In this document: positions 1 to 64,000 of the stretch, in pieces | Numbering within the stretch: the stretch's first letter is position 1 | How the letters are laid out: each line of letters opens with the position of its first letter | Assembly: GCA_041663145.1 (NCBI GenBank) | Contig: JBAZRG010000001.1 | Coordinates: forward strand, 10,467 to 74,466 | DNA: 64,000 nt | Source of the DNA: Minisyncoccota bacterium | GTDB taxonomy: Bacteria > Patescibacteriota > Minisyncoccia > Phycocordibacterales > PALSA-1337 | Direction of reading: 5' to 3' | Notes under the pieces: model-generated | What the model was told of the DNA's origin: nothing | Databases searched by the model: none | Seen by the model: only the letters and a program-made list of their open reading frames with translations | Program-made: the position numbers and the translations under genes

Positions 1-61
1 TCAAGCTTGATCGGAATTAAAAAAAACTCCCCGACAAGTCGAGGAGTTGATTCCATCTGAT

Positions 62-451
62 TTACCCACTCATTGCAAACAAGATTGCGAAACAAATGAG
101 AAATGCAACTGCAAGGAGTAATGTGTGCCGTAAACTTGATTTATATATCTGAAGTTCCAGTTCACGCCCTTTGCTGGGCATCTTGAGGGAGGGAATGATC
201 TCGTCGACGAGAAGTCCCAAACCGTAGCCGAAGAAGATGATGACAGGAGTATTTCTACCCAGGAAAACCATCCAGAGTCCAGATATGATGATAAACAAGA
301 GACCCCAGTGGCCGTGATGAATCTGTAGACCCGTACGCGTACGCAGGGGAGTAGTGAAGAACGCTTGGAGGTTCGTCATGAAATGCCAGCGCTCATAGAT
401 GATCGGTGCCACAAAAGCACCCAAAAATAGCAAGAACACGATTGTAGTCAT
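62..451 (-). CDS. hypothetical small integral membrane protein
   Basis: 129-aa ORF with several hydrophobic helices. Hairpin plus T-run on the minus strand at ~15-48 could be its terminator. Confidence 0.45.
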   Translation of the reverse strand: MTTIVFLLFLGAFVAPIIYERWHFMTNLQAFFTTPLRTRTGLQIHHGHWGLLFIIISGLWMVFLGRNTPVIIFFGYGLGLLVDEIIPSLKMPSKGRELELQIYKSSLRHTLLLAVAFLICFAILFAMSG

Positions 452-521
452 AGATCTGAAAATACTCTACGTTATATAAATAGTGATGTCAAAACATGCA
501 TATCGTTCTTCTTTTTTGTTA

Positions 522-1010
522 TTAGTTAGTGAATACCGGTATTCTGTAGTCATATGTATTCGGTGTACTGCCGATTCTTGCGCAGGCACCAATGCCATCA
601 GTTCCGTTTTCACGATCAGTCGCTTCTAATTCTGCATACAAATAATAACTTTGATCATTTACATTCCAATATATGTAATCTTGATAAGTATTGGCGTAGA
701 CTGGATCTAGAGGTACTTTTGGCATCCATTCTCCAATATCGGTTTGAAAATTCGTACCCCAATTGTTAAGAGGATTGGAGATCTGAGTACACCAACCAGA
801 GCCTTGGGGATAATTACCATTCTTACTATAATACAATTCAATTGCCAAAGAGATCTGTTTCAGATTTTGCATTCTGGTCGCATCTCTGGCTTTTGCTCTG
901 GCTGTATTTACGCTTGCAAACACTACACTTGAAAGCAGTCCGATTATTGAGGTGACTACAAGCAATTCTATAAGAGTAAATCCTCTTCTGTTTTTGGGAT
1001 TTGGGGGCAT
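522..1010 (-). CDS. type IV pilin-like protein (prepilin-type N-terminal cleavage/methylation domain)
   Basis: N-terminus MPPNPKNRRGFTLIELLVVTSIIGLL is the canonical G|FTLIE prepilin motif followed by a hydrophobic helix. Confidence 0.75.
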   Translation of the reverse strand: MPPNPKNRRGFTLIELLVVTSIIGLLSSVVFASVNTARAKARDATRMQNLKQISLAIELYYSKNGNYPQGSGWCTQISNPLNNWGTNFQTDIGEWMPKVPLDPVYANTYQDYIYWNVNDQSYYLYAELEATDRENGTDGIGACARIGSTPNTYDYRIPVFTN

Positions 1011-1117
1011 GTACTATTATTAAGCAATATTTAAATAATAACACATAAGTATATTGTTTCGCAGAATATTCTCGGAATGCAAATAAGAGTGTGTGTGGTT
1101 ATCATACATTATTAAAA

Positions 1118-1160
1118 ATGGGCGACCCCTACAAAGAAGGGTCGCCCGGAGGCAATGAGC
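1118..1160 (-). terminator. intrinsic terminator-like hairpin (minus strand)
   Basis: GGCGACCCC-loop-GGGGTCGCC stem preceded on the + strand by an A-run, which is a T-run on the minus strand. Confidence 0.4.
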
Positions 1161-1624
1161 ACTAATTACTATCACTATCGGCGAAGAGAACAGATCCTTA
1201 CCTGCCGAAACCGGAATCAGTCCGGTAATGAATGACTTCTGAGACACACCTAAATGTACATCAGCAGTCACGGCAATCGGTATGATTCATCGACAATGAC
1301 ATTCTATCGGAGGCGGCACAAGTAACTGATCGCGCCTGTCATTGCAATGAAAGACCAATTTGGATACGCATAAGGAAAACCAAATGCTTGCGACATGGTC
1401 GCCGTATCCGTCTAAACGCTCCTTTCGAAAAAGTGTTTTAAAAGAGCGAATTCGGAATCCGTTAACATTCACCGTGATTTATCCTAACACGGGTATTTAT
1501 TTTTGCAATAAAAAACCATCTTCGTGGTATGATATTTTCATGAAGATAACACTTTTAGGCATGAAGCCTACGATCTTGAAGGGTGATTTGGAGTTGATTA
1601 AATAGTTTTAAATTTACGATTTTA

Positions 1625-1653
1625 TTGACACTTATTAAAAGTGGTAGTACAAT
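1625..1653 (+). promoter_or_regulatory. sigma70-like promoter TTGACA-N17-TACAAT
   Basis: ttgaca cttattaaaagtggtag tacaat read directly, with 17-nt spacing. Confidence 0.45.
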
Positions 1654-1705
1654 ATAGTTTAGGATGAGTATTTTGGGAATAAAATCTAGACGAAAGGAAA
1701 AATGA

Positions 1706-1909
1706 ATGAATATAAGTGAGTTTCGACAGACCTGCAGGCTTAGAGTTCAAGTTAAGGGTGGTGAACCCAGAGATATCGTATTACGCCTCGCTCACCAAGA
1801 TTCACAGGGACTCAACGATCGTCCGGTCGGGGAACGTGTGCATTTCGATGGTCAATGGTATGATTCCGCGGACGTTAAAGTTCTCGAACTCCTTCCCTGG
1901 ATAAAGTGA
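1706..1909 (+). CDS. hypothetical small protein (67 aa) in a self-contained promoter-terminator unit
   Basis: ATG preceded by aaaggaaaaatga. Lies between the 1625 promoter and the 1927 terminator. The region is locally GC-richer than its flanks. No family recognised. Confidence 0.35.
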   Translation: MNISEFRQTCRLRVQVKGGEPRDIVLRLAHQDSQGLNDRPVGERVHFDGQWYDSADVKVLELLPWIK

Positions 1910-1926
1910 CGAGTAAATGTAGATCA

Positions 1927-1962
1927 GGAGCTATGTGGAATCATCCGCTTAGCTCCTTTTTG
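1927..1962 (+). terminator. Rho-independent terminator
   Basis: GGAGCTA-loop-TAGCTCC followed by TTTTTG. Confidence 0.5.
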
Positions 1963-2092
1963 ATTCCAGTGCAGTATATTATCATCATATTTGATTGGGG
2001 CAAGATAGGGGAAAGATTGATCAGTCGAGCTTTTGACAATAAATATATTGTGGCGTAATCTGAAAATAGATCTGAAACTTTAAAATCAAATT

Positions 2093-3022
2093 ATGAAACA
2101 TATATTGCGCTCACAGCAGTTCGATAGATCCGCTTTGGAAAAACTGTTCTCGGCAACCGATGAACTTGGTCATGTGTATGATAATCCTGCAGGAAAAAAA
2201 GAGATAAGAAAATCCTGTGAAGGGAGACTTCTGTTCGCGATCTTTTACGAAGCGTCAACACGAACCAGATTTTCCTTCTGTTCGGCAGCTCATCATATCG
2301 GTATGGCTTCTGTTCAAACCGAGAACGCCAGAGAATTCTCTTCGGCTGTTAAAGGCGAAACGCTCGAGGACACAATAAATGTCCTTTGTCAGTACGATCC
2401 GGATATCATCGTCCTGCGTCATCATGAGACGGGTGGGGCAGATCGAGCAGCTGCCGTGATTGATCGCAATAATTACGAAGTATCAATTATCAATGCTGGC
2501 GACGGTAAGGGCCAACATCCCACACAGGCTTTGCTCGACTTATACACGATCAGACGTGAGCTTGGCAAGATTGACGGCATTACAGTTACAGTCGGAGGTG
2601 ACCTTGCAAACGGAAGAACTGTTAGGTCGCTGGTCTACCTGCTTACGAAGTTCAAGGACGTCAAGTTTATTTTTCTCTCGCCGGCAAATCTCAAAATGAG
2701 AGATGACATCATCGGCCACCTTCACGAGCATAGTGTTTCTTTCAAAGAAACTGAGAACGTCGAGGAAGCCTTGAAAGATGCTGATGTGGCTTATTGGACT
2801 CGTGTTCAGACCGAACGAGGAAGCATCAATACAACGCTCAATCTCTCTTTGGGGCTATCTGAAATGAAATACATGAAGCAAGGCTCAATATTACTTCATC
2901 CGCTTCCGAGGATCGACGAAATAGCCAAAGAAGTTGATAATGACACGAGAGCCGCCTATTTTCGACAAGTACGTAACGGCATGCTCATCAGAATGTCGCT
3001 TCTCAAGGGGTTGTGCGTCTGA
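2093..3022 (+). CDS. pyrB: aspartate carbamoyltransferase catalytic subunit
   Basis: STRTR carbamoyl-phosphate motif, HPTQ and HPLP motifs; 309 aa. Confidence 0.85.
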   Translation: MKHILRSQQFDRSALEKLFSATDELGHVYDNPAGKKEIRKSCEGRLLFAIFYEASTRTRFSFCSAAHHIGMASVQTENAREFSSAVKGETLEDTINVLCQYDPDIIVLRHHETGGADRAAAVIDRNNYEVSIINAGDGKGQHPTQALLDLYTIRRELGKIDGITVTVGGDLANGRTVRSLVYLLTKFKDVKFIFLSPANLKMRDDIIGHLHEHSVSFKETENVEEALKDADVAYWTRVQTERGSINTTLNLSLGLSEMKYMKQGSILLHPLPRIDEIAKEVDNDTRAAYFRQVRNGMLIRMSLLKGLCV

Positions 3023-3142
3023 ATTTGATACAGTTGTATCCCAGCCTGTGGCATTGTCACTGGTTGGGATTTTTATATATACCAGCTGAATTATTAATAA
3101 TGATGAGTATTCGGAAATTTTGAGGTCTGATACAATATAGAG

Positions 3143-4093
3143 ATGAAAAATTCAATTACAATATTTGGTCTAGGTAGGATGGGGGCGCAGATCGCAAGGC
3201 GGCTTCACAAGAAAGGCTTCAAGGTCGTCGCTTGGAATCGTTCGATCGAACCAGTTACGGCTATGAAAAAGTCTGGTGTGTATGCTACGAACGATCTAGC
3301 TGAAGCTGTCGAAAAATCAAGCAAAGCGGGCTCAAAAAAGACTCGGAGAATATTTTGGGTCATGTTGCCCCATGCAATAGTCGATGAATTTATCTTTGAT
3401 AAAAAACACCTGGGTGGATATTTGATGGCCGGTGATATCGTCATAGATGGAGGCAATTCTTTTTACAAAGAAAGCATGAGACGTGCCAAGAAACTCAAGG
3501 CTCGAGGCGTTCATTTTTTTGATTGTGGTACTTCTGGCGGTGTCTGGGGAGAGAAGAACGGTTTTGCCCTCATGGTTGGCGGAGAGAAAGAGAAGTGGCC
3601 TCTTTTGCAACCATTCATCAAGGCTCTTTCGGCCGGTGATAATTTCGCATATTTGGGAAAGGCTGGTGCCGGACATTTTACCAAAATGGTTCATAACGGT
3701 ATCGAATACGGCATGATGGAAGCGATCGGCGAGGGTTATGCGGTTTTGAATGCCAGCCCATTCAAACTAAATTTATCTGACGTTACTCGAGTATACCAAA
3801 ATGGTTCGGTTGTAAGAAGTTGGCTCATCGATCTCGTTCGAAATATTTTCGATCATGAAGATGTAAAGGGAACTCAGGGAAAAATAGATGCCAATGGTGA
3901 AGGGGAGTGGACGGTAAAAACAGGCAAAGAACTAGGTGTCGATGTGCGTGTCATCGAAGATGCTTGTAATGTCAGGGTAGAGTCTGCCAATCCGATCAAT
4001 CAAAAGAAATATTCCAATAAGATCGTAGCATTGTTACGTAAACAATTTGGCGGACATGCCATATATGGTGGCAAGAAAAAGACTAATAAATAA
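3143..4093 (+). CDS. gnd: 6-phosphogluconate dehydrogenase (decarboxylating)-like, short form
   Basis: N-terminal Rossmann motif IFGLGRMGAQIARRL; GDIVIDGGNSFY motif typical of 6PGDH. Confidence 0.7.
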   Translation: MKNSITIFGLGRMGAQIARRLHKKGFKVVAWNRSIEPVTAMKKSGVYATNDLAEAVEKSSKAGSKKTRRIFWVMLPHAIVDEFIFDKKHLGGYLMAGDIVIDGGNSFYKESMRRAKKLKARGVHFFDCGTSGGVWGEKNGFALMVGGEKEKWPLLQPFIKALSAGDNFAYLGKAGAGHFTKMVHNGIEYGMMEAIGEGYAVLNASPFKLNLSDVTRVYQNGSVVRSWLIDLVRNIFDHEDVKGTQGKIDANGEGEWTVKTGKELGVDVRVIEDACNVRVESANPINQKKYSNKIVALLRKQFGGHAIYGGKKKTNK

Positions 4094-4096
4094 AAA

Positions 4097-4765
4097 ATGA
4101 ATCTCATAAAATCAACAGATTCGAATGAAGGAGCACCATTGCTCGCAAATAGGATCATAGATTCGCTTGTGGCAAGCAAAAAAGTTTTATGGCTAATAGC
4201 TGGCGGATCAAATATACCAATAGCGGTTTCGGTGATGAATATGATAAAGAAATCAGCGGTCAATATCGACTTTCAAAATCTGACGATTGCTCTTACAGAT
4301 GAACGTTATGGTCCAGTTGGTCATCCAGATTCCAATTGGCAACAACTTATCGATCATGGTTTTGATTTTAATGGAGTAAGATCCGTTCCCATTCTCAAGG
4401 GTCGTAGTCTCGAAGAAACGGCGATTGGATATGATAAGTACATAAGGTCAATTTTTGAAAGTGTCGAAGTTGTCATTGCTCAATTTGGTATTGGAGCTGA
4501 TGGTCACATAGCTGGTATATTACCTCATTCACCTGCAGTCGATTGTACTGACATCGTCACTGGTTATGTCACCGATAATTTCACCAGAATTACGCTTACA
4601 CCGATTGCTCTACGTAAAATAAATTATGCTTTTGTTTTCGCTTTTGGTGAATCGAAACTTGAAGCTATGAAAAACATTCGAGAGAACAAAATGACTCTTG
4701 CCGATGAGCCTGCCGGCATATTAAATACTTTACCTGAGGTTTACATTTTCAGTGGGTTGGAGTAG
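4097..4765 (+). CDS. pgl: 6-phosphogluconolactonase / glucosamine-6-phosphate isomerase family
   Basis: GADGHIAGILP motif (GxDGHxAS family signature); adjacent to gnd. Confidence 0.65.
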   Translation: MNLIKSTDSNEGAPLLANRIIDSLVASKKVLWLIAGGSNIPIAVSVMNMIKKSAVNIDFQNLTIALTDERYGPVGHPDSNWQQLIDHGFDFNGVRSVPILKGRSLEETAIGYDKYIRSIFESVEVVIAQFGIGADGHIAGILPHSPAVDCTDIVTGYVTDNFTRITLTPIALRKINYAFVFAFGESKLEAMKNIRENKMTLADEPAGILNTLPEVYIFSGLE

Positions 4766-4784
4766 ATATTCACATACATAGACC

Positions 4785-4957
4785 CCAACATAATGTTCCA
4801 GCTAGCTTGGTGAACATTGTCCCTCAGCTCCTCGCAAGGTCACCCACTCCAAATTGCAACCATATTTGAATAGACGTAACTATTCAAATATGGGCAATTT
4901 GTTCGGGGTTCAAATCGCATTGCTCGTCGCTGACGAACAATGTTCACCAAGCTAGTG
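4785..4957. repeat. intergenic palindromic repeat element, copy 1 (terminal inverted repeats plus covarying central hairpin)
   Basis: Terminal inverted repeats ...tagcttggtgaacattgt / acaatgttcaccaagcta. Conserved core gcaaggtcacccactccaaattgcaacc ... gggcaatttgttcggggttcaaatc. Central hairpin catatttgaatag-acgtaa-ctattcaaatatg. Confidence 0.8.
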
Positions 4958-5029
4958 AAAATATTGTGTGATTTCTCTGGCAAAAATACTATTTAGTATC
5001 AAAATATCTAATCAAATTTCTGTAAATAA

Positions 5030-5062
5030 AAAACCACTATCGTCTGTCACACGATAGTGGTC
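5030..5062 (-). terminator. intrinsic terminator downstream of the ABC exporter gene
   Basis: CCACTATCGT-loop-ACGATAGTGG preceded on the + strand by an A-run (T-run on minus). Confidence 0.5.
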
Positions 5063-5083
5063 TGCATCAATTATTTAAGAGTA

Positions 5084-6922
5084 TTACTCGATGCTCAGTC
5101 TAGCCTTGTCTTTTGTCAGAAGAGAAGAGTACTTACCATGCTTGGAAAGTAGTTCATCGTGTGTTCCGCTCTCGACCAATTCTCCATTGTCCAAGACAAG
5201 TATGTTATCGGCATTTTTTGCTCGTGAGACGTGTTGTGTCACGATGATCATTGTGGTGTCTTTTTGAGCGAAGATTTTATCCATCAATCGTTCCGAAGCT
5301 TCTGGATCAAGCTTCGCATCAGGCTCATCTAGGATGAATATCGGCGTACCGCGGTATTTAGCTCGTGCCAGAGCGAGTCTTTGCTCTTCGCCTCCAGAGA
5401 ATTCCCGTCCATCGAATTCTGTGCCGATTTGAGAATCGAATCCTTTGGGGTCACCGTCGACTATGGGAGTGAATTCGGCGAATGATGCAGATTCACGTAC
5501 CTTTTCCATGTCGATGCTTTCTTCTAGTCTTGAGGACGCAATCTCCGAGCCTATAGTGCGTTCCATGATGGCAAAATTTTGCAATAACGCACAAGCTGTT
5601 TTGCTCCAAACTGTAGGTGCAATGTTGTTCAAGTTCAAATCACCTATGTGAATACTTCCGCTTGTCGGATCATAGTGCCGGAGCAAGAGTCCGATTAACG
5701 ATGATTTACCGCTACCGTTTGTCCCGACAATTGCCACTTTGGATCTGGGCCGGATCGTGAAAGATACGTTTCTTAGTACCAACACGTCTTTGTCGGGATA
5801 TGAAAACGATACATTGTTGAAATATATCGTCGGTGGACCAGTGAATTCTGGATCAACAGGGTTTACTGTCGAGAGTAGAGGTTTCAAGGCGAAATATTCT
5901 TCCTCGATCATGACCATGCCTTTGGCACTTTGCCATTGAGTCGCAATCTGCAGAACTATGTCTCTGATCGATGATTGTAGTCGTCTGGACGAACCTATAA
6001 TGACTGTGAGTGCACCCAAGTCTCCGCCAATAGAGAGTGTTCCCCAAACGGAGTGAAGGAGTACGATACTCAAACCCGCCATAGCAAAAAGGTATGCACC
6101 TAGACTTATCTGTAAGTTTTGCCAGCGTGCTTCAAGTACCGATTTGAGGACATGATCTTGATTGTCCTTGATCTGTTTCGAGAGTGTGGGAAGTTGATTG
6201 AACATCAGTCCTTGCAAGAATGATGTGGTCCCAAAGAACGCCTGTTGTAACACACTGCGACGTTTGTGATGTGGAATTAGTTCAAGCGACAGTTTCCACA
6301 TTCGACTTACGGCGGCAAACTCAGCGAAGACCATGGGTATGGACATAGCCAAGATGATGCAGACATAAATAGGATGTGTAGTTAAAAGCGAAATCCCAAA
6401 CACTACTAATCCTATCACCGCACTTAATGATTCAATCATTTCGCCTGCAAATGAGATGCGTGTACCCCAACTTTCGGGTAATTCATCGATTTTCTTTTCT
6501 ATGTCGTCATAGGTCTTGCTCCTTTTGCGTGCAATATCTAGTGAAGCACGCAGGTCATTCATTTCTTGGTTATTAGCCAACCGAAGAACATGTCTTTGTC
6601 GTTGAACTATAAATGACCGGAATTTCTGCAAGACAATCTCGATGAACAATGCCACAATAAACATCAGGACGGGCAGGAAATATCCGCCGCCAACGAACTC
6701 TTTCAATGTGATCGGGCTCTGACGGGGATTTGTTAGCTGAAGTTGTATGGAACTAATGAGCTCGCCCATGAGCAATATCATGACGTAGCCGAGAAGTGTC
6801 TGAGCAACAATTAACCCTGCAATTGTGATGGTGTCCTTGCGGTTGTTTCGGAAACAGAACGCAAATGAGTATCTCGAAGCTTTTTGAACTGTCGAGATAG
6901 CATCTAACAGACGTTTTTTCAT
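5084..6922 (-). CDS. ABC transporter, fused permease/ATP-binding (ABCB-type exporter)
   Basis: N-terminal 6-TM domain; Walker A GTNGSGKSSL; signature LSGGEEQRLALARA; Walker B ILDEPDAKLD. Confidence 0.85.
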   Translation of the reverse strand: MKKRLLDAISTVQKASRYSFAFCFRNNRKDTITIAGLIVAQTLLGYVMILLMGELISSIQLQLTNPRQSPITLKEFVGGGYFLPVLMFIVALFIEIVLQKFRSFIVQRQRHVLRLANNQEMNDLRASLDIARKRSKTYDDIEKKIDELPESWGTRISFAGEMIESLSAVIGLVVFGISLLTTHPIYVCIILAMSIPMVFAEFAAVSRMWKLSLELIPHHKRRSVLQQAFFGTTSFLQGLMFNQLPTLSKQIKDNQDHVLKSVLEARWQNLQISLGAYLFAMAGLSIVLLHSVWGTLSIGGDLGALTVIIGSSRRLQSSIRDIVLQIATQWQSAKGMVMIEEEYFALKPLLSTVNPVDPEFTGPPTIYFNNVSFSYPDKDVLVLRNVSFTIRPRSKVAIVGTNGSGKSSLIGLLLRHYDPTSGSIHIGDLNLNNIAPTVWSKTACALLQNFAIMERTIGSEIASSRLEESIDMEKVRESASFAEFTPIVDGDPKGFDSQIGTEFDGREFSGGEEQRLALARAKYRGTPIFILDEPDAKLDPEASERLMDKIFAQKDTTMIIVTQHVSRAKNADNILVLDNGELVESGTHDELLSKHGKYSSLLTKDKARLSIE

Positions 6923-7045
6923 TAACTATCCTTTTTGTTTGTGATTTGCTGAAAACTTAATTTGTCAAAGAAGCCAAGTAGTATTATATCATGCGTATAG
7001 GCATATAGTCAACTTTAGCGGGTTCAATAGCTTGGAAACACCCCA

Positions 7046-7231
7046 TCAACATAATGTGGAATAGCTCGGTGAACATTGTCCCTCAGCTCCTCGCAAGGTC
7101 ATCACTCTCAAATTGAAGCCATGTTTCAGCAGATGGAACTACTGAAACATGGGCAATTTGTTCGGGGTTCAAATCGCATTGCTCGTCGCTGACGAACAAT
7201 GTTCACCAAGCTAGTGGGAACATTATGTTGA
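7046..7231. repeat. intergenic palindromic repeat element, copy 2
   Basis: Same terminal inverted repeats and core as copy 1. Central hairpin catgtttcagcag-atggaa-ctactgaaacatg, with compensatory changes relative to copy 1. Confidence 0.8.
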
Positions 7232-7274
7232 GGTATTTATGAGTAGTTACATCTGTACTTATCCACAGTATTCT

Positions 7275-7304
7275 TTGACAGGTGAACGGCTGTTCACCTA
7301 TACT
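7275..7304 (+). promoter_or_regulatory. promoter TTGACA-N18-TATACT with a perfect 18-bp palindrome (candidate LexA/SOS operator) as spacer
   Basis: ttgaca GGTGAACggctGTTCACC tatact. The GAAC-N4-GTTC core resembles the Cheo-type SOS box. Lies upstream of lexA. Confidence 0.5.
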
Positions 7305-7361
7305 GTTATGGCAATAAGAGAGGGATCATTATTAAATAAGACTAATAATTACCACAAAAAT

Positions 7362-7565
7362 ATGAGCAAGCAACAAGTCATCAGAACTATCAGATCCGAG
7401 ATCGATAGACTCAATCGAGAGATTGATCTTCGCATCATCAAAGGCGCTTCTTACAGGCGTGAGGCGCTCCGGCACAAATTCTTGATGGCTGAGCTTGCTC
7501 GGTTGGCACCAAAGAGGTCGTGGTTCGCAAGGTCCCTCAGTTTTGCATCGATGTTTCTATTCTGA
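7362..7565 (+). CDS. hypothetical small protein (67 aa) co-oriented upstream of lexA
   Basis: In-frame ATG downstream of the promoter at 7275. Charged helical N-terminus and hydrophobic C-terminus SWFARSLSFASMFLF. The ORF-track start at 7239 overlaps the promoter and is rejected. Confidence 0.3.
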   Translation: MSKQQVIRTIRSEIDRLNREIDLRIIKGASYRREALRHKFLMAELARLAPKRSWFARSLSFASMFLF

Positions 7566-7575
7566 TTTTAAGACA

Positions 7576-8139
7576 ATGCAAAATTACAAACAAAAAATAA
7601 TAAATTTCTATAAGAGTACAAAACGAATGCCTTCGTATGCGGAGATCATGACTCTTTTGGGTTTCAAATCTAAAAATGCCGTATACAAATTAGTCAATAA
7701 ATTAGTCGGAGAAGGAATACTAGAGAAGGATTCAACGGGTCGTCTCATTCCAAATAAGCTCATAGGCGAGGTGCCTCTTCTCGGGTTAGTTGAAGCTGGA
7801 TTTCCGAGTGCAGCTGAAGAAGAATTGGTAGATACGATGAATCTCGATGACTATCTCATCGAAAACAAAGAAGCCACATATCTTCTAGAAGTAAAAGGTG
7901 ATTCCATGATAGATGCAGGCATTCAAGAAGGCGATTTGGTCATAGCTGAACGACGTAACAATCCGAAAGATGGCGATATTGTCATTGCTGAGGTTGATGG
8001 CGGTTGGACTATGAAATATTTTCGTAAAAAAGGCACTACGATATTTTTGGAACCCGCTAACAGTGCATACAAACCTATATATCCAACGACAGATCTCAAG
8101 GTCGCTGCGATTGTCAAAGGAGTTGTGAGAAAATATTAA
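7576..8139 (+). CDS. lexA: LexA repressor (S24 peptidase)
   Basis: N-terminal wHTH (SYAEIMTLLGFKSKNAVYKLVNKL); cleavage site VEAGFP; catalytic GDSM serine and TMKYF lysine. Start taken at the internal ATG. Confidence 0.8.
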   Translation: MQNYKQKIINFYKSTKRMPSYAEIMTLLGFKSKNAVYKLVNKLVGEGILEKDSTGRLIPNKLIGEVPLLGLVEAGFPSAAEEELVDTMNLDDYLIENKEATYLLEVKGDSMIDAGIQEGDLVIAERRNNPKDGDIVIAEVDGGWTMKYFRKKGTTIFLEPANSAYKPIYPTTDLKVAAIVKGVVRKY

Positions 8140-8177
8140 AATTCATCGAGTACGATCTCGATCGTGTAAACTGTTTC

Positions 8178-9515
8178 ATGCAACCACTCACGATCCATTC
8201 ATTTCCACGCGCCATACTTCATGTCGATGGAGACGCTTTTTTCGCATCATGTGAAGTTGCTAAGGATCCGACTCTTCGTGGTAAGCCGGTAGTGACAGGT
8301 CTCGAGCGTGGTATAGCATCATCTATGACTTATGAAGCCAAGATGCGTGGCGTGACTCGAGCCATGAGTTTGCGAGATATTCGGAAAATCTGTCCGGACG
8401 TCATCATTTTGCCTTCAGATTATGAGACATATAGTTTGTATTCAAAACGGATGTACGAAATAGTTCGTCGATTTACTTCTGATATTGAAGAATATAGTAT
8501 CGATGAATGTTTTGCTGATCTGACCGGCATGCGTCGACCAAATAATATGTCCTATGAGGAGATGGCTATGCGAATCAAGCACGATCTAGATACTGAGCTT
8601 GGTATGACATTTTCTGTTGGTTTATCTGTCAACAAAGTGCTCTCCAAAATCGGTTCAAAATGGAAGAAACCATCTGGCCTCACTATAATTCCTGGTTACA
8701 ATATTCATCTATATCTTTCGAAAACTCCTGTAGAAAAGATTTGGGGTATTGGTCCAAATACATCTGCATATCTCAATAAATATGGCATCAAGACAGCTTT
8801 AGATTTTGCAATTAGAGATAAATATTGGGTCAGATCCAATCTATCAAAACCGTTTCAAGAGATTCATTCTGAATTGAATGGCAGTTTCGTATATCCACTT
8901 ACGCTTGGCGAAAAACATGACTATACATCTATAAGCAAAACAAAGACTTTTACTCCACCTTCTAGTGATGCGAAGTTTGTATTTGCTGAACTATCAAAGA
9001 ATATTGAAAATGCTTGCATCAAGCTACGCCGACATGATCTATTTGCAAAGAAATTTGCTTTTTTTATTAAGAATCAAGAATTCCGATATTCAGGTTTGGA
9101 AATCAATCTAAATGTAGGAGTTAGAACACCAGAACAAATACTATCCTTGGCTCGTGAAAGATTTGGGGAGGTTTTCAATAAAGGATTTTTGTATAGATCT
9201 ACAGGAGTTATTTTGATGAACCTTATTCATGATGATGTTTCAACTCTCGATCTCTTTGGTGATTCTGCATTATTAGCAAAGACAAATAAGATCTACGAAG
9301 CAGTCGATCGGATCGATCGAAAATATGGCAAGCATACGATATTTTTAGGTTCATCATTTCGTGCTATCAAAAAACCAATAGCCGAGAGTATGTCTTCGTC
9401 TAAGACGGATTCAAGCAATAGTCGTAATTGTATAACCGAGCGTCGCAACCATCTTCTCAAAGGTGAAACAGCAAGAAAACGTCTTGGAATTCCATTTTTA
9501 GGGATAACAATGTGA
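8178..9515 (+). CDS. dinB: Y-family DNA polymerase (DinB/UmuC-like)
   Basis: ILHVDGDAFFASCE palm motif at the N-terminus; lies immediately downstream of lexA. Confidence 0.8.
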   Translation: MQPLTIHSFPRAILHVDGDAFFASCEVAKDPTLRGKPVVTGLERGIASSMTYEAKMRGVTRAMSLRDIRKICPDVIILPSDYETYSLYSKRMYEIVRRFTSDIEEYSIDECFADLTGMRRPNNMSYEEMAMRIKHDLDTELGMTFSVGLSVNKVLSKIGSKWKKPSGLTIIPGYNIHLYLSKTPVEKIWGIGPNTSAYLNKYGIKTALDFAIRDKYWVRSNLSKPFQEIHSELNGSFVYPLTLGEKHDYTSISKTKTFTPPSSDAKFVFAELSKNIENACIKLRRHDLFAKKFAFFIKNQEFRYSGLEINLNVGVRTPEQILSLARERFGEVFNKGFLYRSTGVILMNLIHDDVSTLDLFGDSALLAKTNKIYEAVDRIDRKYGKHTIFLGSSFRAIKKPIAESMSSSKTDSSNSRNCITERRNHLLKGETARKRLGIPFLGITM

Positions 9516-9667
9516 TGTTGAGATCGTTGAGGTTAGTGGTGGTGAGAATAAGAAATGATGAAATCATTATATTTAACGATAATTTATCTCGATTTGAAAT
9601 CAATTTTATTCAGATTTTACTCTCGGAGATTACAGTATATCTGTTATAAGAAAAATAATAATATCAT

Positions 9668-9910
9668 ATGTCATTAGAGCAAAAAGATATTGAGGTTATC
9701 GAGAGAGTGATATATAAAAATGGTGATGATGTCGCTGTTTCTATATCGCGAAGTTTTGAAAGATTGGAGGAACGGGTCGATGCGGTCGAGTCTAGACTAT
9801 ATTCGAGACTGGCTGATATCGAAGATCATATCGAGTCCAGTCGTCAGGATAATTCCGACAATGTCGGCGATATTCGCGAGGAGATCAGGGAACTTATGCG
9901 TCAGGAGTAG
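9668..9910 (+). CDS. hypothetical small acidic coiled-coil protein
   Basis: 80-aa ORF, highly charged, no recognisable family. Confidence 0.3.
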   Translation: MSLEQKDIEVIERVIYKNGDDVAVSISRSFERLEERVDAVESRLYSRLADIEDHIESSRQDNSDNVGDIREEIRELMRQE

Positions 9911-9927
9911 CGGACCTCAGGAATCCC

Positions 9928-11286
9928 CTAATCAGCCTGTCGGATAACAATACCGTTCGGTGTGTCATCGATGACGAAGCCACGATTTCCTATTTCTTGT
10001 CGCAAGGCATCCGCCTTTTGCCAATCTTTTTCTGATCGAGCTAGTTCTCGCGCTTCAGCCAATGCTTGGATCTCAGCCGGTATTTCTACGCTGGCAACCT
10101 TTGGCGATGAATCGAGTCGAAGGCCAAGGACTAGATCGAAGTCGAGCAAGGTGGAGCGCTTGTCCGCGTCTATCACCACGGGATCTTTCAGAAGCTCCCA
10201 TGAAAGAGCTATAGCTTTTGGCATATTGAGATCGTCGTTTACGCATTCATTGAATCGTTCTTTGTATGACATATTTACCACGCCTCCGTTAGGAAGAGTT
10301 CCGAATATACCGATCATCCTTATGAGAGCTGTCTGAGCGGCTTTGATCGCTTCCCAAGTAAAATTCACCGGTGATCGATAGTGGGCGGTCAGTGACCAAT
10401 AACGATAGGCTAGGGGAGAAACAGATTGTTCGAGTAGATCTTCGAGCTTCAGGAAATTTCTTTTTGATTTGGCCATTTTTTCGCCGTCGACTGTGATGAA
10501 AGCGCCGTGCATCCAATATCTGACGAATTGTTTTCCGGTGACTGATTCGGACTGGGCGATCTCGTTTGTATGATGCGGGAATAATAGATCGACTCCGCCG
10601 GTATGAATATCGATCGTCTCTCCGAGCACTTTCATGGACATTGCCGAACATTCTATATGCCAACCGGGACGTCCTTCGCCAAAGGGAGTCTGCCAAGATA
10701 CAGGTCCATCATCCGGAGTTTTGAATTTCCACAATGCAAAATCTCGTGGATTTTCTTTATCATATTCGTCGTTGGCGATGCGTTCTTGGGATTGATCGGA
10801 TTTTGACAGATCCAGATGTGCCAAAGCTCCATAATTAGGGACTTTATCGATGCTCAAATATATGCCGTCACTGGTTTTATATGCCACACCTTTTTCTAGA
10901 AGAATACCGATGATCCGTATCATCTCGTCCACATACTCTGTTGCTCGGAGGATATGTTCAGGCCTTTTTATATTGAGAGCATCGAGACCGTCGAGAAACA
11001 TTTTTTCGTATTTCGAAGTCAGGGTTTTTAGATCCACTGCTTCCTCCCGACTTCTCTTTATGGTCTTATCATCCACATCTGTGATATTCATTGCTTGGGC
11101 TATTTTGTAACCATTGTATTCAAACAGACGTCTGACAAGATCATAAAATATAAACGTGCGATAGTTGCCGATATGCGGTGTATCGTAGACTGTCGGTCCG
11201 CAATGATACATCGACACAACACCTTTCTTTAAGGGTTCGAAAGTCTCGATTTTGCGCGATGATGTGTTGTAGATTTTTATTTCCAT
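9928..11286 (-). CDS. cysS: cysteine--tRNA ligase
   Basis: CGPTVYDTPHIGN (HIGH) and KMAKSKRN (KMSKS) motifs; 452 aa. Confidence 0.9.
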   Translation of the reverse strand: MEIKIYNTSSRKIETFEPLKKGVVSMYHCGPTVYDTPHIGNYRTFIFYDLVRRLFEYNGYKIAQAMNITDVDDKTIKRSREEAVDLKTLTSKYEKMFLDGLDALNIKRPEHILRATEYVDEMIRIIGILLEKGVAYKTSDGIYLSIDKVPNYGALAHLDLSKSDQSQERIANDEYDKENPRDFALWKFKTPDDGPVSWQTPFGEGRPGWHIECSAMSMKVLGETIDIHTGGVDLLFPHHTNEIAQSESVTGKQFVRYWMHGAFITVDGEKMAKSKRNFLKLEDLLEQSVSPLAYRYWSLTAHYRSPVNFTWEAIKAAQTALIRMIGIFGTLPNGGVVNMSYKERFNECVNDDLNMPKAIALSWELLKDPVVIDADKRSTLLDFDLVLGLRLDSSPKVASVEIPAEIQALAEARELARSEKDWQKADALRQEIGNRGFVIDDTPNGIVIRQAD

Positions 11287-11357
11287 ATAATTTTTACGGG
11301 CTTGAGGTTTTGAAGATCAGTATTTATTGTCGCTTGGTATATATCTTTAGTATTTAT

Positions 11358-12281
11358 CTAGAGCCACTTCCTTTTCTTGAAATATGCCCATAGCACAACG
11401 GTCAAGACGATCATGCCAGCAAGTATTATGAACCAACCGTAAGATGTTCCGATGAGAGGTACGTTTAGTGCTGGGATAGTGAGGAGCGAAGCTATGAATG
11501 TTAATGGATAAAAGATGAAAGCGACCAGAGTCAAGACTTTGATGATTTCATTTTGTCTGGTGGAAAGCAGGGAATCGTTCGTCTCACGCAGATCAGCGAG
11601 CAATTCACGAGAATTTACTATGTGATCATGAATAACGTTAAATTCGTCTCGAATATCTCGAATGTAAGTTTCAAAATCATTGCCGAAAAAGTTTTGATTC
11701 TGACTCTTTACCAATTCTTCCCAGATATCATGATGTGTTCGGACAGTCTGCTTGATGTCGATCAGTTCACGTGATATATCAGAAAGGACTTCGACCATCT
11801 TTCTCTCTTCTCCTTTGAAGATGGCATTTTCGGCTGATAGCAGTGAATCTTTTATATTTTCCAGATCTTCGATGAGTCCAGCATAGAGGCGCTTTACCAT
11901 ATAGTAAAAGAGATAGCCGGCATGTTCGATCTTTTCTTCTTTATTCAATATGGAATTTGTCTCAAATATTTTGCCGAAATATTCCAATTGCTCGATAGTG
12001 TCGGTTCGAGATGTGATGAGAAAAGTTTTTCCGATCACGAAATCAATTTCACGATTGACGATCTCATGATTGCCGTTTTTGCGCAGTCGAACTGGCAATG
12101 TCAGAACAACCATGATGTATTCTTGATAAAAATCGATCTTGGCTATGGACGATGAAGTCTTTAGTTCTTCACCGACTAATGGATGCAAATCGTAGCGCTT
12201 TATGAGTCCGGAAATCTCATCATCATTTGGTGACTCTAGATCTATCCAGACCACTCCTCGATATGTATGTGTTGATGTCAT
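11358..12281 (-). CDS. corA: CorA-like magnesium/cobalt transporter (divergent GMN motif)
   Basis: Cytoplasmic domain plus two C-terminal TM helices. FYPLTFIASLL aligns with the CorA YGMNF region, but GMN is not conserved. Confidence 0.55.
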   Translation of the reverse strand: MTSTHTYRGVVWIDLESPNDDEISGLIKRYDLHPLVGEELKTSSSIAKIDFYQEYIMVVLTLPVRLRKNGNHEIVNREIDFVIGKTFLITSRTDTIEQLEYFGKIFETNSILNKEEKIEHAGYLFYYMVKRLYAGLIEDLENIKDSLLSAENAIFKGEERKMVEVLSDISRELIDIKQTVRTHHDIWEELVKSQNQNFFGNDFETYIRDIRDEFNVIHDHIVNSRELLADLRETNDSLLSTRQNEIIKVLTLVAFIFYPLTFIASLLTIPALNVPLIGTSYGWFIILAGMIVLTVVLWAYFKKRKWL

Positions 12282-12295
12282 GATGGCATTATACT

Positions 12296-13699
12296 TTAAA
12301 AAATGTAACCGTATAGGACTATAACGGTGAATACTATATAAAATATCGAAGCCAAGATCATAAAGATATTGGTGATAATTCCCGGACGAAGCGGTTCTGG
12401 CAGGCGAAAATTATTTATATAAAAGAGAACTGGAGTATAAACGGCCATAGTGAGACCGCCTAATACCGCGCTAATCGTGAGCAATACCAGAGGTTGTTCT
12501 ATGGTTAATAGAAATGAACTCAAAATCACAACAACTATTACCAATGAATAATACAATTTATTTAATGGTACATCTTTGATCCATGTGAGACGAGCTTTGA
12601 ATGGTCCTGTATGTGAATTGACATAGAGAATATCCGAAGTGATCCTTGAAAAAGCGTCGATAACGGTCCACATGACTGAAAAGAGCATGAGGAATGCCAT
12701 TATGAGGAACACATTGAAACCTATCGGTCCCCAGTTTTCACCAAATATATGCGCCTGGACGACAGCCACATCTAGTCCTTCAGGAATCAATCCTTGCGGT
12801 GTGAGTATGGCGTAGGCATTGACACTCAACAATAATAGCGTGATGAGTCCAAGCAACCAAAATATCAATCCTTGATCGATCCTGATGAAGCGCATCCATT
12901 TTTTCCAGCGTCGCAAATGTTCCGGATGAGCTTCGAAACGATATCCTTCGTAGGAGACCGCTTCGGATTTTCCGGTGATGGGGTTTAGGATACGACCGAC
13001 GTGACGACCCATGCCTATTTGTTTGTCGCGATACCATAGTGACACGCATAGGTTCAAAAGTCCGCCAGCTCCAGCAAAAACGATTGCGGCCAAGAGTACT
13101 GGTAGATCCACTCCGCTCGGTATGAAGCCAAAGTTTGTGATGCCTAGGAGCGCACCTTTTATGTCTTCCAAAGATAGAGACATGATGCTAGATATTACAA
13201 GCAGAACAAAGAAAGTTGGCACTATTATTTTCAATGACCCTTCGAGTATGGCATATGCTCTCTTTCCGAGCATAGTCAAAGTAAGCACCAAAAGGAGACT
13301 AACCACTGCCCAGAGAATGTAGCTTCCAAAACCGACAAGTTCACGGACTGTCGTGCCAATAGCTGCAGCCCAGCCGGGCCAGATGTAAAGTAATACAGCT
13401 GAGAACAACCAAAAGGGCGCGAACCATTTGAATACTCTGGAAGATGAAGTAAAGAAACTTTCGCCGCTAGCTAGAGCATGTCTGGCTACTTCTTGATTTA
13501 TGAAATATTGGAATGTAATACCGACTATGGCTGCCCAAAGTATGCCGAGACCGTGTTTGGTGACTAGGTGTGGCCACATGATGAGTTCTCCTGTGCCTAT
13601 AGCCAAACCCATGACTACAATACCAACTCCCAGCATCTTCGACCAATGTGGCGGATCGGGCAGTTCACGCGTCTGTTTTTCGCCATAATGGTCGATCAT
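12296..13699 (-). CDS. Nramp-related divalent metal transporter family protein
   Basis: About 11 TM helices. QEVARHALASGE resembles Nramp QELSARLGxVTG. The DPGN motif is replaced by GTGELIM, similar to Nramp-related Mg transporters. Confidence 0.45.
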   Translation of the reverse strand: MIDHYGEKQTRELPDPPHWSKMLGVGIVVMGLAIGTGELIMWPHLVTKHGLGILWAAIVGITFQYFINQEVARHALASGESFFTSSSRVFKWFAPFWLFSAVLLYIWPGWAAAIGTTVRELVGFGSYILWAVVSLLLVLTLTMLGKRAYAILEGSLKIIVPTFFVLLVISSIMSLSLEDIKGALLGITNFGFIPSGVDLPVLLAAIVFAGAGGLLNLCVSLWYRDKQIGMGRHVGRILNPITGKSEAVSYEGYRFEAHPEHLRRWKKWMRFIRIDQGLIFWLLGLITLLLLSVNAYAILTPQGLIPEGLDVAVVQAHIFGENWGPIGFNVFLIMAFLMLFSVMWTVIDAFSRITSDILYVNSHTGPFKARLTWIKDVPLNKLYYSLVIVVVILSSFLLTIEQPLVLLTISAVLGGLTMAVYTPVLFYINNFRLPEPLRPGIITNIFMILASIFYIVFTVIVLYGYIF

Positions 13700-13725
13700 G
13701 AAATAATTATATCAGAAAAAATCAT

Positions 13726-13760
13726 ATAAAAAACCCACGTGATTTTGTTTCCACGTGGGT
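13726..13760 (-). terminator. intrinsic terminator after secreted-protein gene
   Basis: ACCCACGTG-loop-CACGTGGGT preceded on the + strand by an A-run. Confidence 0.45.
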
Positions 13761-13806
13761 GTGAGAGTCTGATCGATTTGAATCGATGTGCGCGATTTTT
13801 TGTGTG

Positions 13807-14532
13807 CTATGCCAACTGTTTGGTCTTCCTCGAAAGGTAGACCAGACCGAGCATGCTTCCGGCTAACAACGTGCCGGTTGTGGTGTGATCTGGGACTCTG
13901 CCGTCCCCGACCTGCACGGTCATACCGACGCTCGCCAGCCTAGTAGCATCTGGTCCGGCACCGAACGGTACCGCGAAGAGTTCAAAGCCGTATGTCCCAG
14001 GGACCGATGGATCGAGGCCGTAAAGGGACTGTGGGAAAAAGGTGATGTTCTGTGAGTTTTGCATCACCGTGTCGAACACGTGCAACAGGAATGATCCTTC
14101 GATTCCGCCGCCGTTGGGTGTGGCTGCTGTACCATAGCTATTGTCGCCGTATGCTGCTACCAGAAACGTGAGTGGGTTATAAGCCACTCCACCGTCGGTA
14201 TCGACGGATATATAGTATGTTGCCGAGCCAAGACCGCTGGGGTTTGAGACCGACATGTCATAATTCCACTTGGCTTGGGAGCCGTGTGGAGCCGGCGCAA
14301 ATCCTGGCGTGGTAGTGTAAGTACCGTTGCCGTCATTGGCGAGGACGCCGCCGACGTATGCATACCGTGCCCTCAGTCCAAGCTGAATCCCATTCTGACT
14401 GGTGGCGGCTGTCCAGCCGTCGTCTTGAATGCCGGTTCCGGCGATCATGGTTATATCGATAGTGTTAGCGCTGACTGCCGTGGTCTGAATTAACAGACCA
14501 AGAGCGACTACCGCGAGTACTTTGTATTTCAT
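13807..14532 (-). CDS. secreted protein with signal peptide and PEP-CTERM-like C-terminal sorting signal
   Basis: N-terminal signal peptide MKYKVLAVVALGLLIQTTAVSA. C-terminus VPDH-TTTGT-LLAGSMLGLVYL-SRKTK has a VPxx / Gly-Leu-rich helix / basic-tail architecture. Confidence 0.5.
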   Translation of the reverse strand: MKYKVLAVVALGLLIQTTAVSANTIDITMIAGTGIQDDGWTAATSQNGIQLGLRARYAYVGGVLANDGNGTYTTTPGFAPAPHGSQAKWNYDMSVSNPSGLGSATYYISVDTDGGVAYNPLTFLVAAYGDNSYGTAATPNGGGIEGSFLLHVFDTVMQNSQNITFFPQSLYGLDPSVPGTYGFELFAVPFGAGPDATRLASVGMTVQVGDGRVPDHTTTGTLLAGSMLGLVYLSRKTKQLA

Positions 14533-14659
14533 AGGACTAACCGATTTTTGTTGTTATTTTGTTGTGTTATGCTGGTTTTAGGTCCGTGTGTATTTAAGCA
14601 TATATTAAGAAAAAAGTATAGGGGGTGCAAAATATTATGATACGATATGATTCATAATC

Positions 14660-16135
14660 ATGGAAAACCAGCTTATTTCATGTACCCATATAGGATTTTC
14701 TTTTGGCGAACATAAAATACTTCGCGATGTCTCTTTTTCCATGCAAAGAGGGGAAGTCGTCGCCTTGGTTGGTCCAAACGGTGTGGGAAAATCTACCCTA
14801 CTAAAGATTATTGCTGGAAAGATCAATCAGAGCAAAGGGGCGATCACCCTCTCAAAAAACATAAGAGTCGCATATCAAGAGCAAGAAATGACTGATGAAG
14901 AAAGAAAATTGACTGTTTCGGATTGTCTATCAAAAACTGCCATTAAAGATTTTAGTAAATTGAATCTTGCTCCAGAGATTATGATAAAGAAAATCGGTGA
15001 TCTGAGCGGTGGAGAGAAAAGCAAGATCAATCTTCTTAAACTTTTGGGTGCGCCATTTGATCTCTATATTCTCGACGAGCCGACAAACAACCTAGATTCG
15101 TCGGCATTGGAATTTTTGGAAGGTTTTATAAGAAAACGTAAAAAAGATTCAGCTTTTATCATCGTTTCCCACGATCGTCAGTTGTTGGAGAATATGGCTG
15201 ATAAGATCGTAGAGATTGATGCTAATAGCCGAAAGGGTTCCATATATCCCGGTCCATTTTCGTTATACATGTCTCTGCGAAAACAAAAGATCGAAAACGA
15301 ATGGAAAAGATACAACGATTATCTCGAAGAGAAAAGACAGTTAGAGCGATCACTCCGAGACAAGAAGCAATGGTCCGCTCGCGCAGAAAAGGGACCCAAA
15401 AAAACAGACAATGAAAAGGTGGCTCGTGGAAACCAGAAAGACTGGTCAGGAAAAACACTTGGAAAGGCTGTAAAATTGGCTCGAGAGAAAATCGATATGC
15501 TTGAAAGGGTTGATAAGCCAAAAGAAATGCCGATCATAACTTACGATATACCGGTCAGAGAAAGAAGCGGAGATATGGTGTTCGAGATCAGGGGAATCAC
15601 AAAGACAATTGGTACCAAGAATATCGGACCAATAGATCTGAACATATCGTTTGGAGACAAGGTGGCAATCATAGGAGACAATGGTGCAGGAAAGACAACT
15701 CTTTTGAAAATGATTATCGGCGATGTGACATACGATAAAGGTGAGATCAAAAAAGGTGCGCGAGTTGATATTGGATATATACCGCAAGAATCAGAACTCG
15801 GAGATGATACCGTTATACGGCGCATCAAAGAATCTCATAGCCAAGATGAGACTGGGTTCAGGGCAATTCTGAACAATCTCGGCATCACAAAGGAAGAAAT
15901 CAAAAAGAGCGGGAACGAATTGTCTCCAGGAGAAAGATCTAGGTTTATCTTAGCCTCGATCATCGCTCAACAGCCGAACTGTCTCATAATGGACGAACCG
16001 ACAAATCATCTGGACATTTACGCGCTAGACTTTCTCGAAGAAGCCATCAATCATTTTGAGGGAACAGTGATAGTTGTCACACACGACAGATATTTTTTGA
16101 ATAGAATGGGGGAACATAAGACATATATGATGTAG
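14660..16135 (+). CDS. ABC-F family ATPase (two ABC domains, no TM)
   Basis: GPNGVGKST and GDNGAGKTT Walker A motifs; LSGGEKSK and LSPGERSR signatures; ~100-aa charged interdomain linker. Confidence 0.8.
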   Translation: MENQLISCTHIGFSFGEHKILRDVSFSMQRGEVVALVGPNGVGKSTLLKIIAGKINQSKGAITLSKNIRVAYQEQEMTDEERKLTVSDCLSKTAIKDFSKLNLAPEIMIKKIGDLSGGEKSKINLLKLLGAPFDLYILDEPTNNLDSSALEFLEGFIRKRKKDSAFIIVSHDRQLLENMADKIVEIDANSRKGSIYPGPFSLYMSLRKQKIENEWKRYNDYLEEKRQLERSLRDKKQWSARAEKGPKKTDNEKVARGNQKDWSGKTLGKAVKLAREKIDMLERVDKPKEMPIITYDIPVRERSGDMVFEIRGITKTIGTKNIGPIDLNISFGDKVAIIGDNGAGKTTLLKMIIGDVTYDKGEIKKGARVDIGYIPQESELGDDTVIRRIKESHSQDETGFRAILNNLGITKEEIKKSGNELSPGERSRFILASIIAQQPNCLIMDEPTNHLDIYALDFLEEAINHFEGTVIVVTHDRYFLNRMGEHKTYMM

Positions 16136-16161
16136 GGTCTATTAACAAAATACTATAATAA

Positions 16162-16818
16162 ATGCAATTCATCATGCCTCTAAAAATCGAATCATTTGAA
16201 GACGAATTCATCGATAAGATTTGTAAAGAATCAATTGACGATCTCAATAAATTTTATGAAATCGGTTGGGTCCACCATCTGCCTGTTACTATTGTAGTCA
16301 AAGATCGAAAATCAATCGATTTATTGAAAGGAGAAAAAACTGAATCGTGGGTTGTCGGGTGGTCAGAAGGGAACAAAGTATTTATCCTCGATCGTAATAA
16401 TTTCAACGCTGAAAGCGACCATAAATATTCACCTGAGACATATTATTCATTATTGAAGCATGAGATAAGTCATGCTTTTTATCGAATTCTTTCTGGTGGT
16501 AACATGAAGCCTGTTTGGCTTTGTGAAGGTGTTGCGATATATACTTCTGGACAAAATAAGCAAAAGCGTCCAGTGGAGAGTTTCAACGAATTTCTCAGTT
16601 TTCATGAAAAAGGTGACAAGGGCGTATATGCCGAATCTGGATTTGCAGTGCATTTACTAGTCAAAGAATTTGGCAAACAGAAGCTATTGGATCTTATAAA
16701 GGGATTAATATCGATCGCCTCACAAAAAGACTTTACTGAGTTATTTATTCAAATCTACGGTATTGAACCGACATATGAGAAGTTTAATGAGCTTTTAAAG
16801 AAACATCCAGTGGAATGA
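16162..16818 (+). CDS. hypothetical protein with HExxH...E gluzincin-like motif
   Basis: LLKHEISHAFYRIL followed by WLCEGVAIY; no signal peptide obvious. Confidence 0.45.
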   Translation: MQFIMPLKIESFEDEFIDKICKESIDDLNKFYEIGWVHHLPVTIVVKDRKSIDLLKGEKTESWVVGWSEGNKVFILDRNNFNAESDHKYSPETYYSLLKHEISHAFYRILSGGNMKPVWLCEGVAIYTSGQNKQKRPVESFNEFLSFHEKGDKGVYAESGFAVHLLVKEFGKQKLLDLIKGLISIASQKDFTELFIQIYGIEPTYEKFNELLKKHPVE

Positions 16819-16916
16819 ATATTACAGAATACAGACAGTTCTTGCTCGAAGGTCACAAGAGTTGAGAATTGGGTAGAAGTAGTCGAAAAGATTAAATAAT
16901 CAATACATCACTCACG

Positions 16917-16948
16917 GGGCTGGACTTCAATGTTCAGCCCTGCTTTTT
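16917..16948 (+). terminator. intrinsic terminator
   Basis: GGGCTGGAC-loop-GTTCAGCCC followed by TGCTTTTT. Confidence 0.5.
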
Positions 16949-17863
16949 ATTCCACAAATCGGTAGTCTCCGAAAGATTACTTTCAGGATCTTCAGATTTT
17001 GCATCCCAATAAAGTGCATGTACAAAAAACATGGCTCTTACAAATTCATACTTTCTCTGAAAAATTTTCTTGTCTTTAATGATGTCAGATTGTTCTATAT
17101 TTTCAACCAACATGTTCATGTATTCTGCTTCGTACGTCTCATCTACACCTTGCTCGTGATACGCTTGTGCACATTCCTGATAATAGAAGAGACGGCAGAG
17201 ATCATAGTCAGGATCTCCATATAGAGCTAATTCCCAATCAAGAACTCCAGTCAACTTTTCATTGTCAGTCAACATATTGTGAATAATAAGGTCGCCATGT
17301 ATCAAAGAACTTTGTGATATATCAAAAAGTGGCTTGATTTCTTCGCCTTTTGCCAGTAGTAATCTTATATCCTCCAACACATGTAAAATCTTTTCAAACT
17401 TCTGAATTTCGATCAACTTCTGCTCGACTCCATCCATTAGATAATCCATAAAATGACTATATGTTTTTCCGGTTCGGACAGAATATATCGAAGCACTATG
17501 GTTGGTTCGCAGATATTGGATGAATGCAACCACATCGCTCACCACTTGTTCCTTTTGTCTCCTAGCCATCGATCTCCATACACTATCGATCGTTTGCCCA
17601 GAAATCCTTTTTTCTATCATGGCCGCAGGAAACGAAACTGTATCCATCCACACGACTTTTGGTATCAACACATGATCGAGCCCGCGAAGAAATTCTCCTT
17701 CTCTCTTCAATAATCCATGTTCATCGTCTCTAAAACGTGCGACGTAATTCGCCGAAGCATATACATCATAATGGGTACCACTCGATACAGTACTGAACTG
17801 CTCTTCCAAAATCAGTGGAAAATACTTCTTAATCTTTTCAATTTCTGTAAGGTGGTTTTTCAT
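16934..17863 (-). CDS. phosphotransferase enzyme family protein (APH/Mph-like kinase)
   Basis: Brenner motif IHGDLIIHNML; LDWELALYGDPDYD activation-loop motif. Confidence 0.7.
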   Translation of the reverse strand: MKNHLTEIEKIKKYFPLILEEQFSTVSSGTHYDVYASANYVARFRDDEHGLLKREGEFLRGLDHVLIPKVVWMDTVSFPAAMIEKRISGQTIDSVWRSMARRQKEQVVSDVVAFIQYLRTNHSASIYSVRTGKTYSHFMDYLMDGVEQKLIEIQKFEKILHVLEDIRLLLAKGEEIKPLFDISQSSLIHGDLIIHNMLTDNEKLTGVLDWELALYGDPDYDLCRLFYYQECAQAYHEQGVDETYEAEYMNMLVENIEQSDIIKDKKIFQRKYEFVRAMFFVHALYWDAKSEDPESNLSETTDLWNKKQG

Positions 17864-18080
17864 ATTGATAAAGAGGTTCTATTTATTTTTTTATCATAAT
17901 TCTTCATACGCACGTAAACAATCTTTATGACCGTATGTATGATAAGTCCTATTTGCATGAGATCATAATATCCTAACGAGACGTACCTGTACATGCGCTT
18001 GACTATTGATATTCAAGAGTGCTATGATATGCACACGAGGGATTAGTCGAATTTCTTCAATTACAATATATTCAATCATC

Positions 18081-18278
18081 ATGACAGGAACAATCAAGAC
18101 TCTGACGGAGAAAGGATTTGGTTTCATTGCTCGCGAAGGCGAGACAAAGGACCTTTTCTTCCACTCCAATGATCTTTCAGGCGTTTCATTCAATGAACTC
18201 AAAGTTGGCGATACAGTCAATTTCGAGATCGTCGATGGCCAGAAAGGACCAAGCGCAAAGAATGTAACCCGAGTATAA
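18081..18278 (+). CDS. cspA: cold-shock protein
   Basis: MTGTIKTLTEKGFGFIAREGE...DLFFH RNP1/RNP2 motifs; start taken at the internal ATG. Confidence 0.85.
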   Translation: MTGTIKTLTEKGFGFIAREGETKDLFFHSNDLSGVSFNELKVGDTVNFEIVDGQKGPSAKNVTRV

Positions 18279-18299
18279 GGTTCATTTGAGCGACAACAA

Positions 18300-18332
18300 A
18301 AGCCCATCTCGAAAGGGATGGGCTTTTGTTAT
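18300..18332 (+). terminator. Rho-independent terminator after cspA
   Basis: AAGCCCATC-loop-GATGGGCTTTTGTT. Confidence 0.6.
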
Positions 18333-18424
18333 GCCACACATATTTGACGTGGTACATATTGACTGAAAGAGATGTTTGTGTGTATAATAAACCAGTAAAT
18401 TTGATTTTTAATCATACAAAACTG

Positions 18425-18928
18425 ATGAAAAAAATATCAAACAAAATAATCATATCTATTGCAATAACGGCTGTCATAACTGGTGTGTTTTCATTGATCG
18501 GACCAGATAAGGCCTTGGCTGGATACATGCCTACGACCTATGGATATTACGGAGATTATTCTTACGACTACAACTACGGTTACAGTTATGATTATGGCTA
18601 CGGCTATAGTGACGAATACAGACACGGTGGTTACACCTACGATGTACCCTTGTTTCAGGGTGCTTCATATACTTTGTCTTCTTATAATCATAATTACGAC
18701 TACAATTACAATTACGATTATGGACGAGACTATGATTACGATCGCAATCCTAGACGTGACGATAGTGACCGCGATCGCAATAGAGGATCATCTTATTACG
18801 ACGGTTCCTGGTCTTATCCCAATTCTTCATACTATTCCTCATACTCATACCCATCTTACTATTCACCATCTGTTTATACAGTAAGCAATCCATACGTTTC
18901 TTACGGATCTTATTACTATAGTTATTGA
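18425..18928 (+). CDS. secreted tyrosine/aspartate/glycine-rich low-complexity protein
   Basis: Signal/TM segment MKKISNKIIISIAITAVITGVFSLIG, then YGYYGDYSYDYNYGYSYDYGYGY... repeats. Start taken at the internal ATG. Confidence 0.6.
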   Translation: MKKISNKIIISIAITAVITGVFSLIGPDKALAGYMPTTYGYYGDYSYDYNYGYSYDYGYGYSDEYRHGGYTYDVPLFQGASYTLSSYNHNYDYNYNYDYGRDYDYDRNPRRDDSDRDRNRGSSYYDGSWSYPNSSYYSSYSYPSYYSPSVYTVSNPYVSYGSYYYSY

Positions 18929-18940
18929 GGTATTTGGTGT

Positions 18941-19096
18941 GAGAGCTCGGTGAACATTGTTCCGAAACGACTCGCAATGTGATTTGAACCCCGAACAAAT
19001 TGCCCATATATGAGTAGCTCCGTCTACTCATATATGGTTGCAATTTGGAGTGGGTGACCTTGCGAGTCGTTTCGGAACAATGTTCACCGAGCTCTG
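18941..19096. repeat. intergenic palindromic repeat element, copy 3 (inverted orientation)
   Basis: Terminal inverted repeats gagctcggtgaacattgttccgaaac / gtttcggaacaatgttcaccgagctc. Reverse-complement core identical to the other copies. Central hairpin catatatgagtag-ctccgt-ctactcatatatg. Confidence 0.8.
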
Positions 19097-19202
19097 AAAT
19101 ATTATCTTATATATAATTCTCGGAATAAAAAAGAACAATGTGTGTGGTTACTTTATTTACATACGCTTCATGAATCCTTAATTTTCTGCTACTATTCCTG
19201 TC

Positions 19203-21452
19203 ATGAAAGGACAAGGACAGGATTCCATTCCTGATAAGTTCAATAAGCCTTACGATTTCGTAGCGACTGAAGAACGCATATATTCTCTGTGGGAGAAAAG
19301 CGGTTTTTTTGATCCCGATAAATTACCTGATAGGAATAAGAAGGGTCAGCCATTTTCGATGGTTTTACCGCCACCAAATGTCACTGGTAACTTGCACATG
19401 GGGTCGGCGCTAATGTTGGCTATCGAAGATATCATGGTCCGTTACGCACGCATGACTGGCCGAAAGACCATGTGGATTCCCGGTACGGATCATGCCGCTA
19501 TCGCGACTCAGTCAGTCATTGAGAAGAAGATCCAAAAAGAAGAAGGGAAATCGAGGTACGATCTCGGTCGTGAAGAATTGTTGCGTCGCATTGCCGAACA
19601 TGTGACCGTGACTCATGACACTATCACACGACAGATGCGCCGGATGGGTGTGTCCATCGATTGGTCGCGTGAGGCATTTACTCTCGATGACAAGAGAAAT
19701 CTGGCGGTTCGTACGGCCTTCAATAAGATGTACAATGACGGTCTCATATACCGTGGCTATCGAGTGGTCAATTGGGATCCGAAGGGTCAGACGACTATCT
19801 CTGATGATGAGATAGAATACGAAACTCGTCCAGCCAAACTCTATACATTCAAATATTCCAAGGATATACCGATCACCATATCCACGACTCGGCCTGAGAC
19901 AAAGCTGGGAGATACTGCTATTGCCGTTCACCCCGAAGATGAGAGATATAAAAAATACATTGGTCAAGAATTCAAAACAATTTTTGCCGGTGAAGAGATC
20001 AATCTAAAAGTTATTGCCGATATTTCTGTAGATCCAGCATTCGGTACCGGTGCTTTGGGGGTAACTCCAGCTCATTCTATGATCGACTGGGAAATAGCCG
20101 AGAGACATAGTTTACCGATGAAGCAGGTTATCAATGAATATGCCAAGATGATGGTCGGCTCGGAAACTATTGTCGGCAAAAAGACGACCGAAGCTCGTCT
20201 GGCAGTAGTCGCTTGGCTTACAAAGGAGGGATTGTTGGAAAAAGAAGAAGATATCGAACATAACGTCAGCTTGGCCCAGAGAACTGGTGGAGTCGTAGAA
20301 CCATTGCCAAAATTGCAATGGTTCGTGGCTGTCAATAAAGAATTTGAACAAAATGGAAAGAAAACTACTCTAAAAAAGTTGATGATCGAAGCAGTGACTT
20401 CTGGAGCGATCAAGATCATTCCTGATCATTTCGAAAAGGTCTATTTCAATTGGATAAGCAATCTCCGCGACTGGTGTATATCGAGACAGATCTGGTATGG
20501 ACATCGTCTGCCGGTCTGGTACAGATCCGCAACAGGCGACAGGGTTGGTCAAAAAGAAGTTTTCGTTGGTATGGAATCTCCAAAAGGTGATGGTTGGAAA
20601 CAGGATGAGGATACTTTGGATACATGGTTTTCTTCAGGTCTCTGGACTTTTTCGACTTTGGGCTGGCCTGACAAAAAAGAATTTGATTTACATCGCGATT
20701 TTCATCCGACTACCATACTCGAAACTGGCTCGGACATACTCTTTTTCTGGGTAGCGAGAATGATATTGATGAGCACGTATCTTCTGGGTGAAGTTCCATT
20801 CAAGACTGTATATTTACACGGACTCGTACGTGATGCCAAAGGCCGAAAGATCAGTAAATCTCTGGGTAATAACGTCGATCCACTAGATATGATAGCCAAG
20901 TACGGTGCTGACGCGGTCAGAATGTCACTCATTGTCGGAGTCGGTCCGGGCAGTGACAGTAAGATCGGGGAAGATAAGATCAAAGCTTATAAACTCTTTG
21001 CCAACAAGCTCTGGAATATTACACGTTTCGTCATGTCATCCTGTGAAGGGGAAAAGTTGGATCCAGATTTTACGGAGTTTTCGGATCACGATCAAAAATT
21101 GATGTCTGATTTCGATGCATTATGCAAAGATCTGACTACCGACATGGACAACTACAGATATTATCTGGCTGCCGAAAAACTCTATCATTATGCCTGGCAT
21201 GAATTTGCAGACATAATACTCGAAGATAGTAAGAAATTATTTGCTGGTGGTGTAAGTGCGACAAATGTCGGATCTCAGACTGATTCTGAATCTGAAAAGA
21301 TCAATAAATCCCGCAAGCAGCTTCTTTTGAGGATTTTATCTTCAATTATCAAATTATTGCACCCATTCATGCCGTTTTTGACCGAAGAAATCTGGCAGGA
21401 GATGAATACAGGCAATTCAATCTTAATGGTCGAATCTTGGCCAAAATCGTAA
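19203..21452 (+). CDS. valS: valine--tRNA ligase (compact form)
   Basis: PPPNVTGNLHMGSA (HIGH region) and KISKSLGN (KMSKS); 749 aa, apparently lacking a long C-terminal coiled coil. Confidence 0.8.
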   Translation: MKGQGQDSIPDKFNKPYDFVATEERIYSLWEKSGFFDPDKLPDRNKKGQPFSMVLPPPNVTGNLHMGSALMLAIEDIMVRYARMTGRKTMWIPGTDHAAIATQSVIEKKIQKEEGKSRYDLGREELLRRIAEHVTVTHDTITRQMRRMGVSIDWSREAFTLDDKRNLAVRTAFNKMYNDGLIYRGYRVVNWDPKGQTTISDDEIEYETRPAKLYTFKYSKDIPITISTTRPETKLGDTAIAVHPEDERYKKYIGQEFKTIFAGEEINLKVIADISVDPAFGTGALGVTPAHSMIDWEIAERHSLPMKQVINEYAKMMVGSETIVGKKTTEARLAVVAWLTKEGLLEKEEDIEHNVSLAQRTGGVVEPLPKLQWFVAVNKEFEQNGKKTTLKKLMIEAVTSGAIKIIPDHFEKVYFNWISNLRDWCISRQIWYGHRLPVWYRSATGDRVGQKEVFVGMESPKGDGWKQDEDTLDTWFSSGLWTFSTLGWPDKKEFDLHRDFHPTTILETGSDILFFWVARMILMSTYLLGEVPFKTVYLHGLVRDAKGRKISKSLGNNVDPLDMIAKYGADAVRMSLIVGVGPGSDSKIGEDKIKAYKLFANKLWNITRFVMSSCEGEKLDPDFTEFSDHDQKLMSDFDALCKDLTTDMDNYRYYLAAEKLYHYAWHEFADIILEDSKKLFAGGVSATNVGSQTDSESEKINKSRKQLLLRILSSIIKLLHPFMPFLTEEIWQEMNTGNSILMVESWPKS

Positions 21453-21467
21453 GTTTGTTATCTTAAT

Positions 21468-21563
21468 GTAACCCATGGCAACATCATGTCCCTCCGTAAC
21501 CTGCGGGCGCTTCGCTGGTCACAATCCTCGGTTACTACGGGACATAATGTAGCCATGGGTTAC
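21468..21563. other. ~96-bp nested imperfect palindrome (structured element; possible ncRNA, terminator or MITE-like element)
   Basis: gtaacccatggc...agccatgggttac outer stem; atgtccc/gggacat and gtaacc/ggttac inner stems; GC-rich 28-nt loop. Lies between valS and the next gene. Confidence 0.4.
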
Positions 21564-21651
21564 ATTGGTTGCTATCCACAGTCTTTTTAGCTTTTGTAGT
21601 CAATAAGCGATATTATATAGGTGTTATTATCCTACTTTTTCCAATTAATAC

Positions 21652-23394
21652 ATGAAAAAACATATTTTAATATTGATTGCCTTGTTTCTAGTAGTCGGAG
21701 TAGCTATACCGATGTTGAGTCAGGCACAATCCAGTCCTTCGCCAACTCCAGGAGGAACACCTAGTCCAACTGCAACCCCGCTTCCTCCGGCACCATCACC
21801 TAGTTCTGTATCGATTACTATGTTAACACCGGCGGAGGGCACGGTCTACACTACTGCACAGGCGGTCAATATAACTGTCACTACTGGTGGTGATTATCAA
21901 GGTGCCAGAGTACTTTTTTATAAAAATAGCGTACATTTTGCCACAGATTATTCTGCGCCGTTTGGTTATGCTTGGAATATCACATCAATCGATAATGGTG
22001 AAACGGATATCGAAGCCAGAGTATATGATACGGAAGGAAATTCAACCATTACACCTCCTCGACATATCACGATTAACATACCGATTCCCGCTGCCAGTGA
22101 GCCACTCAAGCTGAGCGGATGGGCTTGGGCTTCCAATATCGGTTGGATCAGTTTTTCATCGGATAATGCGACTGCCAATAGTAATTCAAAATCTACCTTA
22201 GCTCAAGAAATCGGTATGATAAAATTCGCTAATGCCGGTGGCGGTCCTTATGGTGTGACGATGGCTACTTCGACTTCACAGCAACTTATCGGCACACTGT
22301 CTGGTTATGCCTGGTCTAATAATATCGGTTGGATCAAGTTCGGCGGTCTTTCAGGTTTTCCTAACACTTCTATCGTTGGTGAAAATGCACAGGTAAATCT
22401 GACGCCTGGTGTGAGTAATTTAAGCGGTAAAGTAACCGGTTGGGCTAGAGCTTGTTCGGGGACTCTGCATGGAGATTGTTCTACTATGGAACCACGAACT
22501 GACGGTTGGGATGGTTGGATAGCACTTCAGGGTACAAATCATATATCACCAAACACCTTTGGTCCTAGTGGTAAATCTATAGGTGGTGTCACTCTCGGTA
22601 ATGATCCGGCAAATACCGTTACATTTAACAATTTCAGCGGCTATGCCTGGGGTGGATCGGTTGTCGGTTGGGTGGACTTTATGCCAGATGTCAATCTAGC
22701 TTCTGGATTTACCGGGGTTACGATCGATAGAGAGATTCCTAATAATGTAGTGTACACATCTTTGTCTGGTTCGTGCACTGTAGTACCAGCATCCAGCAGA
22801 ATTCAGACTTCAAATACACCTGTTACTATCGTTCCACAAATAACTGTGACAGGAGGTAGTGGAGAATACACATATACCCCTCTGTCGAAATCATTTACCT
22901 TCAACAATAGCAGTGCGGTAAATCAGACTTTGACCATTCTTATAACAGATAATGTCACTAAAAATACAGTCACTGTAAGTTGCGGAACTGTCAATATAAC
23001 CATAGTAAAAGATGATTCTTTGACCTTGGAAATCGGAGCTCCTGGTATAGGCGAGGCTGTTAAACCTCACCCAAGCACAAGTCCTCTGGTGGTCAAACTC
23101 GGTACCGATGTGACGCTTGAGTGGACAAATTCATTGCCAGTATATGATATTAATACTGGGGAAGGATTTAGGTGCGTACCGATCATTGATCCTACTACGG
23201 ATAGTTACTTTAACGATCAGTGGCGTTCAGGTCATGTTGACGTGACTGTTGATGGATCATTAGTAAATATAGATACTATTACAACTGGTACTTATGAGTT
23301 TAAGATAGACTGCAATCATCCGGCAGATAACAGTTTGTTTAAAACTAAATCAGCTTTTCTCAAAATATATAGTGCAAGTCAAGGAGAGATATAA
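21652..23394 (+). CDS. large secreted repeat protein (signal peptide, PT-rich linker, GYAWxxNIGWIxF repeats)
   Basis: Signal peptide; SPSPTPGGTPSPTATPLPPAPSPSS linker; repeated SGWAWASNIGWISF, SGYAWSNNIGWIKFGG and SGYAWGGSVVGWVDF modules. Confidence 0.6.
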   Translation: MKKHILILIALFLVVGVAIPMLSQAQSSPSPTPGGTPSPTATPLPPAPSPSSVSITMLTPAEGTVYTTAQAVNITVTTGGDYQGARVLFYKNSVHFATDYSAPFGYAWNITSIDNGETDIEARVYDTEGNSTITPPRHITINIPIPAASEPLKLSGWAWASNIGWISFSSDNATANSNSKSTLAQEIGMIKFANAGGGPYGVTMATSTSQQLIGTLSGYAWSNNIGWIKFGGLSGFPNTSIVGENAQVNLTPGVSNLSGKVTGWARACSGTLHGDCSTMEPRTDGWDGWIALQGTNHISPNTFGPSGKSIGGVTLGNDPANTVTFNNFSGYAWGGSVVGWVDFMPDVNLASGFTGVTIDREIPNNVVYTSLSGSCTVVPASSRIQTSNTPVTIVPQITVTGGSGEYTYTPLSKSFTFNNSSAVNQTLTILITDNVTKNTVTVSCGTVNITIVKDDSLTLEIGAPGIGEAVKPHPSTSPLVVKLGTDVTLEWTNSLPVYDINTGEGFRCVPIIDPTTDSYFNDQWRSGHVDVTVDGSLVNIDTITTGTYEFKIDCNHPADNSLFKTKSAFLKIYSASQGEI

Positions 23395-23442
23395 AAAATC
23401 CCTTGCTTGCAGAGAGGCTGCAGCAAGGGCTGAGTGTTCGAG

Positions 23443-24372
23443 CTAATTTGCGAAAGCCCGGTAGAAGCGTTGTGGTTCCCTGGGAACTACGACAAGTCTT
23501 CGGACTCGAGGCGCCGGTACCCAGTCGACTCCGTTGGTCGAGGTTTCGACAGTTACATCTGCTCCACGAGCAGCTGCAACACTAAGATTACCTCGCCTAT
23601 CTATTTTCAGTACGGGTGGAGCGATGAGTTCTCCGAACTGAGTATATGTGTAGGTCTGGTCTTTTACAGTGATGTGAAATCTTACCACATTCGTTCCTTG
23701 ACAATACGGGCTACTCAAAACAACGTAGTCCTTCTGTGTACATTCCTGCTTGATACCGGGCCAGTTCGTGTAGTGCGAACCTTTTTGTGTATTCCATGTA
23801 TAGGAATATTCTATTGGTCGACCGACCTCGACTCGAAATTCTTGCAATCCCACAACATGCACAGGTATCCTGTAAACATGTGGCAGTGTAATTACACGAA
23901 ATGAGTTTGAGGTGATCTGTGGTATGGTTCCCAATGGTGTGGGTGAAAAGAATGCTGAAACATATCCATTTGGTGGTGGATGAAAATCAACACTTGTGAA
24001 GAAGTAAATCGGAGAAGTGGGAGCGTAGATGTTCGTCCGGACCTCTTCGAGGAGTTCCAATCCTGTAACCGCTGTGAGATTCAGATATTCTTCAAGAGAA
24101 TTTAATCCTCCACCAATTGAACCAAATCTACCTGGCTCACATCTTTTATTGATGGAGTTGGTATACATGAGATTCATGTAGAAGTTAATTCCAGGAAGAT
24201 CGTTGCTTCTGGACACAATCCAAGCCAACGACTCCTCCAAACTCCCGATCGGAAGCTTGGCAGGTACCCCTTTGGGTACCGTGAATCCAAATGCTGTTTC
24301 TCCCGACCATGCTTCTATTTGAAGCGCAGTCAAGAGAAATGATGCGATCAGACTGATCACGATCTTTTTCAT
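23443..24372 (-). CDS. hypothetical secreted protein
   Basis: N-terminal signal peptide MKKIVISLIASFLLTALQIEA; 309 aa. Confidence 0.5.
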   Translation of the reverse strand: MKKIVISLIASFLLTALQIEAWSGETAFGFTVPKGVPAKLPIGSLEESLAWIVSRSNDLPGINFYMNLMYTNSINKRCEPGRFGSIGGGLNSLEEYLNLTAVTGLELLEEVRTNIYAPTSPIYFFTSVDFHPPPNGYVSAFFSPTPLGTIPQITSNSFRVITLPHVYRIPVHVVGLQEFRVEVGRPIEYSYTWNTQKGSHYTNWPGIKQECTQKDYVVLSSPYCQGTNVVRFHITVKDQTYTYTQFGELIAPPVLKIDRRGNLSVAAARGADVTVETSTNGVDWVPAPRVRRLVVVPREPQRFYRAFAN

Positions 24373-24508
24373 TTTTTCCTTTTTTTGCGCCTCAGCCCTT
24401 TGGGGGGGTGAAGCAAGTTTTAGTGCCGGTAGTGATCTACCGGAGTGGACTTTTCTCGTTTTGTCAACGAGCTAAGACCTAACTAACGTGAGTATATATA
24501 AAATACAT

Positions 24509-24539
24509 GATTTGTCAAGGGGGAGTTATACACAGGCTA
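24509..24539 (-). promoter_or_regulatory. conserved 30-nt upstream motif, copy A (contains a TTGACA -35 on the minus strand)
   Basis: atttgtcaagggggagttatacacaggcta. On the minus strand it reads TTGACA-N16-TATACT upstream of the 23443..24372 gene. Confidence 0.45.
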
Positions 24540-24572
24540 ATGATTTTTCAGATTCTGGATAATTCTTCATTT

Positions 24573-25559
24573 CTAATGTTTAACTATCCTTAAAACTGAT
24601 TTTTTATCAGAAACAATCAATTGTACCTTTCCTCCAATGGGGAAAGTAATCGTAGGACTAGTGTGTCCGAAATCCACGTTTGCTAATACAGGTATGCGAT
24701 CCAATTCCTTTCTATATTTGATTATTTTTATCAAATGATCTGCTGTTATTGCGCTGTCTTTCTGAAATCTGCCAATCACTATTCCTTTTACCTTGTCAAA
24801 ATTCGGAAGATGCATTATAGACTGTAAATCACGGTCAAAATTGACTAGCTTAGAGTCACTATCGTCCTCTAGAAATAGAATTGAGTCAGCTATATCTGGT
24901 AGATATTCCGTTCCTTGGAGAAGATTGAATGTGCAAATATTCGCACCGAGAATTGTGCCTTCTGCAACACCCGCATTAATCATCCACCAACCATCGTTCT
25001 TGAGCAGTTTTCGTTTTTCCTGATCCTTATACCATCCATCATCGCTCCACGATTCACTTGATAATATATCGAATTCTTTTTCATCTATGATGCACTTTTT
25101 AAAATATTCCAGTGTATAATCAAAATAAAGTTTCTGACCGAAGGTTGAATAGAGTGGTCCCGAATATGTAACAAGTCCTGTCTTTGTAAAGATAGCATTT
25201 TGTAATGCTGTTATGTCTGAATAACCGACAAAGATTTTGGGATTAACTTTTATAATATCCCAATTTATATAGCGCAAGAGTTGATTGGAATTGAAACCTC
25301 CAAATGCAGCAAATATTCCTTTTACATTCTTGTTTAAAAAAGCTTCATGCAAATCAGCAACCCTTGATTCAATGCTTGATGAATCAAATTCATTGAGCTC
25401 GTTGACATTTTTCGCAAACAATACCTTGAGTCCCATTTCAGAAAATCTTTCATCTGCAATCTGTTTAACTTCTTTGGAAATACATCCTAAAGAATCAGAT
25501 GGGGCTATTATCATAATCGCATCACCACGTTTCAATTTCTGTGGAAATATAGGTTTCAT
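24573..25559 (-). CDS. ldcA: LD-carboxypeptidase (peptidase S66; LdcA/MccF family)
   Basis: GYSDITAL catalytic-serine motif and DFGHT catalytic His. Start taken at the internal ATG at 25559; the ORF-track start is GTG. Confidence 0.75.
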   Translation of the reverse strand: MKPIFPQKLKRGDAIMIIAPSDSLGCISKEVKQIADERFSEMGLKVLFAKNVNELNEFDSSSIESRVADLHEAFLNKNVKGIFAAFGGFNSNQLLRYINWDIIKVNPKIFVGYSDITALQNAIFTKTGLVTYSGPLYSTFGQKLYFDYTLEYFKKCIIDEKEFDILSSESWSDDGWYKDQEKRKLLKNDGWWMINAGVAEGTILGANICTFNLLQGTEYLPDIADSILFLEDDSDSKLVNFDRDLQSIMHLPNFDKVKGIVIGRFQKDSAITADHLIKIIKYRKELDRIPVLANVDFGHTSPTITFPIGGKVQLIVSDKKSVLRIVKH

Positions 25560-25662
25560 ATACTGTATTTGGTATAAATTGTATCTTTTTATTATATAAA
25601 ATACCACTGGGCATAGGGTAAATCCAGTGGTATGATCTCCGATCTCAATCTGTAATCAGTGA

Positions 25663-26238
25663 TCAGAGTAGGATGTGACAGGCGTCGATGTGAATGGAGA
25701 CCGAAGTAAGTCGCTTCACCAGAAACATGCCGTACTTGCTAGTGTCCGTCATCACGGCTACTATCATTCCAGGTTCCAGTTTCGCGCGCACGCCACATGC
25801 TTCGCATGCAGTGTTACATGTGTTTATTAACGCCTGGACGTTCTCCAATGTGTGGAGTTCGTAGAAACGGTGTGCTGTAATTTTGGCAGGAGCAACCCAC
25901 GTCTTGCCAAACAACTCACCATTGATGGAGTCTCCAAGCAAACCAGAAGCGTATGCTTCTTGAATCGCACAAGCTTCTGCGGAAGCCACAGTGTCAAAGA
26001 GAAAAAGCAAGTTAGCTTCTACGCCGAGATCGGTGGCGCTTGTGATCGCCCAAACTTTGTTGGCTTTGCACTTGAGAAGCGGATACAATGGTTTTTCAGC
26101 TGTGAACCTGGCGGAGTAGGCATAGTACTCACCAGGAATTGCCTGAATGATAGACTCACTCAGAGTTGTTGGTGTCTTAGACCATCCGCCGAAAAGTGTA
26201 ACACTTCTCGGAATAGGTCTCTGCATTAATGTTTGCAT
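25663..26238 (-). CDS. hypothetical protein (191 aa)
   Basis: No confident family. Contains a CNTAC segment reminiscent of Asp/Glu racemase ACNTA, but the domain order does not fit. Confidence 0.4.
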   Translation of the reverse strand: MQTLMQRPIPRSVTLFGGWSKTPTTLSESIIQAIPGEYYAYSARFTAEKPLYPLLKCKANKVWAITSATDLGVEANLLFLFDTVASAEACAIQEAYASGLLGDSINGELFGKTWVAPAKITAHRFYELHTLENVQALINTCNTACEACGVRAKLEPGMIVAVMTDTSKYGMFLVKRLTSVSIHIDACHILL

Positions 26239-26333
26239 AATATGACTATTTTGTTGGTGCTGATCAAATCGCTTTATTCAATGAATAAATTAGCACGACT
26301 TGATTCTAAACACAGAATGACTTGTTTCCGGTA

Positions 26334-26363
26334 TTTGTCAAGAGTGAGTTATACACAGGTCTA
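26334..26363 (-). promoter_or_regulatory. conserved 30-nt upstream motif, copy B
   Basis: atttgtcaagagtgagttatacacaggtcta; 28 of 30 positions shared with copy A. Lies upstream of the 25663..26238 gene. Confidence 0.45.
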
Positions 26364-26474
26364 AAGTAGAGTTTATTGTGGAGATAATAAAGAGACGTTG
26401 CCGAGTAAGACGCAGGTTAATTTTTTTTAAACTACATCGTCAAAGTACTATTAAAATGATAGCATAAACACATA

Positions 26475-26918
26475 TTGGAATATTGTAATCACATGCAGAA
26501 AGGTCTCATAATACATACACTTGTTGTCAATGATAAAGGGGAAGTCCTTATACTACAGAGATCGAAGCTGGAAGATGTTCTTCCGGAATATTGGGATATT
26601 CCAGGAGGAACATTGGAAGATGGTGAGGATCCTGCAGTCGGCGCTATTCGAGAAGTAAAAGAGGAAACTGGTTTAAATATTTTTGAGCCACAGCTATTCT
26701 TTCAAAGGTCTAATGTCGACCTAAAGAAGAATAAGCAATTTGTGACTCTAGTATTCCTTGCAAAAAATACTGGCGCAGAAGTCATTCTCAATCCATGTGA
26801 ACATAGTGAATACGAATGGATCAATGTTAAGGATGTTTCAAAGTATAAGACGGTAGATTATTTAGCAGATTGTTTGAAACTTTTTGCTTCAGGGAAGCAT
26901 CCATCTCTAAATTTATGA
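26475..26918 (+). CDS. Nudix hydrolase
   Basis: Nudix box GGTLEDGEDPAVGAIREVKEETGL. Confidence 0.75.
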   Translation: MEYCNHMQKGLIIHTLVVNDKGEVLILQRSKLEDVLPEYWDIPGGTLEDGEDPAVGAIREVKEETGLNIFEPQLFFQRSNVDLKKNKQFVTLVFLAKNTGAEVILNPCEHSEYEWINVKDVSKYKTVDYLADCLKLFASGKHPSLNL

Positions 26919-27087
26919 TGACTAGGGATATTGATCTTATATATTTTTACAATGACAATTATGAATACCGGACTAATTGTTCATATAGTTATTTTTAATG
27001 GCAGACCATACCCTTACAGTATCTTCTTCTTGATCGGAAATCTGAAAAAAGCTAAACTAATGATTGTGAACGAGAGAAAGAGAAATT

Positions 27088-27420
27088 ATGAAAACATTAT
27101 CTGAAATCCAGCAACGACAGCGCGAGCTGCTTACGGGCATTGAACATCCTCGTTTAGGCAACGTCTTGGGTCTCTTTGAAGAGATTGGGGAATTGGCCAA
27201 AGAGGTCACAGAAGTGGAAATGTACGGACAGCCTAAACAAGAGAATTTCGGCAAAGAGTGCGCCGATGTCCTCTTCAGCCTTCTGTCCATTTGCGATTCA
27301 TACGGAATCGACTTGTCTGGCGAATACGCGGCAAAGGTCACAGAAATTGAGGGTAAAATCTCTGAGTGGAAGATTAGGTACGGGAAGACCCTCGAAGTTC
27401 TGAGAAAAAAGCTCGACTAA
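27088..27420 (+). CDS. MazG-like nucleotide pyrophosphohydrolase domain protein
   Basis: LGLFEEIGELAKEV and ECADVLFSLLSICDSYGIDL are typical of the MazG/all-alpha NTP-PPase fold. Confidence 0.55.
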   Translation: MKTLSEIQQRQRELLTGIEHPRLGNVLGLFEEIGELAKEVTEVEMYGQPKQENFGKECADVLFSLLSICDSYGIDLSGEYAAKVTEIEGKISEWKIRYGKTLEVLRKKLD

Positions 27421-27451
27421 GTTGCTTATTTGATACAAGGTCTTGCATTTA

Positions 27452-27480
27452 CAAAAAAGCCCGAAGAAAAACTTCGGGCT
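27452..27480 (-). terminator. intrinsic terminator after MFS gene
   Basis: AGCCCGAAG-loop-CTTCGGGCT preceded on the + strand by AAAAAA. Confidence 0.5.
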
Positions 27481-27489
27481 GTGAAGATG

Positions 27490-28707
27490 CTATAAAGCTT
27501 CTCTAATTAGACTTTGGATACGGCTTTGGGGGAAGAGTTTGCAGTAACGACGGTAACTTGTCATACCCAGAATGAGAACGGTGATGCCTAAGATGATCAA
27601 TGAGTTCAATAAACCCAATCTCTTATCCATCATTCCAAAACAGAAGAGCGATATAACAGTCACCATGTCGGAGAGGGATGAGCGCACAGACAAAACTGTC
27701 GCACGGATCTTTTCTGAATTGATATGATGATTCATGAATCCTTCCGTGAATGGTCGCATGAATCCGCGTACCATATTTTGAGAGGTGACGAGGTATGCCA
27801 TGGCGGCCAAAGGGAATACTCCCATAATAAGGATTGGTAAACCAACACAGACTATCATGCCGACTATACAAGATCGCTCATTTAGTCTCGACTGGATCCG
27901 GTGAGCCCAATGGCTCGAGGCCCAGGCAACGATGTTGAGCAGAAAGAAGATCACCCCGTAATATCGGAGATCAATTCCAACAATCACAAAATACGGATTG
28001 TAGGTGAAGAACCAGATTTTGGAAGCACCCACGAGCAGGGCGCAGAATCCGATGATCCAGCGTATCTCTGGTTTGCGAATAGCATATAAGGTACCGTCTT
28101 TCATTGTTCGCAACTGTTCTCCGATACTGAATTTCTTTGTCACAACCGGTTCTTTCATATAGAAAGAGACGATCAGCGGGATGAAGAGAAACGGTAGACA
28201 GCAATATAGCGGCAAGCGCATATTGATGCTGGCCATTGGTCCTACTGCTAGTGAGCAGAATGCGATAAGTAGCATCCGACCACCGACAGCACACCCTTCA
28301 ATCCGTGAGAACTTTTTCTGAAGCCCTCTTGCGTTCAAGTTGCTATAGAGTAGGGCAACATCAGCCCCATTTTGTAATGAGTAGCCGAATGCCCATAGAA
28401 TGTTTCCGATCCAAGCGTCGAGCGGCGAGGTCATAGTGATAAAGAAGACACGGCTAGCGATATGGAAGACCATTGCAATGATCAGTGTCTTTTTTCGTCC
28501 GATGATATCTGCCAAAGCACCAGCTGGAATGTTGAGAATTACACAGAGTACCATAACTGTAGCCTCCATGAAATAAATGTCCGGCAAAGTCATGTGGGCC
28601 AATTGCTGAATCGAGATGATGAGAATTGGTCCCCAGAACAGAGGTTCACTGAACAAGATGAAGAGTTTGTAAAGTACGATATTCCTGCGTATGTGACTAG
28701 TTTTCAA
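27490..28707 (-). CDS. MFS transporter
   Basis: 12 predicted TM helices; GALADIIGRKK MFS loop motif. Confidence 0.8.
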   Translation of the reverse strand: MKTSHIRRNIVLYKLFILFSEPLFWGPILIISIQQLAHMTLPDIYFMEATVMVLCVILNIPAGALADIIGRKKTLIIAMVFHIASRVFFITMTSPLDAWIGNILWAFGYSLQNGADVALLYSNLNARGLQKKFSRIEGCAVGGRMLLIAFCSLAVGPMASINMRLPLYCCLPFLFIPLIVSFYMKEPVVTKKFSIGEQLRTMKDGTLYAIRKPEIRWIIGFCALLVGASKIWFFTYNPYFVIVGIDLRYYGVIFFLLNIVAWASSHWAHRIQSRLNERSCIVGMIVCVGLPILIMGVFPLAAMAYLVTSQNMVRGFMRPFTEGFMNHHINSEKIRATVLSVRSSLSDMVTVISLFCFGMMDKRLGLLNSLIILGITVLILGMTSYRRYCKLFPQSRIQSLIREAL

Positions 28708-29048
28708 CTTCGATCCTTTCTATTTGATTTTCAAAGTTCTATTTTCTCTGGACGCGGAATGAAAAATCCCGACTTTCGTCCAGTCGGGATTTTTCTAGAG
28801 TGCTTTTGAATTAAGGATTAACTCAAAGGTATATTAGAAACATCACGACCGGTCGCAAGTTCGCCGTGAAAGGCGGACATAGCAATATAACCGCAAACGA
28901 GGTTCTGCGGATTCCAGTTCTTATTTGTGATGTTAATATTTTCGTGCATGGGTATCATATTAAACTATGTTGTAATATTTGTCAAAATTCTGCTGAAGAT
29001 TGATTATGTCGTATAAAGATAGTTATGTTATACTGAACAAACACCAAT

Positions 29049-29765
29049 ATGGCAACAACTTTGGATGGTACAGTCGGTACGTTTGATATTGTTGGAAATC
29101 GGAGTCACGCGCAACGAGAAAAGATAATCAACAATTTCGTAAAAATAAGCCAGTATATAACCTGGCCTGTCTTGTATGTCATCTTCCATATTTTGTTTCG
29201 AGTCACGATATCTGGTCGAGAAAATTTTCAAAAAGTGCAACGACCTTTCATAATCATTTCCAATCACATCTCATATTATGATAGCTTTCTGTATCGATTG
29301 ATATTGGGTTTACGAACGCCTCATTTACCACTGCGGTTCATGGCTGTCACCAAGTTCGATTGGAGATTTTTGAATATTTTGGAGTCAATAGGCATCATAG
29401 AGTTTATATATTCTCTTTTCGGAGTGTTCACGATCGTACCGGGCCTCGGGCTAAATAAAAATATAGCGCATGCAATCGAAATCATTGAAAGTGGTGGCAA
29501 TGTTGTCATATATCCAGAGGGTCAGATCCACGTGCCGGATGGATCAGGCAAAGCGATCGGTCCTTTCAAGAAAGGTGCTTCAGTATTGACGCAAATGACT
29601 GGAGCTCCTGTGATTCCCGTTTCTTTTCGAGTCACTCACCACTGGTTTCGCAAGCGGATAAAGATAAATGTCGGCAGTCCGATCGCTAGTTTGTCAAATC
29701 AGCGAGTCGAAGATATCACCAAGTCGTTTTATGATTCGGTGGAAGCATTACATGCGAGAGTCTAG
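29049..29765 (+). CDS. 1-acyl-sn-glycerol-3-phosphate acyltransferase family (PlsC-like)
   Basis: NHISYYD (HX4D) and VVIYPEGQ (PEG) acyltransferase motifs. Confidence 0.65.
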   Translation: MATTLDGTVGTFDIVGNRSHAQREKIINNFVKISQYITWPVLYVIFHILFRVTISGRENFQKVQRPFIIISNHISYYDSFLYRLILGLRTPHLPLRFMAVTKFDWRFLNILESIGIIEFIYSLFGVFTIVPGLGLNKNIAHAIEIIESGGNVVIYPEGQIHVPDGSGKAIGPFKKGASVLTQMTGAPVIPVSFRVTHHWFRKRIKINVGSPIASLSNQRVEDITKSFYDSVEALHARV

Positions 29766-29773
29766 TCGACACC

Positions 29774-31432
29774 CTATTTGATCGGAAAAATGATTGAAAC
29801 ATTTGCTCCTTTATCGTTGCCATCGGAATGTATGGTGAGTGATCCTCCATGAGCCTTCATCATCGCTCTGGCCACAGAGAGACCGATACCCATGCCGATA
29901 GGGTGAGCGGTCTTGGCCTGATCTCCACGATAAAAGAGTGAGCCTTCGATACGTTTCTTGTCTGTCTCGGTAAAGCCGATGCCGGTATTTGCGATGTTGA
30001 GTTCAAAATGATCTTCTTTCATTTCAGTTGTGACATCTATCGTACCCTTGTTTTTGTTATATCGTATGGCATTTTCGATGACAATCAGAATAACTTCGTG
30101 GATCTTGGAACGATCGATCATAAGTGGTGGCCAATGTTCCGGTGAGGTCTCCATGTTCACAGTCAGATTTTGATGTGTGATCTCAGCATTGAGTTCATCA
30201 AGGACTTCATCGATGATCGGTTTCAAACTCATTTTCTCAATATTCAAAATCGGCGTGCCGACCTTGATGGCGGTGATCGAAAGAAAGTCATCAACGATTC
30301 TCATCAGTCGACTGGTGGCAGTACTCATCCTGTCCACAGCCTCTCTGTATTCCGTGCCAATCTCCCCGTATGCACCGCTTTGCATATTTTCCAGCTCCCA
30401 CCGTATGCCCGTGACCGGAGTACGCAGATGATGCTGTGTGATCATGATGAATTGATCTTTTGTTTCATTGAGTTTTTCCAAGTCCTTCCTAGCTCTTTTT
30501 TCTAAGTCATAAGCGGTTCTCACCTCCGCTGTTTGCTCGGCCACTTTTTGTTCGAGGTGCAGGTTGAGGAAGGTGAGTTTTTCTTTTTGAATAGATTCAC
30601 GTAAAACTCCTTTAATAAGATAAGCTGCAAGTGCTGTGAATACAATAAATGGTGCAATTCGACCCAAAATTCCAAGTGGAGTTTCGATAAATATGTTTAT
30701 AAAAAATATTACTGTCATGCCAACAGCAAGCACTTCAGTAACAACAGCGCGAATATCCATTTGACGGTATTTGAATATCGCATATGCCATTATTGGAATC
30801 CAGATTATCTCACTTACGGTACCAAGCCAATTCAGGTCAAAATATCCGAGACGTGGCAGGATAATGCTGAGAATACTTGGTGGTGTAGCACCGACGATTA
30901 TTACTAGAAGCATATATTTTAAATTTGCCTTTGTTCTCAGATCATTACAGATACGGTATTTTCTAAACAGTATTAACGTACCAAAGATAAAAAATCCGAA
31001 GAAAAATATCTCAAAAATAAATGATATCGAACCAAAATACCAGCCCCATGGATGGCTGACTGTTAACGGAAATACAGATTTGATAATAAGGTTTGTAAAT
31101 AAAAACACATAAAGCATTAATGATTGAAATATTATAAGTGACCATAGAATTATCTTATCAATCCCTTTATCTTCAGGATATACAAGAAAAAAATATAAGA
31201 ATGACGCTGCGACAGTACTTCCTAAGAAATATGTTAATCGACAATAGAGTAGAGCATATTCGCTATTTATTGAAGTTACGAAAAGTCCCATTGATATTAT
31301 CCAAATAGTGACCCATAGAATACAATGAGCGAAGATTCTTGAAGAAATTGTTTTACTACCCATAAAGATTACTAAATCTAGACTTCCGATTAAGACTGCC
31401 GTGATTCCGATTAATAAAGCATATATAGACAT
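29774..31432 (-). CDS. membrane sensor histidine kinase
   Basis: Multi-TM N-terminal domain; H-box HHLRTPVTGIRW; G-box GIGLSVARAMMKAHGG. Confidence 0.75.
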   Translation of the reverse strand: MSIYALLIGITAVLIGSLDLVIFMGSKTISSRIFAHCILWVTIWIISMGLFVTSINSEYALLYCRLTYFLGSTVAASFLYFFLVYPEDKGIDKIILWSLIIFQSLMLYVFLFTNLIIKSVFPLTVSHPWGWYFGSISFIFEIFFFGFFIFGTLILFRKYRICNDLRTKANLKYMLLVIIVGATPPSILSIILPRLGYFDLNWLGTVSEIIWIPIMAYAIFKYRQMDIRAVVTEVLAVGMTVIFFINIFIETPLGILGRIAPFIVFTALAAYLIKGVLRESIQKEKLTFLNLHLEQKVAEQTAEVRTAYDLEKRARKDLEKLNETKDQFIMITQHHLRTPVTGIRWELENMQSGAYGEIGTEYREAVDRMSTATSRLMRIVDDFLSITAIKVGTPILNIEKMSLKPIIDEVLDELNAEITHQNLTVNMETSPEHWPPLMIDRSKIHEVILIVIENAIRYNKNKGTIDVTTEMKEDHFELNIANTGIGFTETDKKRIEGSLFYRGDQAKTAHPIGMGIGLSVARAMMKAHGGSLTIHSDGNDKGANVSIIFPIK

Positions 31433-31482
31433 ATTGTGTAAGTATAATGGTATATTCTATATCGTGCTATAATACAGCAATT

Positions 31483-32034
31483 ATGGAATTTAAAGGAAAA
31501 AAGATTTTAGTTGGCGTTACTGGAGGAATTGCGGCATATAAAACGTGTTCCCTTGTAAATATATTGATTGCAAAGGGTGCCGAAGTTCGAGTTGTTATGA
31601 CTGATAATGCAAAAAAATTTATTGCGCCATTGACTTTTCAAGCACTAACTAATCATCCAGTCTATGATGATCTTTGGCAGCCTGTGGATCAAAATATTGT
31701 CGAACATATAACGTTATCGCATTGGCCAAATATAATACTTATTATGCCTGCAACTGCTAATACTATAAGTAAGTTATCTATCGGTTTGGCGGATAATTTA
31801 TTGACGACAATAATCCTAGCGAGTTTGCAAACAATAAAAGTTGTTGTTGTTCCTGCTATGAATTCATTGATGTGGGAAAATCCAATCACACAAAATAATA
31901 TTAAATCTTTAGAGCAACTAGATAAATTTGTATTTGTTGAACCAAGATCGGGTATTCTTGCATGTAGAGATGAAGGTAAAGGTAAGATTGCAGAAAATGA
32001 TGAGATTGTAAAAGTGGTTGAATCGTTATTTTAA
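31483..32034 (+). CDS. coaC: phosphopantothenoylcysteine decarboxylase (flavoprotein; CoaC domain as a separate gene)
   Basis: KKILVGVTGGIAAYKT and MPATANTISKLSIGLADNLL motifs; start taken at the internal ATG. Confidence 0.75.
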   Translation: MEFKGKKILVGVTGGIAAYKTCSLVNILIAKGAEVRVVMTDNAKKFIAPLTFQALTNHPVYDDLWQPVDQNIVEHITLSHWPNIILIMPATANTISKLSIGLADNLLTTIILASLQTIKVVVVPAMNSLMWENPITQNNIKSLEQLDKFVFVEPRSGILACRDEGKGKIAENDEIVKVVESLF

Positions 32035-32035
32035 A

Positions 32036-32692
32036 ATGAACTCAGATTTTTCATTAAAAGGATCAAAAATTCTTGTTACGGCAGGATCTACATGGATAGC
32101 TATTGACAGTGTTCGAATAATCACGAATATTTTCAAGGGTAAAATTGGTTTAACTATAGCTCAGATTGCTTCACAGTTAGGTGCGGATGTTACGTTATTT
32201 CTCGGACCATCACTTGATGTATCAACAATTGAACTACCGCCAACCTTATCTATAAAAAGGTTTAAATATTTTGATGAATTAGATGAACTTGTCAGAATTA
32301 CATTAAAAGGTCAAAAATTTGATGCTATTATACATTCTGCTGCCGTCTCTGATTTTATGATGGATAAACAAGTAATAGGAAAGATTAAATCTGATGTTCA
32401 AAATTTATCATTAAATCTGATTCCGACAAGAAAAATCATTGATGAAATAAGACATCTTGCGCCAAAAGCCTATCTAGTTAAATTTAAATTGGAAGTAGGA
32501 ATATCGGTTGATAATCTTATTGATATAGCATTTGCAAGCTTGAATAAATCAAATGCTGATTTGATCGTTGCAAATATCTATGATCCTCAGTTTCATGATC
32601 ATGAGGCATATATAATTGATAAGGATAGGAATGTTAAGAATATAAAAGGAAAAATTGATATTGCTACAGAGATTTTAAGACATGTAATATGA
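32036..32692 (+). CDS. coaB: phosphopantothenate--cysteine ligase (CoaB domain as a separate gene)
   Basis: KILVTAGSTWIAIDSVRIITNIFKGKIG motif. ATG lies 1 nt after the coaC stop (an alternative TTG at 32018 would overlap). Confidence 0.7.
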   Translation: MNSDFSLKGSKILVTAGSTWIAIDSVRIITNIFKGKIGLTIAQIASQLGADVTLFLGPSLDVSTIELPPTLSIKRFKYFDELDELVRITLKGQKFDAIIHSAAVSDFMMDKQVIGKIKSDVQNLSLNLIPTRKIIDEIRHLAPKAYLVKFKLEVGISVDNLIDIAFASLNKSNADLIVANIYDPQFHDHEAYIIDKDRNVKNIKGKIDIATEILRHVI

Positions 32693-33495
32693 ATAATGAA
32701 GAATTAGCTCCATTTCTAGAGCCAACATTTTATTGTGATGTATATCACCCGAGTATTCAAAAGGTTGCCTTAGAATTTCAGAAAAAAGCTTTGAATCAAG
32801 TTGATCTTGCAAAATTGTTATTTTACTTTGTTAGAGATGAAACATATTATCGTGTTGGACATTGGACAAAGAAAGCATCGCAGACTCTAAAAAATAGATC
32901 CGGTACGTGTACTAACAACGCTAATTTACTTATCGCGCTGTTACGTGCTCAAAGAATTCCGGCTGGTTATGGTGTTATGAATGTGGTCGGTCAAGAATAT
33001 TTTGGTCCAGTTATATTGCCAAATTTAGCCAGAAATGTTTCAAGTAGATCGAAACATGTATATTGTTTCGTCTATTTGAATAATAAGTGGATAAAATGTG
33101 ATCCATCAGATGATGAACCATTGTCGCTCAGTACTCACCATTTAAATCCACAGAGTAGAATAGTAGAGTGGGACGGAAATACCGATGCAATGTTAAATCT
33201 CGATCCAGATCATATTCTTAATGATGAAGGACCGATTGCGAATATTGATCATATTATTGGTAAAAAGATGAAATATAGGAGAATGATCCCTGTCTTTATT
33301 GGTAATAAATACATTCAATTTCTTCGAGAAAGGGGTAAGTATATAGATAGTATTGATCATTTAGATCCAGCTTTTCGGCAATGGTTATTTATGAATAATG
33401 TATCATTATATATTTTTTATAGGATTTATTTTGTATTAGAGTCTATAATAAGGGGGCACAAGATTAATGCAGAGGATATTTTAAACATTAATTAA
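32689..33495 (+). CDS. transglutaminase-like cysteine peptidase superfamily protein
   Basis: GTCTNNANLL (Cys), HVYCFVY (His) and CDPSDD (Asp) give a Cys-His-Asp core order. Confidence 0.5.
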   Translation: MNNEELAPFLEPTFYCDVYHPSIQKVALEFQKKALNQVDLAKLLFYFVRDETYYRVGHWTKKASQTLKNRSGTCTNNANLLIALLRAQRIPAGYGVMNVVGQEYFGPVILPNLARNVSSRSKHVYCFVYLNNKWIKCDPSDDEPLSLSTHHLNPQSRIVEWDGNTDAMLNLDPDHILNDEGPIANIDHIIGKKMKYRRMIPVFIGNKYIQFLRERGKYIDSIDHLDPAFRQWLFMNNVSLYIFYRIYFVLESIIRGHKINAEDILNIN

Positions 33496-33497
33496 TT

Positions 33498-35123
33498 ATG
33501 CTTGATATTTACCAATCAGCAGTTATAATTACAGCTTTCTTTTTTACAGGATTTGGAGGATTTGCTATCTGGAAAAATCAGAAAGATGTTCAAGCGCGAC
33601 GATTCGCATTGCTGTCATTTGCTTTTGCTGCTTGGAGTTATTCATGGTTTTTCTTATTAAAGACTACATCCAATGCAGACTCTGCACTTATCTTAGCGAG
33701 GATTCTTAATCTGGGTGCAACTTTTATTCCAGTGTTATTTTTGCATTGGGTATTTGTTGCAACTGAATATGAGAAAAAAAATAAGATGTTCATGTATTTA
33801 TGCTATTTAATTACTTTATTTTTTGCAGCTTTTAGCTTTACAGATCTATATGTTACTGGTGTTAGAGCAATATCAATATTTGCATATTGGCCAATAGCTG
33901 GTCCATTTTATATTTATTTTATATTTATAGGTTATATTGGTTTTATTTTGACTGGGTTAATAATGTTGATTAAAAAGTTTTTTAGCACATCTGGCATTAT
34001 CCATTATCGTACCGGTTACTTGTTTGTTGGATCAATGCTTGGATTCATAGGCGGATCAGTCAATTTTCCTATGATGTTTGGAATTGTTATTCCACAACCA
34101 TACGATCTTATTGGAATATTTATGCTTATGATGAGTCCGATCATTTTTAGTTACGCAGCTTTACAGTATCAGTTGTTCGATATTCGTAATGTAGCGGTTC
34201 AATTATTTGCTGGTGCACTTAACATTGTGTTTATAATAAATTTGCTACTAGCAAAAACATTTTCTCAAATATTTATTAATGCTTTGTTACTTGTCTTCAC
34301 ATTATCATTTACTGTTTTATTGTTACGAACATTAAAAAAGGAGACTTTACAACGCGAACGCATCGAACTACTCGCCGCTGATCTGGAGAAAGCTAATGTG
34401 CGACTGATCGATTTGGATCGGCAGAAGTCGGAGTTCATATCGTTCGCCACACATCAGTTGCGCGCACCGCTCACGGCCATGAAGGGGTATGCGTCATTGT
34501 TGTTGGAAGGGGATATGGGACCTCTGCCGGAGAGTGCCAAACAGGGCGTTTCGAGAATATTCGATTCGACAAACACGCTGGTCTCGATCGTCAATGATTA
34601 TCTGAATATAAGCCGAATAGAACTAGGTGCGATGAAATACGCTTTTGAGACGATCGATCTAAGGATGCTGGTCGAAGACACGATCGCTGAGCTCAAGCCA
34701 AATCTGGAGAAGACCAAATTGAAGTTTACTTTTGATCATAAAGACGACGGTACTGATTATCGGATGACGGCGGATCGGGACAAATTGAAGCAGGTTCTTG
34801 CAAACGTCATAGACAATTCTATAAAATATACTCCGCAGGGAAGTGTGACCGTGACACTCACTCTGGATCGTTCCAAACATAGATTTGTCTTGAAAGTCAA
34901 AGATACCGGAGTGGGTATTGCTTCTGATGTCATGCCTCGTCTATTCCAAAAATTCAGCAGAGCTGAGAATGCGAATAAGACGAATATCAGGGGTAGTGGT
35001 TTGGGCTTGTATGTCGCCAAACAGATGATTGAAGCTCATCACGGCACTATTCGAGCCGAATCAGAGGGTGAAGGTAAAGGATCAACATTCATCGTGGAAT
35101 TTGAACCGTTGGCTAAAGCTTGA
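33498..35123 (+). CDS. membrane sensor histidine kinase (multi-TM sensing domain)
   Basis: About 7 TM helices; H-box SFATHQLRAPLTAMKGY; G-boxes DTGVGIA and GSGLGLYVAKQM. Confidence 0.75.
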   Translation: MLDIYQSAVIITAFFFTGFGGFAIWKNQKDVQARRFALLSFAFAAWSYSWFFLLKTTSNADSALILARILNLGATFIPVLFLHWVFVATEYEKKNKMFMYLCYLITLFFAAFSFTDLYVTGVRAISIFAYWPIAGPFYIYFIFIGYIGFILTGLIMLIKKFFSTSGIIHYRTGYLFVGSMLGFIGGSVNFPMMFGIVIPQPYDLIGIFMLMMSPIIFSYAALQYQLFDIRNVAVQLFAGALNIVFIINLLLAKTFSQIFINALLLVFTLSFTVLLLRTLKKETLQRERIELLAADLEKANVRLIDLDRQKSEFISFATHQLRAPLTAMKGYASLLLEGDMGPLPESAKQGVSRIFDSTNTLVSIVNDYLNISRIELGAMKYAFETIDLRMLVEDTIAELKPNLEKTKLKFTFDHKDDGTDYRMTADRDKLKQVLANVIDNSIKYTPQGSVTVTLTLDRSKHRFVLKVKDTGVGIASDVMPRLFQKFSRAENANKTNIRGSGLGLYVAKQMIEAHHGTIRAESEGEGKGSTFIVEFEPLAKA

Positions 35124-35146
35124 TTATCGGAGACAATGACCTCCTC

Positions 35147-35184
35147 CCCAGGCTCCGCTACGCTGCGCCTGGGGTTTCCTTTTG
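35147..35184 (+). terminator. Rho-independent terminator after histidine kinase (may coincide with the IS right-end hairpin)
   Basis: CCCCAGGC-loop-GCCTGGGG followed by TTTCCTTTTG. Confidence 0.5.
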
Positions 35185-35198
35185 TGTCATGAGGCTTC

Positions 35199-35630
35199 TC
35201 ATTGGAACAGCCGAGCCTTTTGTGGTTTGTCCTTCTTTCCCTGCCATTCTATATACCGTTTTACCTGTACCTCATTCAAACCGACGGTGGAGGAGAAATA
35301 CCCGACGCTCCAGATGCCGTCGGATTCAAGGTATATCTCCCGAATGAACCTGAATCTTTTTCGGAGAGCTCTACTCGAATTAGCTTTAAGTTTTCCGACA
35401 GCATCTGAGACGTTGGTATTCGGAGCTATCTCAATCTGAATATGCACATGGTCTTCATCAGTGTTCATGACTTCAATCCAGAGCGTCGGATATTTCTTTA
35501 CGGTGCTGTAGAGTGACTTCTTGAGTTCTAGGAGTACATATGGCTTGAGTATCTTGTATCTGTATTTGGTGCCCCAAACTATATGGTACTGATGTTGGTA
35601 TGTGCTGTGATTAAGCTTACGAAGCCTCAT
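35199..35630 (-). CDS. tnpA: IS200/IS605 family transposase TnpA (Y1 HUH)
   Basis: YHIVWGTKYRYKIL N-terminus, HVHIQIEIAPN (HUH) and catalytic Tyr region; 143 aa. Confidence 0.8.
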   Translation of the reverse strand: MRLRKLNHSTYQHQYHIVWGTKYRYKILKPYVLLELKKSLYSTVKKYPTLWIEVMNTDEDHVHIQIEIAPNTNVSDAVGKLKANSSRALRKRFRFIREIYLESDGIWSVGYFSSTVGLNEVQVKRYIEWQGKKDKPQKARLFQ

Positions 35631-35736
35631 GGAAACAGCCTACCACATCTATGTTACGTAAGTGACTCCGACAAACACATCCCCGCCCTTCCATGGTGGT
35701 TGCACGGGGTTTGTCCGGGCGGGGTTTATTTTTATG

Positions 35737-35771
35737 TAAAAAAAGCGCGTCTGAAGGCGACGCGCTTTTTG
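35737..35771 (-). terminator. intrinsic terminator at the IS200 left end (blocks read-through into tnpA)
   Basis: AGCGCGTC-loop-GACGCGCT with flanking A- and T-runs. Confidence 0.5.
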
Positions 35772-35793
35772 ATCTATCGTCAAACGGTTATGC

Positions 35794-36003
35794 TTAATCG
35801 ATTGACGTATAGTCCATCCAACCTTTCCATTCTTTTCGTGGTCTCTTCTGGTTTTTATCGATTGAGACTCGGAAAGAAATTGGAGGACGGATTGCGATCC
35901 GAACCATTTGAGTTGCCTCATCTGGCTGAACCAACCCTACACCTGCAAGCCGCATTATCTCGAAGCAGGGTGTCGAGATATCAGGGCTTACTCTTTTTTT
36001 CAT
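35794..36003 (-). CDS. hypothetical leaderless small ORF (69 aa) abutting the IS left end; possible remnant of a disrupted gene
   Basis: ATG lies 10 nt after the -10 of a TTGACT-N17-TATAAT promoter, and the ORF ends at the IS boundary. Confidence 0.25.
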   Translation of the reverse strand: MKKRVSPDISTPCFEIMRLAGVGLVQPDEATQMVRIAIRPPISFRVSIDKNQKRPRKEWKGWMDYTSID

Positions 36004-36013
36004 ACCACTACAA

Positions 36014-36042
36014 TTATATCATGGTTGGGGTGTGTAAGTCAA
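36014..36042 (-). promoter_or_regulatory. sigma70-like promoter TTGACT-N17-TATAAT (minus strand)
   Basis: Minus strand reads cttgact tacacaccccaaccatga tataat. Confidence 0.45.
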
Positions 36043-36165
36043 GCTGACTTTTGGTAGTATTGGACTAGATAGATTCCAAGTTCATACACTCAATCAGTCT
36101 TATGAGTTGTTAGAAAATAAAAAAGCGTGTGGTTTATTACACGCTCCTGAAAGACCGTTTCTGTA

Positions 36166-37437
36166 TTAGCGGAATGAGGCGCTCATAGCCAATCCGTGTG
36201 CCACACTTGTGAATGCATCTAGGTTGATGATCTTGTCTTCATCAAACATTTCGCAGAATATTTTGCGGACAGCAGGGACAAATGAGGAACCTCCGGTCAA
36301 CAAGACCTTGTCGATTCTTTCTCTTGCGATAGCTGCGTCAGAAAGCGTCTTAGCTACACATGCGGAGATGCCGGCTAGATCCTTTTCAATGAATGAATCG
36401 AATTCAGCTCGGCTTATCGTTTCCTCAATGTGAATACACTTATCGTGATAGCTGATCACAGAACTCACATTCTTTGATAGCTCCGCTTTGGCTTTCTCAA
36501 TCGCTCGGAAGACTGCAAAGCCTTTGTTTTCACGAATCAAATGCTCGAGGTTTTCCAAAAACTTCGGGGCGTCAGCCACACGCTTCATCACACGGATTGT
36601 CTCCAGAGTCTTTCGCTCATTTAGGAAAGGAATCGCATGCCATTCACAAAGCGTATGCACGATCCATCGCGGTACCGATTGGTGAAGATCTCCATCATAA
36701 CTCAAGGTGATATCCTTCCCAAAATGCCGGGCAATCTTCTCCCACATGATCTTCGAATCGAAGGTATCGCCGCCAATATACACACCATTCATGGAAAGTA
36801 TGCGTTGGCGTTTCTCCTTTTGAGTCTTAGGCATTTCAGAATTTAAGCGCATGACAGTAAAGTCAGATGTGCCACCGCCAAAATCTCCCATTAGCACTAT
36901 TTCCTCTTTTGCGGCATCCATCTGCTTGAGATATGCAAGTGTTGCCGCGATAGGCTCGTATTCGAAGCTTATATTTTTGAATCCGGCCTTGCTGGCAGCT
37001 GTTCGGAGCCTCTTTTCTGCCAACTGATCGCAGACCTGTTCATCAGAGAACATAACCGGTCTGCCCATGACAACTTGATCAATATTGTGCCCTAAATGTT
37101 GTTCTCCAAGATATTTGATCTCTTTTAGTATGATCGATACGAGATCATCAATCTCGAAGCGCTGACCGAAGATAGTCGTGCCCGTGAAACTGGCATCCGA
37201 AAGGAATGTTTTCAGTGACTGAAGAAAACGACAAGATCTCCCTTCACTTTTAATATACTCCTCTACGGCTCGTTGACCAACGATATTGTCGTGCTTATGA
37301 TTCATGAACAGGACTGAGCGCAACGTGCTCTCATCCGAAATCATGTTGTTTATCCTCACAACTCGCGTTGAACCAAGTTCAGAAAGCGCAAGCGCTGAAT
37401 TGGTAGTACCGAAATCTAAGCCCATTATTGTTGCCAT
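36166..37437 (-). CDS. Hsp70-family ATPase lacking substrate-binding domain (YegD-like)
   Basis: GLDFGTTNSALA phosphate-1 motif and LLTGGSSFVPAVRK connect-2 motif; 423 aa. Confidence 0.7.
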   Translation of the reverse strand: MATIMGLDFGTTNSALALSELGSTRVVRINNMISDESTLRSVLFMNHKHDNIVGQRAVEEYIKSEGRSCRFLQSLKTFLSDASFTGTTIFGQRFEIDDLVSIILKEIKYLGEQHLGHNIDQVVMGRPVMFSDEQVCDQLAEKRLRTAASKAGFKNISFEYEPIAATLAYLKQMDAAKEEIVLMGDFGGGTSDFTVMRLNSEMPKTQKEKRQRILSMNGVYIGGDTFDSKIMWEKIARHFGKDITLSYDGDLHQSVPRWIVHTLCEWHAIPFLNERKTLETIRVMKRVADAPKFLENLEHLIRENKGFAVFRAIEKAKAELSKNVSSVISYHDKCIHIEETISRAEFDSFIEKDLAGISACVAKTLSDAAIARERIDKVLLTGGSSFVPAVRKIFCEMFDEDKIINLDAFTSVAHGLAMSASFR

Positions 37438-37512
37438 ACTGCACCTCTATTGTTGAATTGTTTTGTACTGGTTTAAAGCGTTCTTCTGTGAGGGTATCAT
37501 AAATTCTAGCGA

Positions 37513-37541
37513 TTGACAATATGGAATCTTCATAATATAGT
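37513..37541 (+). promoter_or_regulatory. sigma70-like promoter TTGACA-N17-TATAGT for the radical SAM operon
   Basis: ttgaca atatggaatcttcataa tatagt; GGAGG Shine-Dalgarno 5 nt before the ATG at 37597. Confidence 0.5.
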
Positions 37542-37596
37542 CGCACAAGAAGTCAGGGTTTAATAACGAACTTTGACATAACAAATGGAGGTGTTT

Positions 37597-39192
37597 ATGG
37601 CTAATAAGATCGGTTTAGTGACTCCTCCTTCTCAATCTCATCGGACTGCTGAGGAAACATTGGGTCTCGGTTATTTGGGTGCAGAATTACGCGCCCATGG
37701 TTACGATGTATGTATTGTTGACGGATGGTTACAATCGCTATCGACGGACGAAATCCTCGATAAGTTAGATTCCGGTACGAGACCTTCCGTTGTGGGAGTG
37801 TCATCGTACTGGTCGAATATAGGACAAGCAGTTGAACTATTGACTGCTCTGCGAAAGCGCTTTGGCGACATTCCAGTGATATGTGGTGGGTACGGACCGA
37901 CTTTCCACGAGAGGGTGTTCTTGGAAAAAGGCTTCACCGCAGTAGTTAAGGGTGAGACAGAACACATTATCGTTCGATTGGTCGATGCATTGCTGTCTGG
38001 GAAATGTTTGGAACTGATTCCAGGCGTGTTCTTCTTGAAGGCTGGCGTGCTGAATGGGACCGACTGTAGTCAGCCTGTTCAAGATCTCGATCAGTTAGAG
38101 TTTCCAAGTCGAGACACATTACAATCCGCGATCCAGCAAAAGAACTTTGTTCACGTCTGTACTTCACGTGGCTGCGACGGCCACTGCAACTTTTGCTCGG
38201 TATTTTCATTTGCGGCAATGGCTTCGCGTCAACGGCGTTGGAGACAGAGAAGCATTCGGAATATCGTGGATGAAATTCGGTCTCTTCACGAGCGTTTCGG
38301 CGTGACACATTTCAAGTTTGTGGATGATAGTTTTCTTGAATCGCCACGAGACTTGGCATGGGTCGAACACTTCTGCAGAGAACTTGCACGGTATTCACTG
38401 CAGATTAAATTCAGAACACAGGTTCGGGCAGAACGTCTGAATCAAGAGGTTGTGCATACCTTGAAGGAAGCCGGGTGGTTCTCTACAAGCATTGGCGTGG
38501 AAAACTTTTCCAGGGCTGCGCTTAGGCGCATGGCGAAGTCTGCTAGCAGAGAAGATAATATTTTGGCGGTTGAACTTCTAACCGCGAAGAAAATCTACAC
38601 GCAAATGGGACTGATCTTGTTCGATCCGTTCACAACAATGGATGAATTGTCTGAAAATCTCGGATTCCTACAGAAATATCGGTGGCCTGTGACAAAGGGC
38701 GTTTTCACTGAAATGTACGCCGCTGAAGGGACCATCTTTTCAAGGAATCTCGATCGAAACGGGCTGCTTCGGAAGGACCCTCTATTGCAGAATCACAGCT
38801 ATTGGATTCATAATCCTCGCGCTCGCCGAGCCTACGACATGTTGAAAGCTTGGCATAGGTCACATTCAGTAGTTTATGACTGGGTCATAGACTCGCTCAC
38901 TGCGCCGAAAGTCCTTATCGAAGAGGACTACAATCGAGTGTACGTATTATTCAGTAGGCTACAAGCACTCGATCTTGACTTCTTTGAAAAGGTTCTTGAA
39001 CATGTGGTCGAAAAGGAAATCGAAACCGACCATGCGTTTGTGCAGGAGGTTGTCGCACGCTCGGCCGAGACATATACGTCGGTTGAGTCTAAAATTGAAG
39101 GGGTATACCGTAGCAACGGCTTAAGCTACATGGCCGTACCGAATCCGTTCCTTGGCCAAGCATGGTCTGGGGACACAAACGAAAGCAGATAA
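37597..39192 (+). CDS. B12-binding (class B) radical SAM protein
   Basis: N-terminal Rossmann-like B12-binding domain; radical SAM cluster motif CDGHCNFC (CxxxCxxC); ~200-aa C-terminal domain. Confidence 0.75.
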   Translation: MANKIGLVTPPSQSHRTAEETLGLGYLGAELRAHGYDVCIVDGWLQSLSTDEILDKLDSGTRPSVVGVSSYWSNIGQAVELLTALRKRFGDIPVICGGYGPTFHERVFLEKGFTAVVKGETEHIIVRLVDALLSGKCLELIPGVFFLKAGVLNGTDCSQPVQDLDQLEFPSRDTLQSAIQQKNFVHVCTSRGCDGHCNFCSVFSFAAMASRQRRWRQRSIRNIVDEIRSLHERFGVTHFKFVDDSFLESPRDLAWVEHFCRELARYSLQIKFRTQVRAERLNQEVVHTLKEAGWFSTSIGVENFSRAALRRMAKSASREDNILAVELLTAKKIYTQMGLILFDPFTTMDELSENLGFLQKYRWPVTKGVFTEMYAAEGTIFSRNLDRNGLLRKDPLLQNHSYWIHNPRARRAYDMLKAWHRSHSVVYDWVIDSLTAPKVLIEEDYNRVYVLFSRLQALDLDFFEKVLEHVVEKEIETDHAFVQEVVARSAETYTSVESKIEGVYRSNGLSYMAVPNPFLGQAWSGDTNESR

Positions 39193-39194
39193 CT

Positions 39195-40331
39195 ATGAAT
39201 GTTCATGGATCGCAAATTGAAAACATCGGTTGGACTCTTGGAAACGACTGTCCGTACCGATGTCCTCACTGCTATTCGCATATCGTCCGAAATAGAGGAC
39301 GCAACCTCGAAATCGCGGATGCGGATCGTATCATCAGTCAGTTACAGAAGATTGGCGTCAAGTCGGTGAACCTCGGAGGAAATGAGCCAATCTATACGAG
39401 CGGTATTGATCCGAGGAAAACAATACTGCCTTACATCATCAGGTCGTTGTACGATGCCAAGATTGCCGTAGGGTTGACAACTGCAGGTATCACTCTCGTG
39501 TGTTTGGAACGCTTGTTTCCGGACACGATACCGATGCTCAATGATGTTGATATCAGCCTCGACAGTCCGTTTCCGGACGAACACAACAAGAATCGGGGAG
39601 CTCCGCTCTTCAATCTTGCTCTCAAAGCGATAGGGATTTGCCGTGAATACGGCACTGAACGGACAATAGTCGTGTGCGGTATGCGCTGGAATCTTTCCGA
39701 TAGGCACCTTATCGCGCTTGCGGAGCTCGCTCGGAGTCATAAGGCCCTGATACGCATAAACTTCATGAAACCGACCGAGGCGAAACACATGTCTCTGGTT
39801 CCAGATGTTGAACAGTTCTACCACGCGTGCCAGTTTCTTTTTTCGCAATGCAAGGTAGTCGAGATTGGCGAGCCGCTAGGTTCGACGATGGTAGGTCAGG
39901 GTTCGAGAGGATGTCCTTGTGGAACGAAGTCGTTCCGCATACATTCGATCGACACATCTGGACGAGTTCAAGTCAGTCCGTGCGTGTACGCACACGATTA
40001 CCGAGTGGGGGATCTGCTAAAGGATGATCTGTCCGTGATCCTTGGGAGCCCTCAATTCGAGGTCTTCCGGAACAGACGCAGTAATCCAGAAACAATAAAG
40101 GAGTGCGTCGGCTGTCAGCATCTGCTCCTATGCAGGGGCGGTTGCACATCTCGCGCATATCTATGGTCCCAGTTCACTGGTGGGAACATTCCCGCACAGA
40201 ACGCTAAAGATCCGTATTGCATATGGGACTTCACAGGCAGTACAACTTGCCATGTTCCAACTAGGACGAAACAGGATGTATTGCTGGTTCATCGTGACTA
40301 CTTGTGCACTGTGATCGTGGATCCGTCGTGA
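39195..40331 (+). CDS. radical SAM protein with C-terminal SPASM domain
   Basis: CPYRCPHC (CxxxCxxC) near the N-terminus; C-terminal CPCG...C...CVGCQHLLLCRGGC SPASM-type cysteine array. Start at the ATG 3 nt after the upstream stop. Confidence 0.75.
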   Translation: MNVHGSQIENIGWTLGNDCPYRCPHCYSHIVRNRGRNLEIADADRIISQLQKIGVKSVNLGGNEPIYTSGIDPRKTILPYIIRSLYDAKIAVGLTTAGITLVCLERLFPDTIPMLNDVDISLDSPFPDEHNKNRGAPLFNLALKAIGICREYGTERTIVVCGMRWNLSDRHLIALAELARSHKALIRINFMKPTEAKHMSLVPDVEQFYHACQFLFSQCKVVEIGEPLGSTMVGQGSRGCPCGTKSFRIHSIDTSGRVQVSPCVYAHDYRVGDLLKDDLSVILGSPQFEVFRNRRSNPETIKECVGCQHLLLCRGGCTSRAYLWSQFTGGNIPAQNAKDPYCIWDFTGSTTCHVPTRTKQDVLLVHRDYLCTVIVDPS

Positions 40332-40346
40332 TCGTTCCTTGTCAAC

Positions 40347-40382
40347 GAGAGTCGTGGCAGTATGCCCCGACTCTCTTTTTTA
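40347..40382 (+). terminator. Rho-independent terminator after radical SAM pair
   Basis: GAGAGTCG-loop-CGACTCTC followed by TTTTTT. Confidence 0.6.
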
Positions 40383-40457
40383 TTGACTGCGAACATTGTG
40401 TCATTTTATGCTAATATGGTTCCATCGTTTTAATAATGTAATCTCTCATGAAACATC

Positions 40458-40823
40458 ATGGATACAAAACCAAAGAGCAGTAATATTGTCAGTGCCAAAG
40501 ATTTTTTAGGAAAAGTAGTGCAAGTCACTATTGATAGGCCACTAAATTCAAAGCATCATAAATTTGGTTGGGAGTATAAACTTAATTATGGATTTATACC
40601 GGACACCATGTCTGCGGATGGGGAGGAGCTGGACGCGTATGTTATGGGATCCGATGAACCAATCGCGACATTTAAAGGCAAGTGTATAGCTGTAGTACAT
40701 CGCACAAATGATGACGACGACAAACTTATTGTCGTACCAGAAGAAATGGAATTTACGGACGAGCAGATCGTATCTGCCACAAATTTCCAGGAACAGTATT
40801 TCAAATCCGTAATATTGCGATAG
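40458..40823 (+). CDS. short inorganic pyrophosphatase-like protein (family I fold fragment)
   Basis: NYGFIPDTMSADGEELDAYVMG...DDKLIVV aligns with PPase NYGFIPQT..DGDPLDVLV..DDKIIAV. At 121 aa it is much shorter than canonical PPase. Has its own TTGACT / TGCTAATAT promoter. Confidence 0.45.
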   Translation: MDTKPKSSNIVSAKDFLGKVVQVTIDRPLNSKHHKFGWEYKLNYGFIPDTMSADGEELDAYVMGSDEPIATFKGKCIAVVHRTNDDDDKLIVVPEEMEFTDEQIVSATNFQEQYFKSVILR

Positions 40824-40895
40824 GTATAGAGCGAGTCAGTGAATGTTTAAAAAAAAGACCATCCGAGCGGATAGCCTTGTAGGGACGGATGGAAT

Positions 40896-41486
40896 TCACT
40901 TTCGAGACAGTTTGTCTGCAATAGATTGGTGAATCTCGTCTATTGTTTGGTTCGCATCGATAACGAGCCAATTGTTTTCTGTTGCGAGACGCAGGAAGAT
41001 TTTCCGCTGTCGCTGGAAGAATGCTGCGCCAAGGTTATCGAACCTTGAGTGAGTAGGCTTAGCAACGTTCCTGCTCATCGCTTCGCCCGGGTCCAGATCC
41101 AGTAGCACTGTGGTCGGAGCGAAGCTAGCCGGACAGACAGTCTTTACTAGTCTGTTTAGAAACTCAGTATCGAAGTTAGCGTCTTCGAAGTAACTGAGAA
41201 GAGAACCTACGCCTCTATCGCAGATAATGTTGGCCCCCTTCGCCACCTCCGGTCCGATTATCTCGGAAAAAAGGTGTGCTTTACAGCAGAGGAATGCGAA
41301 CAGTTCGGCCTCCTTTGTAATTGGAGTGTCTGCCGTAAGGATAGACTTGATCTGTCGACCAAGCTGTGTACTTTCAAGGTCCTTGACGATTATGGAGCGC
41401 TGGCCTTGACGTTCGAACCAGTGATTGAGAAGTCGGCATTGAGTCGTTTTGCCGACACCGTCGATACCTTCGATCTCTATTATCAT
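40896..41486 (-). CDS. tmk: thymidylate kinase
   Basis: P-loop IEGIDGVGKTTQ; DRGVGS lid region; 196 aa. Confidence 0.8.
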   Translation of the reverse strand: MIIEIEGIDGVGKTTQCRLLNHWFERQGQRSIIVKDLESTQLGRQIKSILTADTPITKEAELFAFLCCKAHLFSEIIGPEVAKGANIICDRGVGSLLSYFEDANFDTEFLNRLVKTVCPASFAPTTVLLDLDPGEAMSRNVAKPTHSRFDNLGAAFFQRQRKIFLRLATENNWLVIDANQTIDEIHQSIADKLSRK

Positions 41487-41592
41487 ATTTATGTGCCTTT
41501 CTTTGGAGATTGTCTATTTTGGATGTTACACATTATTTGATCATTTGTAAACGCTTGCTTTGTCATACTAAATTCACTAGTACTTAACCCAC

Positions 41593-42072
41593 CTAACCCC
41601 TCAAAACCTCTTCCAACACAGCCTTAACATCGCCACCGTCAGCTTTGCCGGCAAGCTCCTTGGTGATGAGTCCGGTAAGTTTGCCGATCTGAGATGCTTT
41701 ATTGGGGTTTGATTCGTCATATTTACCTTCGGCTTTTAGAGCCGGTAGACGAGTCAGGATGAATTCCTTTATGGCATCACGACCCAGGGACTCTGGCATG
41801 AATGATTCCAAAATCTCGAGTTCCAGTTGTTCTTTTTTGACCAGATCGGTACGGCCACCTTTGGTGAATTGTTCGATCGAATCTCTGTGCTGTTTTACAC
41901 TGCGTTTTACGAGTGGAAGAGCTTGTTCATCGGAGAGAAACGGAGTATCGATCTTGCTGGCGATCATTTCATTTTGAAATAAAGCATTCAAACCGCGCAA
42001 GGTATCGAGGCGAACCTGATCTCTGGCGCGCATCGCTTCGATTATTTGGTTTTTGATGGTTTGGTGTAGCAT
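41593..42072 (-). CDS. yqeY: GatB/YqeY domain protein
   Basis: IKNQIIEAMRARDQVRLDTLRGL and the C-terminal LEEVLRG resemble YqeY. Start taken at the internal ATG. Confidence 0.6.
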   Translation of the reverse strand: MLHQTIKNQIIEAMRARDQVRLDTLRGLNALFQNEMIASKIDTPFLSDEQALPLVKRSVKQHRDSIEQFTKGGRTDLVKKEQLELEILESFMPESLGRDAIKEFILTRLPALKAEGKYDESNPNKASQIGKLTGLITKELAGKADGGDVKAVLEEVLRG

Positions 42073-42088
42073 GATAATATAATAGCAT

Positions 42089-43228
42089 ATGGATAATATA
42101 CTCGTCATTTTAGTCGTTATAGCCGTCCTCGTAAATATCGCTTTCATGATTGCTTTTTTTCGTAAGAAAAATGGCGCATCGGCTCCGGAAGAAAACAGCG
42201 GACTAAAGATGGTTATGGAACAAATGAATGCCAATATGCACGAACTCTCGCGAACTGTTGAACGTCAAGTCAAAGATCTGTCTAGGACTGTCGATACAAA
42301 GGTAGATGGCCTCACAAAATCAGTCGATACAAAGATGCACGAATCAGCCCGTTCGATGCAGGATTCGATGAAGACCCAACTCTCGGAATCGTCAAAACTC
42401 ATAAAAGAAGTAACCGAAGGTCTGACCAAACTCGATGAGACAAATCGTCAAGTTGTCTCATTTGCCGATCAGCTTCAAAATCTGCAGGATATATTGAAGA
42501 ATCCCAAACATCGCGGAATACTGGGTGAATATTATCTGGAAACTTTACTCAAAAATGTCTTGGCGCCCGGTCAGTATCAGATGCAATACGCTTTCGCTAA
42601 TGGTGAGATCGTCGATGCCGTTGTCTTCATCAGAGACAAGATCATACCGATCGACTCGAAGTTTTCATTGGAGAATTACAATAAGTTGGCTGAAGAAAAA
42701 AATCCCGTCGAAAGGGAGAAGTTGGAAAAAGCTTTTGTCGGCGACCTAAAGATCCGTATTCAGGAAACTGCGAAATATGTTCGACCGACGGAAGGTACTA
42801 TGGAGTTCGCTTTTATGTTTATTCCGCACGAGGCCATCTATTATGATCTTTTGGTAAATAAGATCGGAGCAGTGACAGAAGAAACTGACAATCTGATCCA
42901 GCGAGCGGCAAATAAGTACAAAGTTATCATCGTTTCTCCTACTTCATTTCTGGCATATCTTCAGACAGTTCTCCAAGGACTGAAGGCTTTGCAGATCGAG
43001 GAAACCGCCAAGGATATCATCAAGCGCGTCTCTGATCTGGGTACTCATCTCAAGAAATACGAGGAATATCACGGCAAACTAGGAGTATCTCTCGGTACTG
43101 CAGTCAATCATTACAATACGGCTGGCAAGGAACTCAAGAAGGTAGACAAAGACGTCTTGCGCATAACTGGTGATTCACCTGGCATAGAAGTGCCTCTTAT
43201 AGAGCGACCAGAAGTTGCGGATATCTAA
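42089..43228 (+). CDS. rmuC: DNA recombination protein RmuC
   Basis: N-terminal TM helix, long coiled coil, and C-terminal FAFMFIPHEAIYYDLL...VIIVSPTSFLAYLQTV RmuC core. Confidence 0.65.
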   Translation: MDNILVILVVIAVLVNIAFMIAFFRKKNGASAPEENSGLKMVMEQMNANMHELSRTVERQVKDLSRTVDTKVDGLTKSVDTKMHESARSMQDSMKTQLSESSKLIKEVTEGLTKLDETNRQVVSFADQLQNLQDILKNPKHRGILGEYYLETLLKNVLAPGQYQMQYAFANGEIVDAVVFIRDKIIPIDSKFSLENYNKLAEEKNPVEREKLEKAFVGDLKIRIQETAKYVRPTEGTMEFAFMFIPHEAIYYDLLVNKIGAVTEETDNLIQRAANKYKVIIVSPTSFLAYLQTVLQGLKALQIEETAKDIIKRVSDLGTHLKKYEEYHGKLGVSLGTAVNHYNTAGKELKKVDKDVLRITGDSPGIEVPLIERPEVADI

Positions 43229-43251
43229 TATTCATGTATAATGCTTCCACT

Positions 43252-43569
43252 ATGGAATTTGCGGTAATACAGACAGGTGGCAAGCAATATACGGTCTCAA
43301 AAGGCGATACTATCACCATTGAGAAACTTTCCGATGAACACAAAGAAGGTGATGCTGTCGTATTCGACAAAGTCCTACTCGTTGATGACGGTAAAGACAC
43401 GACTATCGGTACCCCGTACATTTCCAAGGCTTCTGTAAAGGGAACTATCACAAAGATCGGTCGTTCTGCCAAGGTTATCGTCGTTCACTACAAACAAAAA
43501 TCTCGTTATTTCAAGAAGAACGGACATCGACAACCTTTCTGTGAGGTCAAGATTGATTCTCTAAAATAA
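43252..43569 (+). CDS. rplU: 50S ribosomal protein L21
   Basis: MEFAVIQTGGKQYTVSKGDTITIEKL N-terminus typical of L21. Confidence 0.85.
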   Translation: MEFAVIQTGGKQYTVSKGDTITIEKLSDEHKEGDAVVFDKVLLVDDGKDTTIGTPYISKASVKGTITKIGRSAKVIVVHYKQKSRYFKKNGHRQPFCEVKIDSLK

Positions 43570-44244
43570 TCACTGCCTGTTTCGAAGCGCATTCCTTATC
43601 GTCTCTCCATCAACATATTCTAGTTCGGCGCCGGTCGAAAGTCCTCTTCCGAGGATCGATATTTTCACAAGGGGAGACGCATCATTGGCAGAATTGGTTT
43701 TGAGGATTCTTTCTAAACCTTCCTTTACAATATCTGTAGTATGTTCACCATCGCTAGTCGTATTCAGAGACAAAATGATCTCAGTAAATGGTGTTTGTTT
43801 GTCGTTTGCGATCGTGATTTTTTCCAATAAAGTTTTTAGACGTATGCGTTTCTCCGGTTCTTTATCTAGTACTGGTACCGTACCACCTAATATGAAATAC
43901 AAACCGTTATACGCTCCGCTTTTTTCAACTGTTTCAAAATCCGAATCTCGCGCCACAATCATAAGGGTCTTTCTATCACGAGACATATCAGAGCAAATAG
44001 AACATGTAGCTGAACTGTCGCTAATAGAATGTGATAAAGATTTTGATTTGGAGGAATTGGTAAAGAAACGGTGACAACTCATGCACTCAGCGGTGCTTTT
44101 CTTGACTTCATCCACAAGTTCGATGAATTCTTTTATATAAGCTGGAGATTTGCTCTGGAGATAATAAACAAAACGTTTGGCTTGTCGTGGGCCAATACCA
44201 GGGAAGTGTCGGAAGATTTCCTCAAGTCGATTTAGATTGTCCAT
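43570..44244 (-). CDS. recR: recombination protein RecR
   Basis: HhH motif FPGIGPRQAKRF, C4 zinc finger CMSCHRF...CSIC and Toprim domain. Start taken at the internal ATG. Confidence 0.85.
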   Translation of the reverse strand: MDNLNRLEEIFRHFPGIGPRQAKRFVYYLQSKSPAYIKEFIELVDEVKKSTAECMSCHRFFTNSSKSKSLSHSISDSSATCSICSDMSRDRKTLMIVARDSDFETVEKSGAYNGLYFILGGTVPVLDKEPEKRIRLKTLLEKITIANDKQTPFTEIILSLNTTSDGEHTTDIVKEGLERILKTNSANDASPLVKISILGRGLSTGAELEYVDGETIRNALRNRQ

Positions 44245-44245
44245 A

Positions 44246-45628
44246 TTATTCAACCTTATCAAAACCGCCGAAATCCGCTTTGTCGATACTGAGAAATGTT
44301 GCTTTCTTGCTATCGAAGAAGAGCTTGACCGTACCTGTCGGACCATTTCTGTGTTTCTCGATCAATATTTCCGCTTCTTCTTTTTTGCCGCCCTGATCCT
44401 GATCGGCTTCGCGATGGATGAACATCACAACGTCAGCATCCTGTTCGATGGAACCGGAATCACGCAAGTCGGAGAGACGAGGTCTGCCACCGCGTTGTTC
44501 GACCGCTCTCGATAGCTGTGAGAGAGCGAGGACTGGCACTTCGAGTTCACGAGCCATGTTTTTGAGCGAGCGTGAGATCTCCGTGACCTGCTGAACGAGA
44601 TTGTCATTGCCCCGGGTCTGAGTCGGTACCATGAGCTGTAGATAGTCGACGACGATGAGACCTAGACCTTTTTCATTTTTCAATCGTCGAGCTACGGCAC
44701 GCATCTTTAGGATATTGTTGCCTGGTTGATCGTCTATGAATATCGGCGCCTCGGAAAGGCGGGCGATAGACTCACCGATAGCCTTGAAGTCGCCTTCGAC
44801 TGATAGATTGTGACCAGTGCGAATCTTCCAAGCATCGACTTGGGATTCGGCAGAAAGCATACGATCGACTAGTTGCTGTGAGCTCATTTCCAGAGAAAAG
44901 ATAGCAACTGGAACTTTGTGATTGACCGATGCTTTTCTGGCTATGTCGAGAGCTAGGGAAGTTTTTCCCATAGATGGTCTAGCCGCCAATATTATGAGAT
45001 CAGACTTCTGGAATCCAGCCAGCTTATTGTCGAGTTCGGGAAAACCAGTATGAACACCACGAATCTCGTCTTTGGTTTTGTGAAGATGATCGAGACGCTC
45101 CCACGCTTCATTCAATGTATCTTTAAGTTGGATGAATTTGTGCGAGCCGGTTTTATTGGTCACCGCATAGAGGGATTTTTCGGCATTTTCCAGAATATCG
45201 TGCAACTCGGACTCTTCATCGTAGCCGAGTCCGGTGATATTTTCGGCTGCCCGCAATAGTTCGCGCATAACATGTTTCTTTTCGACGATCTCGGCATAAT
45301 GGTTTACATTGGTCGATGATGGAACGGTGTTGATGAGTTCGGTTAGGAAAGCCATACCGCCCGACTGATCCAATTCATTTTTTTCCTTGAGTCTGGCTGA
45401 GACAGTGAGAACGTCTATCGGATTATTTTTAGTGTGCAGATCGAGTATGGATTGCCAGATCATTCGGTGCTGATTTGAATAAAATGACTGCTCCCCGACA
45501 ATATCCATAATATCGTGCATCGCTTCACCGCGGATCATTATGGATCCGAGCAATGCTTTTTCCGCCTCAATGCTATGAGGCGGTATTTTCAAATCTTTAG
45601 TTTTGAAATATGGGGAAGCGGTATTCAC
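44246..45628 (-). CDS. dnaB: replicative DNA helicase
   Basis: N-terminal PPHSIEAEKALLGSIM; Walker A ARPSMGKTSLAL; IVVDYLQLM motif. Confidence 0.9.
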   Translation of the reverse strand: MNTASPYFKTKDLKIPPHSIEAEKALLGSIMIRGEAMHDIMDIVGEQSFYSNQHRMIWQSILDLHTKNNPIDVLTVSARLKEKNELDQSGGMAFLTELINTVPSSTNVNHYAEIVEKKHVMRELLRAAENITGLGYDEESELHDILENAEKSLYAVTNKTGSHKFIQLKDTLNEAWERLDHLHKTKDEIRGVHTGFPELDNKLAGFQKSDLIILAARPSMGKTSLALDIARKASVNHKVPVAIFSLEMSSQQLVDRMLSAESQVDAWKIRTGHNLSVEGDFKAIGESIARLSEAPIFIDDQPGNNILKMRAVARRLKNEKGLGLIVVDYLQLMVPTQTRGNDNLVQQVTEISRSLKNMARELEVPVLALSQLSRAVEQRGGRPRLSDLRDSGSIEQDADVVMFIHREADQDQGGKKEEAEILIEKHRNGPTGTVKLFFDSKKATFLSIDKADFGGFDKVE

Positions 45629-45753
45629 GAAATTGATTTTTAATGGAAACGTCTGTCACTGTGTCGAACCATTGTAGCATGTGTGGAATCTTTGCAAATA
45701 TTTAAGTCCAGAGATTTTAGTGGACAAGAGGTGGATATGCTATAGTATCGCCA

Positions 45754-46806
45754 ATGTTTTATAAATACATATTAAAACCTATATTTTTCCGTTTTGATCC
45801 CGAAGTTGTGCATGACTTCATGGTTTCGGTGGGGGAGAAGCTTGGCAGATTTTCAATAGGCCGATTTATAATAGGTCTAATGTACGATTATCGTGGTACA
45901 GACGTGAGCAAAGTCGTCGATGGTATAAGATACCGTACGCCTTTTTTGCTTTCGGCCGGTTTTGACTACAATGGTCAATTGTCAAAGATATTGCCAAAGA
46001 TTGGTCTAGGGGGAGAAGAGGTTGGCTCGGTAACCTCTCGTCATTGCGATGGCAATTCGAAACCGCGATTGATACGTTTACCAAAATCACGAAGCATCAT
46101 AGTCAATAAGGGACTCCGAAATGATGGGGTCGATGTTGTCATTCAGAGATTGAAGCGATCCAAGAGATCAAAAACTCCTTTTATAGTCGGTGTTTCCATA
46201 GCGCGCACAAATGATGCGCAATCTGTGTCGATCCAAGCTGGTATAGATGATTACGTCTATTCATTCAAAAGATTAAATCAAGAAAACGTCGGGGATTATT
46301 ATACGATCAATATCTCATGTCCAAATTCATTCGGAGGTGAAGCTTTCAATACACCGGAGCTCCTGACGAGGTTGCTCACCGCTTTTCGGGAAGTGCCATG
46401 TACAAAGCCATTATATGTAAAAATGCCGATCAATATTCCTTGGAATCAATTCGAGTCTTTGCTCGAAATCATTGTCAAGTTTGGTTTGAATGGGGTAGTT
46501 ATCGGTAATCTAAATAAAAATTATGATGATCTCGACTATCGTGAAGAAGCGCCCGATACGTATAGGGGCGGTCTCTCCGGTAAGCCATGCCGTCTATTGT
46601 CGACTGATCTCATAAGAAAGACTCGCCTCAAATATTCCAAGAATTTCACTATTATCGGAGTTGGCGGAGTTATGTCACCCGAAGATGCCCTAGAGAAATT
46701 TGAGGCGGGTGCTGATCTTATCCAATTGATTACGGGTATTATATTCGAGGGTCCGGGGCTTATTAAAAAGATGTGCGGAGCGTATGCAAAAAGAATAGGG
46801 AAGTGA
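45754..46806 (+). CDS. pyrD: dihydroorotate dehydrogenase (class 2-like)
   Basis: N-terminal FFRFDPEVVHDF and IIGVGGVMSPEDALEKFEAGADLIQLITG FMN-binding motifs. Confidence 0.8.
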   Translation: MFYKYILKPIFFRFDPEVVHDFMVSVGEKLGRFSIGRFIIGLMYDYRGTDVSKVVDGIRYRTPFLLSAGFDYNGQLSKILPKIGLGGEEVGSVTSRHCDGNSKPRLIRLPKSRSIIVNKGLRNDGVDVVIQRLKRSKRSKTPFIVGVSIARTNDAQSVSIQAGIDDYVYSFKRLNQENVGDYYTINISCPNSFGGEAFNTPELLTRLLTAFREVPCTKPLYVKMPINIPWNQFESLLEIIVKFGLNGVVIGNLNKNYDDLDYREEAPDTYRGGLSGKPCRLLSTDLIRKTRLKYSKNFTIIGVGGVMSPEDALEKFEAGADLIQLITGIIFEGPGLIKKMCGAYAKRIGK

Positions 46807-46887
46807 TTTGTTTGACCTGTTCAATTTGATTATTAATTTATTAGAAAACGCGACCGTGTGATCGCGTTTTTGATTGATCTAACTCAT

Positions 46888-47466
46888 TTACATTCCGAAC
46901 ACCCTTGTCGACGGTCGACATAATGGGTTGTTGAGTGATTTACGCATTCTGCGGGGGTGCGGATGGTAAACGTGCTTTTTGGCTACCGTTTCGTTTCGCA
47001 CGTGTAGCTGATCCGAGATACCGGGATTCCTTTTGCAGAATTTCCTATATTCAGACCTGTGTCTTTTGATATCGAGACCAAGCTTGATGCATGTGGCTAC
47101 TTTTCGTCTGATTACGTCATCCGTGTCCCCTTCATAAATGATCGCAGTGGGAACGGTATTTTGAAGTAACTCATCCAGCTGTTTTCGTTGCGGTTTGACA
47201 GGAAACATCTCGACCTTTACGGGCAAATTCTGATCTGCGCAATTAACCAACCAATCGATCTCCTGTCCCCACCTGCACTCTCCTGGATGTGCGGGACGAA
47301 ACTCCTTTATGGGCACAGGTAGACCGTGCCTAGGTCTATGGCTCTTGCGCTTGATCTCACCATTTGCTTTCACCGCCTGCTTATTGGCGAGATAGTGCAA
47401 GGCTTGTTCAATACGATCGTTAATTTCGGATTTCCGATCCAACGTAGTATTTTCAAGAGCTATCAT
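46888..47466 (-). CDS. hypothetical basic protein (192 aa)
   Basis: ORF only; no recognisable motifs. Confidence 0.35.
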   Translation of the reverse strand: MIALENTTLDRKSEINDRIEQALHYLANKQAVKANGEIKRKSHRPRHGLPVPIKEFRPAHPGECRWGQEIDWLVNCADQNLPVKVEMFPVKPQRKQLDELLQNTVPTAIIYEGDTDDVIRRKVATCIKLGLDIKRHRSEYRKFCKRNPGISDQLHVRNETVAKKHVYHPHPRRMRKSLNNPLCRPSTRVFGM

Positions 47467-47594
47467 ACTGAATGTTAGTATATATACAAATGTAAATTTG
47501 TAAACTCCGATTGAAGATCAAAAAATCTTACAATTTATCAAAAAAATTATTGGAATTTTATCAAGAATTTATCTGTCTCTGATAGATTCTTCAG

Positions 47595-47978
47595 ATGGAC
47601 GAAATATTTGATGAATGGAATGATTTAAAGAAGCAAATCTCTAAATCAGAAAAGAATATTTATTGTAAGACTCGAGACATCTGGTGGTGTTCGGTGGGGA
47701 TGAATATTGGAAGTGAGATCAATGGAAAGAATCACAATTTCGATAGACCGGTTATAATATTGAAAGTATATAATTCAACAATGATATTAGTGGCTCCAAT
47801 TACAAGTCGACAAAGAGTCGATAAATATCACTTTAGAATAATTCTTAATGGAGAGGTGTCATATATAGCATTGTCACAAATTCGAGTAATTAGCTCAAAG
47901 AGATTGATAAGAAAAATTATTAAAATTTCAACAGAATTATTCAAGGATATTTTATATAGATTTATATCATCAATATAA
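47595..47978 (+). CDS. MazF/PemK-family endoribonuclease toxin (solitary; no antitoxin ORF seen)
   Basis: RDIWWCSVGMNIGSEINGKNHNFDRPVIIL and LVAPITS fit the MazF/PemK signature GDIWxVDFxxxxGSExxGxRPxxVL..VxPxTS. Confidence 0.6.
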   Translation: MDEIFDEWNDLKKQISKSEKNIYCKTRDIWWCSVGMNIGSEINGKNHNFDRPVIILKVYNSTMILVAPITSRQRVDKYHFRIILNGEVSYIALSQIRVISSKRLIRKIIKISTELFKDILYRFISSI

Positions 47979-47982
47979 AACG

Positions 47983-48007
47983 AAATCCCCAACGAATGGG
48001 GATTTCT
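47983..48007 (+). terminator. weak terminator-like hairpin after mazF-like gene
   Basis: AAATCCCC-loop-GGGGATTTCT. Confidence 0.3.
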
Positions 48008-48161
48008 CGGAGCCCGAAGGCATAGTAGCTACATTATAGACGGTGAATTAATTAAAATCAACTTCCATTACCACCATATTTATGGGTTGATTTGTGGATA
48101 TTTATCAAACCATTTCTCTAGTATATGGTAGAATATAGTTGTTAAAATATAAGATAAATCC

Positions 48162-49193
48162 ATGAAAAAATTACGCGTAGCAATCAATGGTTTCGGTAGG
48201 ATCGGCAGGGCATTTTTGAAAGTAGCTAGAGAAAGACAAGAGATCGAGATCGTGGCTGTCAATGATCTGGGTGACATTAAAAATTTCGCATACCTGCTCA
48301 AATACGATTCCGCCTACGGTGTGAGCCCATTTGACGTCTCCGTAAATGAAAAAAATAATACTTTGGTCATAGATGGTCAAGAAGTTCAGTATCTCTCCGA
48401 AAAAGAGCCAGCCAATCTTCCATGGAAAAAGCTCGATATCGATGTGGTCGTCGAATGTACGGGAAGATTCACCTCATCTGACAAAGCAAAAGTTCATCTG
48501 GATGCCGGTGCAAAGAGGGTAGTGGTATCTGCCCCTATCAAAGACGAAGAAGATTCTTCCATAAAAGGCGAAACAGTTCTTCTCTCCATGAATGAAGACA
48601 AGCTCGAAAATTGCAAAATATCTTCCAACGCTTCCTGCACCACCAATGCCGGCAGTCCGCTCATCGCAATTCTCGATGAAACTATCGGTGTCGAGAAAGC
48701 TCTCTTGAATACGGTGCATGGTTATACTGCCAGTCAATCTCTAGTCGATGGTCCAAGCAAAAAAGATCTACGCGAAGGTCGCGCCGCCGCTCAAAACCTA
48801 GTTCCATCCTCTACTGGCGCGGCGATTGCCGTTACAAAAGTCATGCCCAAGCTCAAGGGTCTGTTCGATGGTATTTCTATCCGCGTACCAGTGCTTACTG
48901 GCTCTATCGTCGACGTCACTTTCATTTCCAAAAGAGAAACTTCTGTCGAAGAGGTCAATAAGATCCTCAAAAAAGCGGCAGAGGAAGACCGCTGGAGGAA
49001 TATCTTTACCGTAACCGAAGAACAGCTTGTCTCAAGCGATATTGTCGGCAACAGGCACGCTTCCATCGCCGATTTGGCATTCACACGCGTGGTTGGAGGG
49101 AATCTGGTAAAAGTGCTGGCGTGGTATGACAATGAGATGGGGTATACGTATACGTTGGTCGAGCATGTGATAAAGGCGGGGAGGCTTATTTAA
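48162..49193 (+). CDS. gap: glyceraldehyde-3-phosphate dehydrogenase
   Basis: INGFGRIGR and the active-site SNASCTTN motif. Confidence 0.9.
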   Translation: MKKLRVAINGFGRIGRAFLKVARERQEIEIVAVNDLGDIKNFAYLLKYDSAYGVSPFDVSVNEKNNTLVIDGQEVQYLSEKEPANLPWKKLDIDVVVECTGRFTSSDKAKVHLDAGAKRVVVSAPIKDEEDSSIKGETVLLSMNEDKLENCKISSNASCTTNAGSPLIAILDETIGVEKALLNTVHGYTASQSLVDGPSKKDLREGRAAAQNLVPSSTGAAIAVTKVMPKLKGLFDGISIRVPVLTGSIVDVTFISKRETSVEEVNKILKKAAEEDRWRNIFTVTEEQLVSSDIVGNRHASIADLAFTRVVGGNLVKVLAWYDNEMGYTYTLVEHVIKAGRLI

Positions 49194-49207
49194 TAAATAA
49201 TTTTATG
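49165..49207 (+). repeat. direct repeat A (~45 bp) spanning the gap 3' end and the next gene's initiation region
   Basis: atgtgataaaggcggggaggcttatttaataaataattttATG. Repeated at 49588-49631 with 2 substitutions and small indels. Confidence 0.6.
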
Positions 49208-49588
49208 AATAGAGAAAGAGTATTAAATTGGATAGGAGGACTATGGTTTTTTATAAACTTGCCGATTATTCCATTTGCAGGCTCCGTGGTGAATGCATTT
49301 GCTATGGAGTATTTCTCAGATTACCGAATAGCATTTGCAACCATTACATTCATTGTATTTTTGATAGTCTTGTCCTTAAGTAAGATTTGGTTAGGTAAGC
49401 TGATAAAGGCTCCTGTAATTTTATCTGCGATACCATTTCTATACGCTACTTTACAACTCGTTGCGGTTCAGGATTATTTAGTTCAGCATCGCCCAGTACT
49501 TTTTGGAATAATAGGTATTGTTCTTGTTGTTGTGATATGCACAGTTGTTATAAAAGCAATGCGAGGAGAACTTAATAAGAAGCTCTGA
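49205..49588 (+). CDS. hypothetical membrane protein (127 aa)
   Basis: Four hydrophobic segments; bracketed by the 45-bp direct repeats. Confidence 0.45.
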   Translation: MNRERVLNWIGGLWFFINLPIIPFAGSVVNAFAMEYFSDYRIAFATITFIVFLIVLSLSKIWLGKLIKAPVILSAIPFLYATLQLVAVQDYLVQHRPVLFGIIGIVLVVVICTVVIKAMRGELNKKL

Positions 49589-49631
49589 TGTGATAAAGGC
49601 GGGGAGATTAATTTAATAATTTATAAATATG
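49588..49631 (+). repeat. direct repeat B (copy of the 49165 repeat)
   Basis: atgtgataaaggcggggagattaatttaataatttataaatATG. Confidence 0.6.
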
Positions 49632-50150
49632 AAAAATTTACAAAAAGGTTCGGTTATACTGTGGGTAGTTATTATAGTAATAATCGGCGTAGGTATTTAT
49701 TATTATCAAACCAAAAATCCCGCTAGTTCAGCGAATATCAGTATCAATTCAGAGACCTATAGCAATTCAGCTTCACCAATTTCGTTCCAATACCCTTCAA
49801 GTTGGAAAGTAACTGATGTAAGCAAACCACAGTCTAGTCTTCTGCGCATTAGGATCTCAAAAGATGAAAACCATTTTATTAACCTTACTACTCCGATTCC
49901 GGAAATTGGTTACGAGGGTGAAGTAACATTGAGTTCAACAACAATTAGTACGCAGAATGGACAGACATTAGTTAGAATGATTTCTTCAATAGAAGGTGAA
50001 GAAAATAATTATCATATCGCTCGAGTATTTTGGGACTCTACAGATTATCAAAAATCTTTTACCTTTACGATGCCGTATAAAACATCCGATGAAACTTCAG
50101 CTTTGAAAGATTTTGATTCGATAATTTCGTCGATTAAATTCATAAAATAG
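49629..50150 (+). CDS. hypothetical N-terminally anchored secreted protein (173 aa)
   Basis: N-terminal TM/signal segment GSVILWVVIIVIIGVGIYYY. Confidence 0.45.
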   Translation: MKNLQKGSVILWVVIIVIIGVGIYYYQTKNPASSANISINSETYSNSASPISFQYPSSWKVTDVSKPQSSLLRIRISKDENHFINLTTPIPEIGYEGEVTLSSTTISTQNGQTLVRMISSIEGEENNYHIARVFWDSTDYQKSFTFTMPYKTSDETSALKDFDSIISSIKFIK

Positions 50151-50300
50151 GTAAATACTAATAATATTTACCGCTATAATCTGCCGTAAATGAAAACAGC
50201 ATCCTATATGGGTGCTGTCTTGGCAAAAGAATTCGCCGACCACAGTTAAGTGATCGGCGGGAAATTTTGAGTGGCTTGTTATGTTTCGAGGTGCCACACA

Positions 50301-50495
50301 TTACCTCTTCGTAACGTATAGTAGCATGTCAATCACCTCAATGGCCGGAATGTCATGGTCAGGATTGTATCTGTCTGCTTCGAGCCGTAGGTCATTGAGA
50401 TTCTGTGTGCGTTCCGGTTCGGCGAGAAGATTTGCAGCCTTAATCGCTCTAGCAACTCCGAAGTGGATGAGTTCAGCTTTAATTGTTGGGTTCAT
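50301..50495 (-). CDS. hypothetical small protein (~64 aa), possibly leaderless
   Basis: Well-formed helical ORF. Minus-strand TTGACA-N18-TATAAT lies immediately upstream; ATG is ~13 nt after the -10 (GTG 4 codons earlier). Confidence 0.35.
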   Translation of the reverse strand: MNPTIKAELIHFGVARAIKAANLLAEPERTQNLNDLRLEADRYNPDHDIPAIEVIDMLLYVTKR

Positions 50496-50508
50496 AGGAT
50501 CTGGCACT

Positions 50509-50538
50509 ATTATAGCACTAATAAAAGTAGTCTGTCAA
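50509..50538 (-). promoter_or_regulatory. near-consensus sigma70 promoter TTGACA-N18-TATAAT (minus strand)
   Basis: Minus strand reads cttgaca gactacttttattagtgc tataat. Confidence 0.5.
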
Positions 50539-50596
50539 GTGTTGAAAAGGCTCTATAGAGCGGGTGCCAGCATGGTATAATAACCCAATCTAGTAT

Positions 50597-51091
50597 ATGT
50601 ATATGCAACCCAATCAACAAACATTTCGCATCCTATCGATTATATTTTTCGGATTAATGACAATTTGGAACCTTTTTATTGTTGCAGGAGCAGTTTTTTC
50701 TGCCGCTTGGTCTCATACTCCAAAAATACTTTGGTATGCACTTGGTGTCTGGGTGGTTGTGTTTCTGATCGCATTGATCTTCAGTTCATCTACAGTTAAA
50801 GTCGATTATAAGAAAAAATCCCTTGTAATTTTAGTCGCAATAATTGTCAGTTTTCTTCCAACATCTCTACCTATTTTTGGTTCTCAAATAAATAGTTATA
50901 TTCAATCTTGGGAAGCAGAACATTGTACAGTTAGCAATGAAAAAGTAGATCCTTCGCTCAGCGCCCCTGACTTTATTTATGTTTGTGACAATGGTGATAA
51001 AGTTTGGGTCTATAAGGAAGGAGATAGCATAAAACGATTGTGGGATAGCGGCAACTCCAACACTCATTATCCCTATAGCTTATTTTATTGA
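50597..51091 (+). CDS. hypothetical membrane protein (164 aa)
   Basis: Three N-terminal TM helices, then a soluble domain. Confidence 0.45.
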   Translation: MYMQPNQQTFRILSIIFFGLMTIWNLFIVAGAVFSAAWSHTPKILWYALGVWVVVFLIALIFSSSTVKVDYKKKSLVILVAIIVSFLPTSLPIFGSQINSYIQSWEAEHCTVSNEKVDPSLSAPDFIYVCDNGDKVWVYKEGDSIKRLWDSGNSNTHYPYSLFY

Positions 51092-51246
51092 GGCAGAATT
51101 CTCTCGTTAGGAGGAAGGTTTGAAATCGAAAAGTATAGAACGTATAGATTAATCATGAAACCATGAAGATCATAGAAAGAATATCAGTATTGGAAATAAA
51201 AATCTGGTATAATCCGTTAATAAAAGTTAAATATTAAATAAAAATA

Positions 51247-51981
51247 ATGAATAATAAATTCTTATCAGCTCCATTTGTATTACCGGCACTCGTTATAGGT
51301 CTAGCTATATTGTTGTCATCCTTTGTTGGAGCTGCAACTTTCCTCAAGGCTCGCAGTCTCGATGACGCTCTTTCGGTAACGGGTTCTGCAAAGATGCGCG
51401 TAACTGCTGACTCCGTCAAATGGAGCTTCAATATTTCGAGAAGAGTCACTGAATACACTCTTCAGAGCGGATATTCCAATATGGCCAAAGATCTTACTGC
51501 TGTTAAAAATTTTCTCAGCCAGAACGGTCTCAAAGAAGAACAGATAACCATTGCGCCAATATACATGGAAGAGATGTACAAGGATCCAAATTCATCCGGA
51601 CCCAGAGAGATCACTCTTCGTCAGAGCATAATGGTCCAATCGACCGATGTAGCGGGAATCACAAGTCTGGCAAAAAGTACTGAGATATTGACTACAACAG
51701 GCATTTTTCTTTCATCATTTTCTCCAGAATATTTCTATTCCAAACTCGCCGAGCTTCGCGTGAGTCTGCTCTCTGATGCAATAAAAGACGCAAAAGCCAG
51801 AGCAAATGAGATTGCGAAAAGTAGTGGACAATCGGTGGGAAGTCTCAAGTCCGCGTCGAGCGGTGTCGTACAGGTACTCGCTCCGAATAGTGTCGAAGTA
51901 GATAGTTATGGATCATACGATACTTCATCTATTGAAAAGGACGTCATGGTTACAGTTAGGGCGGTATTCTTTGTGAAATAA
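51247..51981 (+). CDS. SIMPL/DUF541-family periplasmic protein (YggE-like)
   Basis: Signal anchor, then VTGSAKMRVTADSVKWSFNISRRV...VRAVFFVK, typical of the SIMPL domain. Confidence 0.5.
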   Translation: MNNKFLSAPFVLPALVIGLAILLSSFVGAATFLKARSLDDALSVTGSAKMRVTADSVKWSFNISRRVTEYTLQSGYSNMAKDLTAVKNFLSQNGLKEEQITIAPIYMEEMYKDPNSSGPREITLRQSIMVQSTDVAGITSLAKSTEILTTTGIFLSSFSPEYFYSKLAELRVSLLSDAIKDAKARANEIAKSSGQSVGSLKSASSGVVQVLAPNSVEVDSYGSYDTSSIEKDVMVTVRAVFFVK

Positions 51982-51988
51982 AAATAAT

Positions 51989-52030
51989 GTGACCTTGCGA
52001 GTTGTGTCGGAACAATGTTCACCGAGCTCA
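51989..52030. repeat. solo end fragment of the palindromic repeat element (partial copy 5)
   Basis: gtgaccttgcgagttgtgtcggaacaatgttcaccgagctca matches the right ~42 nt of copy 3, but no core or hairpin follows. Confidence 0.65.
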
Positions 52031-52054
52031 TGTAAATGATATAATGCTTGCACC

Positions 52055-52840
52055 ATGAACATTATCGAAGCACTCATACTCGGCCTCGTCGAAGGTTTTA
52101 CGGAATTTTTGCCGATATCATCGACAGCACATCTCATACTGACTTCTCATATTTTAGGCTTGGCACAGTCGGATTTTGTGAAGACTTTTGAGATTGCAAT
52201 ACAGAGCGGGGCAATTTTGGCAGTTCTAGTTTTTTATTGGAAGAAATTCTTTGATGTCGAAACCTTGAAAAGGATTGTTACGGCATTTATACCAACTGCC
52301 GTCATCGGACTTATTCTGTATAAATTCATCAAGCAATATTTATTCGAAAATATTACGGTTATTTTATGGGCTTTGGCTCTGGGTGGTCTGGCACTCATAA
52401 TCATGGAGATATTTTTGCGACGTGGTGATTCTAAGGGTCTGTCCGAAGATAGTGACGTGGCGCCGGAATTACCTACATACAAACAAGCTCTTTTTATTGG
52501 TCTTATTCAGTCCATAGCTGTCATTCCTGGAGTATCTCGATCAGCGGCAACAATAATGGGTGGTTTATTGCTAGGATTGAGTCGATCAGTGATTGTTGAA
52601 TTTTCTTTTCTGTTAGCCGTTCCGACTATTGCGGCCGCTACTCTCCTCGATCTCACAAAAAATTATCAGTATTTTTCTATGAGTGATGCGGGTACACTTC
52701 TCATCGGTTTTGTATCTGCCTTCATAACAGCTTGGTTCGGTATCAAATTCCTATTGGCTTACGTACGCACCAATTCATTTATCGGTTTTGGAGTATACAG
52801 GATTGTTCTTGTTTTGTTATTTATATTTCTTATTCTCTAA
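52055..52840 (+). CDS. uppP: undecaprenyl-diphosphatase
   Basis: EGFTEFLPISSTAHL motif; 8 TM helices. Confidence 0.85.
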   Translation: MNIIEALILGLVEGFTEFLPISSTAHLILTSHILGLAQSDFVKTFEIAIQSGAILAVLVFYWKKFFDVETLKRIVTAFIPTAVIGLILYKFIKQYLFENITVILWALALGGLALIIMEIFLRRGDSKGLSEDSDVAPELPTYKQALFIGLIQSIAVIPGVSRSAATIMGGLLLGLSRSVIVEFSFLLAVPTIAAATLLDLTKNYQYFSMSDAGTLLIGFVSAFITAWFGIKFLLAYVRTNSFIGFGVYRIVLVLLFIFLIL

Positions 52841-52845
52841 AATGA

Positions 52846-53253
52846 TTGTCTATGGCGATGAAATTCATCCAGAACTTCAATATCAGGAATATTTTTTCAC
52901 TTAGACGTTCGGTATATCGAACACGAAGTCGTAGACTTTATGTTGCAAACAAACAGCTGGCTAGAGAAATTGTTACTGATAGAGTTTTACATTTCAATCA
53001 TCACTACTTGTTAACAGTAGGAAAAATAGCTATTAGAAACCAAAAAAGTCGATGGGGAAGTTGTTCCAAAAAGGGAAATCTGAACTTTAACTACAAACTA
53101 GTATTTTTGTCTCCGGAATTGCGTGACTACGTCATTGTGCATGAAATTTGTCATATCAAAGAGTTCAATCACGGCAAACAGTTTTGGGAATTGGTGAAAG
53201 AGACCATTCCAAACTATGGTGAACTGAGAAAGCAGTTGCGTAAAATATCATAG
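52846..53253 (+). CDS. YgjP-like metal-dependent hydrolase (DUF45; HExxH)
   Basis: VIVHEICHIKEFNHGKQFWELV matches the YgjP-family HELxHLxxxNHSxxFW motif. Confidence 0.55.
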   Translation: MSMAMKFIQNFNIRNIFSLRRSVYRTRSRRLYVANKQLAREIVTDRVLHFNHHYLLTVGKIAIRNQKSRWGSCSKKGNLNFNYKLVFLSPELRDYVIVHEICHIKEFNHGKQFWELVKETIPNYGELRKQLRKIS

Positions 53254-53311
53254 TCAGACTAGCCATAAAAATGTGCTGAAAAATTTACTTAAATAATAGT
53301 AACAGACTATT

Positions 53312-54664
53312 TTACGCGGAATTGCCCGCTACCCAGCCGGTAGTCCAACATAACTGCAGACTATATCCTCCAGAAGGTCGATCAACATCCAATACGTCGC
53401 CTATGAGATATAGGTTCAGTATGATTCTCGATCGCATTGTTTTGAAATCGATCTCTTTGAGTGATACACCGCCCGAAGTTATGATGGCTTTATCTGTCCC
53501 TAGAAGTCCGGTTGGGTGAATGTGAATATCTTTGAGAATCTTTACCAGATTGAGACGATCTTCGCGCGTAACGCTGTTGCATGGTAAGTCTGGATTTATG
53601 CCGGATTTTTCGATGACTATCGGTCCAAAAGCGGTCGGTATGAGTTTGATAATGGCATTTTTGAATTTCTTATTGTTTTCCTCGGCAAATAATTTTTGAA
53701 GTGCCAAGTTTAGTGTCGCGTAATCATGATTTGGTAAAAGATCTAGAGATAGGACCAATTCACCATATTTGAGCAGTTCTCCGATTTCTGAACTGATATT
53801 GAGGATGGCTGGTCCAGACAAGCCAAAATGAGTAAAGAGTATTTTACCTCTGATTACCGATTGTTTACCAGAGACTTTTATTCCATTTTGGAATAGGGTC
53901 AGCTTGGCATCGGACATCGATACACCTGAGAGTTTTTTTACCCACAGATCTTTGACTTTTACGGGAACCAACGAAGCGCTTGGTGTGATGATCGTATGGC
54001 CCAATTTGGAAAGCCATGCAAATCCTTCTCCAGTCGAACCGGTTTCGGGGTGTGACTTGCCTCCGGTAGCCAATACAAATGATTTGGCAAAAATAGTTTC
54101 GCCGCCTTTGATTCGTACAGCAGTGATTTTTTTGATCGAGGTAGATGTTGGCAGAAACTCTGTCAGAGGCTTCGGTTGAGATTCTGATACAGATTCAGAC
54201 AGAGATTCCGGTAGAGGTTCTGTATCAAAACCGATTACTTCAGAATTTGATTTGATTGTGACATTTCCGGTATTTAAATATTGCAATAATGTCTCAAAAA
54301 CCGATTTGGCGCTGTCTGAAGCAGGGAAGACACGTTTTCCCTCTTCTATTTTTGTCGGCATGCCTCTTCCATGAAAAAAATCCAATGTTTCCGCGACGCT
54401 ATGTTGTGAGAATGCTGAAAATAAGAATTTATCGCTTTCTTTGAATTTTGAAAGAAGTGTCCTATTGTCCATCTCGGCATTTGTAACATTGCATCTTCCA
54501 CCACCTGTAATAAGGAGTTTTTTGCCTAAAGAGGCGTTTTTTTCAATCAAAATCACTTTGAGATTGCGTTCAGCTGCGCGTCCGGCCGCCATCATGCCAG
54601 AGGGACCGCCTCCGATCACGGCGAGATCATATATGGTTTCATTATTCGATTTCACGTTGTGCAT
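53312..54664 (-). CDS. HI0933-like FAD-dependent oxidoreductase (BaiN/YhiN family)
   Basis: YDLAVIGGGPSGMMAAGRAA dinucleotide fold and GKKLLITGGGRCNVTN family motif. Confidence 0.75.
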   Translation of the reverse strand: MHNVKSNNETIYDLAVIGGGPSGMMAAGRAAERNLKVILIEKNASLGKKLLITGGGRCNVTNAEMDNRTLLSKFKESDKFLFSAFSQHSVAETLDFFHGRGMPTKIEEGKRVFPASDSAKSVFETLLQYLNTGNVTIKSNSEVIGFDTEPLPESLSESVSESQPKPLTEFLPTSTSIKKITAVRIKGGETIFAKSFVLATGGKSHPETGSTGEGFAWLSKLGHTIITPSASLVPVKVKDLWVKKLSGVSMSDAKLTLFQNGIKVSGKQSVIRGKILFTHFGLSGPAILNISSEIGELLKYGELVLSLDLLPNHDYATLNLALQKLFAEENNKKFKNAIIKLIPTAFGPIVIEKSGINPDLPCNSVTREDRLNLVKILKDIHIHPTGLLGTDKAIITSGGVSLKEIDFKTMRSRIILNLYLIGDVLDVDRPSGGYSLQLCWTTGWVAGNSA

Positions 54665-54728
54665 AGTAACACAGATATTTCGGATGAGTATATGGTAGAA
54701 TAATTAATATTACCCATTAACTATTCTT

Positions 54729-57700
54729 ATGGCTACTTCTAAAAAATCTTACATTATTTCTTTATTCATATGTTCGATTTTAGTTTCCGTCTTCGCTTAC
54801 ACAATATCGACAAATGCGGTAAATGCTCAAACCTTTGAATATGGATTCAAGTGTTATAACACTTCCACGGGACAGTATGGAACCTTAGAAGGTCCGCCAG
54901 GATTTCAGACTTGTACAGGACCATATTATGGTGGTTCTACGGGTTCTGGTGATGATGAATCAGTTAGTATTCTAGGAGACGGATCATGTCCATCTATTAA
55001 ACTTCATCCCATTCCTGGGATATGGTTCGATATATTAAGTGCGCATTATAATTTAGGTTGTGTAAACGGAACTCCGCGTCAATTTTATGGTACCGTTGGA
55101 GATATTATAGAACTTCCTAACGGTAAGCAAATAACTGTGTCCGAAAAAGGCTTCGATTTTAAATGTGCGATCGGATTAAAGAATGATAACGGTTGTCCTA
55201 CTAGATTGTTAAGACCTGGTTATAAAGTAACTATTTCAACAGTCGGCTCTGGAATTGTCTCGGGTTGTGATGGTATCTGTACGGTCTTACAGGTTAAAAA
55301 AGGAAGTGTTATCACTTTGAAAGCCGAACCCAAGCCTGGCAGTAAGTTCAAGCAGTGGAGCGGAGGATGTTCTGGTACTATAGATGTTTGCGAGCGTACG
55401 ATAAATGCTGATACGAATATTTCAGCCGTTTTTGCGTCTACTAGTGATATTGTTCTTGCAAATGTAAATCCCACAGCTTCGGCACCGGGGAAAATAATTA
55501 CGGTCAAGGGTACCGGTTTTAATGCCAAGGGTAACTCTGTTCGCGTTACGAATGCTAAGAATTCGGCCAATTTTGTAGTTATACCAAATGTATCCTCCAC
55601 TAATGATACTTTGACCGTGGAATTGCCTACATCTTTATCAAAAATGAACAGTGGTGATTTTGTCGTAGATGTAAAAAATACTGATAGTGATTGGAGCAAT
55701 CAACTCTCACTAAAACTCACCATCACAAAAATCATTGCAGTTGTACTTATGAACTCAGGTAAGATCGGTACTCCCGGCTCAAATCCAACTCTGGAATATT
55801 TGCAAAGCATTTCCGAAGGTTCGACTATCATCCCATATCGTTTCCAAGCTCCAGCCAAGATCACTGCGACTGTTCGCAAGGTTGTCGATCAGGAATTGCG
55901 GGCTAAAAATAAAGTCATATTGATCGGACATTCTGTCGGAGCGTTTTTGATCTACAATATGCGTGGTGAATATGATAAAAACGGAGGAAATGTCCAATTC
56001 ATGTACTTTGATCCGCCAGTCAAATTTATAGGAGGAAAAGCCTGTTTCAATGTCTTTGGTGGGCTTTTCGCGGCGGCTCATAAGGCGATATGTGATGGAG
56101 TTGCAGATGATCCAAATACTAAAAACTGGACGTATGGACAGGCTATTGGTTTTGCTTTCAAGACTTTCAAATTCCATAATCCTTTTGACTATCCAAATGT
56201 CAGACAAGCGGCGCCAAACGGTAAGACAAACGCTGAAAATCTGGCGGATCTTACGGAAGATATCGAAAATCGATTGATTGCGGATTGTACAGATAATTGT
56301 TCTTTTGAGGTAACTCCTCTCTCCAGTGTTTTAAAAACTCCACCAAAGAATATCAAGGTGATCAATGAAGCAAGTGCGACCATATCAACTATTCGACCAG
56401 GAGATACAGTCATCATATCCGGCACAGGTTTTAATTCCGGCGGAAATCATGTCACTATAGAAAATAAAGCCGATCCATTCATCTATTATGATCAATACGA
56501 TCTCATTCCAGATGCAAACGGTCATCTCAATTTCACACTTCCCGAAGGTCCTGATATACAAGATGAAGATAATCCGGTTAGTACGGTTCCGGGTGCATAT
56601 ACTCTGAAAGTAAGCGCACTCGATAGTGACTGGAGTTCTAGTATTACAGTGAATATATCGACATCAGGTAAACTCAAGGCTGAGATGTCGAAGTCCGGTA
56701 AGGTCAAATTGACATGGGATGATACAGCCAGCAATGAGACGGGATTCCAGATCGAACGCGCTCTCGACAAAGATGGAAAGAGTTTCAAACTGATCGCTAC
56801 AAATCCGGCAAACAATACGACATATGTAGATGATCTCAATTCAACTGCTCTCACATCAACTATTGAGACATATCGAGTCAGGGCAGTATTGCCTAGCAGA
56901 AAATATTCCGAGTATACGAATACTGCATCTGTTTCGAATTGTCTCAGTGTGGCAGGTGAGGGTCAGATAAAAGTTGTGTTTATGAGAGGATCGAGCTGGA
57001 ATCCGAAAATCCAAGATGCCATGAATCAGGTGAACTATATTATAGACAATGGTTTTGGTGAAATCGAACCATTCAAAAAATATTTCGATAGTTTTTCTTT
57101 CTATCTAGATTTGAAGACGGTCAAAGAATCATCTTACAGCAAAGTCACAACAGCTTCAAAAAAGAAAGCCTTTTCTCCTTCAGCATTGGTATCGATGAAG
57201 TCGGCCAGCAGTTGCGGTGATGGGGACCAATACACTCTATATGTCAATTCTTCTGAATATATTGGAGGCACCAGTCAATTTAGTTCCAATTTCAGTCTTC
57301 TCAATTTGGCAGTCTCCAACAGTCCTGCTGTGGCACTCCACCAATTTGCTCGTGCTTTGGCGGGATTGCAGGATGAATATGTTTCTTCGGAGACAGTTGG
57401 ATCATTGAAGAATTGCAGTATGTATCCTAAGAAAGATTATAAGGGTGATGACAATATTATCTACGGCAGTATCAACACTCCAGGGTGTGCAAAATCGGAT
57501 TATTGGCGACCAAGTTATGATAGTCTGATGAATGAAAATGAGCTCAATTCCGATCCACGAATGAATGTCATTTCGTGTGGTTATATGATCGCTGCACTCC
57601 GAGGTGAACCTACTACGAAGTCAAATGCTCAAAAATATTGGCCGGAATGTTATAGCATGGCAGGAACAGGCGACATCATCATGGATGGTATGCTAAATCC

Positions 57701-64000: not shown

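Follow-up and report, generated by a model that had tools for sequence, protein, structure and literature searches.

A new family of 152-bp intergenic hairpin repeats in a Candidatus Paceibacterota genome, most likely MITE-like elements with compensated variation

What are the long palindromes that recur between the genes of this Patescibacteria contig, and what keeps their arms paired while their sequences diverge? In the 64,000 nucleotides analyzed here (the window), a preliminary description had reported a multi-copy intergenic palindromic family made of four full copies and one solo end. This family is real: a search for the terminal motif GAGCTYGGTGAAYATTGT tolerating up to three mismatches returned 9 matches in the 64-kb window against 0.23 expected, every one of them at an element end. 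All four full copies are exactly 152 bp long and align without a gap, with a mean column identity of 89%, and neither an nhmmer profile nor a covariance model built from the four copies revealed further copies in the window. The positions first proposed point to the same five places, their boundaries being slightly generous or off relative to the 152-bp units. These units, the reference segments of copy 4 and the insertion sequence discussed below are as follows.

4803-4954, + strand: copy 1, 152-bp core unit of subfamily A, central hairpin at 4860-4893 (approximately 4782-4972 with a weaker outer inverted repeat); 38 bp past the stop of a 6-phosphogluconolactonase-like gene (4097-4765), with convergent genes on both sides
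7062-7213, + strand: copy 2, 152-bp core unit of subfamily A, central hairpin at 7119-7152 (approximately 7040-7234 with the outer inverted repeat); between the divergent promoters of an ABC-transporter gene (5084-6922, - strand) and of the lexA operon
18943-19094, - strand (inverted): copy 3, 152 bp, subfamily B, central stem at 19004-19037; valS lies 108 bp downstream and a hypothetical gene on the other side
35120-35740: apparently intact IS200-type insertion sequence, gene at 35199-35630 on the - strand (Y1_Tnp, 1.4e-27; transpos_IS200, 104.7 bits)
51989-52029, - strand: truncated copy, 41 nt equivalent to element positions 1-41 (terminal inverted repeat, variable helix arm and TCGCAAGGTCAC); 8 bp past the stop of a SIMPL-family gene, with uppP beginning 25 bp further on
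61765-61916, + strand: copy 4, 152 bp, subfamily B, terminal inverted repeat variant GGTGAATATTGT, central hairpin at 61822-61855; 6 bp past the stop of a transketolase C-terminal subunit gene, with uvrB next, from 62327
61765-61782, + strand: left 18-bp terminal inverted repeat (TIR) of reference copy 4, GAGCTCGGTGAATATTGT, partner at 61899-61916
61800-61881, + strand: asymmetric core of reference copy 4, GGTCACCCACTCCAAATTGCAACC ... GGGCAATTTGTTCGGGGTTCAAATCACA, around the hypervariable 14-bp central hairpin

The four copies and the truncated end make up about 1% of the 64-kb window. All five are intergenic, lie in the orientations + + - - + in window order, and are flanked by functionally unrelated genes (pgl/ABC transporter, ABC/lexA, hypothetical/valS, SIMPL/uppP and tkt/uvrB). 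Annotation of approximately 60 ORFs in the window disclosed neither a function common to the neighbors of these five loci nor a rule relating the orientation of the element to that of the genes around it. No open frame is common to all copies, the six frames all being interrupted in most of them, and no homologues of a six-frame pseudo-protein of the element were found. We note that a lone gene (5084-6922), encoding an ABC transporter with an ATPase domain, is enclosed by copies 1 and 2, two members of one subfamily that point the same way at a distance of 2259 bp. Such a layout (4803-7213) is reminiscent of a composite transposon or of a local duplication, and the GC content of the interval is unremarkable. 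The ORF next upstream of copy 3 (18326-18928) has no family match and contains a 36-nt internal direct repeat (18555-18722) that would encode Tyr/Asp/Asn-rich peptide repeats.

Read inward from its ends, the element begins with an 18-bp TIR and a variable helix segment of 11 bp, followed by a conserved TCGCAA/TTGCGA clamp, the asymmetric core and a central stem of 13-14 bp capped by a 6-nt loop. The TIR is present at all nine ends and is the best-conserved paired segment of the family, with 3 of its 18 columns variable and each of these either compensated or subfamily-specific; it is presumed to be the transposase-binding end. The left half of the asymmetric core reads GGTCACCCACTCC-AAATTGCA-AC and its right half GGCAATTT-GTTCGGGGTTCAAATC(A/G)CA. 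The outer stem spans 35 bp; its arms are 95-97% complementary in copies 3 and 4, and the 35-bp outer stem and 14-bp central stem of copy 3 are both perfect. Copies 1 and 2 carry in addition a weaker outer inverted repeat (CAACATAATGT.../...ACATTATGTTG, in the form ACCCCA..CAACATAATGT at the left and ACATTATGTTGAGG at the right) that brings their total length to about 190-195 bp, and the truncated copy presents a fifth variant of the variable arm, TCCGACACAAC. Each copy folds, on either strand, into a single rod-like hairpin, with RNA folding energies of -60 to -99 kcal/mol against approximately -33 in shuffles (z of -6 to -17) and DNA folding energies of -30 to -64 kcal/mol (z of -5 to -17). 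The TIR contains the motif AACAT(N0-2)TGTYCC, of which the window holds 8 matches against 0.26 expected, in hairpin elements only, and copies 1 and 2 possess a second, outer occurrence of it. Judged from its sequence, such a repetition of the motif within the arms would be what repeated transposase-binding sites typically show. Another imperfect hairpin, 102 nt long (21465-21566) and with 37-nt arms that are 86% complementary, lies 13 bp past the valS stop, and its left arm (AACATCATGTCCC) fits this motif, which is otherwise confined to the arms of the element; it may represent a second, shorter element with a common protein-binding motif, or simply the terminator of valS.

The arms of the element have not merely remained similar to one another; they have changed together. 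In the alignment of the four copies, 93.3% of the cells of a 63-pair structure are standard pairs, and 14 of the 63 pairs (20 cells) change on both sides yet stay paired. The covariation that had been proposed is significant by a shuffle and register test on these four copies: none of 500 shuffles reached 14 double-sided changes, and sliding the 3' partners by 1-3 columns left 0-3 such pairs. Compensated variation is found in the central hairpin, where it had been described, and it is not confined to that hairpin, since columns 19-29 of the outer stem change in concert with columns 124-134. The further statement that every substitution is compensated was too strong. Copies 1 and 2 carry 5-6 uncompensated mismatches (at least five in each) in the inner part of the outer stem, with one C.A and five pyrimidine-pyrimidine mismatches in common between columns 19 and 31, and copy 2 shows C.A oppositions at columns 6/147 and 69/80, the latter within the central stem itself, as well as two broken core pairs. 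A single A.C mismatch is found in copy 4. The four independent transition-type mismatches all read as G.T or G.U on the strand complementary to the orientation of copy 1 (4/4; p = 0.125), and this strand gives the more stable fold in every copy; from four events, the one-strand bias is only suggestive.

Variation is distributed very unevenly along the element. Between copies 1, 3 and 4, 23 of the 48 columns of the variable helices differ, against 1 of the 50 columns of the asymmetric core (Fisher p = 4e-8). The core is thus near-identical, as had been stated, in these three copies and not in copy 2, the most degenerate member of the family, whose left core is changed at 8 positions and which has 4 unpaired cells. 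A different partition emerges when copies 1 and 2 are compared: 101 of the 102 columns outside positions 41-90 are identical, whereas 17 of the 50 columns inside differ (p = 1e-8), and the center of copy 2, including its loop ATGGAA, resembles that of copy 4. Near-identity outside columns 41-90 combined with divergence inside points to exchange between family members; the copies are mosaics, shaped by exchange or conversion among the members of a necessarily larger family.

Such a pattern had been taken to mean selection for structure. For a palindrome made of DNA this does not follow, as correction of one arm templated by the other yields the same pattern without selection. Quasipalindrome template switching, in which one arm is corrected intramolecularly from the other, is an established mutational mechanism. 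The compensation seen here may thus stem from selection on a folded single strand or from arm-to-arm templated correction, two origins that are inseparable in these data. What the coexistence of an invariant core with hypervariable helices does show is that a constraint beyond that of being a palindrome acts on the element, and it is this constraint that keeps alive the idea of recognition of a folded strand, to which we return below.

Searches for relatives of the element agree with the earlier remark that it matched nothing recognizable, as neither Rfam nor any of the collections searched yielded a match. Rfam 15 gave no match at gathering thresholds over the whole window, and copy 3 searched at E<=10 gave sub-threshold miRNA and snoRNA noise only. 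A 22-mer from the invariant core had no exact occurrence in 185,579 species genomes, JGI metagenomes and IMG/VR, collections from which the source genome itself is evidently absent; plasmids and phages searched by blastn contained no match to the element, and literature searches with its sequence strings retrieved nothing relevant. A paired-TIR pattern detected one Saccharibacteria hairpin with only GGTGAATATTGTTT in common with the element and a score of 40 bits against the covariance model. This 154-nt hairpin (5288-5441 of CAZHHB010000004.1, an uncultured Saccharibacteria MAG) lies directly after a gene, has a 31-bp perfect outer stem and carries GGTGAATATTGTTT about as far from its base as in copy 4; its interior is unrelated and it occurs once. 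Shortening the pattern by one base per end returned 36 metagenome loci and one viral locus, consisting of iteron-like arrays and unrelated palindromes, and the core of the element was present in none of the 37. As these palindromic matches are compatible with chance, no superfamily is claimed.

Closer relatives gave no better indication of the origin of the family. The valS product of the window (19203-21452) is 100% identical to MFA6314774.1, a protein of a Candidatus Paceibacterota MAG. In the three nearest relatives, represented by approximately 62 kb of distinct sequence, no copy was present. The spacer upstream of valS is 45-60 bp long and free of the element in the three closest available relatives, versus 275 bp here; these loci do not qualify as orthologous empty sites, since their upstream genes differ and the closest other ValRS proteins (Taylorbacteria-like) are only 73-74% identical. 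Independent evidence of repetition comes from a Logan contig (SRR18595301_338270), a separate assembly of the same valS gene that stops 29 bp inside the TIR of copy 3. A break of this kind is the usual signature of a genomic repeat, indicating that short-read assembly of this organism collapses or breaks at the repeat.

Three other identities for the element or its parts were considered and discarded. A guide or target role of the variable helix arms found no meaningful match in the window and its flanks at up to two mismatches. A T-box leader, suggested by the location of copy 3 ahead of valS, is contradicted by the lack of an Rfam match, by the other copies not being upstream of aminoacyl-tRNA synthetase or amino-acid genes, and by the valS leaders of 45-60 bp in the relatives. 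As to a derivation from tRNA, ARAGORN found none, and GGGGTTCAAATC resembles the 5' half and loop of a T-arm without the complementary 3' half.

Comparison with known small repeats places the element among MITE-like families without assigning it to any of them. An architecture of the MITE, Correia or ERIC type, as first suggested, is borne out by the TIRs, the small size, the lack of coding capacity and the intergenic dispersal. REPINs, for example those of Pseudomonas fluorescens SBW25, share with the element an intergenic dispersal, two inverted ends, a variable pairing interior, single-end remnants and the capacity to fold as single-stranded DNA or mRNA (PMC3116915); in the description by Bertels and Rainey, their inverted ends are conserved, the hairpin-forming spacers between them less so, compensatory changes are "common" and singlets are remnants (PMC3116915). 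The REPIN-type inverted doublet with a variable, hairpin-forming and compensated spacer is present in the element. REPINs are nonetheless shorter (approximately 90-110 bp) and made of GC-rich REP hairpins, whereas the element is 152 bp long with a continuous outer stem of 35 bp and an invariant asymmetric core; and REPINs are linked to a RAYT gene that has these REPs on either side, whereas the only Y1 gene in this window encodes an IS200 TnpA with unrelated ends. Correia elements (CREE/NEMIS, Neisseria), RUP, Nezha and SMAG resemble the element in their size of about 100-160 bp, their TIRs, their non-coding nature and their intergenic location in both orientations, and Correia-type MITEs also often lie directly downstream of genes and form long hairpins in transcripts. 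The TA duplication, IHF site and outward promoters of Correia elements were not found here, however; the sequences are not similar, the element resides in a CPR bacterium, and its helices are hypervariable but compensated. ERIC/IRU sequences of enterobacteria are likewise intergenic imperfect palindromes, of about 127 bp, and Wilson and Sharp reportedly read the variation among ERIC copies as preserving secondary structure (2006). ERICs occupy conserved positions across species and are often transcribed, while the sequence of our element is unrelated and no copy was present in the other genomes searched.

Two further systems involve the recognition of hairpins. The attC sites of integrons, which are recognized as folded single strands, are imperfect palindromes that reach about 140 bp; their ends are conserved, their paired center varies, and they contain asymmetric unpaired bases. 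The ends of the element (GGTGAAC ... GTTCACC) do not fit the attC consensus RYYYAAC ... GTTRRRY, the window contains no cassette array, no integrase was found among the scanned ORFs, and the copies lie 2-43 kb apart beside housekeeping genes; an attC identity was therefore rejected. PATEs derived from IS200/IS605 are small, non-autonomous and hairpin-bearing, as is the element, and an IS200 TnpA is encoded in the same window. PATEs, however, carry the two subterminal hairpins, left and right, of the parent insertion sequence and have no TIRs, and the hairpins of the IS200 copy in the window differ from, and show no similarity to, the element. Those hairpins, CCCCAGGC..GCCTGGGG (35146-35174) and CCCCGCCC..GGGCGGGG (35681-35724), are GC-rich and unrelated to the 152-bp element, such that a link between the element and this IS200 copy was rejected on sequence. 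The IS200 transposase is a 143-residue Y1 HUH protein with an HVH motif that scores 21 bits against the NCBIfam RAYT model (cut-off 80); no other transposase is encoded in the window, nor was a RAYT flanked by repeats of the element found there.

Taken together, the fixed size, inverted ends, non-coding nature, occurrence in both orientations, truncated remnant, subfamilies and mosaics, assembly break and absence from relatives argue for a miniature non-autonomous mobile element. The repeats most likely constitute a new family, a MITE in the broad sense with REPIN-resembling evolution, in a Candidatus Paceibacterota (CPR/Patescibacteria) host. MITE features present are a length below about 500 bp, conserved TIRs and dispersed non-coding copies in unrelated contexts and both orientations. 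That the element is a non-autonomous mobile repeat, whatever its mechanism, we consider probable; that it is specifically of the TIR, cut-and-paste type is a narrower proposition that we favor slightly over its negation. A transposase encoded elsewhere in the genome would bind the 18-bp TIRs (core GGTGAAYATTGT, including AACAT-TGTYCC) and move or copy the 152-bp unit into intergenic DNA. The whole unit being an imperfect palindrome, either strand could form a hairpin whenever it is single-stranded, be it in replication, in transposition or as part of a read-through transcript; the arms would then be kept paired by selection on the folded form or by templated arm correction, giving rise to compensated substitutions, and the constant asymmetric core would probably serve as a second recognition site. 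A TIR-binding, DDE-like transposase encoded outside the window is the enzyme we would favor, in light of the long continuous TIR, the repeated AACAT(N0-2)TGTYCC motif, the TGA/TGA flanks of copy 3 and the lack of a replication-strand bias, none of which is decisive. Copy 3 is bordered by TGA (18940-18942) and TGA (19095-19097), and copy 4 by TGA(T)...(A)TGA, that is to say TGA one base off at both ends, or alternatively AT/AT; no target-site duplication was seen for copies 1 and 2, and none is consistent across the four copies. The 64-kb window contains neither a cognate transposase nor a full-length insertion sequence with the ends of the element. The family did not turn up in the other genomes and metagenomes searched, which offer no record of its spread between lineages. 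Against a plain cut-and-paste MITE, finally, stands the near-invariant asymmetric core beside hypervariable helices, which such an element does not predict and which suggests an additional constraint.

Alternative explanations differ from this mobile-element reading mainly in what they make of the folded form. Were the hairpin moved by an HUH Y1 transposase of the IS200/RAYT type, as a true analogue of REPINs and PATEs, its folded form would be the substrate and selection for pairing would be directly explained. A Y1 transposase gene does lie in the window (35199-35630, - strand; Pfam Y1_Tnp, E = 1.4e-27), the valS locus of one relative also starts with a Y1_Tnp-like gene, REPINs display the same evolutionary pattern (PMC3116915), and the four independent transition-type mismatches are all G.T on one strand, which is always the better folder. 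The last point amounts to p = 0.125 only, however, and the protein of the window is an ordinary IS200 TnpA (104.7 bits against a transpos_IS200 cut-off of 55, versus only 21 against the RAYT cut-off of 80) whose gene is flanked by hairpins (35146-35174 and 35681-35724) that have nothing in common with the element; the ends of Y1 elements are asymmetric and lack long TIRs, and the occurrence of both orientations despite a GC skew that is positive over the whole window leaves no replication-strand bias (n = 5). We regard movement by a Y1 enzyme as possible but unlikely. The helices could otherwise have been kept by selection on an RNA fold, the repeats being a structured RNA family, either a small RNA with its own promoter or a copied cis-acting 3'-UTR or intergenic module (terminator, RNase III site or mRNA stabilizer). 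The strong covariation would fit, as would the invariant unpaired or asymmetric core with varying helices, a classic RNA pattern; copies 1 and 4 begin 38 and 6 bp past the terminal genes of two pentose-phosphate operons and are oriented like them, and in every copy the central hairpin followed by GCAATTTGTT is predicted to be weakly terminator-like. Yet no promoter is predicted inside any copy and Rfam offers no match. Copy 2 fills the gap between divergent, sigma-70-like promoter sites (7012-6983, - strand, and 7275-7304, + strand) and would therefore belong to neither transcript, copy 3 is oppositely oriented relative to its neighbors, the read-through RNA of copies 1 and 4 is the strand with C.A and not G.U mismatches, at least five pyrimidine-pyrimidine mismatches are tolerated in copies 1 and 2, and related genomes show no conservation. 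The small structured RNA that the preliminary description had offered as an alternative thus finds no contextual support, given the placement of copy 2, the lack of an internal promoter, the inconsistent orientations and the wrong-strand G.U pairs of copies 1 and 4, and we hold this explanation to be quite unlikely.

Two other readings give the leading part to a host protein. Dispersed double-stranded sites for a LexA-like or nucleoid-associated protein reading GGTGAAC or AACAT-TGTYCC, with the palindromic body being incidental, would account for the fact that the GGTGAAC of the TIR is an exact half-site of the palindrome in the lexA promoter, 68 bp from copy 2, and that GGTGAAC occurs 17 times against 5.2 expected. 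Most of this excess, however, is due to the ends of the element themselves, the second half-site of the TIR is spaced by N3 rather than N4, copies 1, 2 and 4 have it in degenerate form, the likeness was spotted post hoc, and the 152-bp unit, its conserved core and its compensated helices are left unexplained; we consider this account highly improbable. The element could also be the substrate of a dedicated Patescibacteria protein that recognizes a single strand of DNA or RNA in its folded form, by way of the recognition module GGTCACCCACTCC / TTCGGGGTTCAAATCACA, a possibility kept alive by the invariant core that we nevertheless judge improbable. If it were true, the paired hypervariable helices would be free "spacers" or actively diversified specificity segments, and the element would belong to a new hairpin-recognizing system, analogous to attC-IntI or REPIN-RAYT and unrelated to both.

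Several features of the same intergenic regions and of the rest of the window deserve mention in their own right. The promoter of lexA contains a perfect palindrome, GGTGAAC-GGCT-GTTCACC (7281-7298), located between the -35 and -10 of the strong promoter-like site at 7275-7304 and corresponding to GAAC-N4-GTTC, a Gram-positive-type LexA box. The genes that follow it, lexA (7495-8139; TIGR00498, 128 bits) and a Y-family polymerase gene (IMS; 8178-9515), are likely to form an autoregulated SOS operon. The TIR core of the element (GGTGAAC-ATT-GTTC, with N3 spacing) opens with the very half-site GGTGAAC, and copy 2 ends 68 bp upstream of the palindrome; this likeness may be a coincidence. In the 61933-62232 region, which lies between copy 4 and uvrB, approximately 250 nt are bracketed by a promoter-like site (61933-61960) on one side and, on the other, a strong intrinsic terminator (62208-62223, followed by a T-run); the only ORF there is 59 codons long (61990-62169). 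Its sequence makes this region a candidate small RNA or small protein gene; Rfam searched with it at E<=1 returned noise only. Other repeats in the window include diverged tandem units of 30 and 48 nt (ACCCCGCTTGCCGCCACACCAAGAGTCACT among them) at 58227-58476, toward the 3' end of its largest ORF (54729-58661; 1310 aa), which probably encode a repetitive C-terminal region; a 37-nt intergenic direct repeat module (ATGTGATAAAGGCGGGGAGG...) at 49165-49201 and 49588-49624, at the ends of two consecutive genes that follow gap, which from its sequence looks like stop codons with a ribosome-binding site; and a 27-nt intergenic repeat (ATTTGTCAAGGGGGAGTTATACACAGG) whose two copies (24510-24536 and 26333-26359), 1.8 kb apart, flank two minus-strand genes.

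CPR bacteria, or Patescibacteria, have very small and streamlined genomes. No description of MITE-like repeats in these bacteria was found in the literature searched. The devotion of about 1% of the window to hairpin repeats would mean that selfish or co-opted repeats proliferate even in streamlined CPR genomes. The element is notable mainly for its CPR host and for the unusually clean compensated variation of its helices, and alone it opens no new class of biology. Repeats of this kind break short-read assemblies, and they would provide a marker for strain typing and a handle on transposition or single-stranded DNA processing in uncultured symbionts. The juxtaposition of an invariant core with compensated hypervariable helices, moreover, makes the family a clean natural test case for discriminating structural selection from the templated correction of palindromes.

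Follow-up and report, generated by a model that had tools for sequence, protein, structure and literature searches.

The DNA analysed here is a 64-kb stretch (the window, a term that refers throughout to the whole stretch), and the host lineage of the site that it carries is Candidatus Paceibacterota (Patescibacteria). Three genes follow one another on the plus strand: a small ORF encoding a protein of 67 amino acids, lexA, and a gene for a Y-family translesion polymerase of the Pol IV/DinB-like type (Table 1). A scan of the 7362–9515 region found no plus-strand terminator across the small ORF, lexA and the polymerase.

Table 1. Features of the lexA locus and copies of the neighbouring repeat family, with positions counted from the first letter of the window.
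Feature	Position	Strand	Basis or remark
Full repeat copies	4803–4954, 7062–7213, 18943–19094 (inverted), 61765–61916		All approximate
Repeat copy 2 (~150 bp, hairpin-forming)	7062–7213	.	Between the SOS promoter and the divergent ABC-transporter promoter
TTATCCACA, DnaA-box consensus match	7259–7267	+	7 nt upstream of the −35 hexamer, centred near −48
−35 hexamer TTGACA, SOS operon promoter	7275–7280	+	Consensus promoter scan
LexA operator (predicted)	7281–7298	.	Arms GGTGAAC (7281–7287) and GTTCACC (7292–7298); variable 4-bp centre GGCT
−10 hexamer TATACT	7299–7304	+	Consensus promoter scan
Small ORF (67 aa), first operon gene	7362–7565	+	tblastn, homologue alignment
lexA	7576–8139	+	PF00717 (6e-28); TIGR00498 (128.6 bits)
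Y-family translesion polymerase (Pol IV/DinB-like), third operon gene	8178–9515	+	IMS, IMS_HHH and IMS_C domains
Partial repeat copy	51923–52029

The promoter of the operon was located by a consensus promoter scan, in which TTGACA, an 18-nt spacer and TATACT give 11 of 12 matches to a sigma-70-type promoter. The entire spacer between the −35 and −10 hexamers is occupied by an inverted repeat. Read directly from the sequence, this dyad, GGTGAACGGCTGTTCACC (GGTGAAC-GGCT-GTTCACC), has a 7-N4-7 architecture in which 16 of the 18 positions pair, and it contains a GAAC-N4-GTTC core with an exact 4-bp spacing (GAACGGCTGTTC, at 7284–7295). Both the site and the promoter geometry are direct observations. 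Transcription would start near 7311, and the leader in the window comprises about 50 nt. On the other side of the locus, a promoter scan places a divergent ABC-transporter promoter at 7012–6983.

A first-pass annotation of this DNA had already noted that TTGACA and TATACT are separated by exactly this inverted repeat, that its GAAC-N4-GTTC core has the Cheo-box architecture, and that the site lies upstream of a small ORF and lexA (7576). Each of these statements holds: the first is confirmed by the sequence and the promoter scan (7275–7304), the second by the agreement of the core with the LexA motif described in PMC4951493, and the third by ORF, domain and lexA model matches. The description of the site as a perfect 18-bp palindrome has to be corrected, since full complementarity is confined to the 7-bp arms and the centre GGCT, left unpaired, is not self-complementary (G8 against T11).

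The lexA product combines a winged-helix DNA-binding domain with an S24 self-cleaving peptidase domain, and its score clears the equivalog cut-off of the TIGR00498 lexA model (110.95 bits). The match to the LexA_DNA_bind Pfam family is weak (residues 13–53, 21.2 bits, below the gathering score of 23.7). The Ala-Gly pair, the Ser (in KGDSM) and the Lys (in TMKYF) align with A84-G85, S119 and K156 of E. coli LexA, and the catalytic apparatus is intact in this alignment. The polymerase matches the Pol IV NCBIfam models at 6e-63, below their equivalog cut-offs.

The small ORF has a homologue, detected by tblastn, in 78 of the 80 related loci described in the next section, always directly 3´ of the dyad (hereafter also the box). 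The homologues form 41 clusters, every one of them named 'hypothetical', and their alignment contains 16 invariant columns. No Pfam or NCBIfam family was found for the small protein, even at permissive E-values. Its AlphaFold2 model (mean pLDDT 83) is a helical hairpin with a floppy hydrophobic/aromatic C-terminal helix, and a Foldseek comparison with the PDB returned generic helical hairpins only, with E-values above 1. An 85-aa version of the ORF is annotated in the database (WC648_00090), starting at ATG 7308, 3 nt past the −10 hexamer; most homologues have 60–68 residues, and this start is probably too far upstream. No tRNA was found in a search of the window, and Rfam gave no match at gathering thresholds in the window, with sub-threshold noise around 6920–7380.

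Conservation of the dyad and extent of the regulon

Within the window, the bare GAAC-N4-GTTC core is weakly enriched (three occurrences against 0.97 expected, a number reached by 6 of 100 shuffles). The question of whether the dyad is more than a chance occurrence is decided by its conservation. The comparison was based on 80 loci from other species, picked solely by the similarity of their LexA to that of the window (66–85% identity). The dyad GGTGAAC-N4-GTTCAC[CT], allowing two mismatches at most in the arms and a distance of up to 1 kb upstream of lexA, is present in 74 of these loci, with 53 perfect copies, and the spacing of the core is identical in all 74 orthologous sites. As for the six loci without a scored dyad, four include less than 360 bp of sequence ahead of lexA and the other two are L006 and L078. 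In L006, the place where the promoter and operator should be is masked exactly by a run of N (2478–2596), and in L078 the dyad upstream of lexA is degenerate. The 74 loci counted as informative all carry the dyad in the same promoter spacer, and in the relatives it is invariably flanked by a −35-like hexamer on one side and a −10-like hexamer on the other.

When 75 promoters are aligned on the dyad, the information content reaches 1.8–2.0 bits per position in the arms and 0.3–0.6 bits in the central 4 bp. In the same alignment, the −35 and −10 hexamers hold 0.7–1.8 bits and all other flanks about 0–0.1 bits. Conserved arms around a free centre are the footprint that a dimer contacting two half-sites a fixed distance apart would be expected to leave. 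This pattern also weighs on the possibility that the dyad arose by chance as a palindrome, or serves as a structural element such as a hairpin or a terminator, with no protein partner, which is discussed below.

The −35 hexamer is kept in the relatives as TTGACA, TTGACG or (C)TTGCA, and the aligned promoters conserve a TATAMT sequence at −10 with 1.5–1.8 bits. About 12 loci from genomes and about 10 from metagenomes (L002, L024, L030, L062, L063 and L073 among them) have the ATG of the small ORF 6–7 nt past the −10 hexamer. Such a distance fits leaderless mRNAs and, in consequence, supports the promoter assignment independently. The promoter geometry, including the leaderless starts, is pinned down in this way in organisms with almost no experimental genetics.

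A position-specific scoring matrix (PSSM) was built from the 74 orthologous promoters and applied to the 64-kb window with a threshold of at least 10 bits. A single site was retrieved, 7281–7298, scoring 27 bits, in comparison with 0.03 sites per shuffle. Furthermore, a gene-blind scan of metagenomes with the pattern GGTGAACNNNNGTTCACYTATA yielded at least 121 instances in at least 120 loci. Among the matches listed, 107 of the 121 instances have a homologue of the small ORF, lexA or the polymerase within 3 kb downstream on the same strand, and the identity of lexA to that of the window is as low as 44%. The remaining 14 instances, also among the matches listed, include seven with less than 150 nt of downstream sequence; the other seven precede a phage terminase small subunit (two), a restriction-modification-like protein (one) and a 588-aa protein (one), or appear chance-like (three). 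The clade-wide conservation and the association with the genes of the lexA operon are, again, direct observations. The dyad is almost a diagnostic tag of lexA-operon promoters in the clade, and the signature of 18–22 nt is specific enough to retrieve the SOS promoters of the clade from metagenomes, as indicated by the proportion given above for the matches listed.

Some of the exceptions can be described further. A full LexA-box promoter is found before the phage terminase small subunit in L154 and L185, and before the 588-aa protein, with no function assigned, in L132. In L153 the box, at reverse-strand position 225, precedes a restriction-modification-like protein of 615 aa (read from the translation), and TTATCCACA is also present. 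A scan of viral contigs with the operator and −10 pattern returned three matches, none of them with a lexA-like context.

The box is also found with the genes of the operon when these are separated. L024 and L189 have 2.7 kb between the small ORF and lexA, with a full promoter module at each of the two genes. In L078 and L221 it is the polymerase that is separated from lexA, and a box of its own immediately precedes a TATAAT there. Moreover, at least 31 metagenome promoters have the lexA start less than 130 nt past the box, leaving no room for the small ORF. The box can precede lexA, the small ORF or the polymerase alone, which indicates that the LexA regulon travels with the box and not with any single gene.

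In the window, the PSSM detected no LexA box at uvrB (62326 to the window end), recR (43570–44346) or dnaB (44246–45628). The lack of a box at these repair and replication genes points to a very small SOS regulon. A search for recA, using an E. coli RecA query, gave no match in the window or in the related sequences examined. The SOS regulon looks minimal, comprising the small protein, LexA and one translesion polymerase. The earlier expectation that the motif would accompany other DNA-damage genes is, as a result, upheld in part: the polymerases split from lexA own a box, but no box was found at uvrB, recR or dnaB. The SOS circuit retained by this Patescibacteria lineage is very small, though functional-looking.

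The predicted LexA operator and alternative readings

GGTGAAC-N4-GTTCACC at 7281–7298 is very probably the operator of the LexA encoded 280 bp downstream. The first-pass annotation had proposed an SOS operator responsible for lexA autoregulation, and this proposal is now strongly supported, at the level of sequence comparison, by footprinting across the loci of the relatives, by the gene-blind scan and by the boxes at relocated genes. We infer that LexA physically binds the site, that it represses the promoter and that the operon is induced by damage. A LexA dimer would grip both arms of the dyad and, as the dyad fills the spacer between −35 and −10, bound LexA would exclude RNA polymerase. 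The three-gene operon (67-aa protein, lexA and Y-family polymerase) would be kept off by LexA in this manner. When DNA is damaged, RecA should stimulate LexA to cleave itself at the Ala-Gly bond, through the Ser/Lys dyad, and so free the promoter, which fresh LexA would then reset, in a cycle of negative autoregulation.

The window also harbours a family of repeats, in four full copies and a partial one (Table 1), whose ends resemble the operator. Each copy folds into one long hairpin (DNA z from −4.9 to −16), and the copies differ by paired, compensatory substitutions in the apical and basal stems, so that pairing seems to have been selected. No target-site duplication is evident at the repeat copies. 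Copy 2 ends at 7207 (7213 if the outer AAGCTA is included), which is 62–68 bp upstream of the −35 hexamer and 68–74 bp upstream of the dyad, instead of the distance of ~45 bp that had been given before. Another copy lies about 415 bp upstream of uvrB. The ~390 bp between that copy and uvrB (61940–62325) contain no convincing ORF and hold a terminator-like hairpin with a T-run at about 62205–62232; this gap could be a small RNA gene, with a sub-threshold Rfam match (18.5 bits, E 0.43). A scan of viral contigs with a 15-mer from the repeat end gave 46 single matches, at chance level, and no paired ends.

The terminal inverted repeat of the family, GAGCTCGGTGAACATTGT, contains GGTGAAC, as had been noticed previously and is borne out by the sequence. 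Three of the four full copies have GGTGAAC/GTTCACC at each terminus, and the partial copy has it at the one end that it retains, with the relative orientation seen in the operator. Counting all the occurrences of GGTGAAC in the window, seven belong to the repeats, two to the operator and eight remain, against 5.2 expected window-wide; all the excess is thus accounted for by the repeats and the operator. The chance that an 18-nt terminal repeat holds GGTGAAC in either orientation was estimated at about 1e-3 from the base composition of the window, so the overlap exceeds chance by this estimate, but it was noticed post hoc.

It could be proposed from this overlap that the operator and the repeat ends are related, in that LexA binds half-sites within the repeats, that the operator is a collapsed repeat, or that the repeat derives from an SOS operator. 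The exact 7-mer in the same relative orientation and the proximity of two copies to the operator and to uvrB would agree with such a relationship. However, the shared identity amounts to 7 nt only, a second half-site at the N4 spacing is missing from every repeat end, and no PSSM match of at least 10 bits is found in any repeat. In addition, the copy at 61771–61910 carries GGTGAAT/ATTCACC, preserving the hairpin and losing the C of GAAC that is present in 75 of 75 operators. The distribution of both elements is also different: in 1.2 Mb of DNA from related Patescibacteria, one of them with a LexA 85% identical to that of the window, nhmmer found no member of the repeat family, whereas more than 180 distinct promoters in the same DNA, among the matches listed, carry the operator. 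An old, clade-wide operator cannot derive from a repeat found in the window alone. The earlier suggestion of LexA half-sites within the repeats, or of an origin of the repeats in an SOS-regulated region, finds no support in these data; a relationship of any of these kinds is very unlikely, and the resemblance of 7 nt between operator and repeat is probably a coincidence.

A second alternative accepts the dyad as an operator and attributes it to another dimeric regulator, either the 67-aa protein or an unlinked helix-turn-helix repressor, with a coincidental match to the LexA core. The position of the small ORF immediately 3´ of the box in nearly all the related loci would be compatible with the small protein as the binder, and binding by LexA is itself a prediction. 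Nevertheless, the box also fronts lexA alone (in the metagenome promoters, at least 31, mentioned above) and lone polymerases (L078 and L221); it follows the LexA regulon and not the small ORF, which argues against the small protein as the binder. The plain helical hairpin predicted for this protein, with no match to a DNA-binding family, also disagrees with such a role. Furthermore, the core of the dyad is identical to the LexA motif that has been proven by experiment in Gram-positive bacteria (PMC4951493). It is highly improbable, on this evidence, that a regulator other than LexA is the cognate one.

Finally, the weak enrichment of the bare core in the window would be what a chance palindrome or a structural element without a protein partner predicts, but this reading is effectively refuted by the pattern of conservation, with near-invariant arms and a variable spacer and flanks across about 180 distinct promoters among the matches listed, and the dyad precedes the predicted transcription start, which excludes a role as an RNA hairpin.

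A DnaA-box match upstream of the −35 hexamer

Besides the LexA dyad, the promoter carries a candidate for a second regulatory site, TTATCCACA, a perfect match to the DnaA-box consensus TTATNCACA, or TT(A/T)TNCACA, and the single perfect copy in the window. No further module of TTATCCACA and a −35 hexamer was found in the window beyond the lexA promoter. With one mismatch at most, the element is present in the same orientation in 72 of the 75 aligned promoters, and in 144 of 184 non-identical LexA-box promoters among the matches listed, over a background of 0.7% per 45 nt. It is found in 63 of 66 small-ORF promoters and in 13 of 31 promoters directly before lexA, among the matches listed. The strand is the same in all promoters but one, and the gap to the LexA box, among the matches listed, is 12–15 nt in 123 promoters, 23–25 nt in 14 and 7 nt in 5. 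The element has an extended form, AGTTATCCACAG, with flanks at background information content. In 1.23 Mb of Patescibacteria DNA, 117 perfect copies of TTATCCACA were counted at LexA promoters and 28 elsewhere, with 13 expected overall, and no clusters of it that would mark an origin were found.

In the relatives, most of the variation affects two positions at which the classical DnaA consensus is itself degenerate, position 3 (A>T) and position 5 (any base). A change from A to C at position 7, in 15 cases, is outside this consensus, and the commonest variant, TTATCCCCA, does not fit the classical degeneracy of the DnaA box.

It has been described that the E. coli uvrB, recN and dinJ promoters are co-regulated by LexA and DnaA (PMC6015884), which provides a precedent for reading TTATCCACA as a DnaA site. 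Those promoters have several boxes, some of them overlapping, and DnaA represses them (PMC6015884), whereas the Paceibacteria promoter has a single perfect box at a fixed offset, near −48, where an activator would more typically bind. The literature search found no report tying DnaA boxes to Patescibacteria. The odds that DnaA binds TTATCCACA here are roughly even, and the conservation of the element upstream of the SOS promoter suggests that DnaA may co-regulate the operon.

Taking these elements together, Paceibacteria could possess a composite module consisting of AGTTATCCACAG, a gap of about 7 nt, the −35 hexamer, the LexA dyad and the −10 hexamer, by which DnaA, acting from about −48, and LexA, from the spacer, would jointly control the minimal regulon, whose leading and most constant product, the 67-aa protein, possibly acts as the damage checkpoint effector of the clade. 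This proposal is tentative and more doubtful than probable. If true, the module would couple replication-initiation status and DNA damage at one promoter in ultra-small genomes. Interest centres on the composite promoter module and on the 67-aa protein, both of them candidate regulatory partners in Paceibacteria.

Comparison with known LexA systems

In Firmicutes and Actinobacteria, experiments have established GAAC-N4-GTTC as the motif recognised by LexA; the same source reports it for Gallionellales and variants of it for Cyanobacteria and Chloroflexi (PMC4951493). Taken by itself, the site in the window would be a classic Gram-positive-type lexA operator subject to autoregulation, to all appearances an ordinary switch, in a Patescibacteria host. 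Like the Gram-positive SOS box (Cheo or DinR box), it shows the common core, the 4-bp spacer, the overlap with promoters, including that of lexA, and a canonical self-cleaving LexA. It differs from the Gram-positive box in its longer arms, GGTGAAC/GTTCAC[CT], in the placement of a single box exactly in the −35/−10 spacer and in an apparently minimal regulon.

The SOS box has an extended consensus in B. subtilis, CGAACRNRYGTTYC (CGAAC...GTTCG), and in mycobacteria, TCGAAC-N4-GTTCGA. The flanks of the present site depart from that extended consensus, with GTGAAC...GTTCAC in their place. All 75 sites have T/A at the positions adjoining the core, which defines a clade-specific variant of the extended motif.

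In Verrucomicrobia, the LexA motif is TGTTC-N4-GAACA and is located in the lexA, recA and imuA promoters (PMC4951493). Both motifs share the same tetranucleotides and the 4-bp spacing, but their half-sites are inverted with respect to each other (GTTC...GAAC in Verrucomicrobia, GAAC...GTTC here).

The SOS network of Patescibacteria, with its LexA regulon, was the subject of a comparative-genomics study by Sanchez-Osuna, Barbe and Erill (2017, Environ Microbiol 19:3465). A passage of PMC7739468 cites this study (ref. 52) among the cases in which LexA evolved the recognition of direct repeats, and PMC8565304 includes it as ref. 9. To judge from that passage, the motif published for the superphylum may differ from the inverted repeat described here.

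Small effectors induced by the SOS response, such as SulA, YneA, SidA/DidA, ChiZ and DinI, are short, controlled by LexA and encoded beside or with lexA. The 67-aa protein has no sequence, family or fold match to them, but resembles them in its size and in its predicted control by LexA.

Follow-up and report, generated by a model that had tools for sequence, protein, structure and literature searches.

The replication initiator DnaA also regulates genes unrelated to replication in Bacillus subtilis, and the promoters under its control in E. coli include those of dnaA, nrdAB, mioC, polA and purH together with the SOS genes uvrB, recN and dinJ, which are co-repressed by DnaA and LexA. CPR bacteria (Patescibacteria) cannot be cultured on their own, their reduced genomes encode very few transcription factors, and gene regulation in them is essentially uncharted. 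According to published work, DnaA controls transcription in E. coli, among others that of SOS genes together with LexA (PMC11317965, PMC6015884), and in Caulobacter crescentus it governs genes with no part in replication (PMC3193534). The DnaA box consensus is TTATNCACA or TTWTNCACA (PMC12371093, PMC11317965); single consensus boxes in E. coli are often unbound in vivo, and in vivo binding there needs box pairs 2-3 bp apart (PMC11317965). Promoter-adjacent DnaA control is known in other bacteria and is not described in this CPR group, and none of the papers in the literature that we searched combined 'DnaA box' with 'Patescibacteria'.

Analyzing a window of 64 kb (the whole stretch of DNA considered here), we found two intergenic sites that may be promoters with a single DnaA box at which DnaA acts as a transcription factor, a reading to which we give about an even chance, and the transcription of two neighbouring genes is probably tied to DNA replication in this way. 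As at E. coli DnaA-regulated promoters, a consensus 9-mer box coincides with a sigma-70 promoter or directly precedes it, and the lexA promoter in the same window combines a DnaA box with a LexA box as E. coli uvrB p3 does (PMC6015884). Unlike the E. coli promoters, those described here, and all CPR sites examined, have a single box, and the predicted targets are an operon for a cell-wall recycling peptidase and the gene of a secreted orphan protein. The DnaA regulons of Caulobacter and B. subtilis also differ from the present case in that they were derived from ChIP and expression data, with boxes that are often clustered, whereas the sites here were read from the DNA sequence.

A shared promoter core at two intergenic sites

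Read on the minus strand, the shared block is 27 nt long and has the form CCTGTGTATAACTC-N-C-N-CTTGACAAAT, which on the plus strand becomes ATTTGTCAAG(G/A)G(G/T)GAGTTATACACAGG (Table 1). The original prediction of a shared intergenic motif in front of two minus-strand genes turned out to be real, with 25 of 27 positions identical in an ungapped comparison and 0 of 100 dinucleotide shuffles matching the motif. The two sites it had named, at 24509-24539 and 26334-26363, also stood, but these coordinates were off by 1-2 nt and out of register, and the identity of 28/30 has to be replaced by 25/27 (28/31 requires that a 1-nt gap be opened after CAGG). Because the flanks of the two copies are unrelated to each other, the block is not part of a longer duplication, and a longer duplicated segment, which the original prediction had named as a refuting outcome, was rejected as the source of the match. 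No further copies were found in the window, even with 3 mismatches allowed in the core's 18 specified bases, and within the window the full 27-mer is thus confined to the two sites, unlike the combination of box and -35, which is also present at the lexA promoter and on a Kerfeldbacteria contig. The cores are 1.8 kb apart, both inside a 7.6-kb segment specific to the lineage, which the syntenic relative L029 lacks, and they are unrelated to the palindromic repeat family (150-167 nt) of this DNA, as had been claimed. No known RNA families or tRNAs were found at or near the two sites, and a contig of the same strain was identical in sequence and therefore uninformative for comparison.

Table 1. 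Coordinates of the promoter elements, boxes and genes discussed in the text.
Feature	Position in window	Strand	Remarks
Site 1, 27-nt shared promoter core CCTGTGTATAACTCCCCCTTGACAAAT	24510..24536	-	
Site 1 DnaA box TTATACACA	24526..24534	+	sequence match; extended GAGTTATACACAGG at 24523-24536
Site 1 weak second box TTATCCAGA	24554..24562	-	1 mismatch; 19 nt upstream of main box, opposite facing; significance uncertain
Site 1 -35 hexamer TTGACA	24513..24518	-	
Site 1 -10 hexamer TATACT	24491..24496	-	16-nt spacer
Secreted hypothetical protein gene (309 aa)	23443..24372	-	downstream of site 1
Site 2, 27-nt shared promoter core CCTGTGTATAACTCACTCTTGACAAAT	26333..26359	-	
Site 2 DnaA box TTATACACA	26349..26357	+	sequence match; extended GAGTTATACACAGG at 26346-26359
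Site 2 -35 hexamer TTGACA	26336..26341	-	kept in orthologous promoters L006, L032
Site 2 probable -10 CATTCT	26314..26319	-	16-nt spacer; A2 and T6 present
5'-UTR hairpin of 191aa-S66 operon	26263..26304	-	17 predicted pairs, 2 with compensatory changes, 3 genomes
CPR-specific protein gene (191 aa), no Pfam family	25663..26238	-	first operon gene, downstream of site 2
S66 LD-carboxypeptidase gene	24573..25562	-	second gene of 191-aa operon
lexA-operon promoter: TTATCCACA-7 nt-TTGACA-GGTGAACggctGTTCACC (LexA/Cheo-type box)-TATACT	7259..7304	+	

Both sites pair a sigma-70-type -35 with a -10 at a spacing within the 16-18 nt range. At site 1 the TTGACA-16-TATACT arrangement matches the consensus at 11 of 12 positions and is the top promoter match in 23000-27500 (4.5 kb), and two orthologous operon promoters retain the -35, spacing, -10 and 5'-UTR hairpin of site 2, the -10 position reading TATTCT (L006) or TAACCT (L032) with A2, C5 and T6 kept. 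The TTGACA previously proposed as a -35 is thus genuine and of sigma-70 type, being canonical at site 1 and ortholog-conserved at site 2. Checked by eye, the block did not fit CRP, LexA (CTGT-N8-ACAG, GAAC-N4-GTTC), IHF, a Pho box, sigma-54 or a Bacteroidetes-type promoter.

The genes downstream differ in what they offer for comparison. The -35 of site 1 lies 141 nt from the ATG of the gene for the 309-aa secreted protein, which is an orphan (no homologs among 5.8 billion proteins), and this site has no ortholog for comparison. Site 2 sits 98 nt before the 191-aa gene, and the pairing of that gene with the S66 LD-carboxypeptidase gene is kept in other CPR genomes, so that of the two downstream genes named originally the secreted hypothetical protein was right, while the 'uncharacterised 191-aa protein' is better described as the leading member of a conserved 191aa + LD-carboxypeptidase gene pair. 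The DnaA box was found in 0 of 5 orthologous 191aa-S66 promoters (L006, L008, L032, L034, L037), and the box therefore has no long-term conservation at this operon. The structure of the 191-aa protein was modelled with confidence (pLDDT 85), but DUF4466 was its sole PDB match, a weak one at TM 0.59. Genes for 191-aa proteins in the relatives L022 and L029 were considered as homologs and rejected, as they encode unrelated proteins, and a close NUDIX homolog was seen in a non-syntenic context.

DnaA boxes at the two sites, at lexA and elsewhere in CPR DNA

The upstream part of each core (in the minus-strand reading) holds TTATACACA, which at both sites fits the DnaA box consensus exactly and is separated from TTGACA by a gap of 7 nt. 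Much as at oriC, where the box sequence including its flanks is nearly identical, the 14-nt upstream block CCTGTGTATAACTC matches E. coli R1 CCTGTGGATAAC and the reverse complements of R4 CTGTGGATAACTC and R2 TGTGTATAAC; the oriC sequence used, whose boxes bear the names R1, R2 and R4, is 100% identical to E. coli chromosomes. The flanks also match the lineage's own boxes (AGTTATNCACAG), with AG-box-G as at the lexA promoter, and they resemble those of proven strong boxes (E. coli R1/R4). Tandem partner boxes 2-3 bp away were absent, the best candidates at sites 1 and 2 having 5-6 mismatches, and none of the 11 CPR boxes examined had a good partner; a counterpart of the weak second box of site 1, with 2 mismatches, occurs at the same offset at site 2. 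Among the window ORFs scanned against Pfam (to about 54.7 kb, several smaller ORFs left out), none was dnaA.

Evaluating exact boxes together with exact TTGACA hexamers across the window, we found that, among spacings of 0-20, only spacing 7 occurs, and that it occurs three times, the third case being the independent lexA promoter, against a chance expectation of about 0.001 per spacing. The box thus stands at the core promoter, 7 nt from TTGACA, at site 1, site 2 and lexA alike. At the lexA promoter, five distinct Paceibacterota genomes all carry the box TTATCCACA unchanged, at a distance of 6-10 nt from the -35, and the sequence around it has diverged among them. Perfect boxes in 204 kb of CPR DNA numbered 10 intergenic and 3 coding, compared with averages of 1.47 intergenic and 8.43 coding for same-composition control 9-mers (1 of 300 controls reaches 10), a statistic that includes sites selected beforehand and that, once collapsed, becomes about 4-5 intergenic boxes versus 1.5 expected. 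Every intergenic box lies 15-34 nt upstream of a -10. Within the window the total of perfect boxes was 5 versus 3.2 expected, with no over-representation overall. Cumulative GC skew rises monotonically through the region, and a replication origin was rejected as an identity for it: unlike oriC, there is no skew switch, no box cluster and no AT-rich unwinding element, and each box is tied to a promoter.

A genome-wide scan for a regulon, as had been suggested, showed the motif to be rare in public data, since the 18-base core pattern returned 1 CPR locus (Kerfeldbacteria) and one Clostridia locus in three genomes from 596 Gb of genomes. The Kerfeldbacteria contig (L013) reads CCTGTGTATAACTCGCACTTGACA-17-TATTGT, and four bases outside the searched pattern also match, whereas the Clostridia locus matches at the searched positions only, is without the box and was rejected as a motif member. 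Scanning metagenomes with the core pattern gave 10 loci, about background numbers, with the Kerfeldbacteria contig among them; two of the others carry a full TTGACA (L010, phage-like, and L012, plasmid-like), and the rest look like chance. On viral contigs, TGTGTATAA followed by N6, N7 or N8 and TTGACA had 107, 84 and at least 120 matches, respectively, among which we saw neither a preference for N7 nor shared flanks.

Competing explanations for the shared core

To summarize the favoured explanation, each site would be a sigma-70-type promoter core, with a -35 TTGACA, a 16-nt spacer and a -10, and with a single putative high-affinity box, TTATACACA (extended AGTTATACACAG), which lies 7 bp before the -35, around -44 to -52. 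Binding of DnaA to the box would alter RNA polymerase recruitment, both the binding and its effect on transcription being predicted, and expression of the 191aa/LD-carboxypeptidase operon and the orphan secreted protein would then follow the level or activity of DnaA, hence replication status. The upstream block had been taken for a shared activator or repressor site, and the shared-regulator part of that claim stands; as the block is a perfect DnaA box, however, the likely regulator is the replication initiator and not a dedicated factor encoded nearby. Looking for such a factor, as the original prediction had proposed, we found no transcription factor gene adjoining the two sites, the nearest regulator genes being LexA, at a distance of 17 kb, and two orphan histidine kinases at 3-7 kb. 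As to the direction of the effect, repression seems to us somewhat likelier than activation: every intergenic box seen adjoins or overlaps the -35 region, and a spacing that may vary from 6 to 10 nt does not suit a precisely phased activator contact.

The same similarity could have arisen if a 27-nt piece of one promoter had been duplicated to the neighbouring gene, with no special regulation and an incidental resemblance to a DnaA box. Several observations suit this: the 25/27 identity includes bases outside the box and the -35, the cores are close together in a segment particular to the lineage, the orphan gene at site 1 must have acquired a promoter somehow, and TTGACAAA(T) is ancestral to the 191-aa promoter, with the box absent from orthologs. 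We nevertheless regard copying with no regulatory role as unlikely, given that it leaves unexplained a perfect DnaA box with matching flanks (estimated chance about 2e-4 per given 14-mer), the equal box-to-(-35) distance at the independent, conserved lexA promoter and the Kerfeldbacteria copy, and that the sharp boundaries of the core are exactly those of functional elements. As the origin of the second copy, copying is compatible with the DnaA explanation. That the two cores are almost the same beyond the box and the -35 as well points to one being a copy of the other, and the identical bases concerned (C16, C18, AAT) fit copying, not independent selection; because the -35 of site 2 is ancestral, site 1 is probably the copy. 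Taking the DnaA box together with the copied core, our best reading is that a promoter module bearing a DnaA box has spread locally. Putative mobile or propagated promoters are identical promoter segments upstream of unrelated genes, and the present case resembles them in having a near-identical core before two non-homologous genes in one genome, but differs in that the shared piece is only 27 nt, is bounded by functional elements and comes with no mobile element.

Other readings keep the block functional and dispense with DnaA, or keep DnaA and dispense with the promoter. That the 14 nt of CCTGTGTATAACTC are identical in three sites, and so exceed a 9-mer box, and that the boxes at sites 1 and 2 are oriented opposite to the lexA box, with A as the central base versus C at all lexA boxes, would be expected if the block were the site of another lineage-specific transcription factor and its DnaA-box similarity a coincidence; we find this quite improbable, since no regulator gene adjoins, the block has neither the internal dyad nor the direct repeat usual for dimeric factors, its conserved flanks are those of E. 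coli R1/R4 and of the lineage's lexA boxes, and the motif is not upstream of other genes in the window. Dispersed high-affinity boxes in E. coli titrate DnaA (PMC12371093), and two strong boxes within 1.8 kb might likewise be reservoir sites, like E. coli datA and its dispersed boxes, that bind DnaA and do not control promoters, but titration would not need a fixed -35 adjacency at three promoters or the promoter-proximal siting of every intergenic box, and known titration loci are box clusters whereas the boxes here are single, all of which makes it very improbable. It is hardly credible that the two same-orientation direct repeats, which do bracket the 191aa-S66 pair inside the lineage-specific segment, are att-like recombination sites on either side of a 1.8-kb cassette of two genes: no gene for an integrase or recombinase lies nearby, the sole transposase (IS200 type) is 9 kb away and has different ends, other genomes have this gene pair but not the 27-nt repeats, and the -35 within the repeat is ancestral to the 191-aa promoter. 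Equally slight is the chance of an alternative (e.g., ECF-type) sigma promoter, which the original prediction had entertained, or of a second overlapping promoter with TATAAC as its -10. A long conserved block does extend beyond the -35, and TGTGTATAAT is used as a -10 at another place in the window (18379), but both hexamers and their spacing are of the canonical sigma-70 kind, orthologs without the block keep the -35 and the -10, no sigma gene is nearby, and at none of the three sites does TATAAC have a -35-like hexamer 16-18 nt upstream, its TG being out of register for an extended -10.

Returning to DnaA control, we tentatively raise the possibility, in our estimation a good deal weaker than the case for the two sites, that in Paceibacterota, perhaps in CPR more widely, single high-affinity boxes that overlap or adjoin the -35 mark out a DnaA regulon, which would include the lexA operon, cell-wall recycling genes and lineage-specific surface proteins, with DnaA as a principal global regulator that would couple replication, DNA-damage response and envelope turnover through single boxes, unlike the double boxes of E. 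coli. If functional, the box-promoter cores would provide a testable signal in CPR and a short list of genes following the replication cycle, and the invariant lexA-promoter box of five genomes would extend the DnaA-LexA cross-talk of E. coli uvrB to the SOS master regulator. For annotation, an anonymous conserved motif becomes a set of promoter and operator features for which whole genomes can be searched. For design only, the search-pattern pair for the box is TTATNCACA / TGTGNATAA with N5 to N10 before TTGACA, and TTATAGTCA is an example of a point-mutant form of TTATACACA.

Two promoter copies and their genes

The two minus-strand promoter copies (sites 1 and 2) share a 27-nt block, which a motif search located at both places given in the original prediction, shifted by 1-2 nt; the "28 of 30" identity reported there holds only if gapped, with 25 of 27 positions identical in ungapped comparison, and 0 of 100 dinucleotide shuffles produced a match. 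Aligned over 190 nt each, the two copies and their surroundings lose their likeness abruptly at the block borders, which excludes the remnant of a longer duplicated segment that had been named as a competing explanation. Relaxing the search did not yield a third copy in the 64 kb: neither 3 mismatches among the core's 18 specified bases nor 2 mismatches in the upstream 12- and 14-mers added one.

The -35 half of the block was correctly read from the outset as part of a promoter, and the two promoter assignments are well supported. Site 1 has TTGACA-16 nt-TATACT (11 of 12 hexamer positions), the top sigma-70-type match within 23000-27500. At site 2, TTGACA followed by AAA and the -35/-10 spacing are retained upstream of the orthologs of the 191-aa gene in the CPR loci L006 and L032 (61% and 52% protein identity), with -10 elements sharing A2/C5/T6 (CATTCT at site 2, TATTCT in L006, TAACCT in L032). 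The upstream block is not retained in the orthologous promoters of L006, L032, L008, L034 and L037, so that the -35 is ancestral and the upstream block a lineage-specific addition. In front of the 192-aa ortholog in L006, a 13-nt element unlike the block, CCACGCGGCCAGC, is present twice (5810-5895), one copy adjoining the -35 where the window carries the DnaA box described below, and may be the site of another regulator in that genome.

Minus-strand order runs from site 2, in a divergent intergenic region with a NUDIX gene on its other side, through the 191-aa and S66 LD-carboxypeptidase genes to site 1 and the gene for a 309-aa protein, which had no homolog among 5.8 billion proteins searched. 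Because the 191-aa and S66 genes are also paired in other CPR genomes (L032, L034, L035, L037), site 2 would drive an operon, whose 5'-UTR hairpin (17 predicted pairs, compensatory changes at 2) recurs in L006 and L032, has no Rfam match and might serve as a leader or as regulatory RNA.

Coordinates of features in the window and in loci from other genomes
Feature	Locus	Position	Strand	Remark
Site 1 block	window	24510-24536	-	ATTTGTCAAGGGGGAGTTATACACAGG as read on + strand
Site 2 block	window	26333-26359	-	ATTTGTCAAGAGTGAGTTATACACAGG as read on + strand
309-aa protein	window	23443-24372	-	signal peptide; after site 1
S66 LD-carboxypeptidase	window	24573-25562	-	after 191-aa gene, before site 1
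191-aa protein	window	25663-26238	-	no Pfam family; directly after site 2
5'-UTR hairpin	window	26263-26304	-	
5'-UTR hairpin	L006; L032	~5935-5980; ~2935-2980		
lexA promoter	window	7259-7304		TTATCCACA-gtattct-TTGACA-GGTGAACggctGTTCACC-TATACT
lexA-promoter layout	L021; L022; L024; L029	8838; 9678; 9521; 9674		
Small ORF before lexA	window	7364-7565	+	~67 aa, MSKQQVIRTIRSEIDRLNREIDL...
Kerfeldbacteria core and hairpin	L013 (= L002)	9374-9475 (= 6408-6510)		
Palindromic repeats	window	4797-4969, 7048-7234, 18937-19108, 51989-52031, 61759-61931		
Y1 transposase (IS200/IS605-type)	window	35199-35630	-	

Sites 1 and 2 lie in a stretch of ~7.6 kb (21.5-29 kb) between ValS and an acyltransferase, which are directly adjacent in the partly syntenic relative L029/L030 (shared LexA, CysS, CorA, ValS, acyltransferase). 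This stretch (21500-29000), missing in the relative (compared with L029 17098-17150), also encodes a Big_7 surface protein, a MazG-like protein and an MFS transporter besides the orphan 309-aa, S66, 191-aa and NUDIX proteins. The transposase gene is the sole mobile-element gene seen in the window.

Probable DnaA boxes at the two sites and at lexA

The upstream half of the block, originally suggested to be a shared regulator site or an alternative sigma motif, is most likely a DnaA box, the sigma reading being unlikely. On the plus strand the block reads GAG-TTATACACA-GG, in which TTATACACA conforms to the DnaA-box consensus TTATNCACA / TTWTNCACA (PMC12371093, PMC11317965). The E. coli oriC sequence used for comparison is 100% identical to E. 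coli chromosomes. Its DnaA boxes R1, R4 and R2 read CCTGTGGATAAC, CTGTGGATAACTC and TGTGTATAAC (the latter two as reverse complements), nearly the same box and flanks as the block in the same register, CCTGTGTATAACTC, so that an extended high-affinity box accounts for the entire 14-nt upstream block. The estimated chance of a consensus box on either strand of a given 14-mer is ~2e-4, ignoring the ~12 motifs compared by eye, and we consider binding of DnaA plausible and somewhat favoured.

Listing all TTGACA hexamers of the window with a good -10 revealed a further promoter, which precedes a small ORF and the genes for LexA (S24 peptidase) and a Y-family polymerase. Its DnaA box and its -35 are both perfect and stand exactly 7 nt apart, the distance seen at sites 1 and 2. 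Exact boxes with exact TTGACA number three in the window, at spacing 7 only (spacings 0-20 scanned), against a chance expectation of ~0.001 per spacing. Across lexA loci from five distinct genomes (window, L021, L022, the Taylorbacteria locus L024, L029), TTATCCACA is invariant, 6-10 nt upstream of a -35-like hexamer that is followed by GGTGAAC-N4-GTTCACC, a Gram-positive-type LexA box between -35 and -10, and then TATAAT; the intergenic DNA on either side has diverged. The bases bordering these boxes (AG before, G after) are those found in the block of sites 1 and 2. This clear phylogenetic footprint shows that a box beside the -35 is under selection in the Paceibacterota lineage to which the window belongs, and suggests that the SOS repressor itself is controlled by DnaA together with LexA; the invariance of the lexA-promoter box across Paceibacterota is the most interesting by-product of the analysis. 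The small ORF, which opens the lexA operon and is uncharacterised, lies between promoter and lexA and holds the same position in the other four genomes (63-68 aa).

Proposed mechanism and rival explanations

Our best explanation is a promoter core of the sigma-70 type whose one high-affinity DnaA box sits at about -44 to -52. DnaA, in the role of transcription factor, would control the 191aa/LD-carboxypeptidase operon, the gene for the orphan secreted protein and likewise the lexA operon; whether the box regulates the two transcription units of sites 1 and 2 we judge an evenly balanced call. As to sign, we lean towards repression, because every intergenic box lies against the -35 or overlaps it, because a spacing that varies over 6-10 nt at lexA does not resemble the contact made by a phased activator, and because E. 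coli DnaA represses SOS genes jointly with LexA (PMC6015884). Box orientation at sites 1 and 2 is opposite to that at lexA, and a tandem partner at 2-3 bp is missing from all 11 CPR boxes.

Identity of the two cores extends to bases needed by neither box nor -35 (C16, C18 and the AAT after the -35), which points to one core having been copied from the other rather than to independent evolution; with TTGACAAA ancestral to the 191-aa promoter, site 1, in front of the orphan gene, is the likelier copy. The same bases, together with the absence of the box from the promoters of orthologous 191aa operons, speak for a rival in which a promoter core was copied without function; such copying is compatible with DnaA control, as the way in which the second copy arose. 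Further rivals would make the upstream block a site for another factor or for DnaA titration, or the copies att sites.

Promoter DnaA boxes are well known in B. subtilis. They are equally so in E. coli, Caulobacter and Pseudomonas (PMC11317965, PMC3193534, PMC13438810), so that the kind is not new and the lineage is, one whose regulation has not been studied; our literature search returned no paper linking DnaA boxes with Patescibacteria. In vivo, E. coli DnaA occupies mainly double boxes, with many single consensus boxes unoccupied (PMC11317965), whereas the CPR sites are single boxes.

Boxes across CPR DNA

Over 204 kb of CPR DNA (the window together with L006, L008, L019, L021, L022, L024, L029, L032, L034 and L037, fetched via protein look-ups), perfect boxes numbered 10 intergenic, a count that includes the lexA orthologs and sites 1 and 2 selected by us, and 3 coding, compared with means of 1.47 and 8.43 for 300 same-composition control 9-mers (1 of 300 reached 10 intergenic). 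Collapsing the selected sites leaves ~4-5 intergenic boxes versus 1.5 expected, a skew that persists but is modest. Boxes appear depleted in coding DNA, as would fit a tendency to avoid stray high-affinity sites, and one box counted as coding, at window 18379, turns out to be the -10 hexamer of a TTGACT-16-TATAAT promoter.

The remaining intergenic boxes are promoter-proximal, 15-27 nt upstream of a -10, before tyrS (L019), before gap (L022) and in the valS-acyltransferase gap (L029), where a perfect TTATCCACA stands right behind the valS stop codon. Those at L022 20060 and L019 10834 overlap the -35 position, and the gap and tyrS mRNAs may be leaderless, their -10 being so near the start codons.

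The wider motif scan envisaged in the original prediction found the block only twice in the window and rarely in public data: the full motif occurred in 596 Gb of genomes at one CPR locus, in Kerfeldbacteria, and at one Clostridia locus without box, and matches in metagenomes were about as many as background would give, two possible mobile-element sites (L010, L012) among them. Viral contigs had no 7-nt preference (N6 107, N7 84, N8 at least 120 matches), so that the architecture is not a general property of box- and promoter-bearing DNA. In the Kerfeldbacteria contig L002/L013, the space separating prfB from a ComEC-like gene contains CCTGTGTATAACTCGCACTTGACA-17-TATTGT, which matches at 4 further bases outside the searched pattern; ~15 nt past the predicted start lies a strong terminator-like hairpin, CCTCTCGT-tgtaag-ACGAGGGG-T7, and the unit may represent an attenuator or a very short sRNA. 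The window also contains a MITE-like family of intergenic palindromic repeats (150-167 nt, GTGAACATTGTTC-type cores), one copy of which stops 25 nt ahead of the lexA-promoter DnaA box.

Follow-up and report, generated by a model that had tools for sequence, protein, structure and literature searches.

To our knowledge, few routes to nucleoside analogues use radical SAM enzymes (i.e., those to oxetanocin, albucidin, and the viperin ddhNTPs). Antiviral leads have come from these routes, as has a new understanding of innate immunity. Oxetanocin A biosynthesis (OxsB/OxsA) is encoded on a Bacillus megaterium plasmid. OxsB contracts the sugar ring of deoxyadenosine phosphates; its substrates are dAMP, dADP, and dATP, and it works with the phosphohydrolase OxsA (PMC7074753; PMC9204698). 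In class B enzymes, the cobalamin tail is held by two pairs of residues, Gly-Gly on beta-4 and Gly-Glu where alpha-5 begins (PMC9204698). For albucidin, two radical SAM genes suffice, one of which is OxsB-like, and the cloned region has, five genes upstream of albA, a gene annotated as thymidylate kinase (PMC7074753). Here, we describe two radical SAM genes, A and B, in the window (i.e., the whole 64,000-nucleotide stretch analyzed, from a Minisyncoccota bacterium). With a probability of about 0.55, they form the catalytic core of a conserved mobile cassette that makes a modified nucleoside or nucleotide. We found no publication on the A/B family, and no curated model or solved structure for it either.

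Organization of the locus

Judged by sequence, A and B are a translationally coupled radical SAM pair with a near-consensus putative promoter on the 5' side and a predicted strong terminator on the 3' side (Table 1). The ORF of A spans positions 37585 to 39192, and its likely start is the ATG behind a GGAGG at 37588 to 37592; a database protein 100% identical to A has 531 amino acids. The TAA stop codon of A (39190 to 39192) is separated by 2 bp from the ATG of B (39195), a start backed by 378-amino-acid homologues with 100% coverage. The terminator hairpin proper occupies positions 40347 to 40375, with the U6 tract directly after it. Because the intergenic gaps measure 159 bp (Hsp70-like gene to A), 2 bp (A to B), and 126 bp (B to PPl), the immediate locus has no space for a precursor gene. 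A preliminary description of this DNA had reported an adjacent class B and SPASM-type pair with a 2-bp spacer, its own consensus promoter and strong terminator, no precursor, protease, or exporter in the immediate locus, and an IS200 copy beyond the Hsp70-like gene, all of which our analysis supports. Neither a riboswitch nor any other element that would point to a ligand was found at the cassette.

Table 1. Features of the A/B locus (positions in the window)
Feature	Position	Strand	Remarks
IS200/IS605 transposase	35199-35630		Beyond the Hsp70-like gene
Hsp70-like ATPase, nucleotide-binding domain only, 423 aa	36166-37437	-	PF00012; divergent from gene A
Putative sigma-70-like promoter, TTGACA-17-TATAGT	37513-37541	+	11/12 consensus positions; consensus match only
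Gene A, cobalamin-type (class B) radical SAM enzyme, 531 aa	37597-39192	+	Pfam B12-binding and Radical_SAM
Gene B, radical SAM/SPASM enzyme, 378 aa	39195-40331	+	Pfam Radical_SAM, Fer4_12, SPASM
Predicted intrinsic terminator, 8+4-bp hairpin then U6	40347-40381	+	-21.8 kcal/mol, z = -4.2
PPl, mini pyrophosphatase-like phosphohydrolase, 121 aa	40458-40823	+	PF00719
dTMP kinase, 196 aa	40896-41486	-	TIGR00041; convergent with the A-B-PPl unit

The Hsp70-like ATPase matches PF00012 with 119 bits, and its best PDB sequence matches are DnaK nucleotide-binding domains. The Hsp70 assignment of the preliminary description stands, but its label "YegD-type" is only approximate, since the score against that equivalog (186 bits) is below the cut-off of 331. 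PPl (PF00719, 43 bits; cut-off, 23.5) retains the acidic motifs DGxxxD and DDK and lacks the C-terminal part of the solved pyrophosphatases that it matches (167 to 214 amino acids). We rejected its identification as a full-length family I inorganic pyrophosphatase, given an alignment confined to the core of that family and subthreshold scores against the NCBIfam equivalogs (33 versus 200 and 29 versus 246). The kinase exceeds the equivalog cut-off for dTMP kinase (109.6 versus 83.25) and on that ground may simply be the housekeeping tmk. As part of the reading favored here, the cassette in this genome probably extends from position 36166 to position 41486, running from the divergent Hsp70-like gene through A, B, and PPl to the convergent dTMP kinase gene.

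Two radical SAM enzymes outside the curated subfamilies

Residues 24 to 132 of A match the B12-binding domain PF02310 (53 bits; cut-off, 32.1), and a Radical_SAM domain (PF04055, 61 bits) contains a CxxxCxxC motif (C193/C197/C200) that is invariant among 34 homologues. An alignment of homologues combined with the AF2 model (pLDDT 90) places an invariant G97-G98 at the end of a predicted strand (residues 94 to 97) and an invariant G119-E120 ahead of a helix (residues 125 to 134). In sequence and modeled fold, A thus has the B12 domain, the cluster motif, and the Gly-Gly/Gly-Glu pairs of a cobalamin-dependent (class B) radical SAM enzyme. The model, which ends in long C-terminal helices (407 to 435, 442 to 472, and 475 to 506), aligns structurally with OxsB and TsrM. 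Within the PDB, A is matched best by OxsB, both by sequence (E = 7.7e-16, 61 bits; next best, 35 bits) and among solved folds searched with Foldseek (TM 0.75, E = 2e-24; others, TM <=0.62), with a fold alignment that extends across the long C-terminal helix bundle. Scores under the NCBIfam cut-offs led us to reject an identity of A with BchE (123 versus 481), HpnR (90 versus 650), BzaD (79 versus 450), or PhpK (66 versus 600). In two relatives, each represented by one short metagenomic contig, A is fused to a phosphohydrolase domain, namely, an HD domain in P0381 and a His_Phos_1 domain in P0392.

In B, the SPASM domain is recognized by both PF13186 (25.9; cut-off, 21.5) and TIGR04085 (35.7; cut-off, 27), and the homologues share an invariant CxxxCxxC (C19/C23/C26) and invariant SPASM cysteines (C240, C242, C263, C304, C307, C313, C317, and C342). 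The family also has its own invariant motifs, an N-terminal NxGWTxGN ahead of the cluster motif and a C-terminal HxxYLCT. With the cluster motif already at residue 19, B has no N-terminal recognition domain (RRE), and its AF2 model (pLDDT 92) contains no extra N-terminal domain. Its fold matches are anSME (the best, TM 0.64), BlsE, SkfB, CteB, ChlB, MoaA, and viperin; the best of these are split, falling among SPASM enzymes that act on proteins or peptides (anSME, SkfB, and CteB) as much as among enzymes of nucleosides or nucleotides (BlsE, MoaA, and viperin). B is not a viperin by score (viperin_w_prok, 28 bits versus 180; PADLOC pVip, 30 bits over the N-terminal core only). The HMM classification that the preliminary description had recommended places neither enzyme above any curated subfamily cut-off, the best NCBIfam match of B being MftC (77 versus 265) and that of A being BchE.

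Distribution and conserved gene neighborhood

We compared 82 related loci from Patescibacteria, Alphaproteobacteria, Clostridia, Bacilli/Mollicutes, Bacteroidota, Actinomycetes, and two plasmids; these were dereplicated at 65% identity into 32 groups, and homologues of PPl and of the Hsp70-like gene were counted within 8 kb of A. Gene B adjoins A in 73 loci (28 groups). PPl homologues (50 to 65% identical) are found near A across phyla (46 loci; 19 groups), and a Nudix gene takes the position of PPl in Alphaproteobacteria (Nudix genes occur in 5 groups). Together with the fused HD and His_Phos_1 domains, the phosphohydrolases tied to A belong to four unrelated families. Hsp70-like homologues lie near A in 20 loci (15 groups) of Patescibacteria, Alphaproteobacteria, and one Gammaproteobacterium; the gene is co-directional with A in L009 and L075. 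Tmk-like kinases are present in 12 groups. Only the core genes recur in the 12 Patescibacteria loci (11 or 12 of 12), where the outer flanks vary and the dTMP kinase gene adjoins the cassette in 11 cases. The PPl family is far bigger than the A/B family (3381 matches) and is also present without A/B in Patescibacteria, so that PPl at the CPR locus is weaker evidence than PPl in other phyla. The preliminary description had called the pair "stand-alone," a view that does not hold, since its Hsp70-like, PPl, and dTMP kinase neighbors are conserved partners across phyla.

Further genes recur around A and B in the relatives. These include Tmk/dNK-like and Gmk-like kinases (in gut Clostridia, as many as three P-loop kinases), an MTAP-like phosphorylase, a Nuc_deoxyrib_tr-like gene, a ThyA-like gene, an adenosine-deaminase family gene, and a DadD/MTA-SAH-deaminase-like amidohydrolase, as well as HelD, AMP-ligases, methyltransferases, and MFS/ABC exporters. 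An Enterococcus conjugative plasmid carries A and B with PPl directly after them, an AMP-binding protein, and an MFS transporter, and another locus (L092) has the order A, B, one gene (x), methyltransferase, and MFS transporter. The operons of Streptomyces are translationally coupled, with ABC transporters at their flanks, and in Actinomycetes the operons also contain ThiD/PfkB-like, TenA-like, and DAO-type genes.

The family is rare and patchy; at 50% identity, a set of 1.84 billion representatives contains about 40 clusters of it. Small-genome symbionts make up many of its carriers (i.e., CPR bacteria, Enterousia, Mollicutes, and gut Clostridia/Bacilli MAGs), and the cassette is also found beside recombinases and tRNA genes. 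The core of A, B, and a phosphohydrolase is horizontally spread, occurring in at least six phyla, on plasmids, and in ultra-small CPR genomes.

Proposed function of the cassette

Most likely, the target of the cassette is a phosphorylated nucleoside, which it would remodel, and not a peptide to be matured. This reading is supported by OxsB, the closest solved relative of A, which acts on nucleotides with a phosphohydrolase, and by the nucleotide-type neighbors, the swappable phosphohydrolases, and the conserved core; beyond domain architecture, it rests on gene context. Albucidin offers a precedent with its two radical SAM genes, and the matches of cassette kinases to a viperin-associated kinase add a parallel. 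The combination of the core with methyltransferases, AMP-ligases, MFS/ABC exporters, and HelD (an RNA-polymerase-recycling motor) gives the layout of a small-molecule gene cluster, of the kind expected for a nucleoside antimetabolite or antiviral.

A and B would perform two successive radical reactions on the phosphorylated nucleoside. The observed architecture of A suggests that it would cleave SAM at a [4Fe-4S] cluster, abstract one hydrogen from either the sugar or the base, and then use cobalamin for methyl transfer or skeletal rearrangement. In B, two auxiliary SPASM clusters may serve as an electron sink while the intermediate undergoes a second oxidation, decarboxylation, dehydration, or C-C step. 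The phosphorylation of substrate and product would be set by a kinase, in this genome the dTMP kinase, and by a phosphohydrolase, which is PPl in this genome and a Nudix, HD, or histidine phosphatase in other lineages; OxsA has this role for OxsB. The adenosine-type deaminases and MTAP-like phosphorylases of the relatives could remove 5'-deoxyadenosine and SAH, or they could trim a product that is an adenine nucleoside. The Hsp70-like ATPase could, speculatively, be an ATP-dependent chaperone or reactivase for the cobalamin and Fe-S enzymes.

A more specific version, which we put forward tentatively, is that the product is a sugar- or base-remodeled nucleotide analogue (e.g., an oxetanocin-like or C-methylated chain terminator) that the kinases charge to the active triphosphate. 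Such a compound might be an antiviral or antagonistic weapon in CPR bacteria, gut Clostridia/Bacilli, Alphaproteobacteria, and Actinomycetes, with HelD shielding the producer's own RNA polymerase in some lineages and the Hsp70-like protein reactivating the cofactor. If true, this would be a new and widespread two-radical-SAM route to polymerase-poisoning nucleotides, parallel to viperin. A, B, and a phosphohydrolase form the compact, testable core of an uncharacterized family, carried also by ultra-small CPR genomes, which have room for few accessory genes. If the product were identified, new cobalamin/radical SAM chemistry acting on nucleotides could come to light, along with a new natural antimetabolite, and the enigmatic Hsp70-NBD-only (YegD-like) proteins could gain a function.

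Alternative functions

A phosphorylated metabolite other than a nucleotide (e.g., a cofactor precursor, sugar phosphate, or isoprenoid diphosphate) is a rather unlikely substrate of A and B. Pyrophosphatase, Nudix, HD, and histidine-phosphatase enzymes also use such compounds, the best NCBIfam matches of A (BchE, HpnR, a lipid B12-rSAM) are compatible with them at subthreshold scores, and the ThiD/PfkB-like, TenA-like, and DAO-type genes of Actinomycetes lend those operons a thiamine-pyrimidine flavor. However, the NMP-type P-loop kinases, nucleoside phosphorylase, deoxyribosyltransferase-like and adenosine-deaminase-family genes, and HelD are specific to nucleoside/nucleotide chemistry, and no recurrent lipid or tetrapyrrole genes were found around A/B in the related loci.

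We consider it improbable that A and B modify a folded protein in the manner of anSME or Mmp10/MgmA, perhaps PPl, with the client presented by the Hsp70-like ATPase. The best fold match of B, anSME, likewise lacks an RRE; MgmA, a protein glutamine methylase, is among the sequence and fold matches of A; the Hsp70-like gene is conserved; and PPl is better conserved than A or B. Against this, Nudix, HD, or histidine-phosphatase modules can stand in for PPl, and its abundance in genomes without A/B fits a dedicated substrate poorly. Moreover, its mostly conserved Cys is Val in one locus (L031), most lineages lack the Hsp70-like gene, and the exporters, AMP-ligases, and multiple NMP-type kinases are more in keeping with a small molecule.

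The peptide (RiPP) target raised in the preliminary description, in which A would C-methylate and B would cross-link or epimerize a ribosomal peptide encoded elsewhere in the genome, is very unlikely. Class B radical SAM and SPASM enzymes are frequent in RiPP pathways, SkfB, CteB, and ChlB are among the fold matches of B, and HprK-like kinases of some lineages weakly match the NCBIfam HprK-related kinases A/B and ScmC, models named for a radical SAM/SPASM cassette. RiPP subfamilies are also among the best subthreshold NCBIfam matches, but ApyD (95 versus 750), rSAM_ocin_1 (80 versus 282), and MftC are far under their curated cut-offs, as is PqqE (29 versus 381), and we rejected these identities. 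A Pfam search found no PqqD-type domain in B or its neighbors, and no protease was found among the conserved A/B neighbors. The conserved small ORF that the preliminary description had proposed to look for did not appear when ORFs of 18 to 75 amino acids within 3 kb of A/B were clustered across the 82 loci, no cluster exceeding 4 near-identical genomes. The lack of such an ORF and of an RRE, together with conserved partners that are phosphohydrolases, nucleotide kinases, deaminases, and phosphorylases, argues against a peptide.

Least likely of all is housekeeping nucleotide synthesis in reduced genomes (e.g., a cobalamin/radical SAM path to dTMP with A methylating dUMP, a dUTPase-like PPl, and Tmk phosphorylating the product), for which the genuine dTMP kinase beside most Patescibacteria loci and the many small-genome symbionts speak, but which is countered by the rare and patchy family, its plasmid-borne copies with exporters, its position beside recombinases and tRNA genes, the co-occurrence of ThyA-like genes in Actinomycetes, and the lack of a role for the second, SPASM enzyme. 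The preliminary description had named a well-characterized housekeeping pair with conserved neighbors as the finding that would count against it; conserved neighbors do exist, but no characterized pathway fits.

Comparison with known systems

B shares a partial TIM barrel, a C-terminal auxiliary-cluster domain, and the lack of an RRE with BlsE, MoaA, and anSME, but it is only 15 to 19% identical to them, has its own invariant motifs, and scores below every curated cut-off. The pVip/VakA systems resemble the cassette in pairing a radical SAM enzyme with an NMP-type kinase, and cassette kinases of other lineages match PADLOC VakA (viperin-associated kinase) with 41 bits; however, viperins have neither a cobalamin enzyme nor a SPASM domain. 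Against the models of the PADLOC candidate system PDC-M51 (B12-rSAM plus Tmk-like kinase), which have no thresholds, A and Tmk of the window score 40 bits (partial length) and 25 bits, and in the relatives A-family proteins score 34 to 80 bits (PDC-M51A, partial length) and kinases 37 to 53 bits (PDC-M51B). Compared by description only, AlbA/AlbB of Streptomyces albus subsp. chlorinus make the nucleoside albucidin with a pair of radical SAM enzymes that includes an OxsB-like one. The order differs, with the radical SAM gene preceding the OxsB-like gene and an NrdD-like albC following, and AlbA is described as biotin-synthase-like, not SPASM (PMC7074753).

With respect to OxsB, A is 19% identical and shorter (531 versus 744 amino acids), and the phmmer match aligns its residues 51 to 360 with residues 167 to 495 of OxsB. 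Because the B12-binding domain of A begins at about residue 24, there is no space for the roughly 165-amino-acid N-terminal domain I of OxsB, and A does not have the four-domain architecture. The partner of A in the window is a truncated family I pyrophosphatase, with no HD gene in the locus, whereas OxsA is an HD-domain phosphohydrolase, and the oxs locus has no second, SPASM radical SAM enzyme corresponding to B. What A has in common with OxsB is the succession of a cobalamin-binding Rossmann domain, a radical SAM domain, and a long C-terminal helix bundle, and, as in OxsB/OxsA, it is genetically coupled to a phosphohydrolase, in relative P0381 to a fused HD domain.

Organization of the radical SAM gene pair

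Gene A, which encodes a cobalamin-type radical SAM enzyme, and gene B, which encodes a radical SAM/SPASM enzyme, are co-directional, and only 2 bp separate the stop codon of A from the start of B. A preliminary description had reported this pair and its spacing, promoter, terminator, divergent Hsp70-like gene, and IS200 element, and these observations were borne out in every detail (see the table of features). The extent of A was set on the basis of the GGAGG sequence ahead of the ATG and of an identical database protein of 531 aa, which is annotated in a MAG of Candidatus Paceibacterota; the start of B is backed by 378-aa homologs with full coverage. A comprises a B12-binding Rossmann domain (residues 24 to 132) and a radical SAM domain (residues 193 to 355). 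The GC contents of A and B (0.48 to 0.50) are only 1.3 to 1.8 standard deviations (SD) higher than the window mean (0.42; SD, 0.046) in a compositional island test.

Neither protein scored above the cutoff of any curated subfamily in Pfam, NCBIfam, PADLOC, or PHROGs, as the subfamily classification suggested earlier now shows. The top NCBIfam scores were for BchE (A; 123 bits versus a cutoff of 481) and MftC (B; 77 bits versus a cutoff of 265). We found no study of the A/B family in the full-text literature.

Features of the window around the radical SAM genes
Feature	Position	Strand	Remarks
HisKA_7TM sensor kinase	29774-31432	-	First of two paralogs
Split CoaC/CoaB	31447-32692		
Transglutaminase-like gene	32689-33495		
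HisKA_7TM sensor kinase	33498-35123	+	Second of two paralogs
IS200/IS605 Y1 transposase	35199-35630	-	NF033573, 105 bits; between 7TM histidine kinase and Hsp70-like gene
Noncoding DNA	35631-36165		~535 nt, between transposase and Hsp70-like gene
Hsp70-like gene	36166-37437		Upstream of and divergent from A; Hsp70 nucleotide-binding domain only
Promoter-like site	37513-37541	+	TTGACA-17-TATAGT
Gene A	37597-39192	+	ORF 37585-39192; ATG 37597 downstream of GGAGG
Gene B	39195-40331	+	378 aa; radical SAM and SPASM domains
Hairpin	40347-40381	+	-21.8 kcal/mol, followed by U6
PPl	40458-40823		Pyrophosphatase-like phosphohydrolase, 121 aa
Tmk	40896-41486		dTMP kinase
Dihydroorotate dehydrogenase gene	45754-46806	+	PF01180, 191 bits

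Distribution and conserved neighbors

Homologs of A and B were found chiefly in Patescibacteria and also in Streptomyces and Proteobacteria. The family is small, with ~40 clusters at 50% identity (at least 400 bits, full length) among 1.84 billion representatives. A genome scan with one genome per species gave 80 loci from the following lineages: (i) Patescibacteria; (ii) Alphaproteobacteria (Enterousia, Rickettsiales, and Hoeflea); (iii) gut Clostridia; (iv) Bacilli and Mollicutes; (v) Muribaculaceae; (vi) Actinomycetes (Streptomyces, Nocardia, Lentzea, and Streptoalloteichus); and (vii) Paenibacillus, Sporolactobacillus, and Ihubacter.

We compared the window neighbors with all ORFs of related loci and counted matches at most 8 kb from A (82 loci). 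B was present in 73 loci, PPl in 46 (50 to 65% identity), and the Hsp70-like protein in 20. Dereplication at 65% identity of A left 32 groups, in which the neighbors were B (28 groups), PPl (19), the Hsp70-like protein (15), a Tmk-like kinase (12), an amidohydrolase (8), HprK-like (6) and HelD (6) proteins, Nudix (5), AMP-binding (5), and MTAP-like (4) proteins. Thus, A and B are not the stand-alone pair proposed earlier, because the phosphohydrolase, the kinase, and the Hsp70-like gene recur near A in relatives. Among 12 Patescibacteria loci, recurrence was limited to the core genes (11 to 12 of 12) and the outer flanks varied, which indicates that the block from the Hsp70-like gene to Tmk (36166-41486) behaves as a unit, here called the cassette. 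Some lineages have, as their second enzyme, a paralog (25 to 29% identical) that is radical SAM/SPASM-like and likewise unclassified.

Gene order of the cassette by lineage
Lineage	Gene map
Patescibacteria	Hsp70-like / A B PPl / (amidohydrolase) Tmk
Staskawiczbacteria	B' Tmk A PPl Hsp70-like, single strand
Alphaproteobacteria	Nudix A B adenosine-deaminase-like Tmk Hsp70-like
Bacilli and Mollicutes	B MTAP-like NDT-like HprK-like A PPl HelD
Gut Clostridia	His-phosphatase B A methyltransferase c8 Tmk-like P-loop Gmk-like PPl HelD
Muribaculaceae	HprK-like A B PPl amidohydrolase
Actinomycetes	A B (PPl) phosphotransferase HprK-C-like MTAP/PNP ThyA-like NDT-like ThiD/PfkB DAO TenA; translationally coupled

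A MAG labeled Woesearchaeota archaeon (L004; DUFX01000080.1) carries an Hsp70-like/A/B/PPl/Tmk block at 8568-13881 with 59 to 81% identity to the window, reflecting either misbinning or gene transfer involving CPR bacteria and DPANN archaea. A 719-aa protein (P0031) considered as an A-B Rosetta-stone fusion is chimeric, joining A residues 1 to 474 to B residues 135 to 378 with loss of the B cluster motif, and was set aside as a deletion or assembly artifact. Several tandem B12-radical SAM modules, with as many as 6 matched stretches, occur in giant proteins (P0398, 2,096 aa; P0400; P0405; and P0419, 5,727 aa) that are unusual but have no relation to the cassette.

Flanking genes and mobility

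The Hsp70-like ATPase is a putative accessory of the cassette, for which a chaperone or reactivase role toward the cobalamin enzyme may be proposed by analogy with ASKHA-type B12 reactivases. The protein has no similarity to known B12 reactivases, and its matches in Pfam and PDB sequences are DnaK nucleotide-binding domains only. Farther upstream, the two HisKA_7TM kinases bracket a low-GC block (0.31 to 0.33) that includes the split CoaC/CoaB and transglutaminase-like genes. Of the 12 Patescibacteria loci, 5 (including L005, L006, L009, and L023) have a kinase of this family close to the cassette, which may be a cassette regulator or coincidental; in L023, only a 99-aa ORF, and no IS, separates the Hsp70-like gene from the kinase upstream of it.

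The cassette looks mobile. It occurs on two plasmids, one a linear plasmid of Streptomyces clavuligerus and the other a conjugative plasmid of Enterococcus. In gut Clostridia, it is accompanied by genes for a serine recombinase or integrase, tRNA genes lie nearby in other loci, and an IS200 element is next to it in the window. In three lineages (L013:8926-9012, L033:1735-2054, and L050:3793-3945), the distance between the tRNA genes and the cassette is 1 to 8 kb, and in gut Clostridia, the flanking genes are a large serine recombinase or integrase fragments (L047:16574-18124); such flanks are consistent with genomic-island mobility. The case for a phage origin is weak, as phage records gave just one match (26%, in Streptomyces phage SF3) and IMG/VR gave one contig. 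The latter (L092; UViG_3300018411_001308, 35-12428), classed as viral, contains phage tail genes, an IS1595 transposase, and then A (apparently frameshifted) and B; after these come a gene of unknown type, a fusion containing a methyltransferase, and an MFS transporter. Its cassette may represent prophage-adjacent cargo or a host flank.

Predicted function of the cassette

We favor, with a probability of roughly 0.55, a mobile and conserved cassette for the radical remodeling of a phosphorylated nucleoside. A would be the OxsB-like cobalamin/radical SAM enzyme, B a second radical enzyme of the SPASM type, and PPl the phosphohydrolase partner, and the kinase would set the phosphorylation state.

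Gene context points to the phosphohydrolase as an integral partner of A whose fold is interchangeable. Most often this partner is PPl, and a Nudix protein holds the same position in Alphaproteobacteria. HD and His_Phos_1 domains are fused to the C terminus of A in P0381 (L093:102-2255) and P0392 (L094:2291-4138), respectively, each from one short metagenomic contig and possibly a read-through artifact. The PPl family, with >3,300 members, is about ten times the size of the A/B family and occurs without A/B, which rules it out as an exclusive marker of the cassette. Since it is often found without A/B in Patescibacteria, PPl is better described as a small phosphohydrolase of general type that the cassette has recruited. 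At such loci (L086:6001-6381, L088:6001-6339, and L090:6001-6342), the usual neighbor is NUDIX, with His_Phos, methyltransferase, APH, or CYTH at individual loci; this looks like a separate, uncharacterized nucleotide-handling gene set.

These phosphohydrolases would also suit a phosphorylated metabolite other than a nucleotide, a substrate class that we consider unlikely. Adenine-nucleoside enzymes recur beside the cassette, namely, a DadD/MTA-SAH-deaminase-like amidohydrolase and an MTAP-like phosphorylase, and an adenosine-deaminase-family neighbor was matched by profile against the PDB (E = 1e-10). Such enzymes could dispose of 5'-deoxyadenosine and SAH, which are by-products of radical SAM catalysis, or act on a product that is an adenine nucleoside.

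Protein modification by A and B appears improbable. The AlphaFold model of B, like that of A, is confident (pLDDT 92) and has a generic SPASM/twitch fold, and no solved relative was found by PDB sequence search. Its nearest folds include protein-modifying enzymes; the structures matched were anSME, the nucleoside decarboxylase BlsE, SkfB, CteB, MoaA (GTP), and viperin (CTP).

A peptide target, also suggested in the preliminary description, was not supported, and RiPP maturation with a precursor encoded at a distance is quite improbable. Clustering of 18- to 75-aa intergenic ORFs within 3 kb of A/B across loci revealed no precursor family beyond four near-identical genomes, the intergenic gaps of the window are not long enough to hold a precursor gene, and no recurrent RRE, protease, or leader-type gene was found near A/B across related loci. 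Moreover, B begins directly with its cluster motif and thus is without a RiPP recognition element. Searches of the window and of 15 related loci detected no riboswitch or ligand-revealing regulatory RNA; elsewhere, only tRNAs and one Rfam LOOT RNA (82 bits; L004:7416-7533) were found, the latter located upstream of the Hsp70-like gene at a distance of ~1 kb and absent from the window.

A housekeeping dTMP route is very doubtful. The kinase of the window is a genuine dTMP kinase (109.6 versus a cutoff of 83.25) and may be the sole one of the cell. NMP-kinase-type P-loop kinases recur beside the cassette, and those of other lineages match the PADLOC models VakA (viperin-associated kinase) and PDC-M51B. 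The dihydroorotate dehydrogenase gene of the window is notable, as nucleotide biosynthesis is usually limited in CPR-type genomes.

In several lineages, genes of kinds typical of small-molecule clusters come after the core. On the Enterococcus plasmid, they encode an AMP-binding ligase together with an MFS exporter; L092 has a methyltransferase besides its MFS exporter, Streptomyces has ABC transporters, and HelD is another such neighbor. HelD, an RNA polymerase recycling motor (NF041464; 437 bits versus 419), adjoins the cassette and could provide self-protection against a polymerase-directed nucleotide analog. It was observed in Clostridia, Bacilli/Mollicutes, Muribaculaceae, and one Paceibacterota (L016, L023, L031, L032 [15795-17963], L033, L050, L054, L055, L058, and L081). 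The clostridial neighbor c8 was considered as a CYTH protein; its N-terminal ExExK motif is suggestive, and no profile match supports the assignment.

Comparison with known systems

The Ophion radical SAM defense system is unrelated to the cassette in architecture. Among solved proteins, OxsB ranked first for A both by sequence (E = 7.7e-16, 61 bits; next, ~35 bits) and by fold (AlphaFold model, pLDDT 90; E = 2e-24, TM 0.75), in an alignment spanning three long C-terminal helices (407 to 506). Further fold matches were TsrM, CysS, MgmA, AprD4, and TokK (TM 0.55 to 0.62). Two motifs described in a review as contacting the cobalamin tail in OxsB, TsrM, and TokK (PMC9204698) are retained in A: Gly-Gly at residues 97-98, where beta-4 ends, and Gly-Glu at residues 119-120, preceding alpha-5. 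A lacks the OxsB N-terminal domain and shares only 19% identity with OxsB; its architecture is OxsB-like, but it does not belong to the OxsB family.

As the core has three genes only, experimental follow-up is worthwhile. On the favored reading, the cassette would fall within radical SAM nucleoside and nucleotide tailoring. OxsB contracts the deoxyribose ring of dAMP, dADP, or dATP together with the HD phosphohydrolase OxsA (PMC7074753; PMC9204698), and for albucidin, a related herbicide, two radical SAM genes suffice, one of them OxsB-like (PMC7074753). Judging from gene context, the cassette would share with OxsB/OxsA the logic of a radical enzyme paired with a phosphohydrolase.
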